The notes below the pieces were generated by a model. That model was not told the DNA's origin and did not search any database. It was given only the letters and a program-made list of their open reading frames with translations. A DNA stretch of 64,000 bases, taken from Lytechinus pictus. Lineage: Eukaryota. Positions 1 to 64,000 of this stretch are shown in pieces. The stretch is taken from contig NC_087250.1 of NCBI RefSeq assembly GCF_037042905.1, positions 9,550,001-9,614,000 of the forward strand, given 5' to 3'. The position numbers and the translations under genes were made by a program. Numbering within the stretch: the stretch's first letter is position 1; every line of letters begins with the position of its first letter.

Positions 1-292
1 CAGCAAATCATATAAAATAAGGATTTAATAAGGGTGACTACTGTTTAATTCCAGTAGACAGGAATATCTCTGAGATTTCATATCCGACCATCAATGAGTT
101 TGTTGACCGAATCATTAAGGAAATAACGAGATCAGATTCATCACCTGAAACCGTGATATAGTCCAAATTCTTCCTTGGAATGGGTTGGGATTGTGGATTA
201 GGTTGAGTCGGATTAATACGTGGTGCCTTCTTGTTGTAATTAGGCATGTGAGACTTTCAACATCCTTTGCGGTAACAGAATAGTGTCACATA

Positions 293-605
293 GGCCCGTA
301 TTCTGAAGTCGGGTTTAACTTAAACACAGGTTTAAAGTTGTGGTTTAAGTATGGATAGCCAATTGTTAAATAAATCACTAACAGTAGAGTTATCATATTC
401 AGCTCATTTGGCTCTCAATTCATTAGTAATTGTCTAGGAAGTATAAAAAGATGATTTTCTTCATCATCGATGAATCAGAAAAGAGCACAGTAAACATAAG
501 AAACATATAACATAATGAATCATTTTTTAAACTTTTGGCTTCCCCATAATTTTAGCACAGAGTTAGACCATGGTCTAAGTTACACATGACTTCAGAATAC
601 GGGCC
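293..605. mobile_element. MITE with ggcccgtattctgaa TIRs (PIF/Harbinger-like)
   Basis: TIR ggcccgtattctgaagtc / gacttcagaatacgggcc, 3-bp TSD ata. Further copies at 32288-32792 and 42580-42870. Confidence 0.8.
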
Positions 606-2320
606 ATAGTGTATTAACCATACTGTAAAGAACACAGTGTCCCACAGTGTGTCCAGAGTGTGGAACAAAATGCGAAATCACATTCACACTGTTAAATTTG
701 ATCCTTTTTACAGTGTGAATCACATATTTACCTAATCGCCCATGTGAACACGCTGTGAACAGTCACACTTTCGGAATGCCCACAGTGTGAAAATGTCATC
801 ACACTGTTGAATTTGAGCAGTTTTGGACAGTTTGAATAATATTTTCACATAGTCAACTATGGGAACACACTGTGATCACACTGTGTTTTTTCCAACACGG
901 AACAGCTCCTTTTAAAAAGTGTACCAGGAGAAGATGCGATTCACACTGTTTGAAGGCTCACATAGTCACAGTGTGAAGAAAACTCCAAACTGTGGACACA
1001 TTGGGTGATTTTAAGCCCGGTGTTGGCGTTGGTGTTGGTGTTGGACGCACAATTCGGATTGCTTCCTCTAGCTCCAAAACCTATTCTAAATTTGTAAAAC
1101 TGATCCAGATCACATTATTGACATCTCAACAACTAGTGAGTGACTTGTCAAGACCATCTTTTATTTCTGTTGGTAAACTCGTGTAAGAAATGACCTAACA
1201 CCAACACCAAAAGGTCATTGGGAGTATTCACAGTGTGTTCGCATGTTGAAATATGTGAACATGTGATTCCCACTGTTAAAGTGCTTGAGACACAAAGTGT
1301 AACGCTGTTTTTTTTTTTCCCAGCAGGATTAAAGTAACATAGGTACCTCACTAACAGTCACAGACACACCTCTCCCAATAAAAATCCCGAAATCGCCTTT
1401 CCATTGCTTACGCTGTAAAACTGTGGTGTTGAAACCGACACCGGGGTCCCGTTTCATAAAGACTTGTTATAATAACAAATGCGCAATCTCAAGCTAATTT
1501 ACTATCAGCCAATCAGATTAAAGGATTTCAGTAGCTTTTAACTGTTATTGTGAATTTGTTATTGACAGTAACAAGTTTTATGAAACGGATCCCAGGTGTC
1601 CCAAGAGGAGTTCAAATTACATCCTAGAGGTTGAACATAAGAGCAAAGAGTGTTACATTAACAACAAGACAGATACAACACCACCCATGGGTGTTGAACT
1701 AGCACTGTAAATATAACACCGGAGTAATATGGATGTTGTGGTTTTTTTCTAACTACACCGATTAATACCACGTTTTTGGTTGTGTATGATGAAAAAACTA
1801 CAACATCAGAGTGGTCAGCCCTGTACACCTTTTCGCCGCCCATATACATTACAAAAACTGGGGTGCAATGGCGGATCCTACAAAGCATTTCATTGGCCCA
1901 ATTGGCTGGGAACTCTACTCTACGATGTGACTCTACCATGTCTACTATGCGATAGAATTATGTCCAAGAAAAAAAAAAGGAATTGGGAAGAAAAGGAAAG
2001 AGAGAAGGGTGAAATATAATATTAATCACCAAATTAGATTTGGTAATAAAAATGTCATAAAATTCGTGCTCGCTAGCTTCGCTCCCTTGAAATTTCAAGA
2101 AAAATAAATTTTGGCCGATACGCCATATCTAGTCCCCTACACATGTTTGGCTCAAAACCAACACTAGGTATCCTCAGTCCACTGGCGTAAATCCTTGCGT
2201 CACACCTATTGTTCAGAGGGGGGGGGGGGTGGAGCAATAGGCGTGACGCAAGGACTTACGACAGTGCCTGAGACACGTGTTAATGCTACAGTTTTGTTGT
2301 GTAATGGTTGGACAACTTAC

Positions 2321-2451
2321 GAAGCAGTCTCCTGAGCATTGTTGTTTGCCCAGATTCTGATCACTCTTGAAGAAGGGGTCTGCGCACGTAGCTCCGTCAA
2401 AGTAGTCGTTCTCACTGTCACATGTCCAACAGTGGTAGGCTGACGTGACAC
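2321..2451 (-). CDS. Ly6/uPAR-like gene A, second coding exon (GVTSAYHCWTCDSENDYFDGATCADPFFKSDQNLGKQQCSGDCF)
   Basis: cag| acceptor and |gtaagt donor, 131 nt (phase 1 to 0). CxxC start, 5 Cys, ends in C-F like genes B and C. No terminal exon found in 1-2320, so it probably lies left of the window. Confidence 0.85.
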
Positions 2452-3115
2452 CTGGGAGGTGACGTAAAGATTAGTTTTATGTGTGACGTCATATGCAAGC
2501 AGCTGCTCCATACATTGTACGATATAGAGATACGCTTGAATGAAAAGTTGACTATGCATGGCATTGGGTTGGTTCTTGTATAAATAGAGAAAATATTGAA
2601 AAAAATGTGTTGGTGAATGTGTGATGAAAATCAATTCAAAAATTATAAACTTCTTTTTATTCGTGACGTCATATGCGAGCAGCTGTCCATACCTTGTATG
2701 ATGCAGAATTATGAAAATAATGAATATGATTAATTTTGCTCTAGAAGGGTGATGAAATGTTGTGTCTAATTATTAATGCTCAGCAGAAATAAAATCACTT
2801 TCAATTTTTTAAGAATGCATTTGGGGAATTTCATATCGCACGACGTAAGAACGAGAAGTTTGTTTTTGATGTTGAAGAGTAAAAACTTTTAAAAATCATA
2901 ATTCCGATATTCTTTGACGGAATTTTATCAAACCTTTAATGAACTTTTTGTTAGGAATACTTCCCCATGAATATAAGTTCTATAATTATTACCGAAAGTT
3001 ATATTTTTCTGAAGTATTAATGAATTATTTGTTAAAGTTTAGGTAAACGGGCATCTAAACACAACAAATTATTAATGTCATTATGATTATCATATCATCT
3101 TAGAGAATAACTTAC

Positions 3116-3158
3116 CAAGAAAAGCGATTATAAGGAGCGCCGGTATCATATATTTCAT
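3116..3158 (-). CDS. Ly6/uPAR-like gene A, signal-peptide coding exon (MKYMIPALLIIAFL-G)
   Basis: ATG at 3158, hydrophobic signal-like peptide, phase-1 donor G|gtaag at 3116/3115. Upstream acceptor ttttcttcctctctag| places the exon start at 3202. Confidence 0.8.
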
Positions 3159-3328
3159 TTTGGTATATATCTGTAATATCGTGCATTAAGGAGCAATTCC
3201 ACCTAGAGAGGAAGAAAATTAGAAAAATAAAAAAGGATTAATAAGCATTAGTTTTTTTTCATGTAAGATAGTGATACAAACGAAGCAAAAGCAACCTGTC
3301 GAAGACTTTTGTGTTTTATATATATACA

Positions 3329-3329
<1 letters not shown>

Positions 3330-3396
<67 letters not shown>
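3330..3396. repeat. (TA)n microsatellite
   Basis: Pure TA tract. Others at ~17607-17636 and ~17718-17776. Confidence 0.95.
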
Positions 3397-3401
<5 letters not shown>

Positions 3402-4685
3402 AACTTATTACACACACACTTGTCACTGTATCAAACGAAATAGTTTAACCTGTCTTTCTATCAAAAAAATAAAATTCCCTTTTTACTGTTAGGATTTAGG
3501 TTTGTTTTCCTCGAACTAATTGATATACCCTCTTTTTCGGGAAAACATGGTTGCTTTTCATGAAAAAATTGTTGCCTATGGTGCAAGATGAGAATGAATT
3601 TTACAACATTGACAGTGAAATGCCTGCCTCTAGCACTGTCAGAATTCTTCATGAGGTAGATTTGAGTAAAAATTGTATAAAAAAATAACAGTTATGTATT
3701 TTTGAAATTCAATTTTTGTGACGTCACATGCATCTCTATCTACAATGTGAAGTGAACTCCATGAAATATAATTATCTCAAAACATTGTGGATTATTTTAA
3801 CTATACAGTTAATATATCACCTAACAAAGCATTATTGCATATCGGCTTCCATTGTGAAAAAAAAATCATAATCATGATTCATAAAAAATATGGGAATGTA
3901 TGGAAATCGCATTAGATAATGAAAAGAACGACAAAAAGAAACATTTAACAGTGTGAGTGCACCTTCATTCTGCGGGCACCTCGAATGGGTGTGTTCCCCT
4001 TGTTTTTCACCGAGTGGACCATGTGAATACGAGATTCAGTGTCACACTTGAGCCGTTCAACTGTGAAAAGATGATTACATATATATACTCCATTCCACAC
4101 TGTGGGCTTTTTTCAATTTACAGCAGAGATGAGGATGATGTTATGTGCACAAGGGCGCAAATCTCTCTCCAAAGGTAGGGGGACGAGGGGTTGGAAAATT
4201 TGACAAGCTTAAATAAAAAAGCTTATCACCCCAAATGTAAGGTCATTTCGACAAAAATAAATTTGACAAGGAAAAAAAAGGTAATCAGCTAAAAAGTAAG
4301 GTCATCTCGTCCAAAATGCATGTTTTATTTCGATTTTGAATGATGTATTCCTTTCCATCATAAAAGACCAAAATAGTAGGGGGCATTTGATATTGTGTCC
4401 CCCTACTATTTTGCGTTGGGGGACGCGTCCCCCTGGGATTTCCCCCAAAGTTTGTGCCTGATTATGTGTATATACGCCCTAATTGTCCCTACCAAAATCC
4501 TCCCGTATATAATTTCCCATAAGACATGCGTCAATTTTAGGGATTTTCTTTTACTTTCAAAATACTGCGAAACTTATAATTACAGCCTTTCTTATGTTCG
4601 AGCTCAGCCTTAATGTTAAAGAATAATTTGCATATTTTTGCATCAACGAAAATTCTCAAAGGAGCTAAAGACACGATACGTTACA

Positions 4686-4897
4686 CACTCTAAAAACACT
4701 GAGTAAAAATTTACCCAATACTGGGTAGATAGGGTACTTACTTGCATTTTTGAGTGGGTATTTTTCTCCCATATTGGGCAAAATGCATGTTTTAATGGTA
4801 ATTTCAACGCAACATTGCGTAAAATTGATAAAGTATTTGGTATGTTTTTACCCAATAAGCATGAATGTTCCCATTATTGGGTAAACTGTTTAGAGTG
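4686..4897. mobile_element. cactctaaaaa-ended MITE
   Basis: cactctaaaaac ... gtttagagtg. Same body recurs at ~31035-31256 and ~50141-50360. Confidence 0.7.
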
Positions 4898-5661
4898 CAA
4901 GCGTGTGCTGTCTTTCGACGAAATATCAACGACTTTCCATTTTCACTTTCCACTTTATCGACAAGTGGGACTATTACAATCATTTCAAATAACTACATAT
5001 CCAAAAGAATTCAGTCTTACCTGTTCAAATCTACGTACTTTTCGACAATCTTCGGTATATCTTGACGCGTAGCTACATGCTAATTTATCGCATTATGATG
5101 TCTTAATACGAATATGTGCGGTGTGTGATGATATCATACATTATACAAACAATAAAAAATGAAATGTTTATCTCCCTTTGACTGTGTCTTACTCGTTAAT
5201 CATTAACGAATATTTGGGCGCCATTTTGTGTTTCTGTGTACTTGGCGTTGACGTAGCGCGTTCACGCCTGTTGCCTTAGACATGGCGGTGAACGTCGATC
5301 ACCGATTCATCTGTACATTTGAAATAGATAGGCCTCTTTCGGTATGATGATTGTTGGCTGCGTGTAAACGCACCTAGGATTCTGATTGGGGTTTAAGGTC
5401 CCCATAAATTGTGTAAATACTAGTTACACATTAACTAAGAGAATGAATTGGAATGTGTGCGTGCCTCAAAACGTGTAGATCTTGTACCATTCATTATGAC
5501 TGACTCATACTAAAGCCTTACAGTTCGCAATTACATTTCATTCTCCATTTCCCCTTCATGCCCTTGTGATATGGATAAAAGGCTATAAGCCCCACGACTA
5601 ATTTCATCGTAGGAAATATTTTATCCCTTGTTTTTTTATCATTGCTGTGCTCAAACAATGT

Positions 5662-5938
5662 GGAGCGTTGTGGCCCAGTGGATTAGTCTTCGGACTTTGA
5701 AACAGAGGGTCGTGGGTTCGAATCCCAGCCATGGCGTAATTTCCTTCAGCAAGAAACTGATCCACAGTGTGCTGCACTCAACCCAGGTGAGGTAAATGGG
5801 TACCGGTAGGAAGTAATTCCTTAAAAAGCTGTGTGCGCTATGAACGCCTAGCTTAGCCGGGTAATATAGGAGCGCCTTGAGCACCTAACAAGGTGGATAT
5901 GTGCGCAATATAAATACCCTATATTATTATTATTATTA
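5662..5938 (+). mobile_element. Full-length tRNA-derived SINE
   Basis: A box tggcccagtgg, B box ggttcgaatcc, central gtaaatgggtacc motif, (tta)n tail. Confidence 0.85.
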
Positions 5939-8158
5939 AACTGTCACATACAAGACATATGGCCTACTGTAGTTTTTTTTGTAGTCACACGCACAAAAAC
6001 ATCCTACAACCTGACACCCACTAATAAATATCCACCCATTTTCTTATAACCCACTCACACTTACACACTAAACACCCACACAATATCCGTATACTTCGAC
6101 GCACGTACACTGTATATCCTCTCCACAAGCTGATACAAGTGACAAGTAATAATGTCCTTATTATTAGTTGACCAAAAAAAAATCCTTACACCCTAACACA
6201 CACCCACATATAACCACAACACACTAACATCCTATCAACCCACACCCATCGTCACATCCCACCACTGGAACACACACTCTCGGTCACAACACATACAGAA
6301 TAATTATAGACTATCTGCACAAAATGATGTAACGAGTGGTACATTATTGTGTCTCATGCGTCTCAGTTAGTGAAGTTCCCCTCGCAATCATATTCTAATA
6401 CTCACGCACACCCTCACACACCACTTTTTTTTTCAACATGTGTTTATTAAGGATTTCATTCAAATGGATTACATAAACTCCAAATAAATACAAAAAAAAT
6501 TACAAATCTTCATTTTATATCAACAAGGATATGCAAAAAAAAATACATATATATTTACCAAAAGCTGATGCAAATAAGGACGGAATGAAAATTCCTTAAA
6601 AAATATACTTTTATATCTACTTTTATATCTTGAAAAATATACTTTTATATCTAAAAAAAAATAATAATAATAACTAAACTGAGCCACACATACACTCAAA
6701 CGCCGACTCACACACGTACTCTCACAGCCTCCACAATAAATTTGCATTGTAACCCTAATCCTAACCCTACATCTTAGACAAAATTAAGCCTGGAGCAATT
6801 GTCGTAGGAGCAAATGTCGTGGCACCCACGTAATATAGGCACACGCACACGGCTTGCCCCCAAATATATTTTAAACGAACACCATCGTGAAAAATTTCAC
6901 CAATTTACAAACCAGTAGACAAACAAATTTTTCACGATAAATCAAATCAGAAATGTAGGAGATGTTGTAGTATGTACAAATTTTATTCCTACAAAAATGT
7001 CATTCATCATTTTTGTTCTTTGGTTTTAATACATGTCAATACAAAAACACATTTGATGATAGAAATACAGACCTTCCCTTAATATCTATAGTTAATTAAC
7101 ACTTTATACATGGTTGTAAGAACCGCAATGGTCCTACAATAATGTGTTAAGTAATGCAGTACCTACAATCGATAAACTTAACGTAACGAAAACTACATTA
7201 TCTTAATAATCGTAATATTTTCTTAGTTGCACTATAAGTAATAGAACAATAGAAATTGATTAGAAAAGCGTAGATAATACCTCAGAATATCAATTTTTAC
7301 AACACTCAAAGTATAAAATTACTGGTAATACGATTTTTTTAAATATCTTTTTAATTGTTCACTAAGAAAAAAAGGGAAGGAAATTGTGGGTTTCAGTTAG
7401 GTGAGATATTCGTAATAATAGCAATGTATATGTACAGCAAAATTTCAGAGTAATATCATCTATTCTTAATTATATACATGTTTGTCGAAGTACATTTCGG
7501 ACTTTCATGGGGAAATAATCTGGCTCATCCTTTCGTAATATTATCTTCATCTGTTAGTAATGATTAATATTTTTTCTCAAATTCATTTATCATTTCTCAC
7601 AAAACACAAGACATCTAATATACCACCCCTTTGAATGAAAAATACCGCACATTACGCATACACATAATTTGCATCAGTCGTTATCTTCGGTATATGGTGA
7701 AAATTTGTATAGACAGTTCGTCTGATTTAAAGTGCTAAACATGTCACATGATTAAGTCTCATATCTTATACCATCATGACTATTATTGCTATAAAATGTT
7801 TAATAAAATAAAGTACATCGCATGCACCAGACTACCAAAAAAAAATTGTTTTTTTTTACATATATCACAGATGCTCCCTATGTAATATTTTTCTCGGAAT
7901 GTCAACATAAATGATACCATGAAAAAGAATGTGAGCGAAATATATATATTCCATGATAAAGAAATGCTATGGCAGCATGATTAATTGGCATTGTAAACCT
8001 TTACCAACATGATGAAGTTTAGGAAAGTAAATGAAATAAAACAAAAAACCCTAAAAAATAATGGTAAATGATTTATGATTTATCGATATAGCAAGTTTCA
8101 TTTACTAAATTGTCACGTTTATAACAATTTTGCATGAATTGGTTTTGAGGATTGTTAA

Positions 8159-8742
8159 AGGAGAATGAAACTCTTGGAACAAGTTAGCTTTTGTGAAAGA
8201 AGAAAAATCTAAGAATAAGATCAACAAAAGTTTGAGTTAAATAGGACTAGCAATAGAAGAGTTATGAGCATTTGAATGTCGAGATCACTAATGCTATGGA
8301 GATCCTCTCATTGGCAATGCGACCAAGATCTATGATGTAACAGATGAACAACTCTCCCCTTTTGGACACTGAAAATATACCCCAAAACATCTCTTTTTGC
8401 TCATTCTAATCTAATGACAAACGATTCATCAATGATATAATGTTGTGAAACCTCTGTACTTGTCCTCTCATAAAGAGAACACCTCACCTTGTGATAGACT
8501 CCATAAAAGTGAGAATATAAGTGAAATAAGTACTAAAGTAATGAGGGAGTTGTACGTGTGTGACATCACAGATCTTGGTCGCATTGCCAATAGGAGGATC
8601 TACATGGCATTAGTGATCTCAATATTCAAATGCTCATAACTTTCTTATCATTCATTCAATCTTCCTCAAACTTTCAACAATATGTTTCTTTGATTTTTCT
8701 CTTTGATATGGATTCAGCTGGTTTCAAGGGTTTCATTCTTCT
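8159..8742. mobile_element. TTAA-flanked MITE (Kolobok-like termini AGG...)
   Basis: ttaa|aggagaatgaaac ... gtttcattcttct|ttaa with subterminal inverted arms. Same family as 24710-25297. Confidence 0.8.
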
Positions 8743-9410
8743 TTAAGGAAACTTTAAGAAACTCTAAACATGAATTTTCTCATGGTGGTTTGCCATATTT
8801 AATACACATTGCATTTGTTTTTGCTTGAATAAATTATAAAAACAGACATACACACTGTTAGATTGAAGTAATAGATGACGCCTTTAAAACAGATGCTTCA
8901 TGAAATTAGGTTATCTAAAACAATGCTAATGGCGATGTGCTATCAACCAAAGAACTTACTGGAAATTATGAATATTATATTCACACTTGTACATGCCTAT
9001 TCGTTCTACACGGTAAAAAAAAAATATTATAACTGATCTGAATATGCAATCTGCTTTGAAATAATGATCAGTAATTTGAGTGCAGAAGTAGATGATTCGG
9101 TTTGGTAATGTTTTCATTATTCTCCGATTAGAGTCAATCTGCTTATGATGACAATCCTTCTCCTGCAAATTGTGAATATCATATAATAATTTGGTAGTTA
9201 ATAATTTTTGTCTAGAATTATTTTTATTTTTTTAGTACACTTTATTTATGATTCATGCCAAAAATGTTAACATATTATGTTTATTATGTTATGGAAAATG
9301 TATTATACGAATGTTCCATGGATGCAGAAGAAAACAATAAATCAAATCAAATCAAAGGTTTCTGATATTATAAATTTCTTGTTTTTAAGTGAACAGTGGT
9401 ATATTGTGTG

Positions 9411-9579
9411 TATCAACACCATACTAACAGTTCTCATATCAGGAATCTCGTTATAACGAGAGCAAGGTATCAACACCGTAGTAACGGACCCCCCCCCCTT
9501 AGGAATGTTGTTATAACGAGAGCGATCTATCAACACCGTAGTAAAAAGGCCCCTATTAGGAATGTTGTTATAAGGAGAG
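9411..9579. repeat. Degenerate tandem repeat, ~57-60 bp x3
   Basis: tatcaacacc(g/a)ta...aggaat...gttataa(c/g)gagag at 9411, 9468 and 9528. Confidence 0.8.
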
Positions 9580-9745
9580 TGAGGTTGATCCGAACTGGAG
9601 CTGATCCATTGCAGAGGTTGGCGAAGCAGCAGGATTCGCAGAGCTGATGGTCCGGTTCTCCGTGACATGTTGGTTGGCACTCGGTCTTTCTTGCGGTACA
9701 GCCTCTAGAATAGTGGACGTTGCCGTAGTGGCTGACCTTCTGACT
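9530..9745 (-). CDS. Ly6/uPAR-like duplicated terminal exon 3b (SQKVSHYGNVHYSRGCTARKTECQPTCHGEPDHQLCESCCFANLCNGSAPVRINLTLLITTFLIGAFLLRC*)
   Basis: gacag| acceptor, phase 0, 216 nt open to TGA. Aligns without gaps to exon 3a through CCFANLCN. This frame is absent from the ORF track. Confidence 0.85.
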   Translation of the reverse strand, partial: SQKVSHYGNVHYSRGCTARKTECQPTCHGEPDHQLCESCCFANLCNGSAPVRINLTLLITTFLIGAFLLRC

Positions 9746-10873
9746 CTGTCGGGTTCCAATGAGGTATGTTGCCAGGAATGGTGGTAGCGGTGTGATACCA
9801 GTGGTGCATGGTGGAGGTTACAAGAGCAGATTATGCGGTGTTGGTTGGCAGATTAGGAAGTGGTTTAGAGGCAATGGTCGTTGAAACGACAGTAGTTTGG
9901 TGTTAGTAGTGGCGGTGCAAGGGGATGGAAATTGCAGGATTTGCAAAGTTGGAAGAGGAGCCATGGGAGCATTGTTGTCACAAAGTACGTGGTGTTAGCA
10001 GAGTAGTTATGGTGGTAAAGGATCAGTTGCCATAGATGAGGTGGTGGTAACAGTGATGCATGGTGGTGAAGATGGTGTTGGTGTTGCCGTTATCAGTAGT
10101 GGAATCAACGATGTAAGGTTAGGTCTCGGATTAGGTGATGTTGGTGGAAGTTGTGCAACGGTGGCAAAAGTATTAGTGGCAGTGATGGTGGTAGTGATGG
10201 TGGTTAAGGTTGTGTTGTTATGGCAATGGTAGTATCAGTGGTGGTGGGGTGATGGAGAACGATATTTTGCGTTTTAATAATGTTGTAAATATCATTATAT
10301 TGGAAAATGGTGGTAGCGATAGAGAAAGAATGTGTGGCGATAGTGAAAGAGCATTCGGTTTGTAGTTGTGTGGCAGAGAGCGTTTTTGTTGAAAGGTGAG
10401 GGAATGGATAATAATTGGTTGCGTTGACAACAGCGGGATCATCAAGTTGTTCAAAGAGGGGAAGGGCGGGTAAAACAAAATGGGTTTATGAAATGCAGTA
10501 CAACCACATACATGCAGAATGCCAATGGAATGCGTGTGTCAAGAGAGATGAGAAATAGATAGAAGGAATTTAGGAATGAGACGGGTCAATATACACCACA
10601 ATGATTTGCATTATTACATGTTATTCAAATAAGTGTAAATGGATTAGTAGGGGAAAGCAAAGAGGAAATAAAAAATCAATAAACCATGATGCAATCACAG
10701 CCCTTGTCAATCTTTATATTTAACCAATCACCTTATCGTTTTGATGATTTACATCAATCTATTATTTGCATATTTCTAAAGATGTTCAAACGAACTTATA
10801 AAGTTCTAAAGATCAGAACCAATGTTAGAGGAATGATTCGAACAGAAAAGGCACAAAAAGGCAAGTATGTGTT

Positions 10874-11095
10874 CTATAAAACAAAGACTACAGTGAATAA
10901 AGCCACGGCGAGAGAAAAGATATAGAAGACGTTGTTTGGGGTCAAATGTCTTGCACTGTTACAAAGGTTGGCAAAGCAGCAGGTTTCACAGATTCTGTAA
11001 TTATCTCCATCATAGCATAAATTCTGGCATTCGGTCTTTCTCTTGGTACATCCACGGGCTATTATCGTTTTATCCTCAATGTTCATGACTTGTTT
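10874..11095 (-). CDS. Ly6/uPAR-like gene B, terminal exon 3a (KQVMNIEDKTIIARGC...CETCCFANLCN + hydrophobic GPI-type tail)
   Basis: tgcag| acceptor, phase 0, 222 nt to the stop. RGC and CCxxxLCN LU-domain motifs, hydrophobic C-terminus. Spliced protein is 127 aa. Confidence 0.88.
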   Translation of the reverse strand, partial: KQVMNIEDKTIIARGCTKRKTECQNLCYDGDNYRICETCCFANLCNSARHLTPNNVFYIFSLAVALFTVVFVL

Positions 11096-12165
11096 CTGCA
11101 CCAGGCCGAGTTTTGTTACCGAATGGGCCGATACAAGCAAGGGCCGAGTTGGAAAGTAGAAGAGTTTTTAAAACAAATATATCAACATGGGTTGATTTGG
11201 AGTGTTGGATTATAAAGAAATGTGGGACACAAGTCGTCGTTTTGAGACATGGCAAAAATGTCGACCGAACCACAATAAGAGAGCATTTAGTAAATGTTTT
11301 ATTTCCGAATATAATTTCGCAATCACAAAAAAGAAAACGATTATTAAATAGTCGGTAAAACCTTGATTGATGTTATTGATTATAAAGAACAATGATAATA
11401 ATTTATTTTTTAAAATCAGTATCACAAAATCAATGAAAAATACACGTACAGGAAAGAATTGAATGATGTCTTTCAAAATATAATAACCAAGAAATCTTGA
11501 TAAAATGCAAAGCAATACCATTTATATAGAAAAGGGGAAATTTAGTAAGAATAAAATTCAAATAATATAATAGATTTCAGGTCATTTTAATGGGCAAAAA
11601 TGAAAGCAAATGACAGATCATTTGGATTTTTTCAAATTGAAGAATCCAAGTAAGCAAGAAGACATTAAATGAATTTGGAGAAAAGGGAGAAAAAATGAAG
11701 AAATCAGTTAATATATATTTTTACAGTATTTATATCTTGATAAACCTCATTCACCTTTGTAAAAAAAAACATTTGAAGCGAAATAGATAGCAAGTTAAAA
11801 CTAAAATATTGTTTAATTTTATGTTAATGACTTCAAAATCTTCCTTTTCAGAAGTACGTCTTATGCTTGTTTAATTGTTCTCTTTTGATTCAAATCAATA
11901 TTTTCTGGGATGGACTTGTCTTATGACCAACCAATTTGGAACTTTTAATAGGTTATTTATAAAACCGTTTGAGGTTGTTTAGCAAGTAAAGAACATTTGG
12001 GTTCCAAATACGGGACAAAAGGGTTCAATTTCACCCTTTTATCCAAGAGTGTAGGTTATACTTCCTCAATTGTTAGAATTGATTCTGGAATTAAAACACC
12101 TAACTAGGCCAAGTGTGGAAAATACAAACTTCTTTGCTCTCTTTACGTCATTACGTCATACTTAC

Positions 12166-12281
12166 GAAACAAAGAGATGTGTAATCGTCACATTCTGTGA
12201 TGTAAACACCGTCCTCCAAGGTGTTTGGGGTTGCACAATTTGCACCGGAACACTTGTAGCACCAGAGGGCGTCAGATACAC
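12166..12281 (-). CDS. Ly6/uPAR-like gene B, second coding exon (GVSDALWCYKCSGANCATPNTLEDGVYITECDDYTSLCF)
   Basis: tttcttttaag| acceptor, |gtaagt donor, 116 nt (phase 1 to 0). LxCYxC motif typical of the LU-domain start. Confidence 0.88.
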
Positions 12282-12992
12282 CTTAAAAGAAAGGGGGAAA
12301 CGGAAAACAATGAACCGCGCCAAATGAATAGTTTCAAATACATCAAGTTGTTGGCAAATATGTGAGGGTACAATTAGTTTTTTCTTAATTCTAAAGTCCT
12401 ATTTTGTGAATTTATTAAAATTGCTATTTCATTGGAAAAATTCTCACTGGTCATTCCTCTTCAGTTCTTGGCATCAAGCAGTCAAGACGGAGGTGGGGAC
12501 TCCTCCCCTAATAATCATACATATATATTTTTGTGGGGTGGGGATATTTTAAACAAATGCATCTAAAAATTGCCACAGTTACTCTTTAATTAAATAAAAA
12601 AAAACATCTTTGGAACATATTTTCTGGATGACCCAACCCTACAAGCATACTGCTTCCATGGGCATCAAATTTTCCAAATATGTATATATAAAACGACGTA
12701 TTTTGCATTTATTTAAAAGTATGATACGTCATTTGTATAATTTCCCATTTTTATACTTTGTAATATTTGTATATTTTTTATTTTGAATGGTTTTTAATGA
12801 GAAATAAAATACAAATTCAAATTATGTTACTTTTCATGTTATTTCACAATAAACCAAAGCCTTGACATTCATTTTTTTTATTTATCCCCCCAAATAATAA
12901 TGAAAATGTGGGATTAAAATATTCGTATTATATGAAATTTTAATTAACCCAGGCAACAAGATGTAAAATGAAATAAATTTTGATATAATTAC

Positions 12993-13038
12993 CAATGGTG
13001 ATGCATAACACAGCTGCAATTATTAAATACTTCATCAT
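12993..13038 (-). CDS. Ly6/uPAR-like gene B, signal-peptide coding exon (MMKYLIIAAVLCITI-G)
   Basis: ATG at 13038, phase-1 donor G|gtaatt, acceptor atttcag| at 13059. Similar to the gene A leader (MKY...). Confidence 0.8.
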
Positions 13039-16000
13039 ATTCTCTGATAAGATGACGCTCTGAAATAGAATTGAAAACAACATAATTAATATACAAATTA
13101 TTTTCAAATAAAGTAATCTTACTCCGAAATAAGAATAGTTTAACTTTACTCTAAATATTGCAAGTATTTGAAAATAAATCCAGGTGGACATTAGTTGTTT
13201 TACGCATTAATCGAATTTTGGATTTACTTTTAAACCTACCAATCTATTTTCAAATCTAAAGGGATTTGAAATTGAATCCTTTGAGATAAAAAAAAATGGA
13301 TTAGTCCCTAACTACAGTCCACATGGATTTATTTTAAATCCCTGCAATCCCATGCACAGATAATCATAAACATGCTCTTCCTCGTACGACTGAAATCAAC
13401 AGTACTCCATGGAAAGAGATTCCCCAAGAGTTGCCACTTGAGATTAACTTTATTTTTTCATATAGGCCTATTTATTTGTTTTCATATATATATACATTGA
13501 TCGTTTGATACCAAACAGAAGTTTCGTATCATAGTTCACATTATTAGCGTAGCCTATATTCAGGAGTAATTTCATACTATTGTAATAATAGCAGGGCCCA
13601 CTGGTAGAACAGTTTTTGGAACTGAAGTGGCTTCCCTGGGTAAATATACCTATATTATTATTATTATATCATTATATTGTCCGATAATTAAGTCACTGAT
13701 ATATTATAAGATGTAATTCCTACCTTTTTTTTCTTCAATTTTTCAATTCAAGTAGACGATTATTTTTCTTGCAATTGGCAATTGTCATATAAAGTATACA
13801 AATCGATACAATAGTAGAAAGATATTGGTTGAATGACAACAATGTACATGGGGGTGAAACAGATCCAGTCATGTTATTCACTGGTACGGAGTGGAAATGC
13901 CAACCAAAGATGTTTATGAATTGGTTAATATTTAACCAGCTAGACGCTGTTTGTGTACATATTGACTCATTGTGCGACAATCTCCGATACACGCTATGGA
14001 CCTCAGATAACTCAAACTGGGATTGCATATCTTTATGAATTAGTATGTTCGGGCAATGATTAATATGAGATAGGAAATGAAATCCGAATAGATACCTATA
14101 TTAATGAATCAATGGAAACTCCAATCCTCAACCTGACCAGATTCCCAACCCACACTCTACGAATCAACATGATCAAGGATTTAAAATAAATCCAGATCGG
14201 CTGTGGATAGTGACCAGCCGAGTGTTGGATTTATTGTAAATCTTTAGGATTAACTTTCAAATCAAAATTCAGATTTATATTGATATCTACAAGGTTTAAA
14301 ACTAAACCTTGTATTCGGCTGGCTACTATTTACAGCCGATCTGGATTTGTTTTAAATCCTTTACTTTAAGAGTGCATGATATAACATTCTGAGCAGTAAA
14401 TCTACGAGCATTATAGGCCCATTCGAATAATAACACACGAATTCAATACTCGATGCATTCATACTGTATATGATACAGAATTACACACACACACAAACGT
14501 CCAGGTCACATTTTTTTACAATTTGCATTAAAGTAATTGATTGACATTACACAAAATAATATATTTGATTAGAATAAAAAATATTAAGTATCATTGAATG
14601 TTTACCTCTTTCTCTTTAATAAAGAATATTAATTTACACAAAACTCATTCAGGTCATATTATACCACCTTGTAATACACTCTAAAAACAATATCATAAAT
14701 CTCTCACCTGCACTTGCACCCACTAGCACACACTTCATTTTTCAATTTCTACTTTTTTCCCGTTCTTTGATGATTCGCGACATTAATTTTTTTTTCTTAC
14801 AGACACAATTAATTTCTTAGGTTTCCATGTAGCCTTCCCTTTTTTGGCTGCTATGCTTCAAGCATATATTTGCTTATATAGTTTGCCTCTGCATTTTACT
14901 TATGAAGCTTTATTTTCTATATTGTATTTATGTCTTTCTTCAGTCACTATATATACGGTTGTCACTTGGTTATGTACTTTATGCTATATTATGATTATGT
15001 CTCACGCATTGTATATTTGTTTTGTATATTATTCCAATAAATGCAGAAAATCCTGCAAAAAAGAACTAATCAGGGGTGCGTTTCATTAACATTTATGTCC
15101 GACAAGTTGTCAGATCTGACAACTTTCCCTGATTCTGATTGGGTGAGAGGTACTATTATTATGGTAATTGTCGGATAAAACAGGACTTGTCGGATAAAAT
15201 CCTTTCATGAAACGCTCCCATGGTCCCTAACCACACTTCTCTCACAGTGAGACAAGGGTCTAGTCTTTTTGGAGAGGGGTTTAATCTTTTGAGAGTGGAT
15301 TTAACTCTTTTTAGAGTGAAAATATAAGAAATACATTATACAGACATTATTCACTCCAGAAGGAGCTTAAATTCACTTTCAAACGATTTGAATCCCACTC
15401 CTAAATGACTGGTCCCTCGTCTCTCTCTGAGAGGAGTGTGGAACCAGATTAGCTATTTTGCATTTAGAGTGCAGAAAATATTTTTAAAACAATCTTACAA
15501 ACAAGGGATAGGGAAATAACAAAGTTATCAGTAAAATCCGTAACGTCATCATGTGTAAGTGTAATTTGTCTTTTTTTTTCTCGCCTTATCTTCTATTCTA
15601 TTCTATCTTCTGTGTTTTTGCATTGTGAGATGATGTGTGGGTGTGTGTGTTTATTTATAACCTTTTTTTACCCGTTATGATATTTGTGTATTTGTAGGGC
15701 CCCGGCTATATTAAGCAGCCTTGCTTCTTAGGGGTCCTGACCATTAAGTCATGTGTAACCTGTTATATTTTGTATTAGTTTGTTTGTATCATGTTATTTT
15801 TGTAAATATTTTGATGTCTTTTTTTTTACGGTCAATAAATTGAATTAAAATTGAAATTTAATTGAAATTGAATTGTTTGTGTCGATTATAGTGATGGTGA
15901 CGATGATAATAATGAGCATTGGCTCTTAAGTGAAAGAGGTTAATTATATTACTTAAAATATTTACATATGTGATGTAATACAACCTTATATATTATGTAA

Positions 16001-16047
16001 CGTAGCCTAGCGTGGCTTAACTTAAAAAAAACCTTAAAAGTACAACG

Positions 16048-16545
16048 TAGAATTTGATACATATTTATTGCTTACATCAAGATTTTATTTTACATGTATT
16101 TTATCTATTTCATTTTCCATTTTTTTGTGTTTGCATTTGTTTCTCTCATTCTGATATTGATTTTGAATATTTTATGATGATCATTTTGAATTTACTGAAA
16201 TTTACATTTGTTGTGAGTGTAATTGTGTTCCTAGAAATGAAATGAAAAAGAAAATCCATTAATTTCATATTGGATTGTAAGGCTACATACGTATGTTTCC
16301 ACAATGCTATGTGAAATTTATATCTATTTATTTAATTATTTCATTTCATTTCCAGGAACACAGTTACGTTCATAACAATGGTAAATTTCAGTATATTCAA
16401 AATGATCATTATATAATATTCAAAATCAATATTATAATGAAAATAAATACGCAAAAAATTGAAAAATGAAATAATAAAAATGAAATACATGTAAATAAAA
16501 TCTTGATATAAGCAATACGTATGTAGCAAATTTAACATTTTACTT
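16048..16545. repeat. AT-rich inverted repeat, ~200-bp arms
   Basis: Arms ~16048-16246 and ~16340-16545 are diverged reverse complements, also visible as similar spurious ORFs on opposite strands. Confidence 0.8.
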
Positions 16546-17602
16546 TTTACCTGTAGTTACGTTTTTAAGTGTTACTTTGTGTTATCATAGTTATGGTGTG
16601 TTATATTATGTTTGCTAATGACTTTAGTTGATTATGAATATATTTTCACTTTGGTAACTCATTTCATATGTACATCTTTAAACTCTCCTACCTGTGTCAG
16701 AAATGTGATCATATCCTATAGGCTCTCTTCTGTTATGTGTTATTCAGTGTATAAACTGCATCTGTAGGGCCTATTGTTATTTTCTACACCGTTTCTTATT
16801 GGTTTCCATACAATAACGTGATGCAACGAACTGCGATAGTATGTTTCTTTATGTAATACCAAATAAATGTTACATTATATTGTGTTATGTTATATATTGT
16901 TACTAGTTAGATTACCCTTACTTGCCTCAGGGATATATATTCACTTTCCCATGTAATCTTGTGGTGTTATCTTGCACCCTATCTGAAAAAAGGGTGCAAA
17001 AACTGTTCTCGTTTTATTATTATTTGCACCAGGAAATGCTTGTGTACATCCTAAAAAGTGCAACTTTTTACCTTTTAAGGGTGCATTATATTTGACATTA
17101 AGGTACAAATTGCACCTTTATTACATGGTAAATCTCTACACCCTATATCGCTAAGTACACCCTTAAACGTGCACAGATTACATGAATTAACGAATTAGTT
17201 TTCAAATACTTTGACCAGTGCAACAATGATTGGTATCAGTTTTTCTTATTATTCAGAAATTGTTATTTTTCGGGGATGGTGGAATTATTTTCCAGCCAGT
17301 GTGATCTTTTTATACCTCATCGCTCAGTTCTCATTGTCTTATTGTTACGTTTCTAGTCATAATATTGATCGATTTTGTTACTTTATTTCTATTCCTCTTC
17401 TTCTTGTTATCTTTTTTATACTTTCTTTCTTCTCTTTCTTTTCTTGTTCTTTCCCTGTTCCCTTCTTTCACTTTTTTTTCATTTCTCTTACTTCTTTTCC
17501 CCTTTTACTTCATCTTGTTTTTCTTCTATTTTATTTTTTTTTTACTTTAATTTTCCCCCTCACTTCTGTTTCTTTCTTATTTTTCTTCTTCTTATATAAA
17601 AT

Positions 17603-17640
<38 letters not shown>

Positions 17641-17712
17641 CACAAATGGTTTAGAAATTGCCGTAGAAATAAAATCGTAGATGCTAAAAGGAGCATAGTT
17701 CTCGAAAACATT

Positions 17713-17780
<68 letters not shown>

Positions 17781-20700
17781 ATAATAATGATAACGATAAT
17801 TACGACGATGATTATGATGTCTAAGATTATAACTGTAGTTGTAATGATGATAAGTAATAATAATGGTAATGATGACAATAAAGAATACATTACCACTGAT
17901 AATTTTAACAATAATCATGTGAAATTATATCATCAAAGTAGTTATGAATATAACTCCACATTCATGAAAGTTTAATTATATACCTTCTATATGATTATAC
18001 ATGCCGTATGTAGAAGCTTTGTTTAAATTTTTTTTTTTTTGGAAATGGGGTGAATTTTGTTGTGGAACCTAATGTAGATATGATTATTGAAATTCATGAC
18101 TTTGTGTAAAAATGATAATGATAAATTATATAAAAGAAATTCCTACATCACACCAGTATAAAAAGCCAATATATCCGTATTGTAAGCAGTATTCCCTCCA
18201 ATATACAGTAGATCTATACATGATGTGGATCTCGAATTGATTTTTTTTTCTGTTACTGTTTAGAAATAATGCACATTTCCTTCATACTAAGAAAACTATC
18301 GCAATTAATTTTACGGTATGCAAAACTTACCACATTTAGTCATATGTTGATGAACAATCCGAAACTGTTGCGATAAATTCCTCAAAAAAAGGATGGCTAT
18401 TTGAGAGCCGAATCTCAAACACACACACAAAAGATGATGCGTTCGTGAAATCGGTTATTGAACATTACCGCGGTCAGGCAACACTTGAAACCTGAAAAGA
18501 TTGTATATTCGTATTGGAAGCAGAACTTCACTACGTGCGGTTTATGCCCTGCAATCGTAGGTCAGGTTAATAAGTAAACTGTTGGGGCCAACGTATTGCT
18601 GGCGGCCGTCTGTTTGGATGAATTTTAAATATTTAAGACGTAGTCAAGTGGACCAACCGACGAACAGAGACTGAAGATTTCGGTCTAGGGCCAACAGAGA
18701 ACAAAAATAAGATTTAAATCGATCTCGTTCCTTGGGAAAACCTTAAAATGAATTTAAACTAAAAGGTTCATGGTGAAAACTCCTCTTGAAAAAAAAACAT
18801 TACTAGTACATGATAATCAAATGAAGTTTCGAATTTTTAGCCTGGTTAAGAATTCTCCAACTTTCTTTTATTTTTCTTTCTATCTGTAGTGGTCAATCAT
18901 TAATTGATTGATTTTATATCTAATTTATTTGTTTTATCATTTATCTATTCTATATATTCATTTCAAATTTGCAATTAATTTTTATTCATCTTTTTTTTGG
19001 GCCGCAGGATTTAGAATGCAACTCAATGTTTGATATACCAGCACCGAGTTCTGAATCCTTCGATGTACCATCTTGACTATATAACGCAGAGTGCAGCACG
19101 ATATGTGTTATAGGCCTACCTCACCCGCCATTTTTGTCTTTTTACCACTGATCATATATGCACACAGATCAATGCTTTTTATTAGCAGCTCAAAGTCTCG
19201 ATTTTGCTGGTTCCAAACCTATTTCTTTCCCCAATATGAATACCACAGCATAGTAAGAAGGTGATGCAAATAGCGGATAAGCGAAAAGAGTCAACAATGA
19301 TTCAGTCCATAACTGTGCGTCTAGATCAAACATATTCCTGATCGATTTCTACTCAACCTTAGAGGGCCATTGTCATATTTACTTTTGATTGGAATGCAAG
19401 TAAATAACAAGTAAAAAAAAGATCGGTCAAATCTTGTGCAAACCACACTGCTGAGATTTTTCTTAATGAAGGAAAACTTATGAGCTAGATAACTTCCAAC
19501 TTTACGAACCATTTTGATGATAATTCCAATTATTAGTCCTGTCTGAATGTTCTCTCTTAACTCATCATGTTGTTGGGATGGGTTTGGCATTCGAAAAGTT
19601 GATTGGTTTCATTACCCTGATACAAATCCAGTCAAACTTTCATTGCACTGTTCACCAGCCTTATATTCCCTTCCAAAAAAATCAGAAGTATACAAATTTG
19701 AATAAATAGCCAGAACGGCTTGGATTATGACGCTGGTATCGAACTTTTGATTCAGATTTGAAGCCTAAAACTTATTTCGGTAGCGGATTCCAAATCTTCA
19801 GACTCCAAACCTCTAAAGATCAAATCTAATCTAGATTTCAACGGCATGGTCATTATAGATTTCTTTAAATTTATATCACACTTTCCTTCATCTGATTCTT
19901 TTATTTTAGTATTTTGATTGTTTTCACACAAGCTATTTTGCTGCGGGGGTTTTATTCACCTTGAAATAATTTATGATAAGCCAGACTAACAACAAATCTA
20001 CACAACAACAAACACTTAGTTGATATGTCTTCATCAATTTATTCATTTACAGTATAAAACTAAAACCTCAAATCTAATTTGCATTTCATTATTTGGCAAG
20101 AAAGGGAAAAATGATTATTCCACATTCTGATCGAATTTGTTCTCCTCACTTCTACAAACTTCCGTAGATGGCGCTATTATACCAGCTAGCATGAGAGCAT
20201 AGTCTTCTGATCGGTTGTCATGTAGGTGTTTCATAAAAGTAATATGTTCGTAAGTTACGAACGATTTTACAAACGACTGGTTATATTTTCTTGTGGTAAA
20301 TTATGTGCACCGAATTCTCAGCTTGCAGCAGTAATTGGGAGGTGAGTGCGTAATTTGGAGGACGTATGGGAATATTATCCAAGAATCTGCACGAGAAATT
20401 ACTGTCTTACTTTAATTTTGCACAAGGAAAGAAACGTCAGTTGATAATCAGAATACAACTAAGCATATTAAAGGGCCAATTTTTATGGCAGTTGGGATAC
20501 ATAACGATAAAAACATATTATAGTAAAAAAAACCGCTGTTTAAAGATTTCATATAACGCTGTTTGCTAATTGAGCTTTGCAGTGGTTGATTAACAGTTTA
20601 AACAAACAAGTGTTAAAAATCGTAAACAGCAGTCTAATTAAATTTTTTTTTTTTTTTAAGTTTAAGCAAAGCTGTTTTCTTTATAGACATTTTTTTTTCG

Positions 20701-21397
20701 TGATAAGCAAGTACTATAAAGTTCATACAGTAAGCATCGTTGTGTGTGTGTGTATGTATTTATAATTATCATCGTTTTTTTTTATCATTGTGCATTTCGA
20801 GTTTCATGCAAATTTATGGCTAAACATGGCTCAACAGGTAATGAAGGTTTATCTGTGTTGGTTGAAAATATATAAAATTTAATCTTTTGCTCACAACAAA
20901 GAAAAATCCGAAAAAAAACCCTCAACATTTTCGGCTACTAAAGGCTGCTGCCTTCTTCAGCGATTACCGAAGTGACCCGATTTGACCGAAAATTTTGAGG
21001 TAATCAAATTCTGCGTTTTTTTCTTCGTGTTGTGATCGAAAGGTTAAATTTTACTTATGGGTCAATAGATTAAAATATATATAAACTCGTTTCATTCCCT
21101 CTATGGATCAATGAAACTTCATAAGTTACCATAATATACAGATAGGATTAAATATAATGAAATGTTGATTCAATCTACAAAGACTCATTCAATATAATCT
21201 ATGGAAGAGGAGTATTGATTCATTAAGATTTCAGATTCCATTCTGTGAATTTCGTTTTTTTTTCTATGAAAAGCTTGATTAAAATAAATGCCGCGTGCAC
21301 TAAAAATGAGTTACCAATGTCTAAGTCTTTCATTCTGAAACGGACCTGTTTTTTACAGTAATCTCTTTTTTAAGAGCAACTAGGAAGAATACAGCAA

Positions 21398-21770
21398 ATA
21401 GAGTACCGATGTGTGACGTCATCAATTTTCACTTTTCATTTCAGCGCTTTTTATACCATATTTTGGTAGAGCATGATGAAACACCCCTAAAACCAAAATT
21501 TGGTGAGAATCGGTCCACGGGATATAACCTCATGAATATATAATTAGCCCCATTGAAGTCAATGTATAAATAATATATTGGCCTGGTAATTTGACTTCAA
21601 TGGGGCTAATTATGTAGGCCTATTCATGAGGTCATATATCAGGCCCCCATGGACCGTTTCTCACCAACTTTTGGTAGTGGGGGTTTTCCACCATGCGTAA
21701 CCAAAGAATGGTATAAAAAACGCTGAAATGCAAAAAAAGGCTTTGTGACGTCATCACTTCGGTACTCTAT
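21398..21770. mobile_element. MITE with atagagtacc TIRs
   Basis: atagagtaccgatgtgtgacgtca / tgacgtcatcacttcggtactctat plus internal inverted arms. Confidence 0.75.
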
Positions 21771-21845
21771 AGCCATGATAAATTTAATATCTCAATTATC
21801 AGTTTAATGACCTAAAATTATGGCAAACAACATTATGTCTCTTAT

Positions 21846-22063
21846 GGGGTGTTGCAAGAAACTTGCGATCAATTGCAAGTAAATTTTTGGTCCCTCAAGC
21901 AATCATATGTCGTGCAGTTAATTGCAAATTAGTGATTGATTGCTAATCTGCTCCTTGAAACAAGAAATTTAATCTTATTTGCTATAACCAATGTTGATCT
22001 ATCAGTTGTAAAATTGCAACAGAATATTTGCGATTGTTCGCAAATGTTTTCTTGCAACACCCC
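21846..22063. mobile_element. Short MITE
   Basis: TIR ggggtgttgcaagaaa / tttcttgcaacacccc. Similar short GGG-ended hairpin elements at ~1443-1593, ~15072-15219, ~24287-24398 and ~35891-36056. Confidence 0.7.
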
Positions 22064-23064
22064 CTTAGACTTCAAAAATGACGACCCCAATAGAGGGCCG
22101 AATACAAATTACGCTGGGAAAGTTTCACGTCCCATCTTCTCTGTGCGCATGCCCAATCCAGAGAGGGGAAGACTATCTTCTTCTTCTTTGGGAATGTTGT
22201 GTGTACTGCGCATGCCCAACGCTCCACATTACAGTGCATGGGAGACTCTCCACATGGCCTGCTACGCACCCGCGTCCAGAAAAAGCGTCGAAAAGGGTCC
22301 CGTTTCAGGCACTCGGGCGGCGTCGACGTCTTTGGCAAAAAGGGTTGCATTTCAGCACCATTCGCTCGTAAATCGCCGATAAGGGTAGCCTTTTCTTTCT
22401 CTCTTCACGCCGTTTAGGGTTGCTAGTTTGGTTATGAAAATTACGCCATTTAGGGGTGCAAATTTGAGGAGACCCGGGAGCAGACATAAACACCATGAAA
22501 GGCGATTTTAAGGGATACAAAATAATCCTCCCACGCGCCGGCGCGGCCAGCGCAGCACTTAGATCATGGACCTATGATGAGAGTTACCCCCGTACAGTTC
22601 TAGATAGTCTCTTACACCTGGCTCTATACTAGGCAGCACGCGTTACCCAAACGCCCACAACATTAATCGATTTTTACGTTTACGCCACTTAGGGTATAAA
22701 ATCAGGGGATTTCCCTGTTCACGCCACTTAGGGTGGCTTTTCTCATGGGTTACGCCGTTTAGGGTTGCAAATTTAGTTAATGTAGTTACGCCGTTTAGGG
22801 TGCATTTCTGAGGTTGTCGGACACGGGCGGGTAGCAGTCCATGTGGAAAGTGACCCCCCCCCCCCCGGGGGGGGGGCAAACGGGCAGGAAGTGCGAAGGT
22901 GTTGAATGCGCGGGGCGCGGGGAGAGAAGATGCCTTTTTTAGTCTTTGCTTTGCTTTCTGTAGATTTGAAGTACGTTTCGCTTGAAAATATCCGTGTTCT
23001 TGATTTCAATGGTTGGGGTGTAAGGGAGTTCAAAGCAGGCCGTAACCGATCGCCTCTTCCAATA

Positions 23065-23271
23065 TCAGTCTCTCAAAATATTCTTTAGCGTTGCTAAACC
23101 GACCAATACGAACGTGAGAATCGGGAATGACGTCACAATTCTGGCTTCGTTACAGAGTGAATCTTGACAACAGGATCGACAGTCTTTATTGAAGCATGAC
23201 GAAGGGCAGTCGGTAGAGGGCTCACATCCGCGGTCTATAACTCTCTCGCCCAAGTAGCCGTACGTTGTTTT
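23065..23271 (-). CDS. Ly6/uPAR-like gene C, terminal exon (KTTYGYLGERVIDRGC...CRSCCQDSLCN + hydrophobic tail)
   Basis: ctctag| acceptor, phase 0, 207 nt to TGA. RGC and CCxxxLCN motifs, hydrophobic tail. Spliced protein is 136 aa. Confidence 0.88.
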   Translation of the reverse strand, partial: KTTYGYLGERVIDRGCEPSTDCPSSCFNKDCRSCCQDSLCNEARIVTSFPILTFVLVGLATLKNILRD

Positions 23272-23765
23272 CTAGAGGTGGAAAAGAAAATCGACATAAG
23301 ATTTTCTTTAAGTTATATAATTGATGCATAGTTAAGTCCGTTTAGTATTAAATCATTTGATAAGTAGGCCCTATTAAATAGGGGCTTCGTTTTGAGGGCC
23401 CTTTTTCAATTTGCGCTAAGGATTTACTCAGTCTCCCAGTCATTTTGGTCTAAGATTATCTATCTTTCTCCCTCTCTCTCTCTATTCATGCTTGTGTTTC
23501 TCTATTACATGTATTAAATTTACTTCATTAGGGTTAACTCCTACTTTTTCGAAAAAAGGGTTTATAAATACACGATTTCCACGTCCAAGGACCAGAACAA
23601 TGATAACAAACAAGAAATATTGTTTCATGAATAAATGTGTATAAAATTTTAAATGTTTTATTTTAATTCATTTACTTATGCATTCATTAATTCATTGTTT
23701 CCTATTACGCCCCCTTACTTGTGTTACATTATTAAATTAATCCAAAATGCATATAGATTACTTAC

Positions 23766-23902
23766 AAAGCAAAGTCCTCTGCATTCTATTTTAGAAACGC
23801 CCTCTGCGTTACCGTTAAATTCAGCGCCGCACTCAACCGTATCCGCCGAAGAGCACGCGTAGCATTCGAAGACACCAGAATAGGAATCTTCAGCTGCTAT
23901 CG
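23766..23902 (-). CDS. Ly6/uPAR-like gene C, second coding exon (AIAAEDSYSGVFECYACSSADTVECGAEFNGNAEGVSKIECRGLCF)
   Basis: ttttcag| acceptor, |gtaagt donor, 137 nt (phase 1 to 0). ECYAC motif, 5 Cys, ends in C-F. Confidence 0.88.
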
Positions 23903-23946
23903 CTGAAAAGAAAATGAAAAAAAAACATTGAACATAGATCTTAACT

Positions 23947-24208
23947 ATAGAGTACGGAAGTGATGACGTCAGTTGCCATGGTGTCATGGCGGCCTGGTTC
24001 AAAAAAATGAACCCGCCGAATGAAAACGTGTGTTTCTCATAATAGGAGAAAATGGCTGCTATCGAAATTTGACCGCTTGCGACCTATTTTCCAGACGAGC
24101 CAAAGTCATACAAATGTGTGGGCCTACAGATGATCGTCAGCTGCGACTCTGTTTAGAACCAGCCCGCCATGACCCCATGGCATCTGACGCCACACTTCGG
24201 TACTCTAT
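23947..24208. mobile_element. MITE with atagagtac TIRs, different interior
   Basis: Same terminal ~25 bp as 21398-21770, located 45 bp from the gene C acceptor. Confidence 0.72.
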
Positions 24209-24709
24209 TGACATCAGCGCACCGCCATCTTAGAGAGTGAAGCCATGATCTGCAGCTGGCGCCTCTCTGACATCTCCATTTCTGTTGAGCCCCTTTCACA
24301 ATTGGTGGTGAAATCATTTGCGATCATTTGGTCACATTATATATTGCACACAATCGCAACGGTTGTAAGCAGTCGCACCACCAATTGTGAAAGGGGCTTT
24401 ACTCCCGGATGAACTCGACAAAGCAAAGCAGCTTTCCCGGTAGCATCGAGGCAAATCTAGTTTCTAACCAATTACATAGGAAATAATTTACGTCTAAATA
24501 GATCTGTCATAGTATCTGACCCTAATATAGACTACGGAAATTATTCCCGGGCCCTTTAGAGACAACGGCCGAGAGGGGATTCGAACTCACAAGCTTAGAA
24601 TCGTGAGCCCAGTGTTCTGACCACTAGACCACGTGCATGACCCACATTTATGCGTATTTTTTTCCTCTGAGGAAGGGCGCTATGAGTTTATGACGTCATT
24701 TAAACTTAA

Positions 24710-25297
24710 AGGGGAATGAAACCTTTGGAATAAGTAGGCTTGTGTCGAAACAGAAAAATCAGCGAATAAGAAGAAAGAAAGTTTGAGAAAAATCGAACAA
24801 ATAATGAGAAAGTTTTGAGCATTTGAATATTGCAATCACTAATGCTATGGAGATCCTCCCTTTGGCAATGCGACAAGGATGTGTGACGTCACATGTGAAC
24901 AACTTTTCCTTTGATGGACTATAAAATACCCTCAAAATGTCTCTTTCTGCTTTTTCTTGTGGTGATACAAACTCTTTATCCATGATGTATTCTTTAAAAA
25001 TCTGTATTATTACATGCCCTCCTACAGAAAGAACACACGATCTACTGATAGATGTGATAAAGGAGGCAATTTAAGTAAAATATATACTAAAGTAATGGGG
25101 AGAATTGTTCACAAGTGACATCACACATCTTTGTCGCATTGCCAATTTGATGATCTCCATAGCAATAGTGATCGCAATATTCAAATGCTCATAACTTTCT
25201 CATTATTTGTCCGATTTTTCTCAAACTTTCGTTGATCTGTTTCTTTGATTTATCTGTTTTCACACAAGCTATCTTGTTCCAAAGGTTTAATTCTCCT
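24710..25297. mobile_element. TTAA-flanked MITE (Kolobok-like)
   Basis: ttaa|aggggaatgaaacctttggaa ... ttccaaaggtttaattctcct|ttaa. Confidence 0.82.
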
Positions 25298-25589
25298 TTA
25301 AGGCCTATAGAAATCTGAGGGCAGGGGCGCCGCCACAAGTTGGAGGGGGCGGGGGGTGGGGTCAGTGGGCTCCCATCGCTATAACTTCCAAGTGAAGAAG
25401 GGAAAATGATAATACAAAGGGTGGAGGAGAAAGGACGAAGAAGAAAATAAAACGGGGAGGTTTGGGCATTGTGATTTAATATTACCCTTAAACTCCAAAT
25501 GAATAAAAATATGACGTCACTTTTCTGTCGCCTTGCCCGTCAATCGTCTATCGCAGCTACTACTTGAATTACTACTGTAATTAGATACC

Positions 25590-26350
<761 letters not shown>

Positions 26351-26884
26351 GATTAGTGCTACCAACATGTCTCATCTGTATCAATAAAAGTCGATTCAAT
26401 GGGATTGCATGCTAAGTTAAAGACTGGACTATTATCAAGATTACAACAATATAAGAACAATTTTGAAGGATTTTTTTTTGTTCGTTCATACCAGTCGGTA
26501 ACTGAGTATCATACCTAGAGATAAGATAAACATGGACTTTGTGATATAATGACATTTTATCTGTCTAGATGTAACGTTTAGATTGAAATAAAACAATGCG
26601 AGTTATATTATGAAGTAACCGCAAGAAAATGTGCTATATTCATAGCTATGTGGAATTAACTTCAATGGATATATAATGGTGAATTGCTGCCAACAAACAC
26701 TCGCAGATATATAACTCTATGGAAAACGTTATTACCTTGGTAATAATATTGACGTAGCTCTGCTACCATGTTATTTAAAAAGTGACAAAGTATATCATAA
26801 TAATTTGCTCTTAAACAGGATCCACTAAAACACTTACTGAATAGATTCTTTTTTAGGTTGTCAGTGAAAGATAATTATTATCAA

Positions 26885-28633
26885 TAGGAGTGGGCTATAC
26901 GTGGGTCAAAAATACTTTTTGGGTCATTTTAATGTGACAACAGTTTTTATTTATTCCTTGTAATGTATCTCAACATTAAATTACAATATTTTTTGTCTCG
27001 GGGTCCTAGAAAAAAGTGTGCCGGGCAAAAATCCAAAATGGCCGCCAAACCCCCCAAAATCGCAGTTTTGGCCACCACTTCTTTATTAGGTGGTCCTTTT
27101 CTCTGGTTTTGGTGTCTATTCATATGTTTTTGGGAGCAGGCAATTTGTTTTTCCTAATATTAGTACTTTTAAACCATTATTTGTAGAGTTAAAAAGGTGA
27201 TTTTGCCTAAATTTACCAATTTTTAGACCCCTTTTTTCAGCCAAAAAGGAGGTGTCATCGTCATGTGGTTATTGGATTTTAGACGATGCGAGCTCCACAA
27301 TTGCAAGCAGTTTCAAATAGCTATATTGCATTTATTCCTCTACTTTGGGTTTTACGGATATTTGCGAAATGATCTATAAATTTAAAAAAAATGTCAATTA
27401 TCCATAGGGGCTATACAGTATACAATGTACTGTACATACTGCACCGCATACACATGGATGCCCATGCATAGACCACCATGACAAGGTCTGTATATAAACT
27501 ATAGTGTCATAGAAATGAGCTCTTAGGTTTATAATTAGATGCCTAAGAAATTAAAGATATGTTTTGTCTCAGAAATTGAAGACATCTTTTGTCAAATATG
27601 AAAATTCATGCCCGGGGTCGAAGAGAGGTAAATTAATAATGGATTATAGTCAACCCCACATTATGGCATTTACATTGTAGCTATTCTGGGCCCCGTTGCA
27701 TAAAATTTACCATTAAGGTAACTTTGCCATTAAATAGTAACTGCATGGAATCCTTGATTCTGATTGGCTGTTGATCAGCATTACCATGGTATTTACCTGA
27801 CCTCATAAACATAGGGTTCACACCACAACCAGGTTAAAAAAAAAAACTCAAAATGAAGTAGAAATGGCTAAAATTGTGATGTACGTATATGATGTTTATG
27901 TGCAATTTATGTTACATCAGGTTAGATCATGTACATCAGCTGACAAGCAGTCAATTCACAATCTAATTCTAAACCTCAGAAGCTCATTTTTATGACACTA
28001 TATAGTTTATATACATGCCTTGTTATATGTCATGGTGGTCAATGCATGGATATACACTGGCAGTGTATGCAGTGTCCCTGTATTATGTACAGTACATTGT
28101 ATATCGCATTGCCCCTATTGATAAATGACATTTTCTTTTATTTGATAAGATATATTTCACAAATATCCGTAAACCCCAATGTAGAGGAATAAAAGCAATA
28201 TAGCTATATGGAGCTGCTTACTACTGTTCAACAAGTATCGTCTAATATCCAAGAACCACAAGACGATAAAACCTACTTTTTGACTGAAAAAAGGGCTAAA
28301 AAAAATTGGTAAATTTAAGTAAAATCACCTTTTAACTCCACACATAATGTTTTAAAAGTACTAACTTTAGGAAAAACAAATAGCCTGCCCCCCAAAACAT
28401 ATGAATAGACACCGAAACCAGAGAAAAAGACCACCAAATAAAGAAGTTGTGGCCAAACATGTGATTTTGGGGGGTTTAAATTTTGGCGGCCATTTTGGAT
28501 TTTTGCCCGGCACACTTTTTTCTCGGACCCGAGACAAAAATATTGTCATTTCATGTTGAGATAAGGTAAAAGGAATACAAAAAAACTGTTGCCACAGCAA
28601 AACCAATAATCACCCATTTATAGCCCACTTCTA
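26885..28633. mobile_element. Non-autonomous long-TIR (foldback/Mutator-like) element in intron of gene C
   Basis: Imperfect inverted arms of ~650 bp (26885-~27540 and ~27960-28633). 9-bp TSD tattatcaa at 26876-26884 and 28634-28642. Confidence 0.85.
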
Positions 28634-28644
28634 TATTATCAACA

Positions 28645-29085
28645 ATATTTTGTCAAATATTCCAAACTAGTCATATAAAGAAGTCAATGACTCCTTAAAG
28701 ACCAATGCTTGCAACGTTACTCGCCATCTTATCTAAAAAAAACTCATTGATCAGTATGTACCCCAAATAATATTAAGATCAAACAAGAAATCTCTACCAT
28801 ACTGGTAATTCCAAAAATTAATACTCAATTCTATATGGCTCTCGTTCTTTCAGATTGTCACCTGCTGATTTTTCGAACAACTTGCCTGATATTGTTAAAA
28901 TACATCATGGATTGAATGCTCCCCGCAAATAGGTGTTTTCTTCTCTTCTTTTCCTCTAAAGTGCATAGAGGGTCATGTTATCACTGTAATATGCGCTATA
29001 CAAGCAATGTTTACTATTAATATTATTATTATTATCATTATAATTATTGTTATTATCATAATAATAATTATTATTATTATCATTC
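28645..29085 (+). mobile_element. Decayed LINE (L2/CR1-like) 3' end
   Basis: Frameshifted YVPQ..LRS..K.LVIPKINT.FYGSRSF-like C-terminus followed by gcgctatacaa and an (att)n tail. Other LINE/SINE tails at ~13590-13665, ~15695-15875 and ~63870-63950. Confidence 0.5.
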
Positions 29086-29177
29086 ATTGGATTGGTGTAA
29101 GATGTAATGCATAATATAATGATATAACTTATCGTGATATGGAATCCATGACTCATTTCGCTGCTAAGCCCTGTTAC

Positions 29178-29395
29178 CAGTGGCGGATCCAGGGAAGGGG
29201 GGGGGGGGTACAACCAGCTAGAGCCTCTCCCCCTCCCCCTTGAGAGCCATAATCAAAATTTGTAATGTAAATATACCGTTTTTACTAAAGTGTGCCCCCT
29301 TTTGAAAGTGAGGACTTTATTTTTTCTTCTGCTTGTCAAATTTTTATCGGTAAAGTGTGCCCCCCCCCCTTTGTAAAATCCTGGATCCGCCCCTG
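29178..29395. mobile_element. hAT-like MITE
   Basis: TIR cagtggcggatcc / ggatccgcccctg, imperfect 8-bp TSD cctgttac/tctgtaac. Relatives at ~35298-35504 and ~41053-41296. Confidence 0.65.
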
Positions 29396-29444
29396 TCTGT
29401 AACCATGGTAGTTATACAAAGTTGCATACTAATGAGCTGTTTTG

Positions 29445-29590
29445 TGATATTAATCAGTTCTTTTATGATATAAATTAGTTCTTATAGGATATTAATTAGT
29501 TCTTTTATGATATTAATTAATTCTTTTATGATATTAATTAGTTCTTTTATGATATCAATTAGTTATTTTATGACAATTACTATGTCTTTA
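29445..29590. repeat. ~21-bp minisatellite
   Basis: Repeated tcttttatgatattaattagt. Confidence 0.85.
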
Positions 29591-29633
29591 TGAAAACAAT
29601 TCCCACAGTCTCTTTATAAAGACTGTGGATATA

Positions 29634-30956
29634 CACTGCAAAAACGTGTTGAAACAACACCGGTTTGGCGTTAGGCTAACACCAATATGGCATTTAAGCA
29701 ACACCAATTAGTGTTAAACCAGTATCGGTTTGATTCTTAACTGGTGTTGTTTCAACACTTCTCTGCATGGTGTGGACCGATATATACCCAGGCTGGTGTT
29801 AACCTAACACCGGCGTTTTCGCAGTGTACTGTTTGGACTAAATTACCTACCTGATTTCGAGTTGAATGCCAGCATGAGCTCAAAGATCAGTATCCATTTG
29901 ACCCAGGAACATTCCATGTTGAAGTCTGTATGAATATGAAGCAATTGTTGAAAAGTCTTGGAAACATTTTAGGGAGAGGTGAGAAGTCAAGATTATACTG
30001 CAAAAACTCTGGTGTTGATTTAACACCAGCCCGGAATCTATATATATCCACACCAGTGAAGTGTTAAACATCACCAGTATTGTTTTGGTCCAACACCAGA
30101 TAGGTGTTTATACAACACCAATTAGTATTTAAACGGCATCGGTTTGATTCCAAACTGGTGCTGTTTCAATACTTCTCTGGTGTGGACATATATAGATTCC
30201 GGGCTGGTGTTAAATCAACACCGGAGTTTTTGCAGTGTAGTAGCTTGGCTCATGTAGGCCAGAGCCGCCAGACTCCAGCATTATTGTTTTTACCCAAACT
30301 TGTGTAACTAAAGGAGAGAAAGTGCGATCAATGTTGATCATTTGGTTAGCCGGATATGTACTATGAATTTAAAAAAATGACCCCGTCAAATTGTCCAGAT
30401 CATATTTCTGAAATATCATCCCCAAAACACTCATAAAACCCCCGGACATCCGTTTCTGTTAGCGGGTGGACTTTTATATTTCCTTTATTGAATTACAAAC
30501 TCTTTCCAATCTTACTCGCATGAAAGGCACACTCTAAAAACAAGGTCCAGGGAACGATTTTTTGAGTGGGGGTACTGATGTAAATTTGAAAAAAAAAAAT
30601 CACTACAAAATGGAAATCATATTGGTCACAAGAAATTTGAAAAGCAAAAAAAAAAAGAAAGAAAAAGAAAAGGTTATCACTACAAAATGAAGGTCATTTG
30701 GCTTATATATTTTTTCAAACCTTCTGCACAGCAAAAACACCAGCCCGGAATCTATTTATGTCCACACCAGAGAAGTGTTAAACTACACCAGTTTCGTTTT
30801 GGTCTAGCACCATATAGGTGTTTATACAACACCAATCACTATTAAAACAGCACACTGAGGTTTGATTAAAAAGTGGTGTTGTTTCAATACTTTTCTGGTG
30901 TGGACATATATAGATTCCGGGCTGGTGTTAAATCAACACCGGAGTTTTTGCAGTGT
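29634..30956. repeat. Three copies of a cactgcaaaaa-ended MITE (~29634-29827, ~29996-30238, ~30727-30956)
   Basis: Shared TIR (c)actgcaaaaac...gtttttgcagtg and aacacc-rich body. CACT termini resemble EnSpm/CACTA. Confidence 0.7.
29851..29917 (-). CDS. Ly6/uPAR-like gene C, probable signal-peptide exon (MECSWVKWILIFELMLAFNSKS-A)
   Basis: Acceptor atacag| at 29925, ATG at 29917, phase-1 donor CAG|gtaggt compatible with exon 23766-23902. Hydrophobic core. The linkage across a ~5.9 kb intron is inferred. Confidence 0.68.
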
Positions 30957-31333
30957 GCCTATGGAAAATAATACACGCAGCACCTCCAAGAAAACATTGG
31001 GGGTGCTTCAGCACCCTCGCTTTCCAGGGCCATGTCTAAAAACAGAGAGTAAAAAAATACCCAATATTGAGTAAAAAGGGAACATGCATGTTTGCTGGGT
31101 AATTTGTCCCCTCAATATTGAACAAAATGCATGTTTGAAGGGTAAATATCAACGCAACATGGCGTAAAAATTTACAAAATATTTGGTATCGTTTTACCCA
31201 ACAAACATGCATGTTCCCATTTTACCCAATATTGGGTAAGAAGTTTTTCATAGTGCATTAAAGCAGAGGTGTAATGGGCCTAATCAATAAAATGAATATT
31301 TAATTTCCTGATAGATTATAATATAATGTTTAA

Positions 31334-31734
31334 GGGCGACCGCACACCTTACGATTGTTTTGCGACCCGATTTTAGAATAAAATGTAGTAGAATATGATG
31401 CTAATATTGAGACTTGGAATATCTTATACTGTGTTATGTTCTAAATCATCGTACGAATACCTACGTTCAAATCTGTGACTATGCTATCGTCCTTCTTCAA
31501 TATCTAGTCGTAATGACGTCATAGGAATCGTACGATTGACTACGATTTGAAACTAATTTGGCCTTTACTCCAAAATAATGGCTTGCAAGCTTTCAAAATG
31601 GTTATATTAGTATTTTTTCAATTAATTTTAACCTCAAATAAAATGATATGTTCCATTCACATTTTCAGAAAATGAGCAAAATGTGATTTGTTTCAAAATC
31701 GGATCGCGAACAGTCGTAAGGTGTGCGGTGGCCT
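31334..31734. mobile_element. MITE with TAA TSD (Harbinger-like)
   Basis: TIR gggcgaccgcacaccttacga / tcgtaaggtgtgcggtggcct, flanked by taa. Confidence 0.78.
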
Positions 31735-32287
31735 TAACACATGTTAAGGGCATTATTTTCACCTTTTTTTTTCTAGTTTTCTTTCTTTTTTAAATGTATA
31801 TACTGTCACAGAGTGTGTCCACAGTGTACGTGAAACACTTTTTATATATACATTTTTAGTATCATTGGTGGACGCACTGTAATAATTCAAATTTACATTC
31901 ACATTTAAAGATTTGAATATTTTCAGTTCACCACTTCACACAGAGCAGACACCGATTTACTGGAAACCGGTTCAGGAAACCAATTTCGAAGATCGCATTG
32001 CGCCCGAAGTAAGTAGTTTTCAAAACCACTTCACGGCCGCTTCGAGGAAAGTGATCTTGTTGCTATGGGTACCTTCTCAGGTGCGTGTGAAATTTGGAAC
32101 CGCAGTCCATTCTAAACACAGCGATCTTGAAAACTGCATCGCTATGTGCATGGTTTTCCGAATCGGTTTGGAAGATCGCTTCCAATCAAGTCCGCTTCGA
32201 CCGGTTCCCATTACACGTTTATTAAAACTAGCTTCCACTAAACTAGTTTTAGGGCGGTAATGAGAACGTGGTCAATATAAACACGAT

Positions 32288-32792
32288 GGACCGTATTCTG
32301 ACCTCAGGTTTAAATTAAACCCTGGTTTAGAGTTATAGTTTAACTATGGAGAATCGGAGATCCAATTGCGTCACAAACCTTAACAATACACATTCAAATT
32401 ATTAACTCATATGACACCCAAATTGTTCATAATAATTGTCTCAGGAATGATAACTGAAGTATTTTTCTTCATTATGAGAGCAAAATTAAACAAAATAGCA
32501 AATATAAGAAATACATGTATGCAATTCATGTATATAAGCAGAATAATCGTCGTGTCGTTGCAGGAACGCCCTTATAGGCCTATATATAGCATCATATACT
32601 TACACGCATTGCATGCGCGCAGAAACGCCCTTAGTTGCTCGCATAATGGCATTGCGTATAAGGGCGTTTCTGCACCGATGAGGTGCGCGATGCACCGACG
32701 CGACGAATGTTTTGAGTATTTGACCCCCCCCCCCCATAATTTCAGCACAGGGTTAGACCATCTAAGTTACACCTGACTTACGAATACGGGCC
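32288..32792. mobile_element. MITE, same family as 293-605, with an internal ~180-bp insertion
   Basis: Matching TIRs and body. Extra GC-richer segment at ~32540-32720. Confidence 0.7.
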
Positions 32793-33714
32793 ACTGCGTG
32801 ACACTGTACTTCCCAGTAGGACACAAGTCATGTACATTGCTGAAAGTTATAATGTAGGCCTATACTTTCTTGCTAGTTTCAAAGTTGATACACATTCCTA
32901 GCTTACATCAGCATCTGTAGCATGCAATATAGCAATATATTTCCGAACTCCTTTATATGAGGCATGAATCAATATAATATGTAACATCGATGTGACGTAT
33001 CAAATTAAAATGCATCTCCGGTCAAATAAATTGCAATATAAGTGACATTGTATTTGATTTAGTATCGGTATTGTTTTTGTACTTCTATTTCTGTTCATTG
33101 AAGTACGTGGAGTATCACTTTCAACGGCGATCCATGTCCCTTTCTCAGTTCCTTGAATCTGTACAATTTTGTACAACAGCCTAAAATAAACCCCACTTAT
33201 TTAACCCGCATTCCTAAAGGACAAGTCCAATTCAACAAAAAGTCGATTTGAATAAAAAGAGAAAAATCCAACAAGCAGACACTTAAAATTTCATCAGAAT
33301 CGGATGTAAAATAAGAAAGTTATGCCTTTTTTTTAGGTTTCGCGCTTCATTTCACAAAACACTTATATATGCACATCCTGGTTGGTATGCAAATGAGGGG
33401 ACTGATGTATTTCACTATATGAAACATTCAAATTTTCCACATTTTCATGTGAAATTGTGAAGTCTATTCCTCCCTCAACATGTGGAACTACTTTTGTTCT
33501 AACATTTTTTGCCTGAGTCAAGTTGGTCATTATTGTCAAATCTGTCAAAATTGAAATATTGTATGATTCAAACAATAAACACATAAGAAATAGTGAGTGA
33601 GGGACATCATCGACTTTCTCATCTGCATGTCACTGAATTGTGCATAGAACTGTTTGGTGAAAAATAAGCGAACAATTTTAAAGTGCCATAACTTTCTTAT
33701 TTTACATCCGATAT

Positions 33715-34289
33715 GTGATATGTGTACAACCCATACAATTGTTTAAAACATGTAAAATCACTGATTTTAACCATTTTCTCGGTCGGACACATTATACAAT
33801 GGTCATTTTCATTTGACCAGTCCTTTTTATATTGTTTTTCGAGAATGCGTGTGTGTGTGGACTCCTATTAATGGTGATTTGTGCGCTCTAAAAAAAAAGA
33901 ATTGGTCAAAATGACAATTTTTTTGGTGATATGTGTACAACCCATACAATATTGTTTAAAACATGTAAAATCACTGATTTTAACCATTTTCTCGGTCGGA
34001 CACATTATACAATAGTCATTTACATTTGACCAGTCCTTTTTAGATTGTTTTTCGAGAATGCGTGTGTGTGTGTGTGGACTCCTATTAATGGTGATTTGTG
34101 CGCTCTAAAAAAAAAGAATTGGTCAAAATGACCATTTTCTTGGTGATATGTGTACAACCCATACAATATTGTTTAAAACGTGTAAAATCACTGATTTTAA
34201 CCATTTTCTCGGTCGGACACATTAAACAATGGTCATTTTCATTTGACCAACCCTTTTTAGATTGTTTTTCGAGAATGCATGTGTGTGTA
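33715..34289. repeat. Tandem repeat, ~211-217 bp unit, ~2.7 copies
   Basis: gtgatatgtgtacaacccatacaat starts at ~33715, ~33926 and ~34143, with near-identical units. Confidence 0.9.
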
Positions 34290-36318
34290 TAAACAGGTGA
34301 ATATAATTATTAATGACTGAATAAAAATATATATTGTGATACCTCAATACGTATGAATAATATCCCTCAACATAAACATGCCTTGTACAGTTGTAATTAA
34401 TATGTTATGAATACCATGCTTATGAAACAACTATTGTCTGCTAATCAATTTTATTTGAATACGGAGGCGGCCATATAACCACTCATCAAACGGTTAAATC
34501 ATTAATAACAGGTACAATGCATTTGTACATTCATGTATAATATGATGCGGTTAAAATTTGAACTTGCTCACAAAACGGAAATGTTCGGATACTTATAATC
34601 AAGTAAATAATCTCATAAATTGCACAAACCATGTGTGTTTACATTTCAATTCTCAATAAACAAAATGTAATTTTAAGAACAAATAAGTATAGTTCAATAC
34701 GGAAATATTTTGGTCTACTTACCGTTTGTGTATATTATATAAATATGCTTCGGCCTGCCGAAGTAGCTTACCTTACAAAGTTCAAATGCAGCCCATGAAT
34801 GATCACTCTACCGCACTCAACTTGAAGTACATAGATGCATAAACTCCAGCTCGTGAAAATATGGTCGGGTGCAAATTACGTATGCATAACGCACGCTTGA
34901 ATGCTCAATCTAAATGACAAGTCAAAGCGGAATTCTAAATGAAATCATCATTTGGAGATCGTTTGGAGAAAGAATAGAGTAGCAAAACGGTCGATTTCTC
35001 TTTCTACGCTGTACAATAATGGGGGGACTAAACCTTGACTGTGGAAGTGTAACTATTTGAGCTTTTTATTGAATAATTTTGCCATTCGCTCGGAGTTATT
35101 TTAAGAGAGATCGGATCACAAAGAAGGGGTGTAAGTTTACACCTTCTGAGGAGTGGTGTGTATTGGTATAGGCCCAAGGCGCTTTCGCGAGAAATAAAAT
35201 CAATTTGCTTGAGAAAGAGGAAACGGTTTGGAAAGTAAATATGATGTTGGGGTGTGACTCGGAAAGAATGTGCAGTGCCCCATTGCTCCCCCCCCCCGGT
35301 GGCGGATCTATGGGGGGGGGGGGGTACGTGTCAGGGGATTTAGCCCCCCCCCCCGGCTGCCAAGTAATGAAAAAAAAGGAATGACCTACAATTTAGGGCT
35401 AATCCCAGATGGATGATCCTCTTTTTTTTTTTTTTTGGGGGGGGGGTGTCAAATTTCTTGGTGAAACCCATTCTTTGGAAAAGAAAGCTATAGATCCGCC
35501 CCTGCCCCCATTTATCTCTCTCTCTCTCTCTCTCTCTTACATACACCCCCCACACACACACTTTCTTTCCCTCTCTCACCTATTATACTCTTACTTTCAA
35601 TGTTAATGAATTATTAGTAAATTTAAACAACTTATCTTGCAAATTTTGATTAACATTTCCCAATGTCAAAAATATGAATAACTGACAAAATGTGAATGCG
35701 GCCAATGAATTGAAATTTAGAGTAGTGAGGACGATCTCGTGAGTAGTTTGGAATTTGATTAAATTATTTAGCAATAAGTTGTACATCTGTTTAAAGGTTA
35801 TAAGTAGTCAAATCGCAGGAAGGTTTTACATGTGAAACTATGCATTGTAAATGGGACCCAAAAAATGCCACAATGAGTGCCAGTCAGACCTGGGCACCGT
35901 TGCAGAAAAGTTTCTTAATTTAGTATGGTATTTTTGCCATCCAATTTAAACTGCCATGGTAACGCTGATCAGCAGCCAATCAAAAACAATGATTCCATGC
36001 AAGATACCAGTGGATGGCAAAGTTACTATAAGAGTAAATTTTATGCAACGGGGCCAGTATATTAAAATAAAAAAACCCAAACTATCAACTGCAGGGCATT
36101 TCATTTAACATTAAGGGTTATTGATCAGTGTAATTTTTTTTTATTAAAGGTGTCCTATAATCGCTAGAGTGGGTTATGTAAGACCTCTTAAAGGTTTCCT
36201 AAAAGTCTTTTCTGCATAAACAACCTTGCTTTAAACAACTGCCACTGCCATCCTATTTCCCTCTTTCTCATGAAATCGAGAGAATCAAACATCGGACATC
36301 AAAGGCAACAAAGTGGAA

Positions 36319-36415
36319 GTGCCGTGGCCGAGTGGTCTAAGGCGCCTGGCTATATAATGGAAAGTCCGGGGTTCGATCCCCGGCCGCGGCACCTATGCCC
36401 GTGAGCAAAGCATTG
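36319..36415 (+). mobile_element. tRNA-derived SINE head (truncated)
   Basis: tggccgagtggtctaaggcg A box and ggttcgatccc B box. Anticodon arm is non-canonical. Confidence 0.65.
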
Positions 36416-37937
36416 CCAAAAAGTCCACAGCTAAGGACGCACACCACTAATGGGATCCGGCAATTTCGGGATTCCCCTTTAGACCCGTATCATGACGTAA
36501 TGGTTAGAAAAATTTATATAAAATCAACGGTGCAAATCTGAACATTTTTTTTTTCATACGGGCATAGAGAGGGATTACTACTGGATCTGTTCAGGCACAT
36601 GGGAGAGCAGTAATTTTTCAATGGGAACTTAATTAGTTGCCCAAGAAAAAGGCCTGTGAGCACTGTGACTGCAACCAAGTTTGCATGTAGTTTGGGTTTG
36701 AGCCCCTGTAGCGCGAAAAAATGCTGAAAACCCCTGTTTCATTTGTTTAGCGTTTGAAGGATATTGGATGAACTAACAAATGGTAAAGGTTTGGTTGGTG
36801 TCACTATAAAGACGTATTTTTTGCGATTTTTTTTTCAAATCTCATTTTTAACACATGAGTCTATCATGTCAACGGGAAAATAGTTAGTGTTGTGTGCCCC
36901 CAATACAATTTCGCATTTTGTTGAATACGGAATGTCGCCCTCTTTGTTCGCAGCAAACCGATATTACTTTTGTTCTGCACGAGTGTTTGGACCTCCCAAG
37001 TGCTGTTAGAATACCGAACAGTTGGGGTCTCAAATTGGTAAGGCCCTACCAAAGGACCACTTAATTGCTGGAGAAAATGTCGAAGGGGGGGGGGGTATAT
37101 CCTTTCATTTATCTGAGAAGAGGCCTACACAAACGGCCCTTACTTTTAAAGGAAGATTTTTTTTAATCATCATTATCAAATAATATTGTGCATGACTTTA
37201 TCTATCTACGTGTAATTTTTTTATATATTTTAATTGATGTGATTTTCCAAAAATTTAAGAATTGATATCATGTTATTCATATGCTATAATAGATTCATCT
37301 TTACCTTTAATAATATACCTTCTTTTCTTTGAACAAACAACACTCCTTCATTTTATCTCGCTTCTGAATGTACTTGATAAGACGAATATCATTTTTTTTT
37401 CTCTCTCTCATTGTTTTAAATTAAATATGAATACATTTATTTCTTTTCTCAGTTGTACATTTCATTCATTCATTAATTCACTCATTTCGTTTCATTTTAT
37501 TGATTTCTACAACATCTAATATACAAATTAACAAAATAGAGTACTTAATAAAATCTGCAGATCAAGAAGAGAAATAAGAAACAACTCCTATAACATAATG
37601 ACTGAAGAAGGTTGCGGGGATTGTCATTGAATATTGATGAATGACCATCATTTTCCTCTTTTTTTTAATTGCATTTATTTATTGATAAGTAGCTGTTGTT
37701 TTCTTCTCACATTTTTCTAACAACTGGAAGCAACTCGCTACGCCACCTCCGTGCAATGGCATAATTAGAAGATATTTTTAGTCTCTTGTATACTTACCTC
37801 CATAATATATGTTATTTGAGACTATATGTAATATTTCATTTGATAAAAAAGTATTGGTAATTGCTCGCTTCGCTCACTCGCAAATTGATATGAAATAATG
37901 GTTCATCAAACCCAAATATCACGTGCAATACCCTTAA

Positions 37938-38539
37938 GGGTCAAGTCCACCCCAGCAAAATGTTGATTTGAATAAATGGAGAAAAATTAAACTAGCATAA
38001 CACTGAAAATTTCATCAAAATCGGATGTAAAATAAGAAAGTTATGGCATTTTAAAGTTTCGCTTATTTTTTCACAAAACAGTGATGTGCACAACTCAGTA
38101 ACATGCAAATTAGTCAGTCGATGATGTCCATCACTTACTATTTCTTTTGTTTTTTATTGTTTGAATAATACAATATTTCATTTTTTTACAGATTTGACCG
38201 TAGGGACCGACTTGACTGAACCATATATTAATAAACAATGCTAATTCCACACGTATAGGGAGGAATTAATCACTGTTTCACTTGACAATGAGGAGAAATT
38301 TAGAATATTTCATATAATAAAATACAAAATAAATAGTGAGTGGATGACGTCATCAGTCTCCTTATTTGCATACCGACCAGGATGTGCATTCAACTGTTTT
38401 GTGAAATTAAGCGAAACTTTGAAATGTCATAACCTTCTTATTTTACATCCGATTTTGATGAAATTTTCAATGTTATATGCATGTTGGATTTTTCTCTTTT
38501 TATTCAAATAATTTTTTTTTGTTGGAGTGGACTTGTCCT
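37938..38539. mobile_element. TTAA-flanked MITE, caagtccacccc family
   Basis: ttaa|gggtcaagtccacccc ... gtggacttgtcct|ttaa. A second copy follows at ~38610-39190. Confidence 0.82.
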
Positions 38540-38609
38540 TTAACTATAGCTCGTGTCTCATCAAATCATTACTATTTTTAAGTAGTTCTTCCCCGATTAA
38601 ACAAAAAAA

Positions 38610-39190
38610 AGTCCACCCCAGAAAAAAAAATGTTGATTTGAATCAATAGTGATACATCAAACAAGCATAATGCAGAAAATTTCTTCAAAATCAGATGTAA
38701 AATAAGAAAGTTATGACATTTTTAAGTTTCGCTTATTTTTCACAAAACAACTATGTATGCACAACTCCGTGATATACATATGAGAGAGTCGATGATATCC
38801 CTCACTCACTATTTCTTTTTATTGTTTAAATTAATATTTATTTTCAAAGATTTGACAATATGGACCAACTTGACTGAATAATAAAATGTTAAAACATGGT
38901 CATTCCACATGTTCAGTGAGGAGTAAACTTTTTTTCACTTGACAACGAAGAGCAAATCAGAATATTTCATATAATAAAATGCAAAATAAATAGTGAGTGG
39001 GTGACGTCATTAGTCACCTCATTCACATACCGACCAGGATGTGCATATAAGTGTCATGTGAAATTAAGCTCAACTTGAAAATGTCATAACTTTTTTATTT
39101 TACATCCGATTTTGATAAACTTTTAGCGTTATGCTTGTTGGATTTTTCTCTTTTTATTCAAAACAACTTTTTAGTGGGGTGGACTTGCCC
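38610..39190. mobile_element. Adjacent second copy of the caagtccacccc MITE
   Basis: Co-linear with 37938-38539, termini eroded. Confidence 0.75.
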
Positions 39191-40734
39191 AGAAACAGCC
39201 TTTGGCAGTGGCGTACCTAGGATTTTCCTGAGAATCACATGAATGAAATATATAAATTGTACATGTTTTAATTGATATGATTTCTCCACCTTTTAAGAAG
39301 TGATATTTTATTCATATGCTGTTTATACACCCTTTGGCTGGTTAAAAACTCCTTATGTTGAAGTGCAAAATACTGGCGATGATGAAAGTGATGTTGATCG
39401 GATGCAATGGGTGACGGCATTCACTGTACATATAACATAAGCTTATCACGTCACGGTTCTCATTAATCTGTACGTGATTAACATTTACTCCGTTTTCCCG
39501 GGCCGTTTTCACAGAAATGATGTTCGATTTAATTCTTGCTTTATTTTTTAAAATCACCAGTTTTTCTGCATTAAGAATTTGAATTGAATATGAAATGATC
39601 TGATGATAGAACGAATTATTAACATCGGAGATTTTTATAACCAATAAAACTAATATTTTACACACCTGTAAAAGAACATAAAGTTATCTTTTCAAACAAC
39701 CGCCCCTTGGGGATATGGCTTCTACACAATATTGAATTCCACTTAAAAGCATAAGTCCCTTGAAGTGGAGTATATTTAGAGAGAAATAAGACCGTCACAC
39801 ATGTAATTTGATCCAGAATGATTAAGGTATTTATATGAGGCGTTATCAATGTTTTAGTGAATATTTTGGTTATGGTGAATCAATTATTAGAAAGCATTTC
39901 GACGAGGAGTAAGTTTGCTGCATTCAACAGCGGACCAATTGTCAACAATTGACTTCTATACACGCCCCATGCATTGTAGTCAGTAGGACGACGCCAATAT
40001 TTCTGTGCGAAGTCTGTGATGATATAGTTGACGTTTTGAGGAATTTTGAAGATTCTGTGAATTGTCTTGAGGAAAAAAACGGAAAGGGTGAATCAAAGAT
40101 ATTAGAGATTTCTATTACTTGTATACTGGTAAGTTGACCATCTTTATAAAATGATAAAATTTACGTTTATTCTCGCTACATTTTGTTATTGTCTATAACT
40201 GCGCTGTAGCTTGTGCTCTGTTGAGGCGAACGGCGTGTGTACGTGCTGTTGCGCGGCTACTGCTGCGGGCGTGGGAGAAGCGACCCGCTGCGGCGCTGGT
40301 CCTTGTACGGAATAACTCAACAATCGTGAAATGATCTGTCAAGAATAGGGATCTGTTTACCGTGCCAAATACCGGAAACCATTTACCTTAAGCTCTAATG
40401 ATATTACAGGAGGTCTTTAATTTGTATTTACTATTTATTTTTGTGTGTGATAAAGTACTGCATCTAGAGTTGTGTTTCCCCTCCCACGGCCACGGCCCAC
40501 TTTACTTTACACAATGCGAACACACAAATTGACAGAAGAGAAGTGGGAACTGGGTCTGGGATGAGGAAACATTTTTCAGATCTGTTCAACTTTTTGTTGG
40601 AATGCAACAGAAATTGAAACGAAAAGTTGATAATTTTTTTTAAATATTTGTATGATGTTGATAAAATCTTCAATAACAAGATGACAAGAGGTACTAATGA
40701 TGAGGATGAGTAATTTAAGTAAAACATGAAGATT

Positions 40735-41050
40735 ATAATGATGATGATGTATTGTTGGTGGTGATGATGGTGGTGGTGGTGATATGGCGATGATGATGAT
40801 GATGGTGATGATGATGATGATGGTGGTGATTGCAATTGTGATCATGATGGTGGTGGTGGTGATGATATTGATAATGATGATGGTGATGATGTTGGTAATG
40901 GTCTTGATGATGATGACAATGAACCTGATGATGCTGTTGTGCAGTGCTGCTGATGATGGTGCTTATGATAAATTAATTACGATGAGATGTTTTTTTTGGT
41001 GGTGTTGGTGGTGGCGGCTGGTGACGGTGACTATGAAGTTGGTGATGATC
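40735..41050. repeat. (GAT/GGT)n low-complexity tract
   Basis: Imperfect trinucleotide repeats. Similar (AAT/GAT) tract at ~61060-61280. Confidence 0.85.
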
Positions 41051-41779
41051 AGGGGCAGTGCCACAGGGTGAGGAAGAAGGGGGGGGGGGCTGAGGCAAAC
41101 TCCCATGAAGCTTCAGTTTGTGAAGAAATAGGAGAAGACGAGAAAATGAAGGAAATGAGAAATAAAAGGGGGAAGTAGGCCTAGATTATAAAAAGAGAGT
41201 TCTGTGTGTTCACTATCTCACTTTAATTTTATTAATTTATTTAAAAAGAAAATTTTTAGCCCCTCCCCCACTCAAAATATTCTGGCGCCGCACCTGGTGA
41301 TGCTGGCCGGTGATGATGCAAAAATACCTTTTATGTTGTGATGAATGATTCAGCCATCACATGAACGAACTGAATTGAATTTTGCATTGCTGTCCTACGC
41401 CTCGGCAGTCATTAGTCTGCAGTTAGCTGTACATTAACAATAAAAACAAATAATAGGAAATACTTCTAAAAACCCTGCGGGTCACTACTAGTTCTATAAA
41501 GAAAGCCCATTGATCTGGGCAATATACCGCTATGTACATGTTCTGCTCTGAAGCTGTAATTATAAAAGATTGAAGGGATTCCTGCAGACAGAAATAACCA
41601 AACTTGCTCGGATTTTGCTGGAAGTACAAATCAGATCATATCAAATTAAATCAAACAATATAAAAATCTGCATTTGAGATGATCATCCTGTTCAAATAGG
41701 CTACTTTCAGTACATATTTCCTGTTTAAAAAAAAAAGATGATTATAATATTCCAAAATCTACAGATAGGTAGACATAAT

Positions 41780-42092
41780 GGCCCGAATTCACAAAGGTGG
41801 TTTTGAAAACCCACGGTTGAGTCCATGGTTTATGCAGATTTCCTGTATAAATTACGCTTAATTTAGCGCGTATCGGGCGCGTGTATTAAAAGTGTCAAAT
41901 GCTGATGCGCGCTTTGGTCACAATGCGCCAAATTGACGCCTGTTACCATTGTGACAAAAGCGCGCATCAGCATTGGGCATTTTTTATACACGCGCCCGAT
42001 ACGCGCTAAATTAAGCATAATTTATACAGGAAATCTGCATAAACCATGGACTCAACCGTGGGTTTTCAAAACCACCTTTGTGAATTCGGGCC
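41780..42092. mobile_element. Near-perfect palindromic MITE (Harbinger-like)
   Basis: ggcccgaattcacaaaggtggttttgaaaaccc arms >130 bp, TSD aat. Partial copy at ~62645-62920. Confidence 0.85.
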
Positions 42093-42579
42093 AATGGTTT
42101 TCAGGAAATATAATTTTCAGATGATAATAGCTACTCAGGTCCCCCTTTAGACCTTACAGATATGTCTAGACACAAGCTTACTATTTTTTTCACACAATAA
42201 ACCACCATGTTTAAGCTCAAAGTCGGTCTCCACACACAATTGAAGTTGTCTTTTCTTTTATCCAGAGAGTGCTGGCAAATCAATGTGTTGACTGCAGACC
42301 ACTTCCCTCTCTCCATAGTATATCCCCCCCCCCCCTCCCCCACAAAAAAAAAACAACAAAAACAATGATAGTAAGACAAAATACATCACCATTATCCTCA
42401 CTCCTATTATTATCATCATCTCTTCAACAGGGATCACTGGCATCCTAGTCTGCTGGCACAGACCCTTGGTTTTATCCTATTCGCATTAAGTGCATAATGC
42501 AGAGTCTGAAGTAGTGAGACTAGATTCGCTATGTATAGTGGCTAGGTCTACCATTATTATATTTCATCACACAGACAGA

Positions 42580-42870
42580 GGCCCGTATTCTGAACTCGGG
42601 TTTGAATTAAACTCTGGTTTAATGTTGTGGTTTAACTATGGAGAGCCAAGTGGGGCACAAATCCCTATAAACAGTACACATCCAATTAACTCATATGACA
42701 CCCAAATTACCTGGGAATGATAACTGAAGTATTTTTCATCAGTATGAAAGCAAAAGGAAACAAATAAGAAATATACAATATAAACAGAATGTTAGAATTT
42801 TTGGCCCCCCATAATTTTAGCACAGACTTAGACCATGGTCTAAGTTAAACCTGACTTCAGAATACGGGCC
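42580..42870. mobile_element. MITE, same family as 293-605
   Basis: TIRs as above, 3-bp TSD aga. Confidence 0.8.
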
Positions 42871-43294
42871 AGAGAGTTCGGCATTTAGTCTTTACACTAG
42901 ACATGGATTAATTGGTGAAAGTGTCAAATTAGAGTCTGTGTTTGAAGACTACTGGCTTCCAGCATCACTATTCAGTAAAGACTGGTGCTTTTATGATATT
43001 CCTTTTACAACCCCATCAAATCCCCTTCAATACCCCCTTTATATCCCCTTTGAAGCTCCTCTCTTGACCAATGGGATGAACAAAGGCACGCTGTCCATTA
43101 ATCCCCTTCTCCTATTGTTAAGCTGATGAAGATTTAAAAAATGGTGTATTTGAGGGGAAAAGAGAGACTTTAAAGAGACCAAGAGACCTGGGGAAATGAC
43201 CTTTCATACCATTGAAGCTCATCTCTATTGAAATCGCAATACAAATGTGATACATCACTGTAATGGTCAAAACCTAAGGTTACTCTGGACACTA

Positions 43295-43765
43295 GGTGGT
43301 TTCAAACCGCCTCGATCATAAGAATCCCCATTAAATTATGAGAACTTTTTTAGGCTAAAAAATACCCATTATTCCTGCATTCACACCGCCCCGAAACATA
43401 CCCTTCGGGATATTATTCCTGAAGTTAGGAGCATGCGCAGTATGGTCTGATAAGCAGGCAAGGCGCGAGATTCAAAACCACTAGCTCAGCAGCCACCCAC
43501 GGCGCCCGCGCCCAACTACACGCTGGGCTAAAAGTTCCCGTAAATTGCTTTCACATTGCCAAAATACCTGCGACCTTGGAAAAATCCCTGCGAAAGTTCT
43601 CGTAATTTTGCCAAGTACCTACTATTTAGCGGGTATTTTCTTTCCGGGAAATTACGCGTAGTTTGCTTTCACATTACCAAAATACCTGGTATTTTATGAT
43701 CGGGGTTAATTTCCCGATCAGAGAATACCTGGAACTGACGAACTTCGAGGCGGTCTGAAACCACC
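43295..43765. mobile_element. MITE
   Basis: TIR ggtggtttcaaaccgcctcga / tcgaggcggtctgaaaccacc, flanked by TA. Confidence 0.78.
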
Positions 43766-43909
43766 TAATGAAACCAAAATTATGCTGCAAGCTAGTAACT
43801 AAACTGTAACTAGTAACTAGCTAAATAAGCACAATTTTGCATACTAGCAGACAGTACTGCAGTGTAGGTACATGCAACAAGCTCACTATTACTTGTGAGC
43901 TAATATTAA

Positions 43910-44513
43910 AGGACAAGTCCACCCCAGAAAAATATTGATTTGAACAAATAGAGACAAATCAAACAAACAACGCAGAAAATTTCATCGAAATCAGATGTAT
44001 AATAAGAAAGTTATGACATTTTAAAGTTTTGCTTAATTTCACAAAAAGAGTTATATACATCCCGGTCAGTATGCAAATGAGGGAATTGATGACATCACTC
44101 ACTCACTATTATCTTTGTATTTTATTTTATGAAATATGAAACATTCTAATTTTCTCCCCATTGTCCTTTGAAACAAAGTTTAATTTCTCCCTGAACATGT
44201 GGAATTACCATTGTTTAACATCTTATGGATCAGTCAAGTTGGTCCTTATTGTCAAATCTGTGAAAATTGAAATATTGTATAATTCAAACAAAAAACGAAA
44301 GAAATAGTGAGTGAGGGACATCATTGATTCTCTCATTTGCATGTGACTAAATTGTGCATATATGACTATTTTGTGATGTGAAAAATAAGCGAAAATTTAA
44401 AATGTCATAACTTTCATATTTTACATCCGATTTTGATGAAATTTTCAGCATTGTGCCTGCCTGATTTTTCTCTATTGATTCAAATCAACATTTTTCTGAG
44501 GTGGACTTGACCT
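43910..44513. mobile_element. TTAA-flanked MITE, caagtccacccc family
   Basis: ttaa|aggacaagtccacccc ... gtggacttgacct|ttaa. Other copies at ~33218-33712 (truncated) and 52806-52962 (internally deleted). Confidence 0.82.
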
Positions 44514-47500
44514 TTAAGACCTGTTTTTAGTTTTGGTATTTTACCCACACTGTGGCTATCAGTATCACTATTCTAATCCATTGCTAGATTATATGAATGG
44601 TATACTGCTGATTCGTCTATTGTCAACTCGTCTATGGTCTACCTTCATTTAGTCTAATGCCAGTCCGTTCATCAACATCTCGTCTAACTCTAACAGCCAT
44701 TTGGTCCAATAATCACTTTGTCTTATCCCCAGTTTGTCTATGGCCGTTTCGTTCCAAAACCAGTTGGTCTAATGCCCACTTTCTTGTTATTCATTTTGCC
44801 CAATTATCACCTTATCCAAAATAGACCAAATGGTATATGAAATAAATGGCAATTGGGCCAACTGGTTATTAGATGAAATGGTATGTTGGACCAAAAGGCA
44901 AGTAGACCATGTGGATACATGACAAACTGATATTGGACCAAATGAATGTAGATGAATTGAGAATCTGACAAATTGGCATTAGATGAATTGGAAATAAACC
45001 ATATGAATATGCCCTAAAACAGATGTGGTAGGCCTTCTTTTTATTGTGTATTTTACAGGGTAAATTTCGCGATTTTACTTGAAAATTTATTTTAAGATGA
45101 AAATAAAATATCTGCATGCTATTTCTTTCAGATATAATATTCCAATGCATGGACAGGGCTGAAAATTAAAGGACATGTAATATCTGTCTGTAGCTTGTTA
45201 AAAAATCCCTAAATTTGTAATACTAAAAGAGCCCTTTTAAGAGAAAATTAAAATATCGCTTATAAAGGGGGCTAGATATGTTAGATTGTAATAAATATTC
45301 ACAGAGAATAGTTGGTCGAAGCTATTCACTAGCTAGCAACTAGCATGAAATTACTGTGAGGGGTATATTAAAAGCTGACTGATGCTGCAATATTGGCCCA
45401 TGCCATCTGAATTCATTGTCGTACTCAACAAATTTTCAAGTTATCCAGGCAACCTGGCTTGATCATAAAACAATTGGATTGACAACTGATTAAGTGCATT
45501 TATTTCATCATAACGGAGACACATAAAAAAATGTATGTATGAAAAAATGAAACAAATACGATTTCATGTAATAACATAAGAAAAAGGAATGTTGAGATGT
45601 GACATCATATACCCACAGGTCTAATAAAAATTCATGACAACTCGTAGGCCTATATAGAGATAACTGTTTTCAACAAATTTTACTGAACTTTTAAAATTCA
45701 ATAACTTTGTTATTTGTTATCCGATTTTGATTTAATTTTCAGCATTTTCTCAGCCCGGAGCATCCCTTTAAGTAAAAATATTGCAATTATTGTGATGAAG
45801 AACACTGAGCAGTATGTAAAAAAAACATTTTGTCCCAAATTTCAGGATACAAGCCTGGCCTATACAGTGTATTTAGGCCTGCTTAAATACCTTCTCCCTT
45901 CGAGGGCCCCTTTATTCTTCAAAGGAAATGATCTGAACCAAAAAGGGAGATAAATAGAGAGTATAGGATTGTGAATAAAAAGCTCTAAATTTCAAGAGGA
46001 CTTTGAGATCTTATGTAGATTTGCTCAGGTTTATAGTCTTGGGAATCAGACTTTATTTAAAAATTTTTGAATTTTTTCCCTTTCTTCCCTTTCTTTTGCA
46101 GCTTATACTGAAGAATATATATAGGCCCATTGTTTAAAAGCCAAGTTCCTAATTGCATATATTCTCTTATTCAATTCTTCAAGGACATGTAGATAAAAAA
46201 GCTATTATGATAACTAACACAACATATGAAATACACGCCTAAATTGGCTCTCTCATTTTGCACATGAACCATGACCCCGTTCTCAGCATACTTTCTAAAA
46301 CTAGTTTAGTGAAAACCGGCTCAGGGAACCAGTTTCGAAAATTGCTTTGCTAGCGTTCTCATCTGAATTTTCCATCTGATTTTGATGAAGTTTTCAGCAT
46401 TATTCTTGTTTCATTTTTCTCTTTTTATTCAAATAAACTTTTTTTCTGGGATGGACTTGACCTGTAACATATTCCTTTCATATGGGAGACGCTTTTCTTG
46501 GCCCCTATAAAGACGGATCGTTTTCACTGACCACAGACAGGTTTGGCTGTACATACATGTAGGCCTACATATGAACTTTGCTATGATACGCGCATGATAA
46601 GAACTTGCTTTAATACACAGGGAAAGCATTACATGGGGCTTCAGTGTTTTCGCCCGGAAATTTCTCCAAAAGCCCTGGAAAATTAAAAAGACCCCCCCAC
46701 AATAAAAAAAAAAATCCCCCTTCACTTCTATACAATGTTGCAGATTTATGCCGTAGGTAATGAAAAGTAGCTCCTGAAAAAAAAAAATCAAATTTGTATG
46801 TTATTTTCTGTATTTAGTTAAATTAACCAGTAAATCATTTTGTTGATGATTTTGCTTTCATGAAGCTTGCAAAAATCAGTGAAGTGGATGCTGAAACGTT
46901 TGGCATTCTTTGCAGTGTTGAAAGTTTAGTTCTAGGCAGACTTAGCACATTGCTTCAAATCGCAAAGTATCTTTACATAACTGCCCATGTAGAAATAACC
47001 GGCCCCAAATCTGTGTACTTTACGGATCAAGACAATTTGGCATGCTATCCTCGAAAAAGCCACTTTTCAGATCCTCTTTTTCTCTCCAAACCCTAAAAAT
47101 AGATACATACAATACAGTTCGATGGATGGAAGTCCTAAAAGTGTTTTTTTTTTCAAGAGAAGAACGAGAGGTACCTTGAAAGGTTTGGTTTTAGTAGGAA
47201 AAATTGTATCATATAATATTTGATTGATTAACATGAAGCCTTAAATCAAATTCCAGCAGCATATATAGGTAAATCATATTATTGCATTCAGTAACCCTTT
47301 TTTTCTGAATCTAGTTTCAGTTCTGTATTGTGTGGTGGTTTTTGTTGCTCACAGTTTTAGTTGAGAGCGATTGTGTTTTTGGTCATGGCCAGATACATAT
47401 ATTTATGGTCCATTATGAATTGTATATTTGGAGTCTAATTTTTGTTGTTGCAAATACACTGTATGTAAGCATATACATGTACATGTAACAAGGGAATGGT

Positions 47501-49228
47501 TTTCATGGTATCTCATCACAATTTCCTCTGCATTTATTAAAAAAAAATGCTGTATAAAAAGTCTTTTTTGTAGCAGATTTTTACATACAGTAAGACTACA
47601 GTCACAGAATAGAATAACTGAGAGCCTTTCTCTAATGACCAAAAATTTGCTTACAAGCATGGCCATCCTCAGTAGAATCCTTGCAAAATCCCTATAACGC
47701 AAAGGCATATGTACATGTACTCTGTATGGATGAGATAAAAGAATGTGAACATGTGCGATCTTTGTACACATTCTTCAGGGTCAAACTTCCCACAGAAGCA
47801 GTTGGAGAGTTGCCTTGACCATTTCATTTGATATATGCGATAATTTGAATTGTATGAAAAAATGATGAAAAACCATATTTTATTGTTCGAAATCTACAAA
47901 ATGTTCCGAAAATTTGCTGTGCAGCGCCAGATCGACGAGGCTCTATCCCTTTTATCGTTGAACGCCAAACAAGGTAGCAGCAATTCTCCCATTAGCCCCA
48001 TATCACCAGAAACTGCAGTGGAATTTAAAATGTCGGGACAGTGATTTTCTTTCCCTGAAAATGTTGTCTTGCATGGATTATAACACAGAATCGTAGAAAT
48101 GTATGTGATTTCTGTTTAGTTTCATATATCACACGTCAGAAACATTTCAGATTGGATCCATTGCAGTATAGCGGCAAATTTCAGGTGACCAAGAATGTGA
48201 GGCCATCTAACTTCAGTTTAAAAACAACATCTCACAATCAATAAATATCCAACATCCACAAAGGCCCCCGTTCCGCTGAGCTCTATAACAGGGCGTGCCA
48301 ATCCATAACTATAGATTCCAAGTGTAAAGCCCATTGATTTTGGCCGAAGGGCAGACTTGTCGCGCAACCCACGCGGAGCAGAAGCAACAGTTGCTTTCAA
48401 CGATCGTGCCAGCTTTCTCAACTGTCATCGCCTATTAAAGATATCCTCTTGTGTTCCGCGGGAAATGTAAACATGTCCAGAGAGTCTGGTGTATTGTGTT
48501 TGAGTGAAATATTTATGTCTTCTGATGGCCAAACATGCAGGGGATAAGATAACATGAATGATGCAGGTATGATTTTAAGCACCGCTCGATATGACAGGTT
48601 TTGTTTTGCTCGACAAAGGCTTTATCACCTGTCCGCCGTCTTCTCATGTATAGTTTATGAAACATGATGAGGAGGATCACTTCTATCAATTGTCTATTAC
48701 ATGTATGAATCTGTCTACAAATAATGATTAAATACAAAATTTTGCCAGTACTTTAGTTGACTTTACCATTAATTTAAACACAGAATGAAAAGAGCCTAGA
48801 AAATGTTAAAAGCATTCATTCAAAGCACATTTTTTTTGAACACCTGCTTTAAAAGTACCTTCCCATATTAATAACCCAGACATTACCTTTAATGCAAGCA
48901 AGTTAGACCAGGGTCCCATAACACAAAGGTTAGCGATTAATCGTACGCTTGATTGTACATTGGATGTTGTTTGAAGGTTTGCATGGTGGCATGTACAATC
49001 GCTGATGTGGTTTACATGTGGAGTGTTATAGAAACAGTGGATAGAAGAAGAGAAGAAATGGATAGGCGAGAAAGTGGAGATTTGAGAGTAGAGTATTCTT
49101 TCTTGAAAGTAGTCCTGAAAAGGACTGTAAACCAGGAAAGTTTGATGAGTTGAGAACAGCTTGAGTAGTATAGCTGATGAGGAGATGCTGGCTTGAGTCG
49201 GGCGAGTAGAGATGATGAGTAGTAGAGA

Positions 49229-49273
49229 GACTCGACGTTTCGGACAGGTTGACTGTCCGTCTTCACAATAGTC
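49229..49273 (-). ncRNA. Degenerate minimal hammerhead motif (probable Penelope terminal-repeat relic)
   Basis: Minus strand reads gUGAAGA-c-GGACAG ucaac CUGUCC-GAAA-CG-UC. Perfect stem II, ACGU palindrome and GUC triplet; C3 and stem I are decayed. Confidence 0.55.
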
Positions 49274-50667
49274 AATGGTATCAATCGTAAAAAAATGTGT
49301 CTACGATCATTGCTAAGCTTTGTGTTACAGGCCCCTGGTTTTAGAAGACAGATGAAAGAAACAAATCCATCCATGCATTCGGTTCTCTGGTACCGAATAA
49401 TAACATCGATGGCGCGCTTGCTTGGATATAAACCAAAAACAGATCAAAACAACCCTTGATATTTTTTAAAGGTAAATCTTTTTGCTGCACAGGAATAAAG
49501 CATTAAGCCCATGTTAGTATTGTGCTTCACCCAGACAACAAATATCTATAAAGGATCCAGGAAATATGCCTGTGAGGAAAACATTGTAGATCAAGCCAAC
49601 AAGCTCCCCCCCTCCCCCCCCCCACAAAAAAAATAAAACTAATTAAAAAAAAGGAAATAAAAACAAAAAAATAATAGATAGAAAAATAAGATTAATAAAT
49701 GATTAAACAATAAGAAATGAAATAAAATAAAAAAAATGAAAAAGAATAAAAATAAAAATAGGCCTACATGTAGATTATAAATTTTAGAGAAAATAGAAAA
49801 AAAAATATGATCATGCCCAAAATGGAAAAAAAAATCTGAAAATATCTTGAAAAGTTGGTGATTCATTCCACCTCAGTTTCAGGGAAGATTTTTCAAGGGC
49901 TATCTTTACAACCTGCTGCCAGAGTCTACAACATTGCTGTGAATGGGAAATTTTCTGGGGCATTTAAAAAAGAAAATCTTCCAATGCTCTTTTAAATATT
50001 ACTGGGGTGAAATTGCCTCATAATTAATGCTCCCAGGTTGTAATTTATTCCCTGTCCCAAAATGAGTACTTAATCTATTCATGAAAAAAAACAAGGTACG
50101 TTATCCAAATACATACATGTCTTGTTTTTTGTAAACCCTATACTATAAAAAAGATTGAGTAAAAATGTACACAGTATTGGGTAGAAAGGTATGCATTTTT
50201 CCTGGGTAATTTCTATCCCCATTATTGGGCAAAATGGATGTTTTAAGGGTAAACTTCCACTCAACATTCTGTAAACTTTACAAAGTATTTGGTATCATTT
50301 TACCCAGCAAACATGCATGTTCCCATTTTACCAAATAATAAGTAAATGCTTTTTAGAGTGTACCTCGATCTACAAGTAGCTATGGGTTGATAGTTACTCA
50401 ATAGAATGGAATAAGAGGGCCATAATTGATCTTACACCAGTAGTGAATAGACTTTCATTGATCATTTTGTCCATCTCCCTACGTGAAAGAAACGACATCG
50501 CCCCAGGATGTAATCAATAATCAGAGCTTCTTAAATTGGCAAAATGAACGGAATGTCACCCTTACATTCCAATCATCGCTTTCATTATTTTTCCCCATCG
50601 GTATAATGAGACCGCAGGGGTTGTTTTCAATCATGCAATTTAGTCATGATGATGATGAGTTTTCTAG

Positions 50668-51130
50668 GAGGCTGTTCTCACTACGTTCCTAAAACTAGTT
50701 TACTGGGAACCGGTTCAGAAAGCCAGTTTGGAAGATCGCTTTGCTAGCGTTCTCACTTGATCATCCGAAAGTGGTTTTCAAAATCACTTCACGTAAAGCG
50801 CTCTTGTTGCTATGGAAACGCTCTCAGTGGGGTGACATGTTTCGCGCGAAATTCGAAACCGCAGCATAGGCATTCTACACCTGTCGTGTGGAGTAGCGCG
50901 CTCAAAATGTGCGAAGATCGCTTCCCGAAGAACGGTTGTGTCCTCACTTACGCTAAAACCAGTTTAAAGAGGCAAAGCGATCTTGAAAACTACATCGCGA
51001 GGTGGTTTTCCAAACTGGTTTGGAAGATCGCTTCCAAGACCGCTTTGACCGTTCTCACTACGCGTTAAACTAGTTTCCACTAAACTAGTTTCCAGTAAAC
51101 TAGTTTTAGGAACGTAGTGAGAACAGCCTC
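50668..51130. mobile_element. MITE with long TIRs (Harbinger-like)
   Basis: gaggctgttctcactacgttcctaaaactagttt / aaactagttttaggaacgtagtgagaacagcctc, TSD tag. Degraded relatives at ~31930-32270 and ~46275-46365. Confidence 0.85.
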
Positions 51131-51281
51131 TAGGTGATTATCTCTCTCTGACCGGGTTAATTAGACCGCAATGAATGCCATTGAATTTCCAAATTATTAC
51201 ATGAAGTACTGAACCTGTGTAAAACCAGGGACTCCCAACTCCCTGGTAAAACCTTATCTTGATAGTTTTGGTAAAAAGCAA

Positions 51282-51740
51282 TCCGGGGGGAGCACTAAAA
51301 TTATTATTTGATGGCACGAAACTCTGAAATGGGGGTCTAAGGAACTGACTACAAGGGTAAAGTACAGGGTCTTGTGAACTAAATGTATACCGGGCGGTGT
51401 GAAAAATGGTCTATCTACGGAACGGGATCGCGGCACTGTAGATACGGTACACGCGAGCACTTTGCATGGAGCGGCTACTAGTTATATGGAGGGAGTTGCG
51501 AAGCGGTGCATGCATCGCTTGCATGCGGCGCTCACGCTTGACAATTTAGGCAGTGCTGGGGAACTAAGATGTCTCGTAACGGGGGTCTTGCGAGCATTGC
51601 TGGGTGGCTTCTGAGTTGAATTTTGTCATTCAGCGTATCTAGAGAACTGAGAATTAGGTCTGAAAAAGGGGATCATCAAAGCGGCACATCCACATACCAC
51701 CAATATATGTACAATGTAAAGTGTCCCCCCCTCCCCCCCA
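51282..51740. repeat. Interspersed element with poly-G/poly-C ends
   Basis: Reverse-complement relative at ~55398-55840 (shared gggatcgcggcactgtagat / atctaccacgatcccg and caagaccc segments). Confidence 0.6.
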
Positions 51741-53539
51741 GGCAACCATCCTGCTTTCACATACAGTATGTGTGTTCTAAGTTCTAAAAGGAGGTTTCAA
51801 ATGAGATGGAGTACATGTAACAGCAAATAAAATCTCTTTGAACAAGGTTAAAAGCCGCCAGCAGAAAGTATGTCAGGCATGCACTTTGCTCAACATCTCT
51901 TCCAAAATTTTGTGTAGACAAATGATTCCCGCATGACTCCGCAGCTATAGGTCATACATAAAGGGAAATATGCTTTTGTGATGATTATTACTTTTTCGCC
52001 GCATCTTGGTCTGGTTATATGTGTAGTACATAATTCGAAGGCATGCGAAAATAAACTATGCAATATGTCCTGAAATATGACTCAAATTTGCTCGACTGGG
52101 CATGTGCAGGCACTCATCTGGCATATACAGTAATGAACAACAATATTCTACAGACCACATTTGAAATTTTCATTCGCCGCAAACGATCGGAAAAGTGTTA
52201 AAATCTGGTTTCAGTAAAGGTCAAATTCTTTCTTTTTTCACTATTAAATTATAGGTTAATTGTTCTAATCTGGGCAAATATCTTGTCGTAATAGTGCTTG
52301 GTTATTGATGTTTTGTCATGCATTCAAATTTCAGTTTGTTTATTAATATGAAAGATGGAAAATTGATACAAATGGATATTCGTAAAATGTCACCCCTCTG
52401 CTTTCTTCAATGAAACTGGCGGCTTCGAAGGCGGACATCATAAGGTCCTTATTGCCATTCTTTCTTTTGAGCTTCTTTAGAAATGAACAGCTGCTTGAAT
52501 AAATTTGTTGCCTGTTGGAACTCCAGTCATAGAATCTTCTTGGTTCTAACATTGTCTTCTGTGGTTATGTTTGGATGCATTTGTAGTGAATTTGCCCACT
52601 CCACTGACTTCTACTAGCTCTTTTCTTAAAAGTAGATTTTTTTTCAACCAAAAAGAGGAGCACTCCATTTTGCCGTGTAATAGACCAGCCCATACGTATT
52701 TGTGTGGTGGGGTATGGGTGTGTGTGTATTATATAAGAGTAATTTAGTTTTTCAACACTTGTAATTTCTCGAGGTTTAATCATAAGAAAGCCCAACATGT
52801 CTTAAAGGACAAGTCCACCCCAACAAAAAGTTGATTTGAATAAAAAAAGAAAAATCCAACGAGCATAACACTGAAAATTTATCAAAATCGAATGTAAAAT
52901 AAGAAAGTTTGATTTTTCTCCACTTATTCAAATAAACAACTTTTCTAGGGTGGACCTGACCTTTATTGAAGACCAAGTCTACATGGACCTCTACACTTTT
53001 TTTTAATTTTGCATTCTGGGTCAGCCTGGTTGCTTGGATCATCAACACAATATTGACTAGTGGTAGCGGAAGAACTAGCAACACAATGTGAATGCATGCC
53101 TGGCTCTGAATAGCTGGAGTAACAGTTGAGCGGACAAGCCACACATTAAAAGACGTCTTATCTGCTCACTGGAATTGCATTGTGCGGATGCGCTCTTGTT
53201 TAGCATGACCCTTTGTGGTGACATGCACGGATTGTCATGGCATGCAACAGGGTTACTCAAATCAATACATTCAGTGTACATACTTTTGTCTCCAACTGTT
53301 CATTTGTGTTGTACTTTAATTGAGCATTTATTTCTAGAAAGGGAGCTTTTGGGTAATTACGATGCAACTTTTGTGAATTGCGATTTTTGTTGCCTTATGA
53401 CATAATCATGCATTTTTAAAATTTTGTATCATGCACATTTGCAAGAAAACCCCCTCATGACCTTTAATTGACCTTTAGTGGGTTGTGTTTTATAAATGAA
53501 ATGAAAAACATATACATGAAAATCCATATTTTATTGTTA

Positions 53540-53776
53540 AAATAGACATGAAATTATATGCTCTGAAAATTTGCTTAGCCCAATTGATCGTAGGCCCGGC
53601 AGCCGCAGTGCAGCGCCAGATCGACAAGGCTCTATTCCTTTAATCGTTGAATGCCAAACAGGGTAGCAGCAACTACCATCTTTTAACGTCTTTTGGTCTG
53701 ACGCGGCGGGGATTTGAACTCCCAACCTCCCGGTTGTGAGATGAACGCTCTAGATACCAACTGAACCAACACACCG
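53540..53776 (-). mobile_element. tRNA-derived SINE
   Basis: Reverse B box (gggatttgaactccc) and a body whose fragment recurs at ~47918-47985. Other reverse SINE heads at ~24565-24635 and ~61820-61915. Confidence 0.7.
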
Positions 53777-54084
53777 TTAAAATGAATCGCAAGAGAGTGA
53801 AAAATCTGTCTGCTACAGATTTGGTGTGAAAGCAATCAGTTAATGTAGCCACCATGTAGTCCAGATATTCAAGGCAATGTTGTTGAAAAGGGGGAAAATA
53901 TGATTACTACACAAGTTTGAAACTTCTTTAATTTGTGTTTAATAGGGGAAAGGAACTCCAATACAGACCCTACGAACTGTATTCTGAGCTTGAGTTGAAT
54001 TGGAACTCTGGTCTAAAAATTGTGGTTTAACTATGGATATTAAATTGTATTACATGTATCTCTATTACCAAGACGTTGCTTTAA

Positions 54085-54623
54085 AGGGATGGTCCAGGCT
54101 GGAGATATATATGCTATAAAATAGAGTAAAATTCACAGACAAAATGCTGAAAATTTGATCAAAATCAGATTTGCATGATTCCGGTGAAACAGTTCTTGGC
54201 ATGTCTTCATGAATATTCATTAGGTGGGCTGATGATGTCATATCCCCATTTGTTCTTTTGTAGTTTTTTACATGAAATCAGCTTTATCCAAAAATTTTTA
54301 CCAAGAACTAACAAGTGGATTGACAACTGACTAAGTGCATTAGTTATTTATTGCTGCAACTTATTTCATCATAATGTAGAAGTATCATTTACACATGAAA
54401 AAATGAAACAATTATGATTTCATGTAATAACATAAGAAAAGGAAAGTGGGGATATGCCATCATCAGCCCACCTAATTCATGACGATGTGCATATTATAAC
54501 TGTTTTCACAAAATATTGATAAACTTTAAAATTCAATAAATTTGTTATTATCCGATTTTGATGAAATTTTCAGCATTTTGCTCTGTGAATTTTTCTCTAT
54601 TTCTCTATGTTCAGCCCGGACCT
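54085..54623. mobile_element. TTAA-type MITE, related family
   Basis: ttaa|agggatggtccaggctg start and inverted cagcccggacc end. Shares aaaatgctgaaaattt subterminal motifs. Partial relative at ~45470-45750. Confidence 0.65.
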
Positions 54624-56013
54624 TGTCCGCTCATTTGACAATCAAATCATTCATACCTGACTGAGAGTAATTACTGAAATACTAGTTTGCTTAAAACTTC
54701 ATTAAAATACAATGAAAGAGCCAAGTAAATATATGAAATATATACATCTACATGTAGATGTAAAGTTGAATTTCCTGACTTCCCAGAGTTAAGACCACGA
54801 CCTATAGACTAGAGTCAAACTATACTTCTGAAATGGGACGATCCATCATTTCTGGAGTCGATTCTCAAGACTTTGTGTACATAGGACCGAAGCACACCAG
54901 AATGTCTTTGATCTTTTACGCCCACAGTCCCACTGCCCGATTATGACAGAAAACATTGGAGTGTATACACAATCCATTGTTGGGCCAGGATAGCTCCACC
55001 TTTGTGGCCCAAGGTGGAAAGTTTATTTTGGAATTCTGCTAGTCCTCGCTATGTGGTTGTCATGGACTTTGTTTTACCTCGGAAGCTATGCACAGGGAGT
55101 TGGAAAGTACCATACGCTTTGAAAGTGGGTCGGACAGTACCCTTCTGCATTGGCATGGGTTATTTACATTATTCCACATTTTCATCTAGAGTGTAGCAAT
55201 CTTTTCTGATTATCAGGAAGCTATTTTTGGGGAGTTTGAAAGCACTTTTTGGAACTGGGACAAGAACATTAAATTATCCCTTATTTTTTATCTTTCAAAC
55301 TTTCCTGATAATTGACTTGTTTTACCTTGAAAGATATGTTTGGAGTTTCAAAGCACTTTTTGGAAGTGGGACAACTTTGAAAGACCCATCTGCTCGGAGG
55401 GGGGGGGGGCACTGACATATATTGGTAGTACAGGGACGTGCCGCTTTGATGACCCCTCTTTTCAGGTTTCAGTCCTAATTTTCATTTCTCTAGATATTCA
55501 GAATGACAAAAGTTCCATTCAGAAGCCACCCGCCCCGCTCACAAGACCCCCGTTACGAAACATCTCAGTTCGCTAGACCTGCCAAAATTGTCCAGCGCAA
55601 GTACCGCATACGAGAGCTGCACGCACGGCTTCACAACTCCCTCCGCTATAGCTGCTCCATGCACCGCTAACTCCCACATTTACATGCACAGCACTAGCAT
55701 GCACCTTACCTACATACATGTAGATCTACCACGATCCCGTTCTGTAGATCCTGTTTTTCACACCGCCTGGTATATATTTAGTTCCCAAGACCCCGTCTTG
55801 TACCCTTTTGGTCAGTTCCTTAGATTCCCCCCCCCCCCATATAATGTAATTTTCTCTATAAGTGTATTGTATTGTACATGTACATGTACCTTTGGTAAAT
55901 TAACGAATAAACGATCATTTCACACCCGCTCCTGGTAGAAAAATATTTAAGTCATCACAAATCATTGAAAAAAAAAGAAATTCATGCATTTTATATTACA
56001 AAGTCAAAAAGGG

Positions 56014-56052
56014 GCCTAAGCTTTCGATCCTAGCAGAATCTTCGTCGGAGGC
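56014..56052 (-). ncRNA. Minimal type I hammerhead ribozyme motif, copy 1
   Basis: Minus strand reads GCCU-CCGACGA-A-GAUUC UGCUA GGAUC-GAAA-GC-UU-AGGC. This gives stem I, a core variant, stem II and a palindromic stem III (AAGCUU). Confidence 0.72.
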
Positions 56053-56912
56053 AAAATGACAAACATATAAAGTGGAACAACCATAATATAGACCACAAAC
56101 AAGCTACAGCAACACTAGAAACAAGGAGACAAAAGGGGCATTAGTGAGTAGAGAAGACCAATCAGGTTAGTGAAGGGGATGAAAGAAAAGGAGTAGGCAG
56201 ACACAAAGGGAAGTTAGTGTAAGTAAGGCCAGTAAAGGACCTCAAGCCAAGAGGGATTAAAATAATGAGGCAGGCAACATCAAACAGGATCTGGAACAAA
56301 ACAGTGATAATGGGATGAAAAACAAGAGAATTAGTGAGAGGTGGGTCAAACAGGTTACAAAGAAAGGCTTAATAAACTGGTGCATAAGAGTGGGGGAAAA
56401 AAAGAAAAAGAATGGGGAACAACTGATAATGTGCAAAAGACATATAAGTATATATGATAAAGCATTAGACAAACTAAGAGAAGAAGGTAAGTGTAAATAT
56501 GTATCTATAAGTGATATGTATATAAATATATCCAAAAAAGAAATGTATATGAAAAAATATATAAATACACATATGGTGTAACTGATATTGTAATCCGCTA
56601 GGTGTGACGGGAAAAAGCAAATTGCCTAAAAAGGTAAAAGCAAATATAGAAGAGAGGGGGTGTATTATGAAGAAACCATAGTATACATGTAAATAAGCAA
56701 ATGTGGTAAATCTAAAAGAGGTGAGTGGAGAAAAAACAAATATATATATATATATATAATAATTATTATATCGCCTGAATAAGGAAGGAAAAATTGGAGC
56801 TGAGCTTGTATGAGATATGGGAGGAAAGTAGAGTAAGAAACTATAATGTAACTATTCAAAAGAGCTGAGGGGAAAAATTATATGTATATATAAATTAGAA
56901 AGTCAAAAAGGG

Positions 56913-56951
56913 GCCTAAGCTTTCGATCCTAGCAGAATCTTCGTCGGAGGC
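56913..56951 (-). ncRNA. Minimal type I hammerhead ribozyme motif, copy 2
   Basis: Identical to copy 1, within a 59-bp direct repeat (56000-56058 and 56899-56957). Confidence 0.72.
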
Positions 56952-56991
56952 AAAATGTATATATAAATTGAAAGTGGATAGGAAAGAAAAA

Positions 56992-59187
56992 TCAGTCGTT
57001 CCCCTCTTGGATGTTCAGGCCATGAGGTTGGGTGGTGCGAAGTCGTCTCATCCAGAGCTTCTCCCTGCTAGTACGGACTGAGTCAGGACGGGTACCTAAA
57101 GATTCGATGCCCTGTAGCATCATGTCAGTGATGGAGTGGTTGGGGAGGTTAAAATGGCGGCCAACTGGAGTGTCCAGCTTTGCTGTGTTGACGGTGGATC
57201 TGTGCCCGTAGAATCGTTTCTTGAGTGTGGTCTTGGTTTCCCCTATGTATTGTACCCTACAAACTCTGCAAGTGATGAGATATACAACATTAGTGGTAGT
57301 GCATGTGATGTTGCCCTTGATTTGGTGAGACAGGCTGGTAGAGTTGCTGGTGAAAGTATCGCCCTCGTGAAGGTGTATTTCACATATGATGCACCTGTTG
57401 CTGGTGCATTTGAAGGTGCCATGCTGTATGGGAGAAGAATGGTTAGTGAGGGAGGGCACTTCAGCACAAACAATGAGGTCCCTGAGATTCGGTGGGCATC
57501 GGTATGCTAGAAGGGGAGTATCGGGAACGGCCTGTTGGAGACGATCAGAAGTGTGTAAAATGTGGTGGTTATCAAACAGGATTTTGCGGAGAGGGGGTAG
57601 ATTGGGATGGAAGGTGGTCACAAGCGGTATTCTGTCGGTGGTCTCCTTGTCACTTTTTGGTTTGAGAACTTCAGATCTGGGGAGAGAACGAACTCTGTTA
57701 ATTGCCAGTTGGACTGCCCTGGCCCCGTGGCCCCTGGCACAGAGATGTTTCTGCAAATTCCTGGCATGGAAGGAAAAATCAGGGTCCTCGGAGCAGATAC
57801 GGCGAAGTCTGAGGGCTTGACTATAAGCGATGCCGGTTTTGCAGTGACGGGGGTGGCAGCTGGATGAGTGGAGGTACTGGTGGGTATCTGTGGGTTTAGA
57901 GTATAGGGTAGTGGTGATACCATTATACTTTTTCTGGACTGTAACATCAAGGAAGTGGGTTTCCTGTTGGGAGAAATCAGAAGTGAATTTGATGGTCCTG
58001 TGGAAGGAATTGATGTGGTCAATGAATGTATGGAGGCTGTCTTCATTCCTGGTCCAGATGAAGAAAATGTCGTCTATGTAACGCCACCAAATCCATGGGC
58101 GACAGGGGGCTGAATCTAACATCTGCTGTTCCAGCTTCGTCATGAAGAGACAGGCGAATGAAGGAGCCATCCGGGTGCCCATTGCTGTACCGAATATCTG
58201 TAGGTAGTGCTTGCCCATGAATGTGAAGTTGTTTTTTGTTAGTACATGAGACATCAGAGATTTGATATCGGATATGGGGGGACTGGAATGGCCACTGGCG
58301 GCCAAGGCTTCACATGATGCTTGGATACCTTCGTCGTGGGGAATGCTGGTGTACAGTGAAGAAACATTGAAAGTGCCGATGATCGCAGTCTCGGGTATCT
58401 GGTCCTTGATGTCATTTAGTTTCCTGAGAAAGTCTGGAGTGTCGTGGATGTAAGAGGGTGCACGTGAGACAAGGGGCTTAATGTGGTAATCAACAAAAAG
58501 GGAGATGTTCTCTGTTGAGGAACCATTTCCTGAGAGGATGGGTCGACCGGGGTTGCCAGGTTTGTGGATCTTCGGGAGGAGATAGAAGCGGGCAGGTTTA
58601 GCATTAGTAGGGGAGAGAAATTTGTGGGCCTTCTCAGAGAGATGCTCGTGTTCTTTCATGTCATTCAGTGTCGATTGGATCTGTAGGGAGAAATTACAAG
58701 TAGGGTCAGAATCAAGGAGTGCATAGTGAGATCGATTATTGAGATGTTTCATGGCTTCATCGATGTACTGCTGGCGGTCCATAACAACGACGGCTGATCC
58801 TTTGTCTGCAGGCTTGATGATGATGTCGGACCTGTTTTTGAGTGATGAGAGAGCCTGGCGTTCTTCTCGAGGAAGGTTGTCATGTGCTCTGGTATCGAGG
58901 GTATCTGTGGAGCGAACTTGGGATGAGACAGCTTGGATGTAAGTTTCAAGGGAAGGAACTCTATTCTTAGGTGGAATCCATGTGCTTTTCTTGTAGAAGG
59001 GCTCGGGATCAGAAGGGGGTGCATCTAAAAAGAACTCTTTGAGACGTATCCTGCGATAGAATGTAGAGAGGTCTTGGCTGAGAGCTATCTGTTCAACTTC
59101 TGGTGGCGTGGGGCAAAACTTGAGACCTTTAGAGAGAAGAGAGGTTTCTGCTTGGGAGAGAGGGGAGGATGAGAGATTAACAACCAA
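56992..59187 (-). CDS. Penelope-like reverse transcriptase / GIY-YIG endonuclease polyprotein (N-terminally truncated; frame stays open to the junction at ~59263)
   Basis: Motifs IKPADKGS, FYLLPKIHK, GTAMG, WRYIDDIF, FLDV, YSKPTD, a Cys/His linker KCTSNRCIICEIH, and NVVYLITC...QYIGET (GIY-YIG). Confidence 0.93.
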   Translation of the reverse strand: MVVNLSSSPLSQAETSLLSKGLKFCPTPPEVEQIALSQDLSTFYRRIRLKEFFLDAPPSDPEPFYKKSTWIPPKNRVPSLETYIQAVSSQVRSTDTLDTRAHDNLPREERQALSSLKNRSDIIIKPADKGSAVVVMDRQQYIDEAMKHLNNRSHYALLDSDPTCNFSLQIQSTLNDMKEHEHLSEKAHKFLSPTNAKPARFYLLPKIHKPGNPGRPILSGNGSSTENISLFVDYHIKPLVSRAPSYIHDTPDFLRKLNDIKDQIPETAIIGTFNVSSLYTSIPHDEGIQASCEALAASGHSSPPISDIKSLMSHVLTKNNFTFMGKHYLQIFGTAMGTRMAPSFACLFMTKLEQQMLDSAPCRPWIWWRYIDDIFFIWTRNEDSLHTFIDHINSFHRTIKFTSDFSQQETHFLDVTVQKKYNGITTTLYSKPTDTHQYLHSSSCHPRHCKTGIAYSQALRLRRICSEDPDFSFHARNLQKHLCARGHGARAVQLAINRVRSLPRSEVLKPKSDKETTDRIPLVTTFHPNLPPLRKILFDNHHILHTSDRLQQAVPDTPLLAYRCPPNLRDLIVCAEVPSLTNHSSPIQHGTFKCTSNRCIICEIHLHEGDTFTSNSTSLSHQIKGNITCTTTNVVYLITCRVCRVQYIGETKTTLKKRFYGHRSTVNTAKLDTPVGRHFNLPNHSITDMMLQGIESLGTRPDSVRTSREKLWMRRLRTTQPHGLNIQEGND

Positions 59188-59482
59188 ATGGGGGGATACA
59201 TCATTGTTGTTGGTATGTCGTCTAAATCTGTTTGACCGTTGTCGCTTCTTTGTGAGGTTGCCTATTTTATATTACATAAGAAACATGTACATGTAAATGA
59301 CAACTGCTTCTTTATGACATCCCAAATTCTAATTAACTTTCTTAAACTTTGGTGGATTTTTCTCAAACCTTTACCAGTATTTTTTTCTCTGGTATTTTTT
59401 AGAACCAACTTTGTGTCAGGATGAACTTCCCCTTTAATGATTATTATAGACAATAACAAAATTATGTTTTTTTTCTTTGCAG

Positions 59483-59532
59483 GTCATCACTGGACACAAG
59501 GTTCACAGAATGACTGTCTCGTGATTTTGCAG
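59483..59532 (+). other. Possible 50-nt internal exon of an unidentified plus-strand gene
   Basis: Strong acceptor tttttttctttgcag| and donor cag|gtttgt. No recognisable coding content. Confidence 0.3.
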
Positions 59533-62336
59533 GTTTGTGTATAAACCATCCCACCTTTTCATCGCCATCTTGGGGTGTGTTCAATGTAGGTGTTCAAATC
59601 AATTGAGCATCATGAATCAAGATTGAAAATGCTATTACAAAATGGGGATATAATGAGAAACAAAGGGTTTGTTCAATGTCCCCCGTTCCTGGTCGTAAAA
59701 GTAAACGTCTTTCAGATCGTGTTTCGGAGTAAAGTTTATATGCAAAAAAAAGCGTTTGAAAATGTTGTCAGGTCAGATTTTACCTCTTTTAGCATTGCGA
59801 ATGCCATGTTGAACACATTGAATTTTGAAGTGTCTTTAAATTTGCACTTGTAGTGGAAGCCTACACAAGCACGTGTCAGAAATGACCTTTCTAATAATGG
59901 TTCAAACTTCCTAGATACCTTCTTTGTGATCAAGCCAATCACTTAAACATGCATGTGAACGATATGTGTGATAAACTGGGAAGTTTTGTTTAATCCCATC
60001 TCATTTCCATTGGTCTTTCTTTTGCCATTTTCTGACTTTGGATTCTGAAACCAATTGATGTGAGGGGCTATAGCCTCTCTGTGATTGAACCAATCTATTA
60101 ATTATTGACATGTGGTTTGATTACTTTGATAGTAAAAAATACTGAAACTAGCCTTTGTAAAAAATATTGTTCATTTTGATTGAGTGTAATTTCTGCAGTG
60201 CCCTTGTAAAGTTTGATCAGTTTCTTTTGGAATGCAGTTTATAATGCGAACAGGGTTCTACTCTCCTTTTTTCTTCAATACCTCGGGCTGATGGATATTT
60301 CTATTTCTATTGTGTAATCGTATCATCAGATCGAAAATCAGCTTTTCAGTTGTCCATTATTTCATTATGTTTCTCTTTCTGTCTTTTGTGAGGTTTACCA
60401 ATTTCCACCTGCCATTTTGCCCTCAGTTCTTTCTTCTAGTATCAATCTCCTTGGGGATAGAGGGATTCGTCTAGATTTTTATCCTCTTGGCACAAAGCTA
60501 TTAGATTTTTTGAAATATCGAGCTTCTTTCAGCATTGTAAGAGTGTATTCAAGCAAAGATTTTCCACTGGAGAATTGTCCTTTTCAATGAGATTTAAAAC
60601 ATGTTTGAATTCACACAATTTTTGTTGGATGAGAAATCAAAACCTTGAAAATTCCATTATTAGATGATGTAATACATGGTGCAATTCATCGGTGATGTTA
60701 CTAGAATATAAAAACAATGTTTTAAAAATCAGTTGAAATACATGTATGTTCAACTTCAGGCTAAAGGAACAATGGATGCGATTTATTTTTGAATGATCAT
60801 CCTGTCAGTTTTTCCATAATAAAGCCTAGTGTTATTAGCTTTGGTTTAAGTGTCAGTACTTTGAAATATACTTCAGTGTCATCGAACATTACAATATTAC
60901 AGAAGCGTAATGATTAATTTTTAAAATGTTTTGTTTTTTACGCCGAGCATAAAATACATGTAACAGCTCTGTTAAAGACCGTTTAAGAATTCTTATGAAA
61001 TACAAATCATCTACGAATTTTGTGCCCGGAAAATAAATCAAACATTCATAAGTAACAACAACAATTATGATAATGATAATAAATTAATCATAAATAATAA
61101 TTTTAATAATGATAATAATGATAATCAAATGACGTTGGTGATGATAATAATAGTAAAATGATGATGATGATGATAATTTAATCATAAATAATAATAAAAT
61201 GATGATGATGATGATAATGATAATTTAATCATAAATGATAATAATAGTAATGATAATGATAACAATAATAACATAATACTATATAAACATTGGTAATGTA
61301 GCGATTTACATCATGAGAAGATTCTCATGGTGCAGTAAAGAAAAAAAAATGGAATTAGATGGTGTAAGAGTTACATTTATAAACTCTTGTCTGTACATAC
61401 ATGTAGAAGATGAAAGGCATGTATTCTCCAGATGGCAAATTAATGTCTGTTATTTGTGGGATAAGTCAAGTGTAACTAATCCAGTTTTAATAGCCTCTGT
61501 GATGCAAAGCTGTATCTAATTTATTGACTTAAATGTTGAAGTGTTTCCCTGGGAAGCTGGAAACACTCTTCTTTCCCTGTGTCTAATTCAGTGAAATCTC
61601 CTCTACCCTATCACCTATCAATTTGGTAGATTTGCTACAATCTTTCTTCATTATTTGAAAGTTATGCAACAAAACGATACCAATCAAAATATTTGTAATA
61701 CAAATGGACATTGTATAATTGTTTTTTTTAAACAAGTCCACACATTGGTATTCATAATGCATATATGATATTTTCATTTATTTGATAAACGATTAAACAG
61801 GAATATGGATCCATAAAATGCCGTGCTCAGGGGCATACATGTAGCTGTGCTGGGAATTGAACCCCCGATCTTTGTATCCCCAATCAAGCGCCTTTGACTA
61901 CTTGGCCAGGGCACCACCTAGTCTGCTGGGCAAACCCTTCGCTCGAGTTAAGGGTCTGAATGTGCAGCCTACTCATGCCTTGTGTACTGAAGGCTGGAAC
62001 AGCAAGTTTTGTATGTGCTAGTCTTTGCGTGGAGGCACACTTGTTGATCAAAGTTCCAATGAGGGTCTGTGCCTGCAGACTAGGCACCACCACAGTGTAA
62101 CTGGGCAGAAATGCTGTATGTGCCGCTCTGATCCCCTTTTTTTCTATACTATACTTGCACCCCCTTAACATTTCAAGTCCCAACTAGACCTGTACTTTAA
62201 CTCGCCAGCATCTAGCTAAGTAGCAAGTGATTGCTGGGGGAATTCTGAATGATAACTGGCAACATGATTGAAAATGTGATTACAAAACACGGATATAATG
62301 AGAAAGGATGTGTCCAATGTCCTCCGTTCCCGGTCG

Positions 62337-62645
62337 TAAGTGGGCTGTAAATGGGTGATTTGTGGTTTTACTGTGGCAACAGTTTTTTTGTGTTCCTTTT
62401 ACCTTATCTCAACATGAAATGACAATATTTGTTGTCTCAGGTCCGAGAAAAAGGGGTCCGGACCAAAATCCAAAATGGCCGCCAAAACCCCCCCAAATCA
62501 CAGTTTTGGCCACTACTTCTTTATTTTGTGGTATTTTCCTCTGGTGTTGGTGTCTGTTCATATGGTTTTGGGGGGCAGGCAATTTGTTTTTCCTAAAATT
62601 AGTACCTTTAAACCATTATTTGTAGAGTTAAAAGGTGATTTTTTG
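62337..62645. mobile_element. Fragment (one TIR arm) of the same long-TIR family
   Basis: aagtgggctgtaaatggg...caaaatccaaaatggccgccaaaa...gagttaaaaggtgatttt matches the arms at 26885 and 28633. Confidence 0.8.
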
Positions 62646-64000
62646 TCACTGTGCGCCAAACTGATGCCTGTTACCATGGTGAGATACACTATTTTATTAA
62701 TGAGTCCACTGTTTGAACAGTGAACTCATGAATAAAATAGTGTGGATATCCACAGCAACAGGCGTCAATTTGGCGCATTGTGACAAAAGCACGCATCAGC
62801 ATTGGAATTTTTTATACACGCGCCCGATACGCGCTAAATTAAGCGTAATTTATACAAGAAATCAGCATAAACCATGGACTCAACCGTGGGTTTTCAAAAC
62901 CACCTTTGGGAATTCGGGCCAATGAGAAACAAAGGATATGCCCAAACAGTCCAATGTCCTCCGTTCCCGTTCCGTTAAAAGTAAACGTCTTTCAAATCAT
63001 GATTCCGAGGAAAATTTAAATGTTGAAAAAGATGCGTTTGTTAACGTCATCAGCACAAATTTTACGACCTTGAGCGTCACAAATGCGTCATTGAACACAA
63101 TTGAGTTTTGAAATTTTTTACATTTGCTCTCGCATTGGAAGCCTACACAAACAGGTGCCAAAACTGACGTTGTGATGGGTCAAACTGCGCACAAGCTGCG
63201 CTAACGAAAGCAGAAAATTTAAAGACTAGTAACATATAAACGGCTTCAATATTTTTTACACTGAACGGTGCACTGCTGATCATGTTTGCGTTTGGTATTT
63301 TGTAATTGAGTTTTCAATCATGATCCATGTTGCTGTTTAAATGTGAAAATCAACATTGAACACCCCGAGTTTGCTACAATACAGGGAGCATCTAATCTCT
63401 TATAAAGCAGCCATTAACTCATTGCTACAGCATATGATGTTCCTTGCAGTATGCTGTCAATTCTGAATGGTATTGCAATGTTTATATTTTACAATTTGCT
63501 GACAAACAATATAACAGCTCGCTTTCTTGGAGGCGTGACACTGACATTGGCATTTCGAATGCGGATTTTGATTGAAATCGTTGGAGGGTTTTTTTAATGG
63601 TAAAATGGATGAATACCTTTCTAAACATTTATTTTTGACCTAGATGGGCTTTGATGCCCCCACCTACTTATATTGTAGTGGATGACTGATCACTAAACAA
63701 TTAGTAGGAAATCGCTGCACAGGGTGCATTCCATTACAACAGATTTCTATTGATTTCTGAAAGCGAATATTCAAAATATGTCAAGTTCATTCGGACGTGC
63801 ATGTACATGTATGCATCTGAAATAGTGAATTTTGACATTTAGTTCAATAGCTGTGTGGTGTTTGCATAATATGTCTGTAAAGCGCTTAGAGACGTCATTC
63901 CGATGTATTAAGCGCTATATAAATGTGGAATATTATTATTATTATTATTGCTTTAGAAGTAAGATGTGCAACAATTGAAGCGAACTGAAGTTGTAAAGCC

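What the first reader, a model, noticed from the sequence alone, without database searches (positions are those of the whole stretch)
9530..13038. Three-finger protein gene with two tandem-duplicated, intact alternative terminal exons
Seen: one signal exon and one exon 2 are followed by two phase-0 last exons, 10874-11095 and 9530-9745. They keep all 7 domain Cys, RGCTxRKTECQ and CCFANLCN in gap-free register but differ strongly in the N-terminal segment (KQVMNIEDKTIIA vs SQKVSHYGNVHYS), the segment between the later Cys residues and the hydrophobic tail. I found no separate exon 1 or exon 2 between them. Inference: alternative last-exon splicing swaps the C-terminal half of a single LU domain, giving two GPI-type isoforms with a shared first finger and different second/third fingers. 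That would be a combinatorial way to diversify a three-finger surface protein. Exon 3b is invisible in the ORF track.
Basis: partly seen in the sequence, partly recalled or inferred. Interest (0 to 1): 0.85.

Follow-up and report, generated by a model that had tools for sequence, protein, structure and literature searches.

The report
Sea-urchin Ly6 gene, duplicated last exon
A sea-urchin gene for a small three-finger (Ly6/uPAR-like) surface protein carries two old, intact copies of its last coding exon; RNA shows the downstream copy in use, while use of the upstream copy is suggested by its conservation but was not seen.

Summary
On the minus strand, one signal exon (13059-12993) and one exon 2 (12281-12166) are followed by two paralogous phase-0 terminal exons, 3a (11095-10874) and 3b (9745-9530). 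No other exon 1 or 2 lies between them. Exon 3b is the canonical exon. E1-E2-3b matches a Lytechinus pictus RefSeq protein for 121 of 131 residues. It has 3b-type orthologues in Strongylocentrotus, Diadema and a sea cucumber. One spliced RNA contig carries the junction 12166->9745. Exon 3a is unannotated. The junction 12166->11095 was not seen in the one informative run, whose exon 2 contig runs unbranched into 3b. Even so, 3a looks selected. Synonymous sites between 3a and 3b are saturated, yet the Cys core is kept. An unnamed Logan ORF carries a 3a-type exon with 47/72 identical residues and no gaps, and that similarity stops at the acceptor. Best reading, about 0.5: an ancient tandem exon duplication, with 3a a minor or condition-specific alternative 3' exon that swaps fingers II and III. 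This would be a new member of a known kind. Moderate interest.

The parts
18331..18431 (-). Non-coding 5' exon (exon 0). Its 3' end (donor) is at 18331. The upstream limit is only a minimum, set by the 100 contig letters.
   Evidence: the X1 contig that holds exons 1-2 has 100 loose letters behind 13060; the first 30 of them match 18332-18361 exactly (0 of 100 shuffles match). GTAAGT follows on the minus strand.
12993..13059 (-). Exon 1: 5' UTR, ATG at 13038, signal peptide (MMKYLIIAAVLCITI), ends in phase 1
   Evidence: Joint 12991/12993 to 12279/12281 in the X1 contig. Identical to the N-terminus of P0003.
12166..12281 (-). Exon 2: first five Cys of the domain (finger I), ends in phase 0, donor GTAAGT
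   Evidence: 100% identical to L. pictus P0003 and 82% to S. purpuratus P0004.
10874..11095 (-). Exon 3a: unannotated upstream paralogue of the last exon (73 codons plus stop). It has 7 Cys and the hydrophobic tail VFYIFSLAVALFTVVFVL.
   Evidence: A 3a-type ORF exists in Logan protein P0005. Window 9716-11055 is covered by an unspliced X1 contig of mean depth 48.5. Window 11056-11095 is not covered and no junction to exon 2 was seen.
9746..10873 (-). Spacer between the two last exons: C/A-rich on the minus strand, with no exon 1/2 relic. The only canonical poly(A) hexamer is ATTAAA at 10278.
   Evidence: It is continuous with 3a and 3b in one X1 contig.
9530..9745 (-). Exon 3b coding part: the canonical last exon (71 codons plus stop)
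   Evidence: Joint 12166->9745 (GT..AG on the minus strand) in an X1 contig of depth 207.5; contig 9327-9745 has depth 209.5. RefSeq P0003. 70% identical to S. purpuratus P0004.
8750..9529 (-). 3' UTR of the 3b transcript. AATAAA at 9285, 9246 and 9228; ATTAAA at 8803. The distal limit is approximate.
   Evidence: X1 contigs 9327-9745, 9156-9347 and 8717-9164. Hexamers.
9441..9579 (.). 60-nt tandem repeat (2.4 copies, 81% matches) that overlaps the tail and stop codon of 3b

Best explanation
This is a four-exon gene for a small secreted, probably GPI-anchored, Ly6/uPAR-like (three-finger) protein. It belongs to Lytechinus pictus or a very close relative. Exon 2 encodes finger I, with the first five Cys. 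The last exon encodes finger II, finger III, the CCxxxxCN end and the GPI-type tail. That last exon was duplicated in tandem long ago.

The downstream copy, 3b, is the canonical, conserved and expressed one (shown). The upstream copy, 3a, lies in what is spliced out as the last intron. It has stayed an intact coding exon under purifying selection (shown by sequence comparison).

The inferred step is that 3a is used as a minor or stage/tissue-specific alternative 3' exon. The same exon 2 donor (12166) would be joined to the 3a acceptor (11095) instead of the 3b acceptor (9745). This would give a 127-aa isoform with the same signal peptide and finger I but different fingers II and III and a different GPI signal. 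X1 shows no break of transcription between 3a and 3b, and no AATAAA follows 3a. A 3a mRNA would therefore probably run on to the 3b poly(A) sites, which makes this a choice between two weak acceptors rather than between two poly(A) units.
For: Shown:
- E1+E2+3b is open (125 aa) and identical to RefSeq XP_054756901.1 for its first 121 of 131 residues.
- One X1 contig holds both 12281->12993 and 12166->9745 with GT..AG ends, at depth 207.5.
- 3b is 49/70 identical to the S. purpuratus protein. 3b-type ends occur in Diadema and Apostichopus.

Evidence that 3a is selected coding sequence:
- Between 3a and 3b, pS = 0.82 (saturated), while the core RGC..LCN has pN = 0.24. Identity by codon position in the core is 0.67/0.79/0.45. 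The flanks show no detectable similarity (upstream 118/200 and downstream 123/200 shuffles reach the score).
- phmmer of 3a against 1.84 billion representatives gave 3 hits at E<=0.001. The best is P0005 (E 5e-26), whose residues 51-122 are 3a-type: 47/72 identical without gaps, core 28/33, all 7 Cys, and the stop one codon away. Its first 50 residues, read through from the upstream sequence, barely resemble the window's intron (score 38 against 268 for the exon).
- The exon is thus conserved up to the CAG acceptor.

Evidence that exon 2 is the partner:
- 3a is in phase 0 like 3b, follows an AG, has no Met-plus-signal peptide of its own, and no other exon 1/2 lies nearby.
- The 3a body lies in an RNA contig (9716-11055, mean depth 48.5). 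The intron upstream has depth 0-5.
Against: - The junction 12166->11095 was not seen. In X1 the exon 1-exon 2 contig passes into 3b without a branch. The bin sums show nothing laid on 11056-11204, so the first 40 nt of 3a are uncovered. A 3a isoform at anything like depth 48 should have broken that contig at 12166.
- The depth of 48.5 is a mean over 1340 nt. It need not apply to 3a itself. It could come from an unspliced, antisense or internally started RNA.
- The three raw RNA runs have zero depth on all the gene's coding exons, so they say nothing.
- All four named proteins are 3b-type, and none is labelled as an isoform.
- A word-indexed search with 3a found no protein of 40-128 aa. That index also missed P0005, so it is weak evidence.
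- The species and the RNA or DNA origin of P0005 are unknown. Its ORF reads through the acceptor unspliced.
Confidence: 0.5

Rival explanations
1. 3a is an unused relic. The terminal exon was duplicated, only 3b is ever spliced in, and 3a is an intronic pseudo-exon that happens still to be open or was silenced only recently.
For: Only the 3b junction is seen in X1, with no branch at the exon 2 donor. All named proteins in four echinoderm species are 3b-type. The 3a acceptor has a poor pyrimidine tract. No AATAAA lies between 3a and 3b.
Against: Synonymous sites between 3a and 3b are saturated (pS 0.82), and the flanks have lost all similarity. Yet 3a keeps 73 open codons, all 7 Cys, two long motifs and a hydrophobic tail. 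A second 3a-type sequence (P0005) is 47/72 identical without a gap, with similarity ending at the acceptor. The 3b acceptor is just as poor in pyrimidines.
Confidence: 0.27
2. 3a is a translated exon, but it is served by other upstream exons or by a promoter of its own. That could be a nested or neighbouring gene, for example exons outside 8000-14500, and not exon 2 of this gene.
For: The X1 contig that holds 3a ends at 11055 and is not connected to exon 2. The window holds other Ly6-like genes on the same strand: 23921-23065, and an exon at 2452-2375.
Against: No exon 1/2-like sequence lies in the 1.07 kb between exon 2 and 3a or in the spacer. The gene at 23 kb has its own terminal exon. The stop-to-stop frame around 3a has no Met with a signal peptide. 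The contig ends at 11055 without any loose letters that would point to another exon (record 6 laid over its whole length).
Confidence: 0.1
3. The RNA over 9716-11055 is a separate non-coding or antisense transcript, or a partly retained intron. The conservation of 3a then reflects something other than translation.
For: Contigs carry no strand information. Coverage stops 40 nt inside 3a rather than at its acceptor and runs unspliced across the 3b acceptor.
Against: The conservation pattern is protein-like. Second codon positions are the most conserved and third positions the least. The Cys residues and the frame are kept, and the stop position is kept within one codon in P0005.
Confidence: 0.08

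Closest known systems
Medaka bouncer locus (Bncra / Bncrb), a Ly6/uPAR gene
   Same: One Ly6/uPAR locus with a shared first exon and two alternative downstream exons that give two homologous three-finger proteins. I read passages only (a figure legend) of PMC10267171: exons 1+3 give Bncra and exons 1+2 give Bncrb.
   Different: In the medaka alignment described there, each form has its own LU domain. Here the switch point would lie inside the domain, after the fifth Cys. Finger I would be shared and a disulfide would cross the switch point. Both medaka forms are annotated transcripts. Here only one junction is seen.
Human LYNX1 / SLURP-2
   Same: Two Ly6/uPAR proteins made from one gene by alternative splicing. 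I read one passage of PMC4971505, which gives about 32% identity between them. That is similar to the roughly 35-44% between 3a and 3b.
   Different: One human product is secreted and the other is membrane-tethered. Here both ends have GPI-type hydrophobic tails, and only the C-terminal part of the domain would be exchanged.
Tandem exon duplication-derived C-terminal substitutions (for example tropomyosin 3' exons)
   Same: Homologous, adjacent, same-phase exons of ancient origin that substitute for one another at the C-terminus. PMC9741552 (passages) counts 77 C-terminal events among 236 human tandem duplicated exon events and calls terminal events enriched.
   Different: Those events are defined by annotated transcripts for both exons. 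According to that paper, their terminal regions are often helices, coiled coils or disordered tails. Here the exchanged piece would be two-thirds of a disulfide-knotted domain, and the second transcript is unproven.
Canonical single-domain GPI-anchored Ly6 genes (CD59, Ly6, PSCA type)
   Same: Signal exon, an exon for the first finger, and a last exon for the rest of the domain plus the GPI signal. Also a C-x2-C start and a CCxxxxCN end. The gene structure and the CD59 disulfide map are recalled from memory, not taken from a call. The motifs are seen.
   Different: There are twelve Cys instead of ten, with an extra pair in finger III. No Pfam model reaches its cut-off. There are two last exons instead of one.

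Membership tests
Ly6/uPAR (LU, three-finger) domain superfamily | Cysteine framework: N-terminal C-x2-C, eight to ten or more Cys, and a C-terminal CC-x4-CN motif | tested here: met
   LWCYKC...CCFANLCN. There are 12 Cys in the mature part with either last exon. The same columns are invariant across the 7 aligned rows.
Ly6/uPAR (LU, three-finger) domain superfamily | Significant match to a curated family model (Pfam UPAR_LY6, UPAR_LY6_2, Toxin_TOLIP, QVR) | tested here: not met
   5 proteins scanned. The best match is UPAR_LY6_2 on exon 3b (E 0.012, 16.3 bits against a cut-off of 31.5). Toxin_TOLIP on P0004 gives E 0.39 (11.9 against 21.2). P0003, exon 3a and exon 2 matched no family.
Ly6/uPAR (LU, three-finger) domain superfamily | Sequence-profile relation to proteins of solved three-finger fold | tested here: inconclusive
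   profile of 7 rows against PDB sequences. All 25 sequences listed up to E 10 are receptor ectodomains of the BMP/activin type, Ly6/uPAR proteins or snake three-finger proteins. Only 6 are below E 0.01 (all BMPR1A-type, best 0.0067). LYPD6, PSCA and SLURP-1 score E 0.5-0.7. Atlas feature search: the nearest named clusters carry UPAR_LY6, QVR, Toxin_TOLIP or Activin_recp. That is a lead only.
Ly6/uPAR (LU, three-finger) domain superfamily | Three-finger beta fold | tested here: inconclusive
   The AlphaFold2 model of P0004 from a 7-row alignment has mean pLDDT 47.4 and pTM 0.24. That is too poor to compare, so no fold search was run.
Ly6/uPAR (LU, three-finger) domain superfamily | Signal peptide and C-terminal GPI-attachment signal (small residues after CN, a short spacer, a hydrophobic tail) | not testable with these tools
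   By inspection there is a hydrophobic N-terminus. The tails are NSA..VFYIFSLAVALFTVVFVL (Kyte-Doolittle 2.72) and NGSA..LTLLITTFLIGAFLL (1.73). No GPI or signal-peptide predictor was available and no experiment was done.
Tandem-duplicated alternative C-terminal exons | Two adjacent homologous exons in the same phase with intact frames | tested here: met
Tandem-duplicated alternative C-terminal exons | Both exons under purifying selection | tested here: met
   pS is saturated while core pN is 0.24. 3b is 70% identical to S. purpuratus. 3a is 47/72 identical to P0005, with the boundary at the acceptor. A codon-level test against orthologues was not possible because no DNA was available.
Tandem-duplicated alternative C-terminal exons | Both exons seen spliced to the same upstream exon in RNA | tested here: inconclusive
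   12166->9745 was seen and 12166->11095 was not, in 1 informative run of 4 laid. The other 3 do not express the gene. Contigs cannot show absence.

The most novel reading that the evidence does not exclude
One Ly6/uPAR gene makes two GPI-anchored three-finger proteins by exchanging a cassette inside a single disulfide-knotted domain. Finger I and five Cys come from the shared exon 2. Fingers II and III, seven Cys and the anchor signal come from either of two exons. Those exons separated before the sea-urchin/sea-cucumber split, if the weakly supported tree is right (support 81/85, 0 of 5 branches starred). One disulfide must form across the switch point in both versions. The unannotated 3a form would then be an old, conserved, condition-specific isoform that annotation pipelines in several echinoderms have missed.
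Probability: 0.45. Interest if true: 0.6.

Novelty: new member of a known kind. Interest (0 to 1): 0.4.

Why it matters
If 3a is used, this locus shows modular diversification inside one three-finger domain. The loops that usually carry binding specificity, fingers II and III, would be exchanged while finger I and the scaffold stay the same. Known Ly6 cases swap whole domains (medaka Bouncer a/b, LYNX1/SLURP-2). It would also add a conserved, unannotated coding exon to a model sea-urchin genome. The question is directly testable by RT-PCR. If 3a is not used, the locus is still a clean example of an anciently duplicated exon that stays open and conserved, and that would need another explanation. 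Either way the gene's function is unknown, and the family is small and unstudied in echinoderms.

Tried and rejected
- No RNA holder listed: the look-up of sequencing runs listed no holder on record as RNA. X1 was shown to be RNA only by its spliced contig.
- Raw RNA runs X11-X13, about 6 in 100 of each read: zero depth on every coding exon of the gene, so they were uninformative.
- A word-indexed protein search with 3a (40-128 aa) found nothing. The same index should have found P0005 and did not, so this blank carries little weight.
- A metagenome scan for related loci gave 124 pattern matches, none confirmed by tblastn. No orthologous DNA could be examined.
- The structure prediction was too poor to use, so no fold search was run.
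- I looked for relic exons in the spacer and the upstream intron, and for duplicated flanks. Nothing rose above shuffles.
- An eight-residue look-alike, QLCKSCNF at 9951-9928 (E 2.7), was judged to be chance in a low-complexity C/A-rich stretch.
- I looked for long-range complementary 'selector' pairs around the exons. There were 11 short, mostly AT-rich inverted pairs of 15-27 nt at 70-88%, none convincing.
- Earlier findings of this scan: nothing by place, by sequence or by words.
- Literature: no paper held both 'Lytechinus pictus' and 'Ly6' in a relevant sense (3 papers, all unrelated). The terms 'LU domain' + 'alternatively spliced' + 'exon 3' gave 1 paper, the medaka Bouncer work. I found no report of an intra-domain exon swap in a Ly6 gene. 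These are word searches of open-access text only.
Full report
**1. The observation**

On the minus strand, 10874-11095 and 9530-9745 each translate without interruption to a stop: 73 and 71 residues. In gap-free register they share RGCT.RKTECQ, CCFANLCN and all seven Cys. They differ in the first 13 residues, in the stretch between the later Cys residues, and in the hydrophobic tail. tblastn within the window gives E = 3.8e-15.

Each exon is preceded by CAG. Exon 1 (ATG at 13038, donor after 12993) and exon 2 (12281-12166) total 162 coding bases and end in phase 0. Either last exon therefore completes an open frame, of 127 aa with 3a and 125 aa with 3b.

No second exon 1 or exon 2 lies between the two last exons or in the intron above 3a. 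I tested this by tblastn at E<=100, by stop-to-stop ORFs and by local nucleotide alignment against 200 shuffles.

**2. RNA**

Of the 13 runs listed, I could lay four. The three raw RNA runs have zero depth on every coding exon, so the gene is silent there. X1, kept as contigs and only guessed to be RNA, proves to be RNA. One 314-letter contig (depth 207.5) holds two joints. These are 12281->12993 and 12166->9745, both with GT..AG ends on the minus strand.

That contig also carries 100 further letters that match 18332 onwards, next to a GTAAGT donor. The gene therefore has a non-coding 5' exon ending at 18331 and a 5.3-kb first intron. Contigs 9327-9745 (depth 209.5), 9156-9347 and 8717-9164 carry the 3' UTR past the AATAAA hexamers at 9285, 9246 and 9228.

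The junction 12166->11095 does not appear. The exon 1-exon 2 contig runs into 3b with no break at 12166, so no sizeable branch leaves that donor in X1.

A separate unspliced contig covers 9716-11055 at mean depth 48.5. That span is most of 3a, the whole spacer and the first 30 nt of 3b. The bin sums are fully explained by the listed contigs, so nothing is laid on 11056-11204. The rest of the intron has depth 0-5.3.

Some RNA therefore covers the 3a body well above the intron background. It is not joined to exon 2 in this run, its strand is unknown, and 48.5 is a mean that need not hold over 3a itself. Contigs show presence, not absence.

**3. Which exon is canonical**

A search with exon 2 found 2 proteins among 3 candidates:
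- a Lytechinus pictus RefSeq protein (P0003, 131 aa, 100% over exon 2);
- a Strongylocentrotus purpuratus protein (P0004, 124 aa, 82%).

P0003 equals E1+E2+3b for its first 121 residues. 3b is 49/70 identical to P0004, whereas 3a is 23/65. Further 3b-type proteins come from Diadema setosum, Apostichopus japonicus and an unnamed Logan contig.

So 3b, not 3a, is the conserved, annotated and expressed last exon.

**4. Is 3a a live exon?**

Between 3a and 3b, synonymous differences are saturated (pS 0.82 overall, 0.91 in the core). In the core RGC..LCN, pN is only 0.24. Identity by codon position there is 0.67/0.79/0.45. The 300 nt on either side of the two exons show no similarity above shuffles. 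The duplication is therefore old, and only protein-relevant positions have been kept.

phmmer of 3a against 1.84 billion representatives gave three hits at E<=0.001. The best, P0005 (E 5e-26), is a 122-aa ORF seen on three Logan contigs, the longest 1720 nt. Its last 72 residues are 3a-type:
- 47/72 identical without a gap, core 28/33, finger II segment 8/13;
- all seven Cys kept, and the stop one codon away.

Its first 50 residues are read through from upstream sequence. They align to the window's intron translation only weakly, with a gap and stops (score 38 against 268; 6 of 300 shuffles reach 38). Conservation thus begins at the CAG acceptor.

For comparison, 3b against S. purpuratus gives core 26/33, finger II 5/13 and tail 18/25. 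The species of P0005, and whether its contigs are RNA or DNA, are unknown.

A tree of the eight C-terminal halves (71 of 75 columns, none left out) puts the two 3a-type rows outside a group holding all five 3b-type rows, the holothurian ones included. Support is only 81/85, and 0 of 5 inner branches are starred. The dating is therefore tentative.

**5. Best reading**

A Cys-rich exon without a Met or signal peptide of its own can only be translated usefully if it is spliced to exons that supply the signal peptide and the first five Cys. The only such exons nearby are exons 1 and 2 of this gene, and the phase fits.

I therefore think 3a is most likely a minor or condition-specific alternative 3' exon (confidence about 0.5). 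X1 shows no break of transcription between 3a and 3b, and only an ATTAAA at 10278 lies between them. A 3a mRNA would probably end at the 3b poly(A) sites. The decision would then be a choice between two pyrimidine-poor acceptors.

Since exon 2 ends just after the fifth Cys, the exchanged piece would hold finger II, finger III, an extra Cys pair, the CCxxxxCN end and the anchor signal. The mapping of fingers to Cys positions follows the CD59 disulfide pattern, which I recall from memory and did not test.

Against this reading:
- the missing junction;
- the unbranched exon 2 contig;
- the uncovered first 40 nt of 3a;
- the absence of any 3a-type named protein in four species.

**6. Rivals**

- An unused relic (0.27). 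The single junction favours this. The saturated synonymous sites with kept frame, Cys residues and motifs, together with P0005, disfavour it.
- A translated exon served by other upstream exons (0.1). No candidates were found.
- A non-coding or antisense RNA with conservation unrelated to translation (0.08). The codon-position pattern argues against it.

**7. Family**

The Cys framework fits Ly6/uPAR. No Pfam model reaches its cut-off. The best is UPAR_LY6_2 on 3b at E 0.012, 16.3 bits against a cut-off of 31.5.

A profile of seven rows against PDB sequences listed 25 sequences up to E 10. All are BMP/activin-type receptor ectodomains, Ly6/uPAR proteins or snake three-finger proteins. Six are below E 0.01, the best being BMPR1A at 0.0067. 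That these share the three-finger fold is established knowledge, not a result from any call. Atlas neighbours point the same way, as a lead only. The AlphaFold2 model was unusable (pLDDT 47.4).

I file the gene as a divergent member of the three-finger superfamily, on motif and weak profile evidence. The fold and the GPI anchoring are untested.

**8. Comparison with what is known**

Passages of PMC10267171 describe the medaka bouncer locus. There, exon 1 is spliced to exon 3 (Bncra) or to exon 2 (Bncrb), each with its own LU domain. A passage of PMC4971505 states that LYNX1 and SLURP-2 arise from one gene by alternative splicing, with about 32% identity between them. Passages of PMC9741552 count 77 C-terminal substitutions among 236 human tandem duplicated exon events and describe most such events as ancient.

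The mechanism class is therefore known, within this family too. What would be new here is the switch point inside the domain, and an unannotated conserved exon in echinoderms. A table row in PMC13719153 (passages) lists 291 (42) three-finger entries for 7 echinoderm entries, and the text says their functions remain unclear. That paper does not mention splicing, isoforms or exons (0 occurrences of each term).

**9. Verdict**

- Novelty: a new member of a known kind.
- Interest: 0.4.

Noticed in passing
window 9543-9547 (T-run) and 9530-9560, minus strand: The RefSeq L. pictus protein P0003 leaves the window's frame after residue 121. It ends ...FYYGVDRSLSL, while the window reads ...FLLRC*. One T fewer in the T5 run would produce exactly this. 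The window's frame agrees with the S. purpuratus end (...LLLRC) and with the X1 contig 9327-9745, which has 0 differences. The RefSeq C-terminus may reflect an assembly error or a polymorphism.
   Followed up: partly
window 9441-9579: A 60-nt tandem repeat (2.4 copies, 81% matches) begins inside the hydrophobic tail of exon 3b and repeats the tail-plus-stop segment twice more in the 3' UTR. The frameshifted RefSeq end reads into the second copy.
   Followed up: partly
window 8155-8746: This is a heavily transcribed repeat. Depth reaches about 270-290 per direction (about 560 with both summed) in the raw RNA runs, and loose ends on both sides have low agreement, so there are many genomic copies. 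Reads join opposite strands at 8357/8546 and 8363/8540, which suggests a hairpin-forming element. Many differences are strand-specific A>G or T>C. For example, at 8612 A>G is 67/167 against 1/127, and at 8672 T>C is 59/184 against 2/176 in X11. A>G and T>C dominate all change classes. This looks like A-to-I editing of a double-stranded repeat RNA, though copy differences are not excluded.
   Followed up: no
window 23065-23921 (-) and 2375-2452 (-): There are further Ly6-like exons on the same strand. One is a separate gene with a first-finger exon (about 23921-23781) and its own terminal exon (23271-23065, CCQDSLCN plus a hydrophobic tail). The other is a first-finger-like exon at 2452-2375. 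The window therefore holds a small cluster of three-finger genes. Neither shows a second terminal exon by the CC..CN scan.
   Followed up: partly
window 12617-12773: A small one-directional pile of RNA reads lies in intron 1 of the gene (24, 12 and 9 reads in X11-X13, first mate on + only). All carry the same two differences (12628 A>G, 12639 C>T). A unanimous 30-letter loose end lies before 12617. This is probably an exon of another transcript or a paralogous copy elsewhere.
   Followed up: no
window 13583-13667: A short expressed repeat fragment has sharp loose ends on both sides and many variants, with depth about 15-46 per direction in its main bin (13425-13641) in the raw RNA runs. It lies in the 5.3-kb first intron.
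   Followed up: no
window 11140-11154 (-), upstream of the 3a acceptor: This is the only block of the upstream intron translation shared with P0005 (FPTRP). It lies about 45-57 nt before the acceptor in the window and about 31-45 nt before it in P0005. It could be a branch-point or splicing-control element, or chance.
   Followed up: no

What the first reader, a model, noticed from the sequence alone, without database searches (positions are those of the whole stretch)
56000..56957. Pair of identical variant hammerhead ribozymes 899 bp apart in the Penelope 3' region
Seen: an exact 59-bp repeat folds on the element's sense strand as stem I GCCU/AGGC, core CCGACGA (U4C relative to CUGANGA) plus an extra A, stem II GAUUC/GGAUC, GAAA, then palindromic AAGCUU with a CUU cleavage triplet. 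Established: Penelope-like elements carry minimal type I hammerheads whose short palindromic stem III is thought to form by dimerisation of tandem copies. Inference: the two copies could pair and release a ~0.9-kb RNA that might circularise. The element ends ~13 nt past the distal ribozyme.
Basis: partly seen in the sequence, partly recalled or inferred. Interest (0 to 1): 0.7.

Follow-up and report, generated by a model that had tools for sequence, protein, structure and literature searches.

The report
Self-inserted hammerhead in Penelope retroelement
A broken jumping gene in a sea urchin has its small self-cutting RNA motif twice because a 58-base scrap of the element's own end jumped back into it; the motif is a known kind, and the pair is an accident of this copy.

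Summary
An exact 59-bp repeat lies at 56000-56058 and 56899-56957. Both copies are minimal type I hammerheads (min-HHR) on the sense strand of a 5'-truncated Penelope-like element (PLE), most likely in a Lytechinus sea urchin. The reading as a built-in ribozyme pair is not supported. The distal copy is the family's ordinary single hammerhead. The proximal copy is a 58-nt scrap of the element's own 3' end, inserted just after the stop codon between 15-bp target-site duplications. The empty form appears in 3 of 4 public runs laid. None of 79 related loci has two same-strand hammerheads in one 3' flank. U4C is the assembled family form in one DNA run, whereas 32 of 34 related motifs have U4. A natural U4C is in print for a viroid, with reduced activity. 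No circle junction or cleavage-end pile-up was listed in RNA reads, a weak test. Verdict: known ribozyme kind, a minor core variant, and a probably copy-specific duplication. The scan has reported ordinary PLE hammerheads on other genomes before.

The parts
55988..56000 (.). Target-site duplication of the whole element, left copy (13 bp, A+T-rich)
   Evidence: Exact match to 59264-59276; 3 of 3000 random flank pairs share 13 or more bases
56000..56058 (-). Distal copy of the 59-bp repeat: the family's own min-HHR (stem I 56052-56049 with 56017-56014; C3 56048, C4 56047; predicted cut after 56018) plus a 13-nt tail to the element's end
   Evidence: Same position as the single hammerhead of L008, L010, L011: 780-865 nt after the end of the ORF match, against 871 nt after the stop here once the 73-nt insert is removed
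56059..56881 (-).
   Evidence: Covered by family contigs and reads; short similarities to the L007, L008, L012 UTRs
56882..56896 (.). Target-site duplication of the inner insertion, one copy (15 bp)
   Evidence: Exact match to 56955-56969; 0 of 3000 random pairs share 15 or more bases; one search reports 15 letters fitting both sides of the 73-nt skip
56897..56954 (-). 58-nt insertion: extremely 5'-truncated copy of the element's own 3' end, carrying the proximal hammerhead (C3 56947, predicted cut after 56917)
   Evidence: Absent from the family form: joint 56881 to 56955 in X1, X23 and X11; absent from L007, L008, L009, L010, L011, L012, L017
56955..56969 (.). Target-site duplication of the inner insertion, other copy, 22 nt after the stop codon
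56992..59263 (-). 5'-truncated PLE ORF: reverse transcriptase, CX4CxxC linker, GIY-YIG-type endonuclease; lacks about 140 N-terminal residues; Asn at the RT motif A aspartate
   Evidence: 88 of 88 fetched relatives with the motif have Asp
59264..59276 (.). Target-site duplication of the whole element, right copy; its end overlaps the element's 5' junction by about 5 nt of microhomology
   Evidence: the nucleotide match to L007 begins inside it

Best explanation
A young PLE family in this sea urchin carries one minimal, dimer-type type I hammerhead about 870 nt after the stop codon. Copies end 13-20 nt past its stem I (the PLE 'tail'). One 5'-truncated copy inserted here with a 13-bp target-site duplication (shown). 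In this copy or its immediate parent, a second insertion placed the last 58 nt of the element's 3' end into an A+T-rich spot 22 nt after the stop codon, duplicating 15 bp of target (shown: both duplications and the empty form). The likeliest agent is the family's own endonuclease and reverse transcriptase. It would prime at the tail with about 6 nt of microhomology and fall off just past the hammerhead (inferred). The two copies are identical because the event is recent, not because a pair is conserved. The ribozyme's likely job in intact tandem elements is protein- or partner-assisted cutting of the precursor RNA (from the literature). Here it is probably weak or silent because of U4C and because the copies are predicted to pair in a form without stem III (inferred).
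For: Joint 56881 to 56955 skipping 73 nt, with 15 letters fitting both sides. It is in the only X1 DNA contig over that junction (3076 nt, depth 25, no other letters on the laid part), in 8 X23 RNA reads from 7 starts where local depth is about 8-10, and in one X11 contig; a second X11 contig also lacks the insert (56854 to 56958). The 58 + 15 = 73 arithmetic and both duplications are. The five close relatives that reach a hammerhead (L008-L011, L017; 70-88% protein identity) have exactly one, and none of the seven close relatives has one next to the stop. 34 model hits lie in 30 of 79 loci; the four loci with two hits have them either flanking the ORF or on opposite strands. RNA reads continue past the hammerhead with a sequence whose first bases match the proximal junction (123 and 112 reads), which gives the priming microhomology. 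A PLE protein was shown to prefer an ATT site just downstream of its own ORF-pLTR junction (PMC11167929). PLE duplications of 8-10 bp and 5' microhomology are in print (PMC3846280).
Against: No genome was held, so copies could not be counted. Assembled contigs drop rare forms, so a minority subfamily with the insert is not excluded. X24 shows no skip (depth 1-2 there). In the published in vitro work, priming started at a site not homologous to the cut DNA, unlike the microhomology here, so DNA-level templated insertion stays possible. The 5' end of the insert falls just outside stem I, which is tidy for a random truncation.
Confidence: 0.8

Rival explanations
1. One reading: the two hammerheads form an active double hammerhead in cis, cut out a 899-nt RNA, and this circularises, whatever the origin of the pair.
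For: Both motifs are complete apart from position 4 and lie on one strand. The palindrome is real across relatives. The two copies are predicted to find each other across the spacer (pair probabilities 0.96-0.98). Dimers of min-HHRs cleave weakly in vitro (PMC4209133). U4C is tolerated in a viroid in vivo (PMC3088659).
Against: The predicted pairing swaps stems I and II and gives stem III probability 0.0. The double-hammerhead form scores -17.7 kcal/mol, against -27.0 for the swapped duplex and -19.2 for two monomers. The 899-nt circle is 40% paired, against 39% for shuffles; 2 of 20 shuffles fold as well. There is no go-back joint among the joints shown and no end pile-up (about 6% of each RNA run was read, and those animals may lack this insertion). 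The copy has lost its 5' part.
Confidence: 0.08
2. The insert arose at DNA level (microhomology-mediated templated insertion during break repair, copying the distal hammerhead or another family copy) rather than by reverse transcription. The result is the same: a recent, functionless duplication.
For: There is microhomology at both junctions, and the target resembles the tail (12 of 13 bases with one gap). The donor-like sequence lies 899 bp away.
Against: The insert ends where family copies end (the tail) and has a duplication of similar length to the whole element's (15 and 13 bp). The bases just after the repeat follow the family continuation (56897-56899) rather than the distal copy, whose sequence there is target DNA.
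Confidence: 0.09
3. Two hammerheads are the ancestral or a spreading subfamily design, and the empty form arose by deletion between the 15-bp repeats.
For: 15-bp direct repeats could mediate such a deletion. Rare forms are invisible in the assembled contigs.
Against: The empty form is seen in runs labelled as three different organisms. All seven close relatives lack a hammerhead next to the stop. The two copies are 100% identical while the family differs by several percent among those runs.
Confidence: 0.03

Closest known systems
Minimal hammerheads (min-HHR) in pseudo-LTRs of metazoan Penelope-like elements (Cervera and de la Pena 2014, PMC4209133; Lunse et al. 2016, seen only as a citation in PMC6765202)
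   Same: Type I layout, 4-bp stem I, long stem II, extra nucleotide between 9 and 10.1, G10.1-C11.1, palindromic 15.2/16.2, location at the 3' end of an RT + GIY-YIG element. A Strongylocentrotus purpuratus example with core CUGACGA plus A is in their supplement.
   Different: C at position 4 (neither of the two CCGA strings in the searchable supplement is a core). A second same-strand copy 899 nt away with no ORF between; the paper describes pairs flanking the ORF (about 3 kb) or on opposite strands (100-700 bp).
Poseidon element PAc of Anolis carolinensis (Frangieh et al. 2024, PMC11167929)
   Same: [quoted passage not shown]
   Different: In PAc the hammerhead overlaps the start codon. Here relatives place it about 250 nt upstream of the start, with a likely intron between (L009). 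This element has the CX4CxxC linker of the Neptune/Nematis type.
Non-LTR retrozymes of animals (Cervera and de la Pena 2020, PMC7229834; Li et al. 2026, bioRxiv 10.64898/2026.07.22.740005)
   Same: A non-coding stretch bounded by two same-strand type I hammerheads; low G+C; 899 nt is inside the 51-972 bp range of the preprint, which derives retrozymes from PLE pseudo-LTRs.
   Different: Not a tandem repeat: only the 59 bp recur. The hammerhead is minimal rather than canonical, the unit is not highly self-paired, no circle was seen, and no dispersed copies of the two-ribozyme form were found.
U4C viroid hammerhead variant (as cited in Perreault et al. 2011, PMC3088659; recalled as peach latent mosaic viroid, Ambros and Flores 1998)
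   Same: The same core change, reported to lower activity considerably in vitro yet to allow infectivity.
   Different: That ribozyme is a full hammerhead with a stable stem III. Here U4C sits on a minimal motif that is already weak.

Membership tests
PLE minimal type I hammerhead (min-HHR) | Stems I and II around CUGANGA/GAAA boxes, with covariation across relatives | tested here: met
   100% and 96.8% of cells paired; 75 double changes against 22 shuffled; slid controls 26-40% paired. The relatives were picked by a descriptor that requires these stems, so the paired share is partly circular.
PLE minimal type I hammerhead (min-HHR) | Palindromic positions 15.2/16.2 in place of a stem III | tested here: met
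   15 of 15 distinct motifs found without requiring a palindrome are palindromic. The pair occurs as UA 9, CG 6, GC 2, AU 1 among 18 (3 of the 18 came from a palindrome-requiring scan). The window has AGCU.
PLE minimal type I hammerhead (min-HHR) | Extra nucleotide between 9 and 10.1, and a G10.1-C11.1 pair | tested here: met
   Sequence
PLE minimal type I hammerhead (min-HHR) | Consensus core with U at position 4 | tested here: not met
   C4 in both copies and in the X1 family contig; U4 in 32 of 34 related hits. It is therefore a core variant, not a consensus member.
PLE minimal type I hammerhead (min-HHR) | Located in the pseudo-LTR / 3' end of a PLE | tested here: met
PLE minimal type I hammerhead (min-HHR) | Self-cleavage as a dimer | not testable with these tools
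   No assay. No pile-up of read ends was listed, but fragmented libraries test this poorly.
Endonuclease-bearing PLE, Neptune/Nematis type | [quoted passage not shown] | tested here: met
   the linker as a marker of these two clades from PMC8557442
Endonuclease-bearing PLE, Neptune/Nematis type | Clade placement by RT phylogeny (Neptune versus Nematis) | not tested
   No named reference sequences were fetched
Non-LTR retrozyme | Tandem repeat units each bearing a hammerhead | tested here: not met
   Only 59 bp (about 86 bp loosely) recur; the spacer occurs once
Non-LTR retrozyme | Abundant, highly self-paired circular RNA | tested here: inconclusive
   The predicted circle is no more paired than shuffles. 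No go-back joint among 15 of 19 shown, but carriers were not identified and about 6% of each RNA run was read.
Non-LTR retrozyme | Dispersed copies of the ribozyme-bounded unit | tested here: inconclusive
   The family form lacks the proximal ribozyme; no genome was available to count rare forms

The most novel reading that the evidence does not exclude
This is a retrozyme being born. A PLE's habit of nicking its own ORF-pLTR junction drops a hammerhead-only copy at the start of the 3' UTR. That brackets the whole pseudo-LTR as an 899-nt ribozyme-to-ribozyme unit, which can be cut out, circularised and mobilised in trans. It would be a concrete one-step route from PLE to non-LTR retrozyme, and would mean that U4C minimal hammerheads work in vivo.
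Probability: 0.07. Interest if true: 0.6.

Novelty: new variant of a known kind. Interest (0 to 1): 0.24.

Why it matters
As it stands, modestly. It is a clean worked example of a PLE inserting a hammerhead-only scrap into its own 3' UTR, with both target-site duplications and the empty form visible. It also shows a family that seems to have amplified with a U4C core, which bears on the open question of whether PLE hammerheads need to cleave at all. If the 899-nt unit were excised and circularised, it would give a direct route from PLE pseudo-LTRs to animal retrozymes, which a 2026 preprint infers only from phylogeny.

Tried and rejected
Rfam scans found no hammerhead family: none at gathering level over the window, and two chance snoRNA hits at E up to 10 over 54-61 kb. 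Single-strand folding is uninformative (z 0.14 for the 59-mer). A pattern scan of viral contigs gave 6 hits, none with hammerhead stems on reading. A protein-led scan of viral contigs found no relative. No host genome was held. The stem I pair probabilities were indexed one base off and are replaced. Rejected: 'the spacer is the 5' UTR of a next tandem unit'; relatives show it is the ordinary 3' UTR / pseudo-LTR ending in the distal hammerhead. Not used as evidence: the heterogeneous loose ends at 56956-56957 in RNA reads, which could be other hammerhead-only insertions or sister families with near-identical hammerheads (as L010). Literature searches for a PLE U4C: 'hammerhead' + 'U4C' gave one paper. 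CCGA-core strings gave 204 papers, of which the 15 listed were unrelated by title. 'Penelope-like' + 'hammerhead' + 'sea urchin' gave none. Lunse et al. 2016 was not held.

Full report
Observation. The repeat is exactly as described: 59 identical bases at 56000-56058 and 56899-56957, 899 apart. On the minus strand each reads as a minimal type I hammerhead. It has a 4-bp stem I, the core CCGACGA plus one extra A, a 6-bp stem II, GAAA, the palindrome AGCU and U17, with predicted cuts after 56018 and 56917. A relaxed descriptor finds only these two sites in the window, against a mean of 0.1 in 20 resampled windows. Rfam has no model that catches them. A covariance model made from 18 relatives, with no window sequence in it, gives 42 bits and E about 1e-8 for each copy. 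It includes near-identical relatives, so part of the score is homology.

The host element. A 759-codon frame at 56992-59271 (minus) encodes reverse transcriptase, a CX4CxxC linker and a GIY-YIG-type endonuclease. The closest named proteins are from Lytechinus variegatus at 93-96%, so the host is most likely a Lytechinus sea urchin. The linker marks the Neptune/Nematis type (PMC8557442, passages); I built no tree. The copy lacks about 140 N-terminal residues and has Asn at the RT motif A position, where 88 of 88 fetched relatives with the motif have Asp. An exact 13-bp duplication at 55988-56000 and 59264-59276 bounds the insertion (3 of 3000 random flank pairs reach that length).

What relatives look like. 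A metagenome scan returned 79 loci with related ORFs. The model finds 34 hits in 30 of them. Among the seven close relatives examined (70-88% protein identity), L008, L010, L011 and L017 have one hammerhead 780, 864, 865 and 430 nt after the ORF match. L009 has one upstream of its ORF, followed by a likely intron and the start codon. L007 and L012 end before reaching it. None has one next to the stop. The four loci with two hits have them flanking the ORF (L021, L027) or on opposite strands (L040, L072), both layouts already described (PMC4209133, parts 1-2 of 4 read). So the distal copy here, 871 nt after the stop once the insert is removed, is the family's normal hammerhead, and the 'spacer' is the ordinary 3' UTR / pseudo-LTR. 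Many loci are short contigs: 33 of 79 have 900 nt or more of 3' flank, so the test is weaker than 79 suggests.

The ribozyme fold is real. Across 18 relatives 96.8% of stem cells pair, with 75 double changes against 22 in shuffles and 26-40% pairing in slid controls. Stems I and II were part of the selection, so this is partly circular. The palindrome was not required, yet 15 of 15 distinct motifs have it, with no hits in three resamplings. Among the closest relatives the central pair occurs as GC, AU, CG and UA. This fits the published dimer model.

The proximal copy is an insertion. It lies between two exact 15-bp repeats (56882-56896 and 56955-56969), and the 58 nt between them are the element's own 3' end (0 of 3000 random pairs reach 15). 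I laid four of the 24 listed public runs. A joint that skips exactly these 73 nt appears in three of them. In X1 it is in the only contig over that junction (3076 nt, depth 25, no other letters on the laid part). In X23 it is in 8 RNA reads from 7 starts, where local depth is about 8-10. In X11 it is in one contig, and a second X11 contig also lacks the insert. X24 has depth 1-2 there and lists none. These runs carry three different organism labels. RNA reads that run on past the hammerhead (123 and 112 reads, agreement 0.94 and 0.98) give the family's continuation. It resembles the L010/L011 tail, and its first six bases match the duplicated target. I infer target-primed reverse transcription by the family's own protein, started at the tail and abandoned after about 60 nt. 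A purified PLE protein prefers an ATT site just downstream of its own ORF-pLTR junction (PMC11167929, parts 1-2 of 4 read). PLE duplications of 8-10 bp with 5' microhomology are in print (PMC3846280, passages). Against this, the same in vitro study found priming without homology, so DNA-level templated insertion remains possible. Contigs drop rare forms and no genome was held, so 'this copy only' is likely but not shown.

U4C. 32 of 34 related hits have U4. The two exceptions (L063, L065) are one weak motif with a further core change. C4 is not private to this locus: the only X1 contig over the distal hammerhead (304 nt, depth 131.5, about five times the ORF) differs from the window at two places, neither in the ribozyme. 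For the other runs only 40 of 180 difference rows were shown. None is at position 4, and every row shown reaches at least 82% in some run, so U4 appears not to be near-fixed there; its share is unknown. A natural U4C is in print for a viroid, lowering activity considerably in vitro but allowing infection (PMC3088659, passages and section 8). I found no PLE example. One of the three supplementary files behind one search was not searched. Lunse et al. 2016, the largest catalogue, was not held and is known to me from a review's citation (PMC6765202, passages) and from recall.

Would the pair release a circle? In a folding model of 55990-56990 the two copies do pair, at 0.96-0.98, but by exchanging the arms of stem II (and stem I on the outer side, 0.93-0.98). 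The intermolecular stem III has probability 0.0. For two isolated copies the double-hammerhead form scores -17.7 kcal/mol, against -27.0 for the swapped duplex. Such models ignore tertiary contacts and proteins, so this is weak. The 899-nt circle is 40% paired, like its shuffles (2 of 20 fold as well), unlike the highly self-paired retrozyme circles (PMC7229834, passages). The RNA runs list no pile-up of ends and no go-back joint among 15 of 19 joints shown. Only about 6% of each run was read and the animals may not carry this insertion. Published min-HHR dimers cleave only weakly, and 8 of 9 Xenopus retrozyme dimers did not cleave (bioRxiv 10.64898/2026.07.22.740005, parts 1-3 of 5 read). One PLE hammerhead needed protein and was dispensable for insertion in vitro.

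Verdict. A real PLE minimal hammerhead of a kind described in 2014, with a family-level U4C variant, duplicated by a recent self-insertion in a dead copy. The boldest reading not excluded is a retrozyme precursor made in one step (about 7%). Earlier notes of this scan report ordinary PLE hammerheads on other genomes and none on look-alike DNA; they did not change my reading.

Noticed in passing
window 49223-49277 (-): A decayed hammerhead of another PLE family: intact 6-bp stem II and ACGU palindrome, G at position 3. 17.5 bits, E 0.034. It resembles the second S. purpuratus motif in the 2014 supplement.
   Followed up: partly
window 56016-56500, runs X23 and X24: The distal half of the 3' UTR has 2-4 or more times as many first mates on the minus strand as on the plus strand. 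In a usual stranded library that means RNA antisense to the element; it stops near 56500. Probably a truncated copy inside a host transcript.
   Followed up: no
window 56956-56957 and 56000/56894, runs X23 and X24: Dozens of reads leave the hammerhead at almost the same points with mixed flanks. They could be many hammerhead-only insertions or sister families sharing the motif.
   Followed up: no
L008 (after about 2820): A PLE 3' end with canonical core is joined directly to what reads like a bacterial gene, in a low-coverage marine metagenome contig; chimeric assembly or a real insertion.
   Followed up: no
L078:803-851 (-), L017:1705-1753, L063/L065: Other core variants among relatives: a U3/A8 pair in L078 (already in print), C3 with A8 in L017, and a weak C4 motif with a changed position 6 in L063/L065.
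   Followed up: partly
window 8155-8700, 24705-25302, 27047-28477, 37932-39195, 41779-42093, 43927-44525: Several families of inverted-repeat elements of 100-320 bp arms, like miniature DNA transposons.
   Followed up: no
window 25529-26325: About 800 bp of mixed trinucleotide microsatellite.
   Followed up: no
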